Shown here: piece after piece, positions 1-32,000 of the stretch
Position numbering within the stretch: position 1 is the stretch's first letter
Layout of the letters: every line of letters begins with the position of its first letter
Origin: an uncultured delta proteobacterium
GTDB lineage: Bacteria > Desulfobacterota > Binatia > UBA9968
DNA: 32,000 nucleotides
Reading direction: 5' to 3'
NCBI GenBank assembly: GCA_963755715.1
Contig: CAVWLW010000073.1
Location: 29,720-61,719 of the forward strand
Made by a program: the position numbers and the translations under genes
The notes under the pieces: generated by a model
What the model was told of the DNA's origin: nothing
The model's input: only the letters and a program-made list of their open reading frames with translations
Databases searched by the model: none

Positions 1-780
1 CGCATCAGCGCGACGATTTCTTGCACTTCGGGTAGATCGGCCGTGTAAGTCGCAAGTAATTCCCGGTACGGCGACATACCGGGTTTAAAATCGGGATTAG
101 CCGGGTTGTCGCGGAACTCGGTGTCTTTGACTAAATGATGCATCACGTCGACGCGAAATCCATCAACGCCGCGCTCGAGCCAAAAGCGCAGCACATCGAG
201 CATCGCCCGCTGCACTTCCGGATTGCGCCAGTTGAGATCCGGCTGCTCTTTGAGAAACGCGTGGTAGTAATACTGTCCGGTCTCTTTCGTCCCATTCCCA
301 CGCGCCGCCGCCAAAATTGGCGCGCCAATTATTCGGCGGGCCGCCGCCCGGCGCCGGATCGCGCCAAATATACCAGTCGCGCTTGGCGCTCTGGCGCGAC
401 GAGCGCGACTCGACGAACCATGGATGCTGGTCGGAAGTATGATTGGGGACATAATCGAGCAAGAGCTTCATGCCGCGCGCATGAACATCGGCGAGCAAGG
501 CATCGAAGTCTGCCAGCGTGCCGAAGATCGGATCGATGTCGGTATAATTGCTGACGTCGTAACCGAAATCCGCCATCGGCGACGGATAAATCGGCGAGAT
601 CCAGATGGCGTCGACGCCGAGCCATTGAAGATAATCGAGCCGGCTCCGTATGCCGCCGAGATCGCCGATGCCGTCGCCGTTACTGTCCATGAACGAGCGC
701 GGATAAATTTGATAAATAATGCCGCGTTCCCACCAACGAAAATTTTCCAAATCCGCGTCTTTGTGAACTAAGTCGGCCAT
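1..780 (-). pseudogene. GH13 alpha-amylase-family glycosidase (alpha-glucosidase / oligo-1,6-glucosidase-like). It is frame-disrupted and its 3' end lies outside the window.
   Basis: ORF 163..780 gives a GH13 N-terminus (YQIYPRSF, GDGIGDLGG, DAIWISPIY, LLLDYVPNHTS). After ...GGAWEWDER (about nt 282) the family-like sequence continues one base out of frame (GQYYYHAFLKEQPDLNWRNPEVQ...GVDGFRVDVMHHL) down to nt 1. The listed ORF tail is Arg/Ala-rich junk. One extra base near 280-284 explains the break. Confidence 0.85.
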
Positions 781-974
781 TTAAACCCTCGTCTTGCACA
801 CCATCGACTTAGACATCCGCGACGTCTGGTCGCATGTCTCGAGACGGCGAATCGCGCTTGATCGCGCCATTATAGACTGTTTGACAATTTTGGGGGAGCG
901 CAGGGCGGCGATTGCCGGCAATACGTTAGCGGGAACCGATTCGATCAAATAGGGAAGAAGACTTTCTTGACGCG

Positions 975-1538
975 TTACTCGACGATCTCGATCGCAAGCC
1001 GGTAAGCGGGCAACCGATAGCCGTGCGACAGCGCGGGAAAATCGCGAGCGTAGGTCAGAAACGGCGTCTGATAATTCCACGGCACGCGATCTTTGCCTCG
1101 GTAGATCGCCGGGTAGAGATCGATCAGATGAGTCCCCGGCTCTCCCGTTGCAACGAGATTGATGGTCACATCGCCGTTGGTGTTAAAACCGCAGGCATAA
1201 CCCATCGCGGCATTGTCGTAGGTCACGGCAACGGTATTATCGAGCTCAGTCCAGCCGACGCCTTTGATCTGCACGGTGAAAGTTTCGCCGACTTTGACTC
1301 GTTTCGGCTTCACCGCCACCAAGACTCTGCTCGACATAGTACGGGCATTTCGAGCAGCATTCGATTGCGCGGCTGCTAGTTTCATCGTGTGCCAGCCGCC
1401 GAGATCATCCGGGATCTGCAGGGTAGTGCTCAATGAGCCGTCTGACTTGGTCGTCGCATTCGAAAGCGGGACATTCTCCAAGATTCCAGCCGCTGGGCCC
1501 ATGCGGTTACCCCTCGCCGTGACGAAGAACAGATCCAA
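975..1538 (-). CDS. C-terminal fragment of a secreted Ig/IPT-like beta-sandwich repeat protein (hypothetical)
   Basis: It contains the repeat signature GETFTVQIKGVGW, which also occurs twice in ORF 1637..2503 (GDSFTVMGDGL, GTPITVTVKGMGW). It is linked to that ORF through a third-frame segment (1507..about 1700) that also reads like protein (STVATLNPASGPILSQTTLRTTGLPPNTEV). Confidence 0.6.
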   Translation of the reverse strand: MDLFFVTARGNRMGPAAGILENVPLSNATTKSDGSLSTTLQIPDDLGGWHTMKLAAAQSNAARNARTMSSRVLVAVKPKRVKVGETFTVQIKGVGWTELDNTVAVTYDNAAMGYACGFNTNGDVTINLVATGEPGTHLIDLYPAIYRGKDRVPWNYQTPFLTYARDFPALSHGYRLPAYRLAIEIVE

Positions 1539-1636
1539 CTTCCGTATTCGGCGGGAGCCCGGTCGTTCGCAAGGTGGTCTGCGACAGAATCGGTCCCGAA
1601 GCAGGATTCAATGTCGCAACAGTGGATGACGCCGCT

Positions 1637-2581
1637 TTAAGACCCATGGTTGTCCGCGGCGCATGGCTGCTGAGCCGGGCCAACCCGGTCGTTGTCCGGC
1701 CACTGGAGAGCGTCGGGCGGCGGGCCGGCGTCCTTGGTAACGTTGAACACAAAACGAAACTCTTGTTGGTTGTCGAGATGAGCGTAGATATAATCCTGCG
1801 GCGATTGCTGGGTATTGAGATAGGCGCCAGGCGCGTAGGCGGTGCTGTTGTTGAGTTGGATGATATGCTTGCCGGGAGGTCCTGCCGCGCGAATCTGCAA
1901 GACAGCGGTGCCCCGAGTCGTCACTGCCGATATCTCGCCGGTGTATTTGTTGTCGTAGCGCAGCGCCATGAATTGCTCGAAGCCCTGCCAACCCATTCCT
2001 TTCACCGTGACTGTGATCGGTGTTCCAACCGGCCCTTCGGTCGGCGTCAATGCGGCGCTTCGGAGAATGCGAAAACCGCCGCGCGCCGCGTCCTGTCCAT
2101 CGATCACCGCGTAGAGATCGTGCACCTCGCCAAAGTCTTCCGGCGCGGCGAACTTTGCGCTCACTCGGCCTTGGGCATCGACCAACGCGTTGCCGAAAGC
2201 GACGCGTTTCTCGTCGTATTTGCGCTCGTGGTACTCAATATTGTCGGCCATCACCTTGGTCGCATAAATAGCTTCGGCCGTGCTCCAAAAAAATTCCACT
2301 TTCTTGCCCGGCGTGAGCCCGTCCCCCATCACTGTGAAAGAATCTCCCACGTAGCCCTTAACCGGCTCGACCTTGAGCAGCTTTAGGGGTGCCACTGGGG
2401 CGCTTGGCCTGGTGACTTGAGCGACGATCGACGGGGTAGGCAATGCGGTAGTTGGACGAGCGGTGGGCCCGGACGGAGCGTTGGAGCCATCGGCCCCTAG
2501 CAATCCGAGCAGGATTAGAAGCGAAAGCGCCAGTCCTGTGATCGACAGCCCCGCCCTGACGCGACCGGTAACGGTTTTAAT
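1637..2581 (-). CDS. N-terminal fragment of the same secreted beta-sandwich repeat protein (hypothetical)
   Basis: The track start is TTG at 2503. In-frame codons upstream encode a signal-peptide-like KTVTGRVRAGLSITGLALSLLILLGLLGA, reaching back to an ATT at 2581. That ATT lies 6 nt after GAGG and directly after the upstream gene's TAA. There is no ATG/GTG/TTG in between. Confidence 0.6.
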   Translation of the reverse strand: MKTVTGRVRAGLSITGLALSLLILLGLLGADGSNAPSGPTARPTTALPTPSIVAQVTRPSAPVAPLKLLKVEPVKGYVGDSFTVMGDGLTPGKKVEFFWSTAEAIYATKVMADNIEYHERKYDEKRVAFGNALVDAQGRVSAKFAAPEDFGEVHDLYAVIDGQDAARGGFRILRSAALTPTEGPVGTPITVTVKGMGWQGFEQFMALRYDNKYTGEISAVTTRGTAVLQIRAAGPPGKHIIQLNNSTAYAPGAYLNTQQSPQDYIYAHLDNQQEFRFVFNVTKDAGPPPDALQWPDNDRVGPAQQPCAADNHGS

Positions 2582-2592
2582 CCTGCACCTCG

Positions 2593-3291
2593 TTAGTCAA
2601 CGATCCTCACACGCGTATCTTGCGTTGGGGTTTTCTGGATCGGCGGGATGAAAGTCGCCGTGCGGCCGTCTTTCGCGGTTATCACGAGGCTGTAGTCCAG
2701 CTTGCCCAACGGGTAATCTGGCGGAATGTCCCAAAAGGCATCCCACATCCAAGCCGAATCGGGCAGGGCGGTTGCAGATCCTCGGATGGCCCATCGCGCG
2801 ACCAGTTCTTCGCCATGCGGTAATCTTACCTTGACTGTTGCTCCATCTCGATCGGCAACCCGCTTACCCGTCGAGGTGTCGAGGATCTCGAAGCGAAAGA
2901 CGAGCCTCATGCCACGCTTGAACACGCCGCTTTGGACACACGGTGTAGATGCGGCGACGCCATATTTGGTGGTGTTATTGCTCGTCAAAGTTTCCACATA
3001 GAAGAAGAATGGACCCACCGGCTCATAGTAGGACGCGGGCGTCGTGCGCGGCGGTTGAGGAGGTGGAGGGCCAGCCGTGGGCGGCGGCGCCTTTTGCGCC
3101 CCGACGAGGACCGTGACACCAGCCTCCGTGGAGGATTTCTTTTGCAGCTCCGTGGCGGAGACTTGCTCCTTTGCTTTATCCTGCTCGCTTTGCGTGGCTA
3201 CGGATGGCCCACAGCTCGCGATCATCCACGGGATAAGAATTAGCAATACAACGAAGATCAGGCTTCGATTGAGCGGTCCGAATAATGCCAT
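2593..3291 (-). CDS. Lipoprotein, function unknown
   Basis: An internal ATG at 3291 is preceded by GAGAGG plus 7 nt. The N-terminus MALFGPLNRSLIFVVLLILIPWMIASCG has a lipobox (IASC). A Pro-rich linker follows, then a globular domain. It sits 11 nt upstream of the repeat-protein gene. Confidence 0.7.
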   Translation of the reverse strand: MALFGPLNRSLIFVVLLILIPWMIASCGPSVATQSEQDKAKEQVSATELQKKSSTEAGVTVLVGAQKAPPPTAGPPPPQPPRTTPASYYEPVGPFFFYVETLTSNNTTKYGVAASTPCVQSGVFKRGMRLVFRFEILDTSTGKRVADRDGATVKVRLPHGEELVARWAIRGSATALPDSAWMWDAFWDIPPDYPLGKLDYSLVITAKDGRTATFIPPIQKTPTQDTRVRIVD

Positions 3292-3423
3292 AATTTTGCC
3301 TCTCTGATGCGAGTTCAGATCTAAAGCACCCTGTTCCTTTGGCAATGAGCCCGCGTTAAGACGATCTCAAGTCGAGCCATAAATCTGCGCTAGATTAGGA
3401 GAGACCTCCATCGCCTGTCAAGC

Positions 3424-3448
3424 TCAAATAAATGCACTGTTGTGCACT
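3424..3448 (-). terminator. Putative rho-independent terminator after pgm
   Basis: On the minus strand: AGTGCAC-AACA-GTGCATT hairpin followed by TATTTG. It lies about 10 nt downstream of the pgm stop. The stem is short. Confidence 0.4.
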
Positions 3449-3457
3449 CGTTAAGGA

Positions 3458-5110
3458 TTACTCGCCGCTCGTTCCAAACACTGATTGGACGATCTGCCAG
3501 GCTTCGTCCTGAATGGCCTTTAGATGGTCTTCTGAACGGAGACTTTCCGCGTAGATTTTACACAAATCTTCGGTGCCCGAGGGGCGCACGGCAAACCAAC
3601 CGTTGGGCGCGGTGACTTTCAGGCCGCCGATATCGGCGCCGTTTCCCGGCGCGTGGGTCAGCTTGGCCTGAATCGGTTCGCCGGCAAGCTCCTTCGCCGC
3701 GAGGGCTTCCGGCCGAAGCGACTTCAGAGCCTTTTTTTGCGCCGCCGTCGCCGGCAGATCCATGCGCGCGTAATACGGACGGCCAAGCTCCTTGGTCAAT
3801 TCCTCGTACCACGCGCCGGGCTCACGCCCGGTCGTGGCGATGATCTCCGCGGCGAGCAAAGCCAGAATGATGCCGTCTTTGTCCGTCGTCCAAACCGTTC
3901 CATCGCGGCAAAGAAAACTGGCGCCGGCGCTCTCCTCGCCGCCAAAGCAGATCGTTCCTTCGAACAGACCTTGAGAAAACCATTTGAATCCGACGGGAAC
4001 TTCGAAAAGCTTTCGGCCGAGCCGCCCGACGACCCGATCGATGAGCGAACTGCTCACCAGCGTTTTGCCGACCGCGGCGTTTTTGCTCCACTGCGGTCGA
4101 TGCGAGAGCAAATAGTGAATCGCCACGGCGAGGTAATGGTTTGGATTCATTAGACCGAGCGACGGCGTGACGATACCGTGACGATCCGAGTCGGCGTCAT
4201 TTCCCACTGCGATTTGAAATTGATCTTTGAGACTTACCAAACTCGCCATCGCGTACGGGCTCGAGCAATCCATCCTGATCTTGCCGTCATGATCCAAAGT
4301 CATGAAGCGAAATGTCGGATCGATCTTGTCGTTGACGACGGTGAGATCGAGTTCGTAACGCTCGGCAATTCTTTGCCAATAGGCGAGCGCCGCGCCACCG
4401 AGCGGATCGACCCCAATTTTTATCCGCGCCGAGCGAATCGGGTCCAGGTCGATCACCGCGGTCAGATCATCGACGTAGGGACCGAGCAAGTCGTCTTCAT
4501 GCGTGGTTGGAGATTGAAGCGCTGCGGCGTAGGCAATCCTTTTCACCGAGCGATTATTTTCGCGCAGCAGCCCGTTGGCTCGATTTTGAATCCAATCGGT
4601 AACATCAGTATCAGCCGGGCCGCCCTGCGGCGGATTATATTTAAAGCCACCATCCGCCGGCGGATTGTGCGACGGTGTGATGACGATGCCGTCGGCCAAG
4701 CCGGCGTTTTTGCCACGGTTATGAACTAAGATCGCTCGTGAAATTGACGGCGTGGGCGTGAAACCGTCGCCGCGCTGAATGACCGTTTCCACGCCGTTGG
4801 CGGCGAGCACTTCGAGCGCACTCTTTTGCGCCGGGCCCGATACCGCATGCGTGTCTTTACCCATGAAGAGCGGCCCCGAGATATTTTTGCTCGCGCGGTA
4901 CTCGCAGATCGCCTGCGTGATGGCGAGAATATGCGCTTCATTGAGCGTGTTATCGAGGGGACTACCGCGGTGGCCGCTGGTGCCGAAGCTGACCAATTGC
5001 TGCGGGTTTTCAGGGTCGGGCTTGCGCTCGTAGTAGGCTTTTTCGAGCCGGTCAAGGTCTATCAAGATATCGGCGGGCGCGGGCTTTCCCGCCAGGGGAT
5101 GAATGGCCAT
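3458..5110 (-). CDS. pgm: Phosphoglucomutase, alpha-D-glucose phosphate-specific
   Basis: Full-length match to the Pgm pattern: [12 protein letters not shown]-terminus, FGTSGHRGS active-site loop, [49 protein letters not shown]. The ATG at 5110 follows AAAGGA plus 7 nt. The track start at 5116 is a TTG. Confidence 0.95.
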
Positions 5111-5192
5111 GTTCAAATCCTTTCACGACGCTGCGGCGCATTAGTTCAACGCTGTTCGGCAAGTTTTTTATACAACGACGTGAGGGCAGATC

Positions 5193-5403
5193 CTAGTGGC
5201 GTATCTTCCATGCACGACGGGCGCGATCGCCGGGATCGTAAATCATGCTCGGCATGTGCGACGGAACAATAAAGTACGCGAGCACGTTTTCCCAGGGATG
5301 TTCGGGTACAAGGACGGGATCGCCGTATTTCCCAGCGCCGCCCTGCTTGAACTCGATTCTTTCCAGCGTTCCGATCTGACTAGAGTGGGAAAACTATTTT
5401 CAT
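5193..5403 (-). CDS. Small hypothetical ORF lacking an in-frame start (possibly frame-disrupted)
   Basis: The minus-strand frame reads FSHSSQIGTLERIEFKQGGAGKYGDPVLVPEHPWENVLAYFIVPSHMPSMIYDPGDRARRAWKIRH*, which has protein-like composition. An ATG at 5403 (MKIV..) is one base out of frame, and the junction falls at a T4 run. Confidence 0.25.
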
Positions 5404-5424
5404 TCGGCGCTGACTGCGAGCGAA

Positions 5425-6444
5425 TCAGAGATGCTGCAGCGCCGGCATCACCCGTTCGGCAAACAGGCGAATATTTTTGAGAGCCATCTCTTGCGGCATG
5501 CCGCCAAAATGAAAAGTGCCGGAGAATGTCGTGATGCCGCCTTCTTCGTGCCAGCGCCGAATCGTGTCGCTGCAGCGCTCCGGATCGCCGACGATGATAA
5601 AGCCCCGCGCCATGTCAGAACCGATATCGTGTTCGGTCAAACGGCGCTCGGGATCGGCCGCCTGGTGAAGATCGGTGTAATTTTTCATGAAGGGCACCGC
5701 CTCGCGCATGCCGCGCTCGAAACTATCCGAGACGTAGATGTGAAACTTGCCTAACACTTCACGCCCGACGAAATCATGCCCGCGCGCGGCCAAGCCGCGG
5801 CGGTAAATCTTTACCAGCTCGTGCAAGGCATCCGTCGTCGGATGGACGAAGGGCACTGTCATCAAGTCGTAGTCCATTTCGCCTGCCCAGCGAAAAGTCT
5901 CTTCGCTGTGCGTTGCGCCGACCCATATCGGCGGGTGCGGCCGCTGCACCGGCTTGGGTAGAATGTTTACGTTGTCGTAGCTATAGAACTCGCCGTGAAA
6001 ATTGACCGGCGCGTCAGACCATGCCTGGCGAATAATCTCCGCGCTTTCATGGAAACGCGCCGTCGCTTCGTCCCGGCTTGCGCCGAATTTTCGATACTCG
6101 ACCGGCTCGCTGCCTTTGCCGATACCGAAATCGATGCGGCCATCGGAGATGACGTCGGCCATGGCGTAGGACTCCGCCAAATCCAAAGGATTGTGCAGCG
6201 GCAGCACCGCGACGGCGACGCCGAGACGAATGCGTGAAGTCATCTGTGCTGCCGCGGCGAGAAATGTCGGCGGATGCGGCAATGTGCCGCCGTAACCGCC
6301 GAAGTGGTGCTCGGTCACCCACGCTTGATCGAAGCCGAGTTTTTCCACTTCGATAATTTGCTCGAACATGCGGCGGTAGAAATCGGCCAGCATGCCGTCA
6401 GTCTCGGGCATATAGGTGGGCAGAATGTGCGTGCCGAATTTCAT
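5425..6444 (-). CDS. Luciferase-like (LLM class) flavin-dependent oxidoreductase
   Basis: 339 aa. It has the typical LLM layout: MKFG..., FDQAWVTEHHF, RIRLGVAVAVLPLHNP, GRIDFGIGKG. Confidence 0.8.
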   Translation of the reverse strand: MKFGTHILPTYMPETDGMLADFYRRMFEQIIEVEKLGFDQAWVTEHHFGGYGGTLPHPPTFLAAAAQMTSRIRLGVAVAVLPLHNPLDLAESYAMADVISDGRIDFGIGKGSEPVEYRKFGASRDEATARFHESAEIIRQAWSDAPVNFHGEFYSYDNVNILPKPVQRPHPPIWVGATHSEETFRWAGEMDYDLMTVPFVHPTTDALHELVKIYRRGLAARGHDFVGREVLGKFHIYVSDSFERGMREAVPFMKNYTDLHQAADPERRLTEHDIGSDMARGFIIVGDPERCSDTIRRWHEEGGITTFSGTFHFGGMPQEMALKNIRLFAERVMPALQHL

Positions 6445-6460
6445 CGTTATCGCGCTCCCG

Positions 6461-7486
6461 TTAGAAAAGAATCGACTTCAACTTCGCCACCAAACCCGTA
6501 TCGAGCTTGAAAATCCCCTCCACGGTTTTTCGCATATCTTCGGCGGTCACCGGCGCGAGGCCGATCTTTGCTTTATCCGCTTCGCCGATGAATTCAGGGT
6601 CTTTGACGGTCTCTTGCAAAGCTTTCTGCAGAATCTGCGCGCGCTCGTTCGGCGTGCCGGGCGGAAGCGCGAGAGTCTTGGTGATCTTGCTCGGATAGTG
6701 AATGCCGTATTCGATCAATTGTTTGGCTTCCACCGTCTTGGCGAGATCGATGGCGAGCGGCACCCCGGCCAAGTCGGCAAAGGCTTTGGGCACCGTCTGC
6801 AGCACGACCACGACGGTGCCCGACTCAAGCGCTTTTTGCCAAGTGCCGCGCATGGAATCCCAACCCCAGGTCGTGCCGTCGATCTCGCCGCTCTCCGCGG
6901 CGATGCGCATATCCGCGGTTCCCTTGTAACCGGAGATAACTTGGATCGGCAGATTGAGCGCGGCTTTGACGACCTTGATGACGTTGTCCGTGCCGAAGGC
7001 GCCCGGCCCCGTAGTGCCTAACTTCAGCGGCGATTTCGCCGCGAACCATTTTTCCATGTTATTGACGCCGCTTGCTTTGGTCAGTGCGATCGCGCTCTCA
7101 TCGCGCGCCACGGCGCCGACAAAGACAAACTTTTGCGTATCGAATTCGACTCCCGGTTGCCCCATCAATTGACTGTAGGCGAACCCGCCGCTGAAGTGGC
7201 CGAAGGTGAGACCGTCGGGCTTGGCGACTTTAAAAATATGATTGGCCGCGAGCAGACTGCCGGCGCCGGTCATGTTCTCGACCAAAATTGTCGGATGGCC
7301 GGGAATATACTTGGGCATATGCCGCGACAGCATGCGCGCCAACGCGTCGTAACCGCCGCCGGGCGAGAAGCCGACGATGATGCGAATGGTTTTGCCTTCG
7401 TAAAAGTTGCTCTGAGCGATGCCACTTCGAGCCGTGAAAACCGTCAAGGCAACGAGCAAAGCCACGCTGAGAACAGTCTTTGTCAT
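6461..7486 (-). CDS. TctC/Bug-like periplasmic solute-binding protein
   Basis: The ATG at 7486 follows AAGGAGG plus 7 nt. Signal peptide MTKTVLSVALLVALTVFTARSGIAQ. TctC-like core SPGGGYDALARML...ILVENMTGAGSLLAANH...KPDG. Confidence 0.7.
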   Translation of the reverse strand: MTKTVLSVALLVALTVFTARSGIAQSNFYEGKTIRIIVGFSPGGGYDALARMLSRHMPKYIPGHPTILVENMTGAGSLLAANHIFKVAKPDGLTFGHFSGGFAYSQLMGQPGVEFDTQKFVFVGAVARDESAIALTKASGVNNMEKWFAAKSPLKLGTTGPGAFGTDNVIKVVKAALNLPIQVISGYKGTADMRIAAESGEIDGTTWGWDSMRGTWQKALESGTVVVVLQTVPKAFADLAGVPLAIDLAKTVEAKQLIEYGIHYPSKITKTLALPPGTPNERAQILQKALQETVKDPEFIGEADKAKIGLAPVTAEDMRKTVEGIFKLDTGLVAKLKSILF

Positions 7487-7609
7487 CGGCCTGCCTCCTT
7501 GCGAATCGCACACAGCAGTTGCTGCGCGCCAGTACAATTGCTGGGTCCAAACCTAGTTTAACCGACGGTTAGGCGTCAAGCCGAAAAGAAAGTGAATGCG
7601 ATGTGTTGC

Positions 7610-8473
7610 TTAGCCGAGCTTCGCTTCTTGGAGCTGATCCTGCCAGACATGCTCCGGCTTGAATCCGAGCAGGCGCCGCGCTTTGGTCGAATCGACGCAG
7701 CTCCAATGCGTGCCGGCGATCTTTTTTATTTTTGCGCCTTTGGGCAGATATTTTTTCACCAGCTCGAGGGTCGGCTGGATCATGCAGTTGTTCGGCGCCG
7801 ACGCGATGAAAACTTCATGGCCGGTGAATTTCGCTTCCAGCGCCAACCGGCAAGTCGTCGCCGCGTCGCGCGCGTCGATATACGTCCAAAAGCCGTTGGC
7901 CCGCGACGACGGATTGCGCCAGCGTTCTCTGAAACTCTCGTAGGAAAGATCGAAATTGACGCCGGGGAAACGCAAGCTGCTGATCGTCATATCTTTGTGA
8001 ACGGAAACGATCGAGTCGGCGATTTTTTCCCCGAGCACTTTAGAAAGTCCATAGGAATCCTGCGGGTTCGAAGGATGCTCCTCGTCGAGCGGCAGATAGT
8101 CGGGCGCCCAAAGTTTCACCGCGTAGATAAAACCGAACGCAGCCGTGCTCGACGCCAGAACGACTTTTTTAACTTTTGCATCCGCCGCGGCGCGCAACAC
8201 ATTGTAGGTCGACGAAACGTTGTTGCTGAGGGTTTCCGCGTCCGGCGCCAGATTGGGCGCCTGATAGGCGCCCAGATGAACGATGCCGTAAGCGTTTTTG
8301 AGCGCTTCGAAGAGATCACCCGAGTGGCGCAGATCGACGAGCCAACTCGGACATAATTTTTCCCGTGGCGGCACTCTATCGAGACTGAGAACTTGAAAAC
8401 CGTGCGTCAGCAGATCGCGAATCACAAACTGTCCCAACCTTCCACTGCCGCCCGTGACCACAACTTTTCTCAT
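7610..8473 (-). CDS. NAD-dependent epimerase/dehydratase (extended SDR family)
   Basis: MRKVVVTGGSGRLGQ Rossmann motif at the ATG at 8473 (GGAGGAG upstream). YGLSK fits the catalytic YxxxK. Confidence 0.85.
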   Translation of the reverse strand: MRKVVVTGGSGRLGQFVIRDLLTHGFQVLSLDRVPPREKLCPSWLVDLRHSGDLFEALKNAYGIVHLGAYQAPNLAPDAETLSNNVSSTYNVLRAAADAKVKKVVLASSTAAFGFIYAVKLWAPDYLPLDEEHPSNPQDSYGLSKVLGEKIADSIVSVHKDMTISSLRFPGVNFDLSYESFRERWRNPSSRANGFWTYIDARDAATTCRLALEAKFTGHEVFIASAPNNCMIQPTLELVKKYLPKGAKIKKIAGTHWSCVDSTKARRLLGFKPEHVWQDQLQEAKLG

Positions 8474-8505
8474 TCCAGTAAAATCTCCTCCGCTCAATCG
8501 CTATC

Positions 8506-9609
8506 TTACGCATTGAACGGTTTAAGCGGCTGAATGTATTTGAACTCTAGTTTTCCGTCTTTAGTGCGTCGTTCTATCGCTTCGGTATCAGCAGGTCCTT
8601 GAGCTTGGCGATCAACGGCGGCGGCAGGTCGTACAGACCGGCGAACGTCTTCGCCGTGGTCGGCCCATCGATCGGGCGCAATTTCCAAGTCGGCTTTTTT
8701 CGCTTCGGCACGGAGCTCGGGATCGCCCAAGGTTTTGACAAACGCTTGTTGTAAAACCTGCAACCGATCCGGCGGCGTTCCGGGCGCCGTGGAGAGAGGA
8801 AACTGATAGACGTGAACGTTGTCCGCCACCCGAAGCAGCGTGCGCGCTTCGTCGCTCTTGGCGTAGTTGATCGCCAACGGAATCTTTTTTAGATCGGGAT
8901 GGGACTTGAGCGTGGCTTGCAGCACGACATGAATTTTTCCCGATTCCATCTGGCTGCGCCATGTGACCTTGGTCGCTTGCCATGACGCACAGAGGCCGTC
9001 GGCTTCACCGCTTTCTACCGCGAGCCGTGCCTCGGCGCCGCCTTTGTACCCTTCGACCATTTCCAGCGGCAAGTGGAGGGCTTCTTTGAGCAGTTTGGGG
9101 ACGTCGGACAGACTCGTTCCCGGCCCGATCGACGCGATCTTCAACGGCCGTTTGGCAGCAAACCAGTCGTCGACGGTTTTGATGCCGCTCTCCCGATTGA
9201 AGTGACAAGCCGTATCGTAAGGACCTGGGATACCCACCCAGCCCACTTTGCGGCCATCGAACTTGGTCGCGTCGTTTCCCATAATATGCTGCAAGATCAG
9301 CGGCGATGCCCAAGCGGCGATCGTCAGACCATCCGGCTTGACCCGGTTGTAAAGATGATTCGCGGCGATGATTCCACCGGCACCGGGCATGTTTTCCACG
9401 ATCCTTGTCGGGTTGCCGGTTACGTGCTTGCCGATGTGACGGGCGAGCAGCCGGGTATATTGATCGTAGGTCCCGCCGGGTGAATAGCCGACGATGAAAG
9501 TCAGCGTTTTATCTTTGAGAAATTCCTGCGCTTGCAGCGACGATACTAAGCTGAGCGCGATCGCAGCTGCGGTCAAAACAACCCGTAATTTGGCTCTTGC
9601 AATCATCAT
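8506..9609 (-). CDS. TctC/Bug-like periplasmic solute-binding protein with a frame-disrupted C-terminus
   Basis: It is a paralogue of 6461..7486 (SPGGTYDQYTRLLARH...IVENMPGAGGIIAANH...KPDG). After ...DLEIAP (about nt 8672) the paralogue-like ending IDGPTTAKTFAGLYDLPPPLIAKLKDLLIPKR* is found one base out of frame, with its stop at 8574. The listed tail to 8506 is junk. Confidence 0.7.
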   Translation of the reverse strand: MMIARAKLRVVLTAAAIALSLVSSLQAQEFLKDKTLTFIVGYSPGGTYDQYTRLLARHIGKHVTGNPTRIVENMPGAGGIIAANHLYNRVKPDGLTIAAWASPLILQHIMGNDATKFDGRKVGWVGIPGPYDTACHFNRESGIKTVDDWFAAKRPLKIASIGPGTSLSDVPKLLKEALHLPLEMVEGYKGGAEARLAVESGEADGLCASWQATKVTWRSQMESGKIHVVLQATLKSHPDLKKIPLAINYAKSDEARTLLRVADNVHVYQFPLSTAPGTPPDRLQVLQQAFVKTLGDPELRAEAKKADLEIAPDRWADHGEDVRRSVRPAAAVDRQAQGPADTEAIERRTKDGKLEFKYIQPLKPFNA

Positions 9610-9775
9610 GATCTCCTTGGCGGCAACCTTTCGTTTGTCTGTGGGAATTGGCCCATAGGCCCGAAACTACTACATCCGGTTGTGTGCTTCCACAATCGAC
9701 CGGCCAGAAATCTCACTCACGACGACGCCGATCACACGGACAACTGGCCTGTCCCGAGTCGAGCAAGTAACCGCA

Positions 9776-9817
9776 GCTTAACCTGTGCTTAACCAATCCG
9801 TAATCAAATTTTAGTAT
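9776..9817 (+). promoter_or_regulatory. Direct-repeat operator with 11-bp periodicity overlapping a candidate promoter (Pho-box-like architecture)
   Basis: GCTTAACC (9776-9783) and GCTTAACC (9787-9794) are exact repeats 11 bp apart. TTAACC, then a 17-nt spacer, then TAGTAT (9812-9817). It lies about 50 nt upstream of the phytase-like gene's ATG. Confidence 0.4.
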
Positions 9818-9863
9818 TATGAGCGGAATTAGTTCACGTCAAAGCTGCTTGAGGAGTGAAACG

Positions 9864-11222
9864 ATGGCGCAGGTTAAATTGGACATGCCGTACTTGAAAA
9901 TTATCCCGCCTGGGTTTTGGTTCGTACTGTTCATTGCCTTCGCCGCCCACCCGGCGCTGGCGCAAAATAAGGTGATCGCAACCTACACATTCCCCGAAAT
10001 ACCGATCAAGGAGTTTCAAAATAAGAAATTCCCCGGTTCCGTCGCCAACGACCATAAAGTTCTCTTGGGCTCGGTCGGCAGCGACCTGTGGCACGACCCG
10101 AAAGGTCCGCGTGACGAATTTTGGATGTTGACCGATCGGGGGCCCAATGGACAAATCGCCGTTGACGGAAAGAACCGGCGCACTTTTTGGGTACCGGAGT
10201 TCGATCCGACGATCGTCAAAGTCAAACCCGAAGGTAAAGCGATCCGAATCCTAGAGGCGATTCCAATTGTCGGCCAATCGGGCAAGCCCATAACCGGAAT
10301 GCCTAATCTCAAAGATGTCGACGAGACACCGTACAATTATTCGGCGCAGGAAGTGCTGCCTTTCAATCCCAACGGCCTCGATACCGAAGGTCTGGTCCGC
10401 ACCGCCGCCGGTGATTTCTGGATCGCCGATGAGTATAGCCCATCACTCGTGCACGTCGACCGAACGGGTAAGGTCATTAAACGCTACGTGCCCGAGGGAC
10501 TGAAACTCGAGGGCACAGACTATCCGGTTGCGAAAGTTTTGCCGTCGATCTACGGCAAAAGGAAGATCAATCGCGGCTTCGAAGGACTGGCGCTGAGCGC
10601 CGACGAAAAGACACTCTATACCGTGCTGCAAAGCCCGCTTTTGAATCCCGACCGTAAAATCGGCGATACCTCGCGCAACACCCGAGTGCTGGTATTCGAC
10701 ATCGCCAGCGAGAAAGTTACCGCCGAGTACGCCTACCGCTTCGACGTGTCGACGCAGTTCGATCCCAATCCCAAAAATACCCCCGACGAAATGAAGCTCT
10801 CGGGCGTGATCGCGATCAATCCGACGACGTTGCTCGTGCTCGAGCGCACCGATCTGGTCGCCAAGCTTTATAGTGTCGATTTCAGTGAGGCAACGAATAT
10901 TCTGAATAGCAAATGGAATGACGCCCAAACGGCTCCCTCCCTCGAAGCGCTGAGCGATCCGTCGGCCGCGGCGGTGCGGACGTTGCCCAAAACACTGGTC
11001 GTCGACCTAAGCTCTCTCGACGGTGTGCCCGAAAAGATCGAAGGCATCGCTTTGCTCGACGCGCAGACTCTTGCGATCTCGAACGACAATGATTTCGATA
11101 GCGAAGAAAGCAAATACGACAGCGAGGGCAATAATCTTGGCAAAGGCAAGAAAAGCCAGATCCTCTTGATCTCTCTCGACAAACCGCTGCCTTTACCGAA
11201 AGCCACCGTGTCCGCCCGCTAA
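9864..11222 (+). CDS. Secreted phytase-like esterase family protein (PF13449-type beta-propeller)
   Basis: The ATG at 9864 follows GAGGAG plus 7 nt. A signal peptide ends in ALAQN. Recurrent motifs DTEGL, FEGLALSADEKTLYTVLQSPL and KIEGIALLD...ISNDNDF are typical of this family. Confidence 0.65.
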   Translation: MAQVKLDMPYLKIIPPGFWFVLFIAFAAHPALAQNKVIATYTFPEIPIKEFQNKKFPGSVANDHKVLLGSVGSDLWHDPKGPRDEFWMLTDRGPNGQIAVDGKNRRTFWVPEFDPTIVKVKPEGKAIRILEAIPIVGQSGKPITGMPNLKDVDETPYNYSAQEVLPFNPNGLDTEGLVRTAAGDFWIADEYSPSLVHVDRTGKVIKRYVPEGLKLEGTDYPVAKVLPSIYGKRKINRGFEGLALSADEKTLYTVLQSPLLNPDRKIGDTSRNTRVLVFDIASEKVTAEYAYRFDVSTQFDPNPKNTPDEMKLSGVIAINPTTLLVLERTDLVAKLYSVDFSEATNILNSKWNDAQTAPSLEALSDPSAAAVRTLPKTLVVDLSSLDGVPEKIEGIALLDAQTLAISNDNDFDSEESKYDSEGNNLGKGKKSQILLISLDKPLPLPKATVSAR

Positions 11223-11374
11223 ATCCGGCAATGCAGCGCGATCTTTTCGCCTGGTAAGGTCGAGAAAGCCGCAACAAGCAACACTTCAAGAAAAATTTAC
11301 CTAAGCGTCGCCCACGCTTAACGCGGATGGGCGAATAGGAACCAGCAAATTTGACAGCGAAAGGATTGGTTCCT

Positions 11375-12688
11375 ATGCACAAACATCAACGACAATTCAA
11401 ACAGCCACGCGGCGCATCGAGATATGACGACCCGCTCGATTTCGTCGCGCGATTTACCCCGCCGAGCGAAGCTTGGTTACGCAGCGTTTGCTGCTTGCTC
11501 TTTCTGCTTCTGGGCGCAACGCCCGCCGTGGCCGCCCCGCACGACGAATTTCCCCATCCGTTGGTCATCGGGCATCGCGGCACGCACGGCTATCTGCCGG
11601 CTCACACCTTGGCGGGCTACGCCTTGGCGATCGAGCTGGGCGCGGACTTTATCGAGCCAGACTTAGTCGCGACTAAAGATGGCCAGTTGATCGCGCGCCA
11701 CGAGCCGAATCTGATTGCCACCACCGATGTCAGCCGACGGCCGGAATTCGCCAATCGCAAACGCAAAGCGATTATTGATGGTGCCGAAGAAGAAGGATGG
11801 TTCGCATCCGATTTCACTCTCAAAGAGATTAAAACGCTGAGGGTGGTTCAAGACTTCGCCGACCGGCCGCAAGAGTTCAACGACTTGTTTGAAATCCCCA
11901 CATTCGAAGAGGTGATCGCGCTCGCCAAGCGAAAATCAAAAGAAAAGGGCCGGACTATCGGCATTTATCCTGAGACCAAGCATCCGACTTATCATAAGAG
12001 CCTGGGCCTGCCGCTGGAAGCGCGTCTGGTCAAGATCCTCAAAGCCGAAGGATGGGATCATCCCGATGCGCCGGTATTCATCCAGTCGTTCGAACAAACC
12101 AACTTAAAAGAATTGCGCAAGATAACGCGCAACAGGCTCATTCAACTCGTTGACGCTAACGACGTGAACCCGGATGGCACGTTGGATTACACCGCGCCGT
12201 TTGACCGGCCCTACGACTGGACCGTTTCGAAGGACCCAAAGCTATTGAGCCGCACTTTTGGCTTTTTCGCCACTGACGAAGGGTTGAAGGAGATCAAGAG
12301 TTATGCCGACGGCATCGGTCCGTGGAAACGCTACATCGTAAGCACCGTGGCGGCAAACCTACCTGGGCCCGGCGAAGCGAGTCTCAAGCTCCTACCGCCG
12401 AACGATCTGATCGAGCGAGCGCACAAGGCCGGTCTGCTCGTTCACAGCTGGACTTTTCGCAACGAGCAGCGCCGTCTGGTGAGCGACTACGCGGGAAATC
12501 CGATAAACGAATACTTACAATTTTACGACCTCGGTATCGACGGCGTATTCTCGGATTTCGCCGACACCGCGGTCGCCGCGCGGGTTTTATTTAAGCTCGT
12601 GGACACTCCCGGCTTCGCGCGCTGTTTTACCGAGGGACCCGATAAGTTTCAACGCGCGGAGAGCTCCGACTGTTTGAATTTGGAATAG
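11375..12688 (+). CDS. glpQ: Glycerophosphodiester phosphodiesterase (GDPD family, periplasmic GlpQ-like)
   Basis: [47 protein letters not shown] is the GDPD catalytic N-terminal motif (HRG...E.D...H). A hydrophobic export segment precedes it. The ATG at 11375 follows AAGGA. Confidence 0.85.
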
Positions 12689-12715
12689 CGGATCCTTTCT
12701 TCTTGGGGGCGAATC

Positions 12716-12760
12716 GAGGGAGGGCTGGACAATCCAGCCCCTCCCTCTTTTTATTTCTTT
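12716..12760 (+). terminator. Rho-independent terminator after glpQ
   Basis: GAGGGAGGGCTGG-ACAAT-CCAGCCCCTCCCTC forms a GC-rich stem and is followed by TTTTTATTTCTTT. Confidence 0.85.
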
Positions 12761-12897
12761 CGATTTCTAGTCCTCGGACACGCACCACGCTCGTGATGGG
12801 CTGTTACGCAGACTTCGTTCATTTGTAACCCACGCGACATATGCGTGGATTATTTTACCGCAAGATCGAGGGCGCTCTTTCGGGTATTTAGCGCCTC

Positions 12898-13407
12898 ATG
12901 CGCGGCGTACCTGCGGTCGCGCACATGGCCATGACGATGATGATGCAGCCGAAAAATTTATCCGGGTCCCGATCCGAAGCGACAAATCAGCGACACCTTT
13001 GTCTCGTCACGGAGACTTATCCGCCTGAAGTCAACGGCGTCGCTCAGACGATGGCGCACCTGATGGACGGTTTGCGCTTGCAGGGCTACTCGGTATCGCT
13101 GGTTCGGCCGCGCCAGCACAGCTTCGACGGCTCCGATTATCGTTATCAGCCCGGCGCCACATTGGTTCGGAGTCTACCGTTGCCCGGCTATCGCGGATTG
13201 CACATCGGCGTGCCCGCCAGCGCCGCGCTGCGGCGTTGTTGGACCGAGCGCCGCCCGGATATCATCTATGTCGCGACCCAAGGTCCGCTGGGCTGGTCGG
13301 CGGTTAGCACTGCGCGTCAGCTCGGACATACCCGTGTTCAGCGGCTTTCCACACCAACTTCGACGCCTATTCGAAGCACTATCATGCCGGCTGGCTGCGC
13401 TTTTTGA
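12898..13407 (+). CDS. GT4 (GT-B, retaining) glycosyltransferase, N-terminal fragment of a frame-disrupted gene
   Basis: LVTETYPPEVNGVAQTM is the typical GT4 N-terminus. After ...ARQLG (about nt 13327) the family-like sequence IPVFSGFHTNFDAYSKHYHAGWLRFLIWRYL continues one base out of frame, into ORF 13404..14204. The start codon is uncertain because there are several ATGs between 12898 and 12945. Confidence 0.75.
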   Translation: MRGVPAVAHMAMTMMMQPKNLSGSRSEATNQRHLCLVTETYPPEVNGVAQTMAHLMDGLRLQGYSVSLVRPRQHSFDGSDYRYQPGATLVRSLPLPGYRGLHIGVPASAALRRCWTERRPDIIYVATQGPLGWSAVSTARQLGHTRVQRLSTPTSTPIRSTIMPAGCAF

Positions 13408-14204
13408 TCTGGCGCTATTTGTCCGCTTTTCATAACCGTACGGCCGGCACCTTGGTGCCCTGCGCCGAGCTGCGCGGTCGATTGCAGGCGATGGGATTGC
13501 GCAACATCGGCGTGCTCGGCCGCGGCGTCGACGCTGAGCTATTCACGCCGCGCCGGCGCAATTTGGCCCTGCGGCGCGCCTGGCGCGCCGCGCCGGATGA
13601 TTTGGTGGCCTTGTACGTCGGGCGGCTCGCGCCGGAAAAGAACCTGAACCTTGCCATAGAATCCTATCGAGCGATGCAGCGCGTCAACGCCGCCGTGAAA
13701 TTCGTCCTCGTCGGCGACGGCCCGCTGCGCGCCGCGCTGCAAAAAAAACATCCCGATCTTATTTTCTGCGGCATGCGCACGGGCGAGCGATTGGCCGAGC
13801 ATTATGCTTCCGCGGATGTCTTTCTTTTTCCGAGCGAGACCGAAACCTTCGGCAACGTAACGTTGGAAGCGCTGGCAAGCGGACTGGCCGTCGTCGCCTA
13901 TGATTACGCCGCCGCGCGGCTGCACATCAAAAACGGCACGAACGGCATCCTCGTGCCTTATGGAGAGGCGCTCGCCTTCGTCGATGCCGCGGCGAAACTG
14001 GCGCGCGCACCTCAAGCGCTCGCTGACATGCGCCAACAAGCCCGCCAGCATGCCGCGTCTCTCGACTGGCAGCTAGTGGTTAAAAGATTCGCCGCGTTCC
14101 TGCTGGGCGATCCGGCGCGGCTTCCTAGTGCGAGCAGCGACAGGAAGGCTGAATCTATCGAGACCATACCGGCCTATTACCGGCGCGGCCTAACCTTGCC
14201 ATGA
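13404..14204 (+). CDS. GT4 glycosyltransferase, C-terminal fragment
   Basis: YVGRLAPEKN, and PSETETFGNVTLEALASGLAVVA containing the EX7E motif. It reads as one gene with 12898..13407. Confidence 0.8.
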   Translation: MIWRYLSAFHNRTAGTLVPCAELRGRLQAMGLRNIGVLGRGVDAELFTPRRRNLALRRAWRAAPDDLVALYVGRLAPEKNLNLAIESYRAMQRVNAAVKFVLVGDGPLRAALQKKHPDLIFCGMRTGERLAEHYASADVFLFPSETETFGNVTLEALASGLAVVAYDYAAARLHIKNGTNGILVPYGEALAFVDAAAKLARAPQALADMRQQARQHAASLDWQLVVKRFAAFLLGDPARLPSASSDRKAESIETIPAYYRRGLTLP

Positions 14205-14223
14205 AAAACGGGAGGGCACAGAG

Positions 14224-16491
14224 ATGCTAATGGAAGACACAATCCAGCGGTGGACGGCCTGCGTCGATGCGCGCACGATCGAGACCTGTCGACTTGATTC
14301 GATGGACGGCTGGTTTCTGTTGGGCCTTTTTCTCCTTGTCTTGCTCGCGATCTACGCGTGCCGAAAGGTTTTGACCCTTATCCTGACCTGGCGCGCGCTG
14401 GCTTGGCTGCCAAGCTTGTCGCGGCGCTTGTCGAATTGGGTGAAAGCGCGCGACTACACGGAAGAGGAATTTTTTCGCGCTGACGGCGCGGCAGGTCCGT
14501 GGGTTGAGCGACGCAAACAGGCTCTCGACCAGCTCGCCGCCCTTCTCCAGACGCAGCATCAACAGTCGATTGCTTGGGCCAAGGCGCTCTGCGACAGCTT
14601 TTCGGATCTCCGTTTCACCGACGCCAATCGAGTGCCGTTTCCCTTCGCGCGCGTGATGCGCGAAAAATTTAACCTTTGCTCCGTGGTCACGGCGTCGCAA
14701 GGTCCGCGACTAAAAAACCTCGACGGTCATTGGACGATCGACGTGAGCGGTTCCTATGGCGTCAACGTCGCGGGCTTCGACCGTTACAAAGAGTGGATCG
14801 AAAAAGGTTGGGAGCGGGTCAAAGATCTCGGCGCGGTGTTGGGGCCGGTGCACCCGATCGTGGCCGACAATATTGCTAGGCTCAAGACCCTTTCGCACAT
14901 GGACGAAGTGTCGTTTCACATGAGCGGCACCGAGGCGGTCATGGCCGCCGTGCGCCTGGCCCGTTTCAATACGCGGAGAAAACTGATCGTCTGTTTTTCC
15001 GGTGCCTATCACGGCTGGTGGGACGGCGTGCAACCGGGGCTGGGCAGCGAGCGCCCCCTGGACGATTGTCTCACCCTCAAGGACCTCGATCCGAAATCGC
15101 TGGACGTGATCCGCCGCCGCGCGCGAGAAATCGCCGGCGTGCTGGTCAATCCGGTGCAATCGTTTCATCCCAACTCGCCGCCGCCCAACGATGCGATCCT
15201 GCTCACCAGCGATGTCCGGAAAACCGAGGACTCCACCGCGCGCTATGCCGAGTGGCTGCGCCAGTTGCGCGAACTGTGCAGCGCCTATGAGATTCCGCTG
15301 ATTTTCGACGAAGTCTACTCCGGCTTTCGCCTCGCCCCTGGGGGCGCGCAGGAATACTTCGCCGTGCGCGCCGATATGGTCGTGTACGGGAAAACCGTGG
15401 CGGGCGGCCTGCCGATCGGCGTCGTGTGCGGCAAGAAAACACTGATGCGGCGCTTCGATCCGAAGTTGCCCATGCGCATCGCCTACGTTGTCGGCACGTT
15501 TTCCGGCCATCCGGGCGTGATGGGCGCGATGAACGAATTTTTGCGCTGGGTGAGCGCGACGGATACGGCAAAACTGTATGAGGAATCGAATCGGCGTTGC
15601 ACCGAATGGGTGCGCGCGACCAATCAAAAATTGGTCGCTGCCACGCTGCCCCTGCGCCTGGTGAACCTGGCGACGATATGGACGGTGCTCTTCAAAGAAC
15701 CCAGCCGCTACAATTGGCTGCTGCAGTACTATCTGCGCGCCGAAGGGGTCACGCTCAGTTGGGTCGGCACCGGGCGCTGCTTAAGCAGCATGGACTTTAC
15801 GAATGATGACTATCTTGCCTTGCAGGAAAAACTACTCAACGCCGCGCGCCAGATGAAAAGTGACGCCTGGTGGTTGACCGCAAAAGAATATCCGGGAAGG
15901 GAGAAAAATATGCGCACGCGTCTCATACGGGAAATGTTGGGGAGTCTGGTTCAAGTGCCCAAGCCTTTGACGACCTTTTATGCGGAAGTGATGCGGCGAA
16001 AAGCAGACGATCATCACGCTTCGCACAGCAATGGAATCAACCAATTTTTTCATCTGTTGAGCTCCAGCGTCTTTATTTATTGCTACATTTTGGCGTTTGC
16101 CGATCTCACCACGGCGATGTGTTTAGGATTGGCTTCCCTGTTTGTGCGCCAATTCGGCCACGCGATCTTGGAGCCCCCTTGCCACGACAAGGAAGCTTTG
16201 CTGTTGGGTTACAACACGCGCAATAAGACGCTGATCGTGCTCGGCTATGTAGCGATTCCGATCGTTCAGATGATGCAGGCCGGCGCGTGGTCGCTGACGG
16301 TCTTTAGAGCGCTCATTGCTCCCATCGCGCTCAATTGGTTTCTTTGGACGCTGCTCGTAGTGCTCGGACGGGTAACTTATCTCGTGTGGAAACACGACTT
16401 TCGCATCTCGATGATTTGGTTTATCAAACTGATTACCGATCCTTTGACCGATATCTTTGCCTATTTTCCGCGCTGGCCGCAGCGCGCCTGA
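14224..16491 (+). CDS. Membrane fusion protein: N-terminal TM helix + class III (HemL-like) PLP aminotransferase/aminomutase + C-terminal Mpo1/DUF962-like polytopic domain
   Basis: GGGAGGG plus 7 nt precedes the ATG. TM segment: WFLLGLFLLVLLAIYA. HemL-like motifs: SGTEAVMAAVRLAR, DEVYSGFRL, GKTVAGGLPIG (PLP lysine context). C-terminal: HSNGINQFFH (HxNxxNxxxH) and QFGHAILE within four or more hydrophobic segments, as in Mpo1-like proteins. Confidence 0.8.
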   Translation: MLMEDTIQRWTACVDARTIETCRLDSMDGWFLLGLFLLVLLAIYACRKVLTLILTWRALAWLPSLSRRLSNWVKARDYTEEEFFRADGAAGPWVERRKQALDQLAALLQTQHQQSIAWAKALCDSFSDLRFTDANRVPFPFARVMREKFNLCSVVTASQGPRLKNLDGHWTIDVSGSYGVNVAGFDRYKEWIEKGWERVKDLGAVLGPVHPIVADNIARLKTLSHMDEVSFHMSGTEAVMAAVRLARFNTRRKLIVCFSGAYHGWWDGVQPGLGSERPLDDCLTLKDLDPKSLDVIRRRAREIAGVLVNPVQSFHPNSPPPNDAILLTSDVRKTEDSTARYAEWLRQLRELCSAYEIPLIFDEVYSGFRLAPGGAQEYFAVRADMVVYGKTVAGGLPIGVVCGKKTLMRRFDPKLPMRIAYVVGTFSGHPGVMGAMNEFLRWVSATDTAKLYEESNRRCTEWVRATNQKLVAATLPLRLVNLATIWTVLFKEPSRYNWLLQYYLRAEGVTLSWVGTGRCLSSMDFTNDDYLALQEKLLNAARQMKSDAWWLTAKEYPGREKNMRTRLIREMLGSLVQVPKPLTTFYAEVMRRKADDHHASHSNGINQFFHLLSSSVFIYCYILAFADLTTAMCLGLASLFVRQFGHAILEPPCHDKEALLLGYNTRNKTLIVLGYVAIPIVQMMQAGAWSLTVFRALIAPIALNWFLWTLLVVLGRVTYLVWKHDFRISMIWFIKLITDPLTDIFAYFPRWPQRA

Positions 16492-16530
16492 TCCAGCTTC
16501 GCCATATCTCAGGACGAAACACCTTGTCAC

Positions 16531-17067
16531 GTGAGTCTATGGATCTTTCTTTGTGCCGCGGCATTGCTGAGCCTGGAGCGGATTTGCTACCTGTGGATTT
16601 GGCGCGCACCCGGAGCTTTCTGTGCCCTGTGCGCCCGTCCCGCAATCACGCGGATCGGCACGCCGGTCGATGTCTTACAGTTCCTTTTTTGTGGCTTCAA
16701 GATACTGCAATGCGCCGTGTTTCTCGCTTGGTGTTTTGCCTATGGAAACGGATCGCTGTGGCCGCCCAGCAGCGATCCGCTGTCCTTGACGCTTGGAGCG
16801 GCGCTCTTGATCGGCGGTCAAATCCTCAATATCAGCGTGTTCTATCGCCTGGGCAAGGTCGGGGTATTTTATGGCAATAAGTTCGGCTACCCAACGTCTT
16901 GGGTGCGCAAGTTTCCGTTTTCGTGTTTAAGACATCCCCAGTATATCGGCGCTTTGCTGTCCATCTGGGGGTTTTTCTTGGTGATGCGTTTTCCCCAGGA
17001 CGATTGGTATATCCTGCCCGCACTCGAAACGCTGTATTACGTTCTCGGCGCGTATTGGGAGCAATAA
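16531..17067 (+). CDS. PEMT/Opi3-type membrane methyltransferase (phospholipid methyltransferase family)
   Basis: Polytopic 178 aa protein. LGKVGVFYGNKFGYP....FPFSCLRHPQYIGALLSIWGF matches the PEMT pattern LG..G.Y.GD.FG....FPF...(N/H)P.Y.G. GTG start 39 nt after the upstream stop. Confidence 0.7.
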   Translation: MSLWIFLCAAALLSLERICYLWIWRAPGAFCALCARPAITRIGTPVDVLQFLFCGFKILQCAVFLAWCFAYGNGSLWPPSSDPLSLTLGAALLIGGQILNISVFYRLGKVGVFYGNKFGYPTSWVRKFPFSCLRHPQYIGALLSIWGFFLVMRFPQDDWYILPALETLYYVLGAYWEQ

Positions 17068-17089
17068 TTGGAAACCTGCGCGACCCTGT

Positions 17090-17425
17090 TCAATGGGCAC
17101 CGATGCAGCGCTTGCTTTCGGCTTCGATCTCCCAGGCCTGCAAGCATCTACGAATCCCATGCGCGCTCAAGCCGAGCACGGCGCATATGGACTCGAAGGA
17201 ATACAGATCCTCGCGATCGTTTTGAAAAAACCACGCACGATCGGCTTTGAACAATTTATTCGGGTTATGCAAATTTTTGCGAAAGTTCAGCAAGGCATCC
17301 TTCAATACGGCCAGCATGAGATCGCACTCCGGAAGCGCATGTTCGTTGCTTCTAACTGTACGCCAAAAAATAGCGCTCTCCACGTCGTCGCTTTCTGGGT
17401 ATTGAATCGTTGAGATCAAATCCAT
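17090..17425 (-). CDS. Small hypothetical protein with a possible C-terminal helix-turn-helix
   Basis: ATG preceded by AAGGAG plus 7 nt. SFESICAVLGLSAHGIRRCL resembles an HTH. No family recognised. Confidence 0.5.
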   Translation of the reverse strand: MDLISTIQYPESDDVESAIFWRTVRSNEHALPECDLMLAVLKDALLNFRKNLHNPNKLFKADRAWFFQNDREDLYSFESICAVLGLSAHGIRRCLQAWEIEAESKRCIGAH

Positions 17426-17709
17426 GGCGCTGCTCCTTTCCGATCGAATCTAGGCTCGCGCATTTCCGGCTACCGATCCCAATGGCCGTCAAGATCGCGA
17501 CACCGCCGTCAAAGGTCAGTATTGTGGATACCAACGGTTACGGTGAGATTAACACGCCGCTAAATTTGCCGACGTTTGCTCCGCCGCTTGAGCCGCCGAG
17601 CCACATCGGTAGCTTTATCTCGGTTCGGTTACAACGTTCCTGACAGCTACGATTTGAAGCTCAAACGGGCGCCACAGACACTCCGCTGTCGCGTTCATTC
17701 GATTCCAAG

Positions 17710-18243
17710 TCAAAAACTCTCGGCGATCTCTCCAAGCACAGGCACTCGCCACACGGGTGTGGAACGCGTGGACTGATGAGGTTCGATCGAAAGAACCGGA
17801 CAAGGCGCGTTCCTGCTGACAGTTTCAGCGATGCGGCGCGTGAAAAACCGAGTGAGCGCGCTTTTTTTGCGCCGGGACAAAACGATCAGATCGACATCCT
17901 CCTGGATTGCTGCGACAACAATTTCCTCCGCCGCTCTACCCTGCCCTGCCCTGGGTTTCCACGCGACGCCGCTACTTTCAGCGCCGAACGTGGCACAGAC
18001 AAACTGCCTCACGCGGTATTCGGCTTCCGTGAGAAGCTGATCCGTTTTGAACTTGGACAGCAGTTGCGACCATTGATAGTAAGGCTCCACTTCACAGCAA
18101 GCGTATTGGCTCAGACGGGGAAACAACGTCGCATGGAAAATAATCAGTTGAGCACGATTTTTTTTAGCCAGCGAGAGCCCGTAAGCAATCCCGTCTTTGG
18201 AATTGACCGTGAGATCCGTCGGGCAGAGAATTCTTTGACTCAT
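17710..18243 (-). CDS. Universal stress protein (UspA family)
   Basis: The ATG at 18243 follows AGGAGG plus 7 nt. ILCPTDLT...IIFHA N-terminus and DLIVLSRRKKSALTRFF..RIAETVSRNAPCPVL C-terminus. Confidence 0.75.
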   Translation of the reverse strand: MSQRILCPTDLTVNSKDGIAYGLSLAKKNRAQLIIFHATLFPRLSQYACCEVEPYYQWSQLLSKFKTDQLLTEAEYRVRQFVCATFGAESSGVAWKPRAGQGRAAEEIVVAAIQEDVDLIVLSRRKKSALTRFFTRRIAETVSRNAPCPVLSIEPHQSTRSTPVWRVPVLGEIAESF

Positions 18244-18540
18244 TTTAAAACCTCCTGCAAAAATTAGGTCCACTCATCCACGCTCGCTTTTCGTCGCGAG
18301 TACAGCTTGAAAGTCTTTATCGTCGGATGAATTACCTTAACTGATTTCTTGCTTGGTTAAAGAAGGCAGGGTTGCGGGTGCGCAGAAATCCGATGAAGTC
18401 TTTGTAAACGGCATGGAGAACAATAAAAACCAGGCCACGGAACCGGAGTCGAGAGATTACGAACCCGGCGTGAACGATCACGGCCACTAAAGAATTGCGA
18501 GGCGAAAGTCCGGACACGGATGCCGAAGCAGTAAGCCGCG

Positions 18541-19077
18541 CTATGACGCCAGCAACCAAGACGCGACGTATCCGCCGATCAGGCCGCCGGCAATCACATC
18601 GGTAGGATAATGTAGACCGAGGACAACACGAGACAGCGCGATCAAACTGCTGGCGGGAATGAGCACAAGAGACAACTCTGCGTGGTGCGCGCCAGCGATC
18701 ATAGAGAAAGCAACCGCGTGCATCGTATGTCCCGAAGGAAAACTGTATTGGTCGAGCGGTGCGGTGCCGAGACAGATCTCTTTGCTGACGACATCGGGTC
18801 GAGGTCGGCCGGTGAGATTTTTGACAGCCTTGTAGAGCGCCAAGTTGACGATGCCGACAATCACCATATTCCAGGAAGTCGCCAGCCCCTTCTCGCCGTA
18901 GATCAAGGGCAGTGCGACCATGAGCAAGTACCAAGCTTTGCCATCGCCGATCCAACTGACCAGGACAAAGAACTTTTTGATTTTTGGCGCGCGGGACATA
19001 CGGTTCAGCAGCCCGCAAACAACGATCTCACGGTCCGCGACCCATCTGACCAGCACAATCGATTGAACCTTACCCAT
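18541..19077 (-). CDS. PAP2-family lipid phosphatase
   Basis: All three PAP2 motifs are present: KNLTGRPRP (KX6RP), PSGH, SRVVLGLHYPTD (SRX5HX3D). Several TM segments. Confidence 0.85.
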   Translation of the reverse strand: MGKVQSIVLVRWVADREIVVCGLLNRMSRAPKIKKFFVLVSWIGDGKAWYLLMVALPLIYGEKGLATSWNMVIVGIVNLALYKAVKNLTGRPRPDVVSKEICLGTAPLDQYSFPSGHTMHAVAFSMIAGAHHAELSLVLIPASSLIALSRVVLGLHYPTDVIAGGLIGGYVASWLLAS

Positions 19078-19305
19078 AGGAGTTTCCCGACTCGGAAGAA
19101 ATTTTCGCCGTTGGAAATTGCATTCTCTTAAACGGGCGGTTAAATGTTCTTGACGCCTTTCCCCGCTGCAACCACCCTTCTCTCGAGTCTCTGCTCAAAC
19201 AAACCGTCGCAAAAGGTCTCATAACGCGTAGTGTCAAAATCGCCATTGACGCCAGCGTTATCAGGCGCGTATGCTTCCGGCCAAATCGTCTTTTGGAGGT
19301 GCTCC

Positions 19306-19941
19306 ATGTTTGAGATCGGCGGTAAACAGATTCCAGCGACTTTGGCGGAGCTCGTAGAACCCAAGCGTGCGGCGTTGTTGCTTTGGGACATGGAAAACGC
19401 CATCGCCCCCAATGCGTTCAACTACCAAGACATCCTGGCCAATCTAAAAATGCTCGCCGCGCTCGCTCGCGAGAGCGGCGTGCCGGTTTTCTATTCCGTA
19501 CAAACCGGCTTTGATTTATTGAAAGAAGAAGCCGGCGTCTGGGTGCGCGTGCGCATGAAACGGGCCAAGGCCACGGAGCCAAGTCAACTGTTGAAAGAGA
19601 AAGAAGATCCGCATGACCGGGAAATCGTCGAGCCGCTCAAGCCTCAGGCGAAAGATATCGTCTTTCAAAAGCGCCGGCCCGATGGCTTCGTCGGCACCGA
19701 CTTCGATCTCATGTTGCGCAGCAACGGCGTGCGTACGATCTTGATCGGCGGCGTCGCCACCGAAGGCGGCGTTGAAGGCACGGCGCGCAGCGCGCGAAAT
19801 CTCGGCTACGACGTCGTCGTCTTGAAAGACTGCGTCGGCTCGCGCAACCGCGAGCTCCACGAGCTCGCCTTGAAGCTCATGGAGCAGACTCACTTCGACG
19901 TCGCCACGTCAGGTGAGATCGCAAATATCTGGCGGCGTTAG
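19306..19941 (+). CDS. Isochorismatase-family cysteine hydrolase
   Basis: The ATG at 19306 follows GGAGGT plus 5 nt. ALLLWDMEN, FQKRRPDGFVGTDFDLMLRSNGVRTILIGGVATEGGVEGTARSA, including the conserved K and the T-x-x-C/G context. Confidence 0.8.
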   Translation: MFEIGGKQIPATLAELVEPKRAALLLWDMENAIAPNAFNYQDILANLKMLAALARESGVPVFYSVQTGFDLLKEEAGVWVRVRMKRAKATEPSQLLKEKEDPHDREIVEPLKPQAKDIVFQKRRPDGFVGTDFDLMLRSNGVRTILIGGVATEGGVEGTARSARNLGYDVVVLKDCVGSRNRELHELALKLMEQTHFDVATSGEIANIWRR

Positions 19942-19955
19942 GGAACGATCGCACT

Positions 19956-20420
19956 ATGCGGATCGCTTGGCTTGCCGCCTTCTCCATTGGCTTGTTTTCG
20001 TCACTTGTTCGCGCCGCCGATGAAAGGACCATCGAAGCCGCGCGCAAAGAAGGCGCGGTGAGTTTCTACACCACCATGGCGGCCACGGAGAGCAAGCTTT
20101 TCGCCGACGCCTTTCAAAGTAAATATCCATCTCTCAAAGTCGAGATCACCCGCCTCGGCAGCGACAAATTACTGCAACGGATACTCACCGAAAACCGCGC
20201 CGGCCGCGGACTGTTTGACGCAACCAGCAACAGCGGCTTCGAAATGCACTTGTTGAACAAGGCACGCTTACTCGCCCGTTATCAGTCGCCGGAATTCAAC
20301 GCCTTCGTTGCCGACTCCAAGGACCGCGCAGGATATTGGGTCGATATGTATTCCAACGTCCGAGTTCTCACTTACAACAGTCGGTCTGGTGCCCAAGGAA
20401 AAGGTGCCGCGCAATTATGA
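19956..20420 (+). CDS. ABC transporter periplasmic solute-binding protein (family 1, iron(III)/polyamine-like), N-terminal fragment
   Basis: Signal peptide MRIAWLAAFSIGLFSSLVRA. After ...VLTYNSR (nt 20385) the sequence continues one base out of frame as LVPKEKVPRNYEDLLDPGWKG in ORF 20308..20937. Confidence 0.7.
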   Translation: MRIAWLAAFSIGLFSSLVRAADERTIEAARKEGAVSFYTTMAATESKLFADAFQSKYPSLKVEITRLGSDKLLQRILTENRAGRGLFDATSNSGFEMHLLNKARLLARYQSPEFNAFVADSKDRAGYWVDMYSNVRVLTYNSRSGAQGKGAAQL

Positions 20421-20937
20421 GGACCTCCTCGATCCGGGATGGAAGGGCGCCATCGGTTTTCCCGAAGCGCAGTACGCCTGGTACGGCACAATGCTGCGTG
20501 TGATGGGCGAAGAGAAAGGCAAAAAATTTATGCAGGCGCTCGGACGCCAGGAGCTTCAGTACCGCGCCTCGCAGGTTTTGATCACCCAATTCGTCGCCGC
20601 CGGAGAATTCAATTTGGGCTTTGTCTATGACAACCAGGTACTCCGATTCAAGAAAGAAGGGGCACCGCTCGGCGTGGCGCCGCTGCCGTTCGTGACCAAG
20701 AATATGCACCCGCTGGGCCTCGCCGCCGCCGCGCCGCATCCGAACGCCGGCAAACTGTTCATCGACTACATGCTATCGCGGGAGGCGCAGACACTGATGA
20801 AAGCTCTTGGCCGCGTCGTCTCTCGATCGGATATTTCTCAGGACGAGCTCGGCCGCTTCAAGCTGATCGCCGACGATGTCACCCTGGCCGACCGCATCAA
20901 TCCACTGATGGAAGAATATAAAAAATATTTCCAATGA
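20308..20937 (+). CDS. ABC transporter solute-binding protein, C-terminal fragment (real coding starts at about 20386)
   Basis: It is contiguous with 19956..20385 after removal of one base. HPNAGKLFIDYMLSREAQ is typical of SBP_bac_1-type proteins. Confidence 0.7.
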   Translation: MPTPRTAQDIGSICIPTSEFSLTTVGLVPKEKVPRNYEDLLDPGWKGAIGFPEAQYAWYGTMLRVMGEEKGKKFMQALGRQELQYRASQVLITQFVAAGEFNLGFVYDNQVLRFKKEGAPLGVAPLPFVTKNMHPLGLAAAAPHPNAGKLFIDYMLSREAQTLMKALGRVVSRSDISQDELGRFKLIADDVTLADRINPLMEEYKKYFQ

Positions 20938-21019
20938 AGAGAATCAGAAAGAGCACGAGGCGCGCGCTTTGTCGGACGTTTGATCGGCGACGGAATGCGC
21001 CTCAGACAGCCGCTACGAT

Positions 21020-21050
21020 GCGAGGCGGCGCTTGCTAGACACCGCCTCGC
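21020..21050. terminator. GC-rich hairpin between convergent genes (possible bidirectional terminator)
   Basis: GCGAGGCGG-13 nt-CCGCCTCGC is a perfect 9-bp stem. There is no clear U-tract on either strand. Confidence 0.35.
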
Positions 21051-21092
21051 AAATTATGCCGTAGCGACCGTCAGCCGATTCGGCAATCGGGG

Positions 21093-21593
21093 TCAAAGAG
21101 GCTGATAGGCGAGGCGTTTCATCTTTTGTGTGTTCTTTCCCTCGATGCGTAACAACCCCGTTGTGGCGACCCGCTTCGGCGAGTGCACGTCGCCTTCGTT
21201 GTAAATGTGCGCCATCCCAGGTTTGAGCGCGTAGACTCGGGCGCGCCGGACTTTTCCCGGTTTGCCGTCGGCGGCGGGCTCGATAATTTCCCAATCGCTC
21301 ATTTCCGTCTCGCCGAATGCTTGGCCATAGATCGCCCAGGAGCTGCCGTGATCGTGCGGATTGGCTTCTCTCGCGTCACGGTTTACATGGGCACAGACAC
21401 AAAAACCCAGTTGGGGATCTTCATAGATGATCTGCCGATCGGGTGTGTTGTCGTTGACGTAAGTCGCAATGAACTTTTCGTCTTTCAGCGCCGCTTCGAC
21501 CAGAGCGCGAACTTTTTCACGCCCAGTCGGGCTGGGATCTTCTTTCAAGACACGCTGAACATCGGCTGCGAATGATTCGAGTGTAAGCGCCAT
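21093..21593 (-). CDS. Cupin-fold metalloprotein (cysteine-dioxygenase-like), function unknown
   Basis: The ATG at 21593 follows AAGGAG plus 7 nt. PHDHGSSWAIYGQAFGE and GDVHSP fit a cupin metal-binding pattern. Confidence 0.5.
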   Translation of the reverse strand: MALTLESFAADVQRVLKEDPSPTGREKVRALVEAALKDEKFIATYVNDNTPDRQIIYEDPQLGFCVCAHVNRDAREANPHDHGSSWAIYGQAFGETEMSDWEIIEPAADGKPGKVRRARVYALKPGMAHIYNEGDVHSPKRVATTGLLRIEGKNTQKMKRLAYQPL

Positions 21594-21651
21594 AGCAAGT
21601 CTCCTTTTCCGTGGCTCAAAAACGTATTCGGTCAATAAGACAAAATTTAAG

Positions 21652-24237
21652 CTACTGCAACACCCGGTAGCGCTGTCTCGGCTCGGACCCGGTTCGGGAC
21701 AAACTCACAACCTCAGAGAAGATCGCTTCAACGACACCCTGAGTCCGACAGTAGAATGACTTAGCGCTTGAAAAGTCCCTCCAAGCCGCGCCGAATCTTA
21801 TCTTCCGTCGAGCTTTTCTTCTTTTTCGTATCACTGTCGTTCGGCGTCTCGTTTTGCTGCGCCGCGGCATCTTTGCCGCCGCCGAGAAACGCTTTTGCAG
21901 ATCGTCGGCTCCCTTGCGCATAAAACCGCGCTGAACCAACTGTCCTAGATAGCGCGTGTCGGGTTTGGGCTTCACATTGGGCATCCGGCCGCTTAACACA
22001 AACGGCACTTCAAGCTGCCCCTGATCATTTAAAAGATATTTAGTCTCACGGGCAGATTGGCTGAGATCAGCGGACAAACGTTGAGAAAAACTGAGCGTAG
22101 AGCGAAAATCGACCTTGCGCGTAAAATCCACCCAACCTTCGCCTTGCACCAGGAAATCCGCGGCCGACATGCGCAGGTTCTTGACGTTGATGCGGCCGTC
22201 AGCCACATCAAAATTCGCTTTTAACTCTTTGAATTCTGTGTCCTTCGCCGTAAACGTTTCCGGATATTTCTGGCGCAGCGACGGATTGATGATATTCGTG
22301 AGGCCGGGCATGCCGGTGATCCCGGTGAGCGCGCCATCGGCGATATTGAAATTGAGTAATGCGCCTTGCAGCACTTCCGCGTCCCCCTGGCCGCGCAACG
22401 CCGGCTTGATCTCCTCCCAATTTTTACCGCTGCCGGAAAGTTTCATGTTCGCGTTCATTTGCCCACGGATATCTCGTTCCGCTTTCGGATCGAGCGCTGC
22501 ATAGAGATCCTTGACGTCGATTCCCTGGACTTTCGAGGCGATGGAAAAGCGCGGCACCGCTTCCTTGAAAGAGTACTCGCCTTCGACCTGCACTGCGCCG
22601 CTGAGCGTGTTGACCCGCAGGCTGCGAATATTGGCGACTTTATCGGCCAAAGAAACGGTCGCGTCGAGGCCTTTGTACGGGACGTTATAAAGCGTGCCGT
22701 CCGCCGAGTTCAATTTTCCTTGGTAAGTCATGTTGCCGTTCGCCATGGCGAATTGGCCTTCGCTCCTCAGATTGCGAATCACATCGGCCTTGCGTTCCTC
22801 GCCCAGCGACGCGCTGTAATCGGCGGGCCAAAGTTCCGCTGTCGACATCTTGTACGTAAGAGTCAGCGGCGCAAACTTTTGGATGGCCGCGGCCAACTGA
22901 ATGCGCGACTTTCCGAGACTCAAGGTCATATCGCTGATATCCGCTTTTTGGCCGGTGAAATTGATTCTCGTGTCGAGATTCTCGATCGGCTTGGAAAACT
23001 CCGGCGGTTTGGCGCTGGCTTTCTTCAAACTCAACACACCCTGAACCTCCGGCACGGCTCCTTTGTCCATCTTGCCGCGCACTTTGGCTTGAAGCTCCAA
23101 TGTGCCTGCGAGTTGATAGCTCGCGATCGCCGGAACGATTTTATCCCAACCTTCGAGAGAAGCTGGTTTGGAATCAACGGAGAGATTAAGGAACGCGCCG
23201 TTGCCGAATTGAATATCTCCCGCGGTAGCCAAGTCCAGCGTGTGAAGCCTAAGTTGGCCTTTGCGAATAGTAAGCTTGTCGCCAGCGTAGCGGGCATCGG
23301 CGGTGAGCGTTAGCGGCATGCCGGCGGGCTTTTGAAATGTTTTGCCATAACGCACCGCCCCTTCCGTGCCTTCAATCTTGCCGTTCACCGCCAGATCCTT
23401 CAGCGTGCCGTTGAACTTTAAATCCTTAACGCGAAACACGCCGGTCAAATCGATGTCCTTGCCCAGAGCGCTTTTCAACTTCGGCGCCGCGGCGTTGAGG
23501 CGGGTCGCATCGAATGGATCGATGTCGAGCTCGCCGTTCAAAGGCACCTGCGTAAAATCGCCGTCCGGACGGAGCGGGCCGACTTTGCTGGTTAATTTTA
23601 AATTCTGCTTACCGGCATAGACGGCGGCGGCAAGCTTGACCGAGAAGGCCCGATTAAAATCGAAATCTTCCACCTTCAAATCGATTTGCTGCAGGCGCAA
23701 GTCGGTACCGTCTTTGCGGTCGAGGTAATGAATATCACCGCCGGAAAGATCGACCAGGGAAACCAACCATGCCGGCTGGCCCGGTTCTTTGGCTGGGGCT
23801 TCTTTTTTCTGTTTTGCCGGAGTCTCTTTCTTTTCCTTGGCGCCTTTCCCGATGGTGGAAAAATTGAATTTGCCATCGGCGTTACGAACGATCTGAATCA
23901 CTGGATCGTGAAGAATGACTCTCTTGACCTGGACTTCCTTTCTAAGCAACGGCCAAAACCGGAGATTGACCTGGAGATCTTTGGCGCGGACAAATTCGCC
24001 CGACGAATAGGCCGGATCGTCGCTCATAGTAAAATCCGCAATTCTCGCGCCGAGGCCGCTCCACAGCGTTGCCTGCACCTCGCCCATCGAGACCTTTCTT
24101 CCAAGCGCGTCCTCGGCTTGCGCGATCAAGTAGCCTTTATTGCGCGCGATCAACGAATTGATATTGAGCAATAGCAGGAACCCGACGACCACCGTGATCA
24201 CTACAATGGCGCCGGCGACGATGATCCATTTACGCAT
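21652..24237 (-). CDS. AsmA-family outer-membrane biogenesis protein with a frame-disrupted C-terminus
   Basis: The ATG at 24237 follows AGGAGG. N-terminal anchor MRKWIIVAGAIVVITVVVGFLLLL, then a long beta-rich body with the AsmA-like start (WSGLGARIADFTMSD). After ...GADDLQK (A4 run, plus-strand 21893-21896) the natural-looking ending AFLGGGKDAAAQQNETPNDSDTKKKKSSTEDKIRRGLEGLFKR* lies in another frame (stop 21761). The listed Arg-rich tail to 21652 is junk. Confidence 0.75.
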   Translation of the reverse strand: MRKWIIVAGAIVVITVVVGFLLLLNINSLIARNKGYLIAQAEDALGRKVSMGEVQATLWSGLGARIADFTMSDDPAYSSGEFVRAKDLQVNLRFWPLLRKEVQVKRVILHDPVIQIVRNADGKFNFSTIGKGAKEKKETPAKQKKEAPAKEPGQPAWLVSLVDLSGGDIHYLDRKDGTDLRLQQIDLKVEDFDFNRAFSVKLAAAVYAGKQNLKLTSKVGPLRPDGDFTQVPLNGELDIDPFDATRLNAAAPKLKSALGKDIDLTGVFRVKDLKFNGTLKDLAVNGKIEGTEGAVRYGKTFQKPAGMPLTLTADARYAGDKLTIRKGQLRLHTLDLATAGDIQFGNGAFLNLSVDSKPASLEGWDKIVPAIASYQLAGTLELQAKVRGKMDKGAVPEVQGVLSLKKASAKPPEFSKPIENLDTRINFTGQKADISDMTLSLGKSRIQLAAAIQKFAPLTLTYKMSTAELWPADYSASLGEERKADVIRNLRSEGQFAMANGNMTYQGKLNSADGTLYNVPYKGLDATVSLADKVANIRSLRVNTLSGAVQVEGEYSFKEAVPRFSIASKVQGIDVKDLYAALDPKAERDIRGQMNANMKLSGSGKNWEEIKPALRGQGDAEVLQGALLNFNIADGALTGITGMPGLTNIINPSLRQKYPETFTAKDTEFKELKANFDVADGRINVKNLRMSAADFLVQGEGWVDFTRKVDFRSTLSFSQRLSADLSQSARETKYLLNDQGQLEVPFVLSGRMPNVKPKPDTRYLGQLVQRGFMRKGADDLQKRFSAAAKMPRRSKTRRRTTVIRKRRKARRKIRFGAAWRDFSSAKSFYCRTQGVVEAIFSEVVSLSRTGSEPRQRYRVLQ

Positions 24238-24507
24238 CAACCCTCCTGACAATACAAAATGCGTTCTCTTCGACGCCCACGGTGGAAAATTGGATACCAA
24301 AGCGGAGGTTTGAAATACCGTCGGGGATCGAAAATGACAGTATAATATCTTCCGAGAAAAAGAGTAGCGGGATCGCCGTCGGCCCGCAACAGTGACGTAG
24401 CGCGTTCCGCTCAGCCGCGGGCGCTCGGTCGCAACGGCGTCTCAAAAAATCAACTGATAAAAGCTCGCAAAAAAACTAATCGAGCCCACTGCCTTGCAGG
24501 GCGGATC

Positions 24508-25284
24508 TTAGCCGCCCTCTGCGGATTGTGCCGGCCTAGCCGTGAGAATCGGCCGACGCCTCACCTCGATGAGACCCGGGGAAGGGCGTCCGATATGAAT
24601 ATGCGGCCCGGTGGCCATGTTGCGTACTGCGCGACGAAAGGCAATAAAAGGTATGCCGCTCCGATGCAGATACGCCATTAGGCTGCGGCCTTCCTCACTA
24701 TCCGGCGCTATCGGGACGTCAACAGCGCCGCGATGATCGAGGCTCATGCGCTCATGAGTCGAGGTCTGCCCGAAGGCGCTGATCGGCAGCGAGCGACCGA
24801 AACGCGCTAGAAAGAATTGGGCAATTTTTTTCGTGTCGGCAAGCGACCAGGGGCCAGCGCCGTTGTAGCACATGTAAGAAGCCGTCTCGTCGTAACCTCC
24901 CAGAGGCAACTCCGCAAGTCGCTCGGATTCTTCTTCAGCCGCTTCCGGCGTCAGTGCCAAAGCGATGTCGTCTTCGCTGATCCGCTGCTGTATCTGCGCC
25001 ATCGCCTGCCGTGTCTCAGCTAATCGCTGCTCGCTCTTGTCTACGTCCAGCCGGGAAATCGCATTTTCCTCGTATAGTTTCTTTTTCATTTCGTAATCCG
25101 CGACTTGGTTTTGCAATTCGCTCTCGTATTGCGGCAAAGAGTCGCGGAGGTTTTGTCGCGAAAGGTTCGTGCACTCAATGAGCTGCGCTCGCGTCGCTGC
25201 CAATTTATTCTGCGACGATGTGACTTGCGCTGAGCGGGTGCTGCGGACGGGCTTTTTTTGTTTGGCGTCTGCGCCTAGGCTCAC
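24508..25284 (-). CDS. Coiled-coil protein with a C-terminal LAS-type (M23/M15-like) metallopeptidase-like motif set. The likely true start is at 25339.
   Basis: The N-terminal half is heptad-rich. The C-terminal half has HRGAVDV and ATGPHIHIG (an H...D and HxH pattern, as in LytM/lysostaphin-type enzymes). Upstream in frame lies LWILTGLVVFYSTVSLGADA, a signal/anchor with no start codon. ATG 25339 (MKLSTS) is one base out of frame, across a T-run near 25320. Confidence 0.45.
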   Translation of the reverse strand: MSLGADAKQKKPVRSTRSAQVTSSQNKLAATRAQLIECTNLSRQNLRDSLPQYESELQNQVADYEMKKKLYEENAISRLDVDKSEQRLAETRQAMAQIQQRISEDDIALALTPEAAEEESERLAELPLGGYDETASYMCYNGAGPWSLADTKKIAQFFLARFGRSLPISAFGQTSTHERMSLDHRGAVDVPIAPDSEEGRSLMAYLHRSGIPFIAFRRAVRNMATGPHIHIGRPSPGLIEVRRRPILTARPAQSAEGG

Positions 25285-25486
25285 GGTCGAATAAAAGACA
25301 ACGAGTCCGGTTAGAATCCAAAGATGTGCTCAGCTTCATAACCGTCCGGTCGAAGCGATAGGCGCATGCGTTATGTTCTCCGGGATTCGAGTTTAGTCGA
25401 CAAAGAGAAGAGAACGATGCCGCGTTATCCTGGAGGTTTGAGCATGAACACAACAAAATATATGCCAAACATTCACTTGTTTTCTT

Positions 25487-25735
25487 TTACGATTGTTTAT
25501 CGTAGTGGATGCGTACGAGACCGATCAGTATATCCTTCACCAGAGCCAGCTTCAGTCGGTTTTTTTCAGACAACGACTGGAGAGCACAGTAAACGTCATC
25601 GATCTGTTGGAGCAGGAAGCAACAGAGGAAACGCTCGGCGTCGGTCAGCGTATTTTCGCGTCCATCGAACTTTCTTAGCAGAGGTTTAGGAGAGAGTGGA
25701 TGAAGGACTTGCGCAAGAGTGCTCGCAGCGTTCAC
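25487..25735 (-). CDS. Hypothetical small protein (weak call)
   Basis: 82-codon ORF with helical, protein-like composition in an AT-richer patch. It has a GTG start with no Shine-Dalgarno sequence. No family recognised. Confidence 0.25.
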   Translation of the reverse strand: MNAASTLAQVLHPLSPKPLLRKFDGRENTLTDAERFLCCFLLQQIDDVYCALQSLSEKNRLKLALVKDILIGLVRIHYDKQS

Positions 25736-25759
25736 GATGACTGAGATTCGGCTAATCTC

Positions 25760-25956
25760 TCACTCGCCGCTCGGCACGACCGTGCGACCGCGACTCTTGC
25801 ACTTTATAATAAGATGATATGCGCGGCGCTTATGAGGGATTCTTTGTCCAAGCCATCGTTGGGATACACGGCGACGCCGATGCTCGCGGTTATTACCGGT
25901 CCGTCGCGGTCATCGGCGAGTCGGTGCGAAATCCGCCCGGCGACTCGATGACTAGA
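25760..25956 (-). pseudogene. Relic of a GGDEF (diguanylate cyclase) domain C-terminus
   Basis: The minus strand reads VAGRISHRLADDRDGPVITASIGVAVYPNDGLDKESLISAA, then after a frame change ..KCKSRGRTVV. This follows the end of the GGDEF domain (..tvSiGvAvyp.dg.d.e.Ll..AD.AlY.AK..GRN.v). A stop lies immediately upstream, and no GGDEF motif or N-terminal part is present. Confidence 0.6.
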
Positions 25957-26069
25957 TTAGCCAAAAAAAGCGTCAATTTTAGCCATTGTAGCTAGGCCAA
26001 AATGTTAGCAGCTCAAGGGGCGGCAAGTGGGCCTAACATGGCTGTTTAGGCGCGGTGGTTTGAATCGTC

Positions 26070-26444
26070 CTAAAACGGCTGGAACAGTTCGATCGGATTG
26101 CCCGAAGGATCTTCGACTAAGATTTGCTTGCCGCCGTTGCCGGTGACGATTTCGTTACGGAAGCGCGCTCCCGTCTTTTTTAATTTCTCGACCGTCGCCG
26201 CCAAATCCTCGACTTCAATCTGGATGCGATTCCAACCGCCCGGAACGGGACTTTTGCCGTCTGGCATGGTTTGTCCGGCGCCACCGGCGCCGGGCCGGTT
26301 GAGCAATAACTGCAAGTCGCCGCGCGACATGCTCGCGAAGCCCGGCGCTGGATGCATGTCGAGCTTGAAGCCGAGAATATCGGCATAGAAGGGAATCGCC
26401 CGATCGACGTCATCGACAATGTATCGAACATTGACCTTGCCCAT
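26070..26444 (-). CDS. VOC-family (glyoxalase/bleomycin-resistance fold) protein
   Basis: The ATG at 26444 follows GGAGGTG plus 8 nt. VDDVDRAIPFYADILGFKL ... IQIEVEDLAATVEKLKKTGARF...ILVEDPSGNPIELFQ. Confidence 0.8.
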   Translation of the reverse strand: MGKVNVRYIVDDVDRAIPFYADILGFKLDMHPAPGFASMSRGDLQLLLNRPGAGGAGQTMPDGKSPVPGGWNRIQIEVEDLAATVEKLKKTGARFRNEIVTGNGGKQILVEDPSGNPIELFQPF

Positions 26445-26554
26445 GATTGTTTCACCTCCAAAAATAAATTTCCGGCACGACAAATGAAGAATCCGGCAAC
26501 CATTTCGCGTGCCTCGAATTCGAGGAAAGAAGCGCACTGCGACGCTCGGCTTTT

Positions 26555-27934
26555 TTACTGCAACGGCCGTAGCCCTTGCAGCAACGTCGGCAGCAATTCA
26601 GACACGGTCGGGTGGATGTGCATCGCCCGGCTCACGGTCGTATAAGGTGCTTTGGCGTACATGACATCGAGCAGGACGTGAACCACTTCATCGCCGGTGA
26701 CGCCCAGGATCGCCGCGCCGAGGATCGCCTTCGTTTGTGCATCGACGATGACCTTCATGAAGCCCTGAGTCTCACCCTTCTCGACCGCTCGGCTGACGTT
26801 GGCCATGGCACGAGTGGCGACCAGCGCCTGGCGCCCCGAAGCTCGGACTTCCGCTTCGGTCATGCCGGCGCGGCCGAGCGGCGGATCGATGAAAAGCGCG
26901 TAGGTCATGATCCGGTCGGTGACTTTGCGTGGATCGTTGTCGAGAAGATTCGCCGCGACGATCTCATAATCGTTGTACGCCGTGTGCGTGAACGCGCCTT
27001 TGCGGTTGCAGTCGCCGAGCGCCCAGATGCCGGAAACATTCGTGCGCAGTTGATCGTCGACCTTGATATAGCCGGCGCTGTCGGTTTCCACACCGGCTTT
27101 GTCCAAGCCCAAATCCACGGTATTCGGCACTCGCCCGACAGCGAGCAACAAGTGCGAACCTATCACTTGCCGGCTCTCCTCGGCGCAATCGAGACCGACA
27201 ACAATCCGCTCGTTTTGCCGGCCCGTGGTGATGCATTCGGCGTTCAAGCGAATCGTGATGCCTTCTGCTTCCAGGATTTTTTGCACCGCCGCGGAAACAT
27301 CTTCGTCTTCGCGCGAAATCAGGCGCGACGCTTTTTCGACGATCGTGACCTGAGCGCCGAAACGCCGGTACATCTGCGCGAATTCCAGGCCGATATAGCT
27401 GCCGCCGACGATGATCAAATGCTCCGGCAAAAAATCCACGTCCATCATGCTCGAATTCGTGAGGTAACGCACCTCATTTAAGCCGGGCAACGGTGGGATA
27501 AACGCGCGACCGCCGACGTTGATGAAAATTTTTTCCGCTTCCAGGACCTCGTCGTTTACGCGCACGATGCGCGGGCCTTCGAAACGCGCATGGCCGAGAT
27601 ATACGGTGCCGTTTTTAAGACCGCGCATCCAACCCTCCACCCCCTTGTTCGAACGGCCGGAGATTTCATCCTTGCGCGCTTTGACTCTTTTCATGTCGAC
27701 GCCGATATTTCCGTCGATCGCCACGCCATACTCGGCGGCGCGCCGCGCCAGATACGCGGCATAGGCGCTCGCCACCAAGGTCTTGGTCGGGATGCATCCG
27801 GTGTTGACGCACGTGCCGCCGAAATGTTTGCGCTCGACGACCGCCACTCTCATGCCCGCCGTCGACAAACGCGCGGCCAGCGCCGGCCCGGCTTGGCCGG
27901 TGCCGATCACAATCGCATCGAACCGTACGGTCAT
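26555..27934 (-). CDS. Class I pyridine nucleotide-disulfide oxidoreductase (mercuric reductase core / RclA-like / dihydrolipoamide dehydrogenase family)
   Basis: IVIGTGQAGPALAARL FAD motif. Redox-active GGTCVNTGCIPTK. Second Rossmann motif IVGGSYIGLEFA. C-terminal dimerisation domain with HIHPTVSE. Confidence 0.85.
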   Translation of the reverse strand: MTVRFDAIVIGTGQAGPALAARLSTAGMRVAVVERKHFGGTCVNTGCIPTKTLVASAYAAYLARRAAEYGVAIDGNIGVDMKRVKARKDEISGRSNKGVEGWMRGLKNGTVYLGHARFEGPRIVRVNDEVLEAEKIFINVGGRAFIPPLPGLNEVRYLTNSSMMDVDFLPEHLIIVGGSYIGLEFAQMYRRFGAQVTIVEKASRLISREDEDVSAAVQKILEAEGITIRLNAECITTGRQNERIVVGLDCAEESRQVIGSHLLLAVGRVPNTVDLGLDKAGVETDSAGYIKVDDQLRTNVSGIWALGDCNRKGAFTHTAYNDYEIVAANLLDNDPRKVTDRIMTYALFIDPPLGRAGMTEAEVRASGRQALVATRAMANVSRAVEKGETQGFMKVIVDAQTKAILGAAILGVTGDEVVHVLLDVMYAKAPYTTVSRAMHIHPTVSELLPTLLQGLRPLQ

Positions 27935-28128
27935 AGTTTCCCCCCATGCGCCCTCGGCCTAGTCTAATACGACCGTTTAGTCGAAAGTTCGACGCTTTAG
28001 ACGACCTTTCTCTTTCGTGTGAGATTCCCGATCGTCGTGCGCCAGTTAGTTTTGATTCTAGCTTATCTCGGCGCAAGTTGAAGAGCCGGGCGCAAAGAAG
28101 GCTAAAAGAGATGAAATCTTCCATTCCA

Positions 28129-28146
28129 TGCAGGGTAATCCCTGCA
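28129..28146. promoter_or_regulatory. Perfect 18-bp palindrome, candidate enhancer (UAS) for a sigma-54 activator
   Basis: TGCAGGG-TAAT-CCCTGCA is centred about 83 bp upstream of the GG of the candidate -24 element. AT-rich DNA lies in between. Confidence 0.4.
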
Positions 28147-28218
28147 CTGAGCAAACTTTCTTCCGTGTCATTGTGAAACAAATTGTGGAAAATCAATCAA
28201 ATAATCTTTTGCCTTGCG

Positions 28219-28234
28219 TGGCATCAATGTTGCG
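28219..28234 (+). promoter_or_regulatory. Candidate sigma-54 (-24/-12) promoter
   Basis: TGGCATcaatgTTGCg. The GG (28220-21) and GC (28232-33) have the canonical 10-nt spacing and match TGGCAC-N5-TTGC at 9 of 10 positions. It lies about 65-85 nt upstream of the GTG candidates for the next gene. Confidence 0.5.
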
Positions 28235-28296
28235 CTCTCCCTTGGCATTTCGGCCATAAACATCGATTTCTCGATTACCTGTCCTAAATCTGCAGA

Positions 28297-30987
28297 GTGG
28301 AAGGGAGCCTATTCATTGTGAATTTGCCTACGCCGTCATACATCGAGCTATATCGTGCGCGGTTTGGTGAGTTGGATCTGGATGAGTCGGATAAGGTTCC
28401 TAAACAGAAGCGCGTTATAAACGACGGCGAAATATTTTTAAGAAGCAATGGAACTTCACCTTTAGCTAAGAAAATTCCGACGCATCTCAACTCATCCCCC
28501 GGTAAAATTCAACGGCCGCATGTCGGCGGTAAATTCTTATTCGTCGGCAACGAAAAATTTTGGGTGCGAGGAGTCACCTACGGAGCATTCAGACCGGGTC
28601 CAAACGGTCAGGAGTATCATGACCCAACGGTTCTGGAGAGAGACTTTTCTCTGATGGCCGCGAACGGACTCAATGCAGTCCGTATTCCACATACGATGCC
28701 GCCGCGGGAGCTTCTCGACATCGCTCAAAAACATGGCCTTCGTGTCATGGTCGGGTTATCTGCAGAACAGTATGCGGGCTTTTTGATTGACCGAAAAGGT
28801 GCTCCTGACGTTGAAGAATTGGTGCGCGCAAAAGTGCGTTCCTGTGCAGGACATCCTGCGCTTCTTTGTTATGCGCTTGGGAATGAGATCGCCGCACCTG
28901 TCGTTCGGTGGCTGGGCCGCGGACGAGTAGAGAGTTATCTCGAGAGCCTGTACTGGGCGGTGAAAGCAGAAGACCCGAACGCCCTCGTCACTTACGTAAA
29001 TTATCCTACAACCGAATACCTTCATCTTCCTTTCTTAGATCTCGTGACTTTCAACGTTTACCTTGAATCGGAGAACCAGCTTGACGGCTACTTGGCCCGA
29101 CTCCATAATATTGCCGGAGATCGACCCCTGCTGATGAGCGAGATCGGTCTCGACAGTCTTAGAAATGGCGAGACAACGCAGGCGCAGGCACTCGAGTGGC
29201 AACTCCGCAGTACCTTCGCGCCGGGCTGTGCAGGGGCCTTCATATTTTCGTGGACTGATGAGTGGCACAGGGCGGGTGCCGAAGTCGAAGACTGGGCATT
29301 TGGCATCACCGCTCGTGATCGTCGTCCCAAACCCGCTCTCAAAGCGGTCCGGGAGGCATTCACCAAGGTCCCCTTCGCAAAGGAACTCCACTGGCCGAAG
29401 GTTTCTGTCATCGTATGTACCTTTAACGGCAGCCGCACTCTCTCTGAATGTTTGGAAAGTTTGCTAAGGCTTGAGTATCCTAACTACGAAGTAATCGTGG
29501 TGAACGATGGTTCGACGGATGCTACTGCAAAGATTGCCCATAGCTATGGCTTTCGAGTGATAACAACCGAAAATCGCGGACTCTCTTCCGCGCGCAATAC
29601 GGGACTCAATGCAGCTACGGGAGAAATCGTCGCGTATATTGACGATGATGCCTACCCCGACCCGCACTGGTTAAAATATATTGCCAGTGCGTTCATGAAT
29701 TCGAAACATGTTGGAGTCGGCGGTCCGAACATCGCACCGCCCAATGATGGACCTATTGCCGAGTGCGTCGCCCATTCCCCGGGAAACCCGGTGCACATTC
29801 TGCTGTCCGACACTGAGGCCGAACATATTCCCGGATGCAATATGGCCTTTCGCAAAACCGCTCTGGAAGCCATTGGCGGATTCGATCCGCAATTTCGCAT
29901 TGCCGGAGACGATGTGGACGTTTGCTGGCGCCTGCAGCAAAAAGGGTGGACTCTAGGATACAGCCCAGGAGCAATGGTTTGGCACCACCGGCGTAATTCG
30001 ATTCGAGCCTATTGGAAGCAGCAGCGCAATTACGGCAAAGCGGAATCGTTTTTGGAGAAAAAATGGCCGGAGAAGTACAATCTCGCGGGCCATGTCACGT
30101 GGGCGGGCCGAGTCTACGGGAATGGCCACCAATATAAGGCATGGAGCCAAGGACGGATTTATCATGGCGTGTGGGGCAGCGCGCCCTTCCAGTCTATTTA
30201 CCAATCACCGGCCGGGGCCTTAGAATCTTGGTTGTCCATGCCCGAATGGTACTTGGCCGTCGCCGCGCTTCTTCCGATTGTTGCGCTCGGCTTCCTCTGG
30301 TTTCCCTTATTCTATGCTCTGCCGTTCCTGGCGTTAGTGCTTTACGCACCGATTTTCCAAGCCGTGATTAGTTCGTCACGAGTCGGCTTTTCAGCCGCGC
30401 GAAGATCTCCCTTTGACTGGGTTAAACTGCGCAGCGTCACGGCACTGCTGCATTTACTCCAACCTCTGGCGCGCCTAAGCGGACGCCTGCGTTCCGGACT
30501 CACTTTCTGGAGATACAAGGCATCCGGCTTTGTGATGCCCTGGCCGCGGAAATTTGCCGTTTGGACCGAGCATTGGCGCGATCCCAATGAAAGATTGAAA
30601 TCTTTCGAAGCGGATTTGCGCAAGGCGGGGGTTTACGTTCGGCGAGGCGGAGATTACGATCGATGGGACTTGGAAGTGCGTGCCGGGTTGCTTGGCTTTG
30701 CGCGCTTGCTCATGGCGGTGGAGGATCACGGTGCCGGTAACCAATTTGTCCGAGTTCGGCTCTGGCCTAAGTGTTCACTGCTGGAGCTTCTTCTTCCCTT
30801 TTTATCCATTTCCCTTTCCGCTGCGGCAGCGCTTGATAACGCATGGGTGGCTTCCGCTATCCTAGGTCTGTTGAGCGTTTTTCTAACGATATACAGTCTG
30901 CGTGGTTGCGGGAGCGCCATTGCCGCAATCCTTCGCACCTTCCAGCATTCGGATGCCATTCATGACAGACAAAAAGAAATACAATAG
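28297..30987 (+). CDS. Tri-domain polysaccharide synthase-like protein: clan GH-A TIM-barrel glycoside hydrolase + GT2 glycosyltransferase + C-terminal polytopic membrane domain
   Basis: GH part: WVRGVTYG, ALGNEI (acid/base NE) and LLMSEIGLDS (nucleophile E). GT2 part: VSVIVCTFNG, VVNDGSTD, AYIDDDAYPD (DxD), GCNMAFRK, WKQQRNYGKAE (QxxRW-like). Four or more TM helices follow. The start is uncertain (GTG 28297 or 28318). Confidence 0.75.
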   Translation: MEGSLFIVNLPTPSYIELYRARFGELDLDESDKVPKQKRVINDGEIFLRSNGTSPLAKKIPTHLNSSPGKIQRPHVGGKFLFVGNEKFWVRGVTYGAFRPGPNGQEYHDPTVLERDFSLMAANGLNAVRIPHTMPPRELLDIAQKHGLRVMVGLSAEQYAGFLIDRKGAPDVEELVRAKVRSCAGHPALLCYALGNEIAAPVVRWLGRGRVESYLESLYWAVKAEDPNALVTYVNYPTTEYLHLPFLDLVTFNVYLESENQLDGYLARLHNIAGDRPLLMSEIGLDSLRNGETTQAQALEWQLRSTFAPGCAGAFIFSWTDEWHRAGAEVEDWAFGITARDRRPKPALKAVREAFTKVPFAKELHWPKVSVIVCTFNGSRTLSECLESLLRLEYPNYEVIVVNDGSTDATAKIAHSYGFRVITTENRGLSSARNTGLNAATGEIVAYIDDDAYPDPHWLKYIASAFMNSKHVGVGGPNIAPPNDGPIAECVAHSPGNPVHILLSDTEAEHIPGCNMAFRKTALEAIGGFDPQFRIAGDDVDVCWRLQQKGWTLGYSPGAMVWHHRRNSIRAYWKQQRNYGKAESFLEKKWPEKYNLAGHVTWAGRVYGNGHQYKAWSQGRIYHGVWGSAPFQSIYQSPAGALESWLSMPEWYLAVAALLPIVALGFLWFPLFYALPFLALVLYAPIFQAVISSSRVGFSAARRSPFDWVKLRSVTALLHLLQPLARLSGRLRSGLTFWRYKASGFVMPWPRKFAVWTEHWRDPNERLKSFEADLRKAGVYVRRGGDYDRWDLEVRAGLLGFARLLMAVEDHGAGNQFVRVRLWPKCSLLELLLPFLSISLSAAAALDNAWVASAILGLLSVFLTIYSLRGCGSAIAAILRTFQHSDAIHDRQKEIQ

Positions 30988-31918
30988 TTTTGAGCTTTAC
31001 CGGCGGCTATTACTTGAAGTAAGGCCTTATTACACGCACATAGGGGCGATTCTATTGATCACCTTGTTATCGCCCCCCCTCGCTCTGCTGATCCCATTGC
31101 CTTTGAAAATTGCGGTCGATAGCGTCATTGGCTCCCGTCCAATACCAGCGTTTCTACAGCAAGTAATACCTGAGGCTGTCACCGGGTCTCCTAATGGCAT
31201 GGTGACGTTCGTCGTGGCTCTAATGATGCTCGTTGCCCTTCTCGGCGGACTCCAACGGGTCGCTAGTACGTTGTTGCGCACCTATACTGGCGAAAAGTTA
31301 ACATTAGCATTCCGAAACAAACTGTTTCGCCACGTCCAGCGGCTTTCGGTCTCATATCACGATACGAGAGGAACAACTGATTCCACCTATCGCATCCAGT
31401 ATGATGCTCCTGCGATTCAATGGATAGCCGTCGATGGTTTGATACCTTTTGTCGCTTCAGCATTGACTGTCGCCGGGATGATTTACATTATCGCCCTGCT
31501 CGACTCGCAGTTAGCGCTGGTTGCGATCGCAGTTACACCAGTTTTATACCTTGGCGCGCGAACGTTTAATTCGCGGCTTCGCAACCAGTGGGGCGATATT
31601 ATGCACTTGGAAAGTTCCGCTTTTTCCGTAGTGCAAGAAGCCCTAAGTGCCTTGCGCGTGGTTAAAGCCTTCGGTCAAGAAGAGCGAGAACAAGAGCGTT
31701 TTGTTCGTCACTCTAGCGAGAGCTTTTCTAGCACGAGTTCGGGCTGCATGGTCAGAAGGGGCTTTCGATCTTCTGATTGGAACTACTACGGCAGCCGGAA
31801 CAGCTGCAGTCTTATTTTTGGGTCTGCGACATGTCCAGTCAGGGAGCTTAACACTCGGCGAGTTGATGATGGTCATGTCCTACCTGGCACAGCTATTCGG
31901 ACCCTTGGCGTCACTTAG
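30953..31918 (+). CDS. ABC exporter, fused permease/ATPase (MsbA-like), N-terminal TMD fragment
   Basis: The ATG (30953 or 30962) overlaps the end of the upstream gene by 26-35 nt. Typical ABC_membrane features: YRRLLLEVRPYY, LSVSYHDTRGTTDSTYRIQYDAPAIQ, SALRVVKAFGQEEREQERF. The frame breaks at the T4 run 31724-31727, and the listed tail is junk. Confidence 0.8.
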   Translation: MPFMTDKKKYNSFELYRRLLLEVRPYYTHIGAILLITLLSPPLALLIPLPLKIAVDSVIGSRPIPAFLQQVIPEAVTGSPNGMVTFVVALMMLVALLGGLQRVASTLLRTYTGEKLTLAFRNKLFRHVQRLSVSYHDTRGTTDSTYRIQYDAPAIQWIAVDGLIPFVASALTVAGMIYIIALLDSQLALVAIAVTPVLYLGARTFNSRLRNQWGDIMHLESSAFSVVQEALSALRVVKAFGQEEREQERFVRHSSESFSSTSSGCMVRRGFRSSDWNYYGSRNSCSLIFGSATCPVRELNTRRVDDGHVLPGTAIRTLGVT

Positions 31919-32000
31919 CGAGATGACGGCACGTGCGCAACGCTCACTTGCCAGTGCGGAGCGCGCATTCGCGCTTTTGGATGAAGCCCCTGACGTCGTT
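31725..32000 (+). CDS. Continuation of the ABC exporter TMD in the +1 frame; runs off the window
   Basis: It reads FLARVRAAWSEGAFDLLIGTTTAAGTAAVLFLGLRHVQSGSLTLGELMMVMSYLAQLFGPLASLSEMTARAQRSLASAERAFALLDEAPDVV, the canonical TM5-TM6 and linker region that precedes the NBD. Confidence 0.8.

Follow-up and report, generated by a model that had tools for sequence, protein, structure and literature searches.

Cyclic beta-1,2-glucan synthase (Cgs/NdvB/ChvB) combines GT84, GH94 and cyclase domains in a protein of ~2800 aa, and its product is exported by the MsbA-like ABC half-transporter Cgt/NdvA/ChvA. On the cytoplasmic face, the membrane GT2 enzyme NodC produces a defined oligosaccharide, which is tailored by NodB, NodL and NodS and exported by NodIJ. 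GT2 enzymes invert and so form beta linkages, and the enzymes of clan GH-A are mostly retaining beta-glycosidases. The two activities meet in the NdvB ('orphan' BcsA-like) cyclic beta-1,3-glucan synthases of pseudomonads and bradyrhizobia, which are GH17 and GT2 fusions; in an in silico model, the GH17 domain lies in the periplasm, where it cleaves the GT2 product and closes it into a ring, and channel-forming TM helices separate the two domains (PMC10237404). The glycosyltransferase MftF uses a soluble cofactor as the acceptor for a beta-1,4-glucan chain (PMC7491314).

Herein, we analysed a stretch of 32,000 nucleotides (the window) from an uncultured delta proteobacterium. A sequence-only reading had described, near its end, a single 896-aa ORF with GH-A and GT2 motifs, followed by an overlapping ABC exporter gene. 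Every motif quoted for the ORF was found, and Pfam agreed with the two domains. The features are as follows.

28297..30987, + strand: fusion gene for a GH-A, GT2 and four-TM protein (the synthase), 896 aa (ORF listing, Pfam, P0001)
28297..28512, + strand: N-terminal extension, ~70 aa (pLDDT <35, homologue alignment, low hydropathy)
28513..29376, + strand: clan GH-A (beta/alpha)8 barrel, residues 73-360 (Pfam, alignments, Foldseek, conservation)
29395..30066, + strand: GT2 (GT-A) domain, residues 367-590 (Pfam, NCBIfam, Foldseek, alignments)
30067..30237, + strand: Trp/Tyr/Gly-rich segment, residues 591-647 (conserved residues, pLDDT)
30238..30378, + strand: TM hairpin 1, residues ~648-694 (hydropathy; AF2 helices 651-666 and 669-694)
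30379..30774, + strand: soluble insert, residues ~695-826 (AF2 model, alignment, Foldseek)
30775..30915, + strand: TM hairpin 2, residues ~827-873 (hydropathy, AF2)
30953..32000, + strand, running off the window: 5' part of an MsbA-like ABC half-transporter gene, TMD (PF00664)
31729, + strand: extra T that shifts the ABC frame (comparison with locus L001)

Residue numbers are those of the 896-aa ORF. The likely start is the GTG at 28318, with GAAGGGAG upstream; it would give 889 aa, in agreement with P0001 (889 aa, 99% identity to the window synthase). The N-terminal extension is lineage-specific, being missing or variable in homologues. It is predicted to be disordered, and hydropathy indicated neither a signal peptide nor a TM helix up to residue ~70.

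Pfam placed Glyco_hydro_2_C over residues 80-358 (E 8e-13; 48.6 bits, cut-off 21) and gave no GH17 match for the barrel, for which the Foldseek matches were GH2, GH5_18, GH158 and GH157. The barrel shares with these families and with GH72 the (beta/alpha)8 fold, an NE acid/base motif after beta4 and a Glu nucleophile after beta7, a likeness that holds at clan level only. Whereas those enzymes are secreted, periplasmic or free and serve catabolism or wall remodelling, the barrel here is part of a biosynthetic fusion, and it lacks the sugar-binding and Ig domains of GH2 and the Ig domain of GH158. The motifs GNEI and SEIG lie at residues 195-198 and 281-284. By alignment, E197 is the acid/base and E282 the nucleophile, and the pair matches Glu143 and Glu229 of GH158 as well as the catalytic Glu residues of GH2. 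Among 84 sequences, none closer than ~50% identity to the synthase, E197 was kept in 81, E282 in 83, and R129 and N196 in 80 each. The catalytic pair on which the hydrolase assignment hung is therefore in place and deeply conserved, and on this alignment the active site is of the retaining type, with acid/base and nucleophile intact.

In the GT2 domain, Pfam identified Glycos_transf_2 at 370-526 (E 2e-34) and Glyco_trans_2_3 at 444-680. DGSTD (404-408), DDD (449-451), GCNMAFRK (513-520) and QQRNYG (575-580) were all present, and the motifs assigned to the domain are D404, D449-D451, GCN (513-515), GDD (537-539), W562-H563 and QQx(N/G)YG; across 70 sequences from different phyla, D404, DDD and GDD showed at least 95% conservation. 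The last of the quoted motifs had been read as a W-to-Y change in QxxRW. This description did not hold, since the family form is QQx(N/G)YG, in which both the Arg and the Trp are missing. The best-scoring annotated GT2 relative was MftF (TIGR03965; 168 bits, under the cut-off of 280), with 33% identity over 240 aa, and it shares with the synthase the AxDVDxCWRL motif and Tyr-Gly in place of Arg-Trp. MftF is iterative and makes a beta-1,4 oligosaccharide without translocation; unlike the synthase, it has neither a GH domain nor an ABC partner, and no mft genes were found at the synthase locus. The NodC model scored only 34 bits, and the DPMS structure 5mlz was matched with E 2e-8. We infer that the domain is an inverting GT-A enzyme closest to the iterative oligoglycosyltransferase MftF. 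Around the following Trp/Tyr/Gly-rich segment, K589, W590, P591, W602, G604, Y607, G624, W626 and Q632 are invariant; the segment, modelled at low confidence (pLDDT <50 at 601-641), may be a membrane-interface or acceptor-binding region.

The C-terminal multi-TM region claimed earlier is present, but it consists of just four helices in two hairpins separated by a soluble domain of ~130 aa. The protein is not a translocating synthase of the BcsA/PgaC type: it has these four helices alone, it lacks the Arg and Trp of QxxRW, and it shares its Tyr-Gly pair with the non-translocating MftF. In the AF2 model, the soluble insert consists of a long helix and then a beta-alpha-beta4 unit, and its conserved residues are P723, R726, L727, G729, R730, W756, G784, W790, D791, E809, H811, G814 and Q816. 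No Pfam family matched it, and Foldseek gave no structural neighbour at E <=1e-3; the weak matches were to the lipid- or membrane-binding folds START/SRPBCC and KA1. Residues 1-640 contain no hydrophobic segment or signal peptide (peak 19-aa hydropathy 1.16), and the GH-to-GT2 linker of ~7 residues leaves no TM helix between the domains. Given the lack of any TM helix or signal peptide before residue 640, both domains are taken to lie on the same, cytoplasmic side. On this placement, the comparison with PslG, PelA and BcsZ is only loose, since those hydrolases are periplasmic.

The ABC ORF carries PF00664 (E 2e-29). Its candidate ATGs, 30953 and 30962, precede the synthase stop (30985-30987) with an overlap of 35 or 26 nt, just as had been reported. 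The overlap and the MsbA-likeness thus stood, but the frame is broken in the window: relative to L001, a 98%-identical locus, with the extra T, the frame ends early at a stop in 31916-31918, and the other frame is open to the window end. Because the window differs from L001 by 20 indels in 13.7 kb and carries this frameshift, its consensus quality is imperfect, and the frameshift may reflect either an inactive module in the window or an assembly error. Intact orthologues of 601-606 aa are found in three further loci (L002, L003 and L005). Like MsbA/PglK-type (type IV) exporters, the protein is a fused TMD-NBD half-transporter (PF00664 and PF00005). Its top NCBIfam match was MsbA, the lipid A flippase (421 bits, under the family cut-off of 602); the PglK model matched in the NBD only, and the ChvA/NdvA cut-offs were not attained (288 bits vs 585; 335 vs 733). 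No NCBIfam equivalog cut-off was reached by either the synthase or the ABC protein.

Homologues that cover the full length at >=50% identity were found in at least 590 species genomes, spread over more than 10 phyla. The ABC gene was found at 51 of 62 loci, directly 3' and on the same strand at 46. In P0170 (1421 aa) and P0265 (1336 aa), the synthase and the exporter form one polypeptide, which places the synthase C-terminus in the cytoplasm; the DNA-level check covered P0170, one of the two, whose contig reads through the junction in one open frame. Unlike MsbA/PglK-type exporters, the ABC protein is tied specifically to the fusion synthase in different phyla and is in some cases fused to it, which is stronger evidence of coupling than the sequence-only reading could have had.

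On the sister contig, the genes downstream encode three Pfam-less paralogues (probably GT-B), two methyltransferases, an Acyl_transf_3 protein and a PMT_2 GT-C protein. This is not a standard characterised EPS locus, a point on which the earlier proposal had been left to depend. The Pfam-less family, which has no model in Pfam or NCBIfam, recurs at 37 of 44 loci and is probably GT-B, a weak assignment based on a Glyco_trans_1_2 match just under the cut-off (E 4e-5) and an hhalign probability of 17%. The variable tailoring genes encode methyl-, acetyl- and pyruvyl-transferases, APH-type kinases, YdjC and amino-sugar enzymes, and accessory genes near the family include hexapeptide acyltransferases. 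Phosphoglycosyltransferase, Wzx, Wzy and ligase were absent from the 25 most-matched Pfam families (136 further same-strand neighbours) and from the annotated recurrent gene clusters. PMT_2 genes lie downstream in the acidobacterial relatives L001, L002 and L007; outside close acidobacterial relatives, PMT_2 was not among the recurrent gene families. Homologues are annotated by JGI as 'O-antigen biosynthesis protein', and our literature search found no characterised member of the synthase family.

Like NdvB, the synthase joins a clan GH-A barrel to GT2 in one polypeptide; unlike NdvB, its barrel is GH2_C/GH158-like, is joined directly to GT2 and would be cytoplasmic (NdvB, BcsZ and PslG all differ in this last respect), and it has only four TM helices together with a separate, coupled ABC exporter. 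With Cgs it would share a logic in which a single membrane protein carries, on its cytoplasmic side, both the glycosyltransferase and the domains that process the glycan (transglycosylase or phosphorylase), and an MsbA-like ABC half-transporter exports the product, although the families are unrelated and the ABC protein here falls under the ChvA/NdvA cut-offs. The YdjC, hexapeptide acyltransferase and methyltransferase genes nearby recall the deacetylase, acetyltransferase and methyltransferase tailoring of the NodC system, but NodC has QxxRW and no GH domain, and NodIJ is of the ABC-2 type, not MsbA-like.

Given this evidence, our preferred reading, to which we assign a probability of roughly 55% as a whole, is that the 896-aa protein is a membrane-anchored, cytoplasm-facing bifunctional enzyme, which synthesises a beta-glycan, trims or transglycosylates it with a domain of its own and feeds a dedicated ABC exporter. 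At the inner face of the membrane, the GT2 domain would use nucleotide sugars to assemble an oligo- or polysaccharide with beta linkages. The GH-A domain would act on the nascent beta-glycan by trimming it, releasing it or transglycosylating it (branching or cyclising), and would thereby set chain length or form. The stereochemistry of an inverting GT2 enzyme and a retaining beta-glycosidase fits a hydrolase or transglycosylase whose substrate is what the synthase itself makes, in line with the built-in activity suggested earlier. One to four paralogues of the Pfam-less, probably GT-B family would decorate the product, tailoring enzymes would decorate it further, and the MsbA-like half-transporter, whose translation is coupled to that of the synthase and which some organisms carry as a fusion with it, would move the product over the cytoplasmic membrane.

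The product may be soluble or lipid-linked. The top MsbA score and the downstream GT-C (PMT_2) gene fit a lipid-linked product better, and it is possible, though we hold it with less conviction, that GT2 glycosylates a membrane lipid (polyprenyl phosphate, a glycerolipid or another glycolipid anchor), that the ABC protein is a flippase like PglK, Wzk or MsbA serving an extracytoplasmic GT-C or ligase, and that the role of the GH domain is to edit or recycle the glycan on its lipid. The order of a GT-A domain and then C-terminal TM hairpins is like that of DPMS (the 5mlz match), GtrB and ArnC, and the weak insert matches to START/SRPBCC and KA1 and the JGI name point the same way. However, those insert matches are not significant, the MsbA score is under its cut-off and the PglK match is confined to the NBD, PMT_2 does not recur beyond close acidobacterial relatives, no initiating phosphoglycosyltransferase, Wzy or ligase appeared among the top families or recurrent clusters, and the closest annotated GT2 relative uses a soluble acceptor.

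Non-catalytic GH-like domains occur in other systems, and the low Pfam score of the barrel reflects divergence from characterised GH2 enzymes. Nevertheless, it seems unlikely that the barrel is a catalytically silent glycan-binding or scaffold module (holding the acceptor, or sensing chain length like the Wzt CBM) on a membrane-anchored GT2: R129, N196, E197 and E282 are kept across deep divergence, both Glu residues align with the experimentally supported GH158 pair, and a module that only binds should have lost at least one Glu in some lineages. The indels and the ABC frameshift might suggest that the fusion ORF itself is an assembly or indel artefact, yet thousands of database proteins and 70 genomes of many phyla show the same one-frame architecture, with both domains in one frame in 34 full-length and 70 cross-phylum homologues. 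Nor is an ordinary characterised EPS or O-antigen cluster indicated, as the equivalog cut-offs were not reached, neither Pfam nor NCBIfam has a model for the partner family and the literature yielded no characterised member; we regard either explanation as highly improbable. On the preferred reading of a synthase with a built-in GH-A domain feeding its own exporter, the synthase-ABC pair probably represents an undescribed route for glycan making and export.

The sequence-only reading had described one 896-aa ORF that joined a glycoside hydrolase signature to a complete GT2 catalytic set. ORF listing bore this out: the ORF occupies 28297..30987 (+) in a single frame, and all of the quoted motifs were found in it, namely GNEI (residues 195-198), SEIG (281-284), DGSTD (404-408), DDD (449-451), GCNMAFRK (513-520) and QQRNYG (575-580). 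The features of the encoded protein, here called the synthase, are as follows, with residue numbers on the 896-aa ORF:

Residues 80-358, Glyco_hydro_2_C domain (Pfam E 8e-13, 48.6 bits against a cut-off of 21)
Residues 370-526, Glycos_transf_2 domain (Pfam E 2e-34)
Residues 444-680, Glyco_trans_2_3 domain (Pfam)
30379-30774, residues 695-826, insert between two transmembrane (TM) hairpins, with invariant P723, R726-x3-R730, W790-D791 and E809-x-H811

The closest database protein (P0001, 99% identity) lacks the first seven codons: it begins at GTG 28318, probably the true start, with GAAGGGAG just ahead. Rfam models matched no RNA anywhere in the window, and a scan of 27800-28400 for sigma-70 promoters and terminators found none.

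An artefactual fusion caused by assembly or an indel, an indel fusion being among the things that the sequence-only reading had named as counting against it, was ruled out on comparative grounds: homologues in many phyla keep the same architecture. A protein search with the synthase returned 7879 proteins at E <= 1e-10 among 8000 scored candidates; in all 120 matches listed the query coverage was at least 72%, and the Pfam set was the same in nearly all. When one genome per species was scanned, at least 590 species were found to carry full-length homologues. The best 80 of these carriers showed 50-80% identity over ~800 residues and came from Acidobacteriota (the window's own relatives there being 'Candidatus Acidiferrales'), Chloroflexota, Gemmatimonadota, Actinomycetota, Nitrospirota, Planctomycetota, Verrucomicrobiota, Bacteroidota (for example the cultured Nibrella saemangeumensis JCM 17927), Bacillota, Chlorobiaceae, and several proteobacterial and deltaproteobacterial lineages. 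When the GH domain by itself served as the query of an exhaustive search, 548 clusters were obtained at E <= 1e-30, each counted by its representative from 50% identity clustering, and the complete representatives were mostly 815-940 aa long, that is, of the same fusion architecture. A plasmid collection yielded matches to the GT2 domain only and no full-length homologue. Two homologues, P0161 (1263 aa) and P0166 (1256 aa), bear an NHL-repeat beta-propeller extension C-terminal to the membrane region, which may be an extracytoplasmic add-on.

The GH domain was examined by structure modelling and by alignment. The AF2 model of the synthase (mean pLDDT 74.7, pTM 0.72) contains a (beta/alpha)8 TIM barrel with eight beta-alpha units over residues 90-316, for which Foldseek returned GH2 beta-galacturonidase 6ncw (E 2e-11), GH158 9p26, GH157 9fz9 and GH5_18. 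In this model, the acid/base motif N196-E197 follows strand 189-194 at the end of beta4, and the nucleophile position E282 lies at the end of strand 278-283, beta7. When the GH domain alone was searched against PDB sequences, GH158(Pro) was matched at E 5.6e-8, with 'HPAVLMWALGNES' opposite 'HPALLCYALGNEI' and 'DRPWLVTEFG' opposite 'DRPLLMSEIG'; E197 and E282 align with its Glu143 and Glu229 (chain residues 135 and 221). In a set of 84 sequences, none closer than ~50% identity, R129 and N196 were each kept in 80, E197 in 81 and E282 in 83. Since the catalytic Glu pair is both aligned and conserved, the lack of this pair, which the sequence-only reading had named as evidence against itself, was not found. 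Some homologues passed the Pfam cut-off for the GH72 glucanosyltransferases. Membership of GH2 proper was ruled out, because the N-terminal sugar-binding and Ig-like domains are missing: only PF02836 matches, with ~70 disordered residues ahead of the barrel. As judged from its sequence and model, the GH domain looks like a competent retaining enzyme of clan GH-A.

In the GT2 domain, D404, D449-451, G513-C514-N515, G537-D538-D539, W562-H563, Q575, Q576, Y579 and G580 were each at least 95% conserved among 70 cross-phylum sequences. D404, D449-D451 and G537-D538-D539 supply the D, DxD and (T/G)(E/D)D catalytic motifs that the synthase has in common with processive GT2 synthases of the BcsA, PgaC, HAS and NodC type. 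It differs from these enzymes in having neither a TM channel surrounding or flanking the GT domain, there being no TM helix before residue 640, nor Q(Q/R)xRW, in place of which the family consensus is Q575-Q576-x-(N/G)578-Y579-G580. Among homologues R577 varies and residue 578 may be Asn or Gly, so the motif reads QQx(N/G)YG, with neither the Arg nor the Trp of QxxRW retained. We take the QQRNYG position to be the QxxRW site from its spacing to GDD, from the BcsA and PgaC sequences, and from the alignment with MftF. A profile of residues 500-600 gave only weak PDB matches, to K4CP and ppGalNAc-T (E ~0.03-0.05), and lent the equivalence no support there; the alignment with E. coli BcsA ends at residue 555.

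The top NCBIfam model for the GT2 domain was MftF (TIGR03965), at 168 bits against a cut-off of 280. Aligned in a pair, an annotated MftF and the synthase were 33% identical over 240 aa, with MftF 'AEDVDLCWRL...RRRFYGTG' opposite 'GDDVDVCWRL...KQQRNYGKA' of the synthase, so that MftF has RRRFYG where the synthase has QQRNYG. The two proteins share the Tyr-Gly, but the synthase falls below the MftF cut-off and stands outside an mft gene context, with no mft genes in the window or in L001, a sister contig. On its soluble cofactor, MftF assembles a beta-1,4 oligosaccharide that resembles cellulose (PMC7491314). The Trp-to-Tyr change highlighted by the sequence-only reading is thus also seen in a non-translocating iterative GT2. 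The framing as a processive QxxRW synthase needs correcting in view of the absent motif, the lack of a TM helix before residue 640 and the MftF-like Tyr-Gly. Structural neighbours of the GT2 domain in Foldseek were generic (BcsA, PcManGT, WrtF, K4CP and HAS).

The sequence-only reading had asked on which face of the membrane the GH domain lies. Over residues 1-640, hydropathy never rose above 1.16 in any 19-residue window; the synthase has no signal peptide, and only ~7 residues separate its GH barrel from its GT2 domain. The sole hydrophobic helices make up two C-terminal hairpins, at ~648-694 and ~827-873. Since the GT2 domain needs access to nucleotide sugars and no TM helix precedes residue 640, we infer that the GH and GT2 domains are both cytoplasmic, on the same face, and the even number of TM helices would leave the C-terminus in the cytoplasm too. 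The analogy drawn earlier to the periplasmic hydrolases BcsZ and PslG is a loose one for a GH domain so placed. NdvB differs likewise: its GH17 domain is modelled as periplasmic, with TM helices between it and the GT2 domain (PMC10237404), whereas the synthase barrel is predicted to be cytoplasmic, with no Pfam match to GH17 (PF00332) in the synthase and no TM helix between GH and GT2. A similar topology, a GT-A domain followed by C-terminal TM hairpins, is found in the polyprenyl-phosphate glycosyltransferases DPMS, GtrB and ArnC, which also have juxtamembrane helices and take a lipid phosphate as acceptor, and DPMS 5mlz was matched at E 2e-8 over the nucleotide-binding half only.

Between the two hairpins lies a conserved soluble insert of ~130 aa, for which Pfam gave no match in 15 orthologous C-terminal regions. 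The C-terminal fragment, modelled separately (pLDDT 77.8), matched nothing in the PDB at E <= 1e-3 and gave weak START/SRPBCC-like and KA1-like matches only; this likeness of the model is a hint that the insert may bind lipid or membrane. The R726-x3-R730 motif ahead of the beta-rich insert had prompted a comparison with PilZ and c-di-GMP binding, which was rejected, as no PilZ domain was among the top 50 PDB matches.

The ORF after the synthase carries ABC_membrane (Pfam E 2e-29). Its overlap with the synthase, claimed in the sequence-only reading, was found as described: the candidate ATGs at 30953 and 30962 precede the synthase stop (30985-30987) by 35 or 26 nt. In the window this ORF stops early at 31918, and the conserved continuation runs in another frame to the window end. 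The window is 98% identical to L001 over 13.7 kb, with 20 indels, and the sole indel within 28200-32000 is an extra T at window 31729, inside the ABC gene (30953-32000), which causes the frameshift. The ABC gene of L001 is split too, at a different site further downstream, and intact genes of 601-606 aa are present in the homologous loci L002, L003 and L005. The 20 indels in 13.7 kb suggest an indel-prone, possibly long-read, consensus; a real pseudogene and an error in the consensus are equally likely. In the orthologues of 601-606 aa, the ABC_membrane TMD and the ABC_tran NBD form one polypeptide, of which the window holds the TMD part only. Scores against NCBIfam models, in bits with the cut-off in brackets, were 421 (602) for MsbA, 335 (733) for the glucan ABC transporter, 288 (585) for ChvA, 340 (725) for HepA and 171 (1000) for PglK. 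All five fall short of the cut-off, and we class the ABC protein as a generic half-transporter of type IV.

Synteny was assessed by calling and clustering ORFs in 84 non-redundant loci, with a cross-check by tblastn. Downstream sequence of at least 2 kb was available at 62 loci; 51 of them contained the ABC gene, and in 46 it started on the same strand, between -100 and +700 nt from the synthase end. The two gene calls overlap by 1 nt in L003 and by 4 nt in L005. In P0170 (1421 aa) and P0265 (1336 aa), the GH, GT2, TM, ABC_membrane and ABC_tran regions form one polypeptide. For P0170 (locus L088, 1400-5665), the junction is one open frame on the contig, with no ORF in the alternative frames. 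Such single-polypeptide fusions argue for functional coupling, and the link to an ABC exporter is stronger than the sequence-only reading had supposed. The N-terminus of MsbA-type exporters is cytoplasmic, which together with the fusion supports a cytoplasmic C-terminus of the synthase.

Further downstream, past the window end, lies a family of soluble proteins of ~400 aa, the partner family, with 74 members in 47 loci and one to four tandem paralogues per locus:

L001, 14795-18360, partner family
L002, 15769-18255, partner family
45 other loci, partner family

Where at least 6 kb of downstream sequence was available, 37 of 44 loci contained it. Closely linked to the synthase and ABC genes, it makes up the third conserved part of the module. 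Pfam and NCBIfam gave it no assignment. Its members keep the motif 'GWFSxRSxxYLAxGxPVVxQxTGF', and they scored just under the cut-off of 25 against Pfam Glyco_trans_1_2 (24 bits, E 4e-5). Profile matches in the PDB to Gtf3 and WbaZ were weak (E >= 0.01), as was the hhalign comparison with GT4 (probability 17%, E 1.5e-3). Weak as each of these tests is, the members are probably divergent GT-B glycosyltransferases. In L001, the ABC gene is followed by three partner-family paralogues, two methyltransferases, an Acyl_transf_3 gene and a PMT_2 GT-C gene.

Other genes recurring near the synthase encode APH-type kinases (20 loci), NAD epimerase/dehydratases (17), hexapeptide acyltransferases (11), YdjC (9), GT4 (8), UDP-glucose dehydrogenase (5) and DegT aminotransferase (3). 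Among 136 further same-strand neighbours, pooled over the loci, five were pyruvyl transferases and two GNAT proteins. No phosphoglycosyltransferase, Wzx, Wzy or ligase was found among the 25 most-matched families of these neighbours or among the annotated recurrent gene clusters. In L003, the region 16979-22523 after the module holds an LtaS/OpgB-like membrane sulfatase-family gene, an inositol-1-phosphate synthase fused to a nucleotidyltransferase and a CDP-alcohol phosphatidyltransferase, a trio that might add a phospho-polyol decoration to the product. The upstream genes of the window (AsmA-like, glyoxalase and Pyr_redox_2-type flavoprotein) are unconserved at other loci and are outside the module; the first of them is listed here with a neighbouring stretch:

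21652-24300 (-), AsmA/TamB-like gene (882-aa ORF), not kept beside the module in other phyla
25285-26070, ~0.8 kb with only short overlapping ORFs, no called gene there in L001 and no Rfam match at gathering thresholds

The most economical reading of the module is that the GT2 domain would build a beta-linked chain iteratively at the cytoplasmic face, and that the attached retaining GH-A domain would trim, release or transglycosylate that chain. The GT-B-like paralogues and tailoring enzymes would then decorate the product, and the coupled ABC exporter would carry it over the membrane. The beta linkages formed by inverting GT2 enzymes are of the kind that clan GH-A enzymes mostly attack, so the pairing is stereochemically sensible. 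The chief alternative to this reading is that the product is linked to a lipid and flipped by the ABC protein. This is possible, if less likely: of the models tried, the ABC protein scores best against MsbA, a PMT_2 gene is present in the acidobacterial relatives, and the layout, with TM hairpins behind a GT-A domain, resembles that of DPMS. A bolder version of the economical reading, at a probability of roughly one in four, is that the synthase, the ABC protein and the GT-B-like family constitute an unrecognised route of glycan assembly and export, in which a cytoplasmic GT2 polymerase and the retaining GH-A transglycosylase covalently joined to it would make a beta-oligosaccharide of defined length or cyclic form and pass it directly to a physically associated type IV exporter.

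For the economical reading, several known systems offer parallel designs: Cgs with ChvA/NdvA for cyclic beta-1,2-glucan, the GH17-GT2 protein NdvB for cyclic beta-1,3-glucan, and NodC with tailoring enzymes and an ABC exporter for Nod factors. The families and topology of the synthase module differ from those of all three. With such conceptual precedents, the module is not categorically new. An open-access literature search found no characterised orthologue of the synthase, and neither the synthase nor the ABC protein matched a curated NCBIfam equivalog above cut-off. Three routes of glycan export in bacteria are customarily distinguished, Wzx/Wzy, ABC-2 (Wzm/Wzt) and translocating synthases, with the cyclic-glucan systems as special cases. 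The bolder route would be set apart from the first three and would be unrelated in sequence to Cgs/ChvA.

Overall, the features described in the sequence-only reading are present, and its interpretation is borne out in part. The module does not break known principles; it is deeply conserved, phylogenetically broad and testable in cultured carriers, and it unites polymerising and glycan-cutting or glycan-transferring domains on what is predicted to be one cytoplasmic face, together with an MsbA-like pump. If the module works as supposed, it would be a second, independent design of synthase, built-in transglycosylase and ABC exporter beside that for the cyclic beta-1,2-glucans, a large family of proteins without a Pfam entry would gain a role, and so widespread a glycan would be relevant to soil aggregation, desiccation or osmotic tolerance, and biofilms. 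The bolder route would operate in bacteria of soils and sediments from more than 10 phyla, and its product could be an osmoprotectant resembling the periplasmic glucans, a matrix component or a signal.
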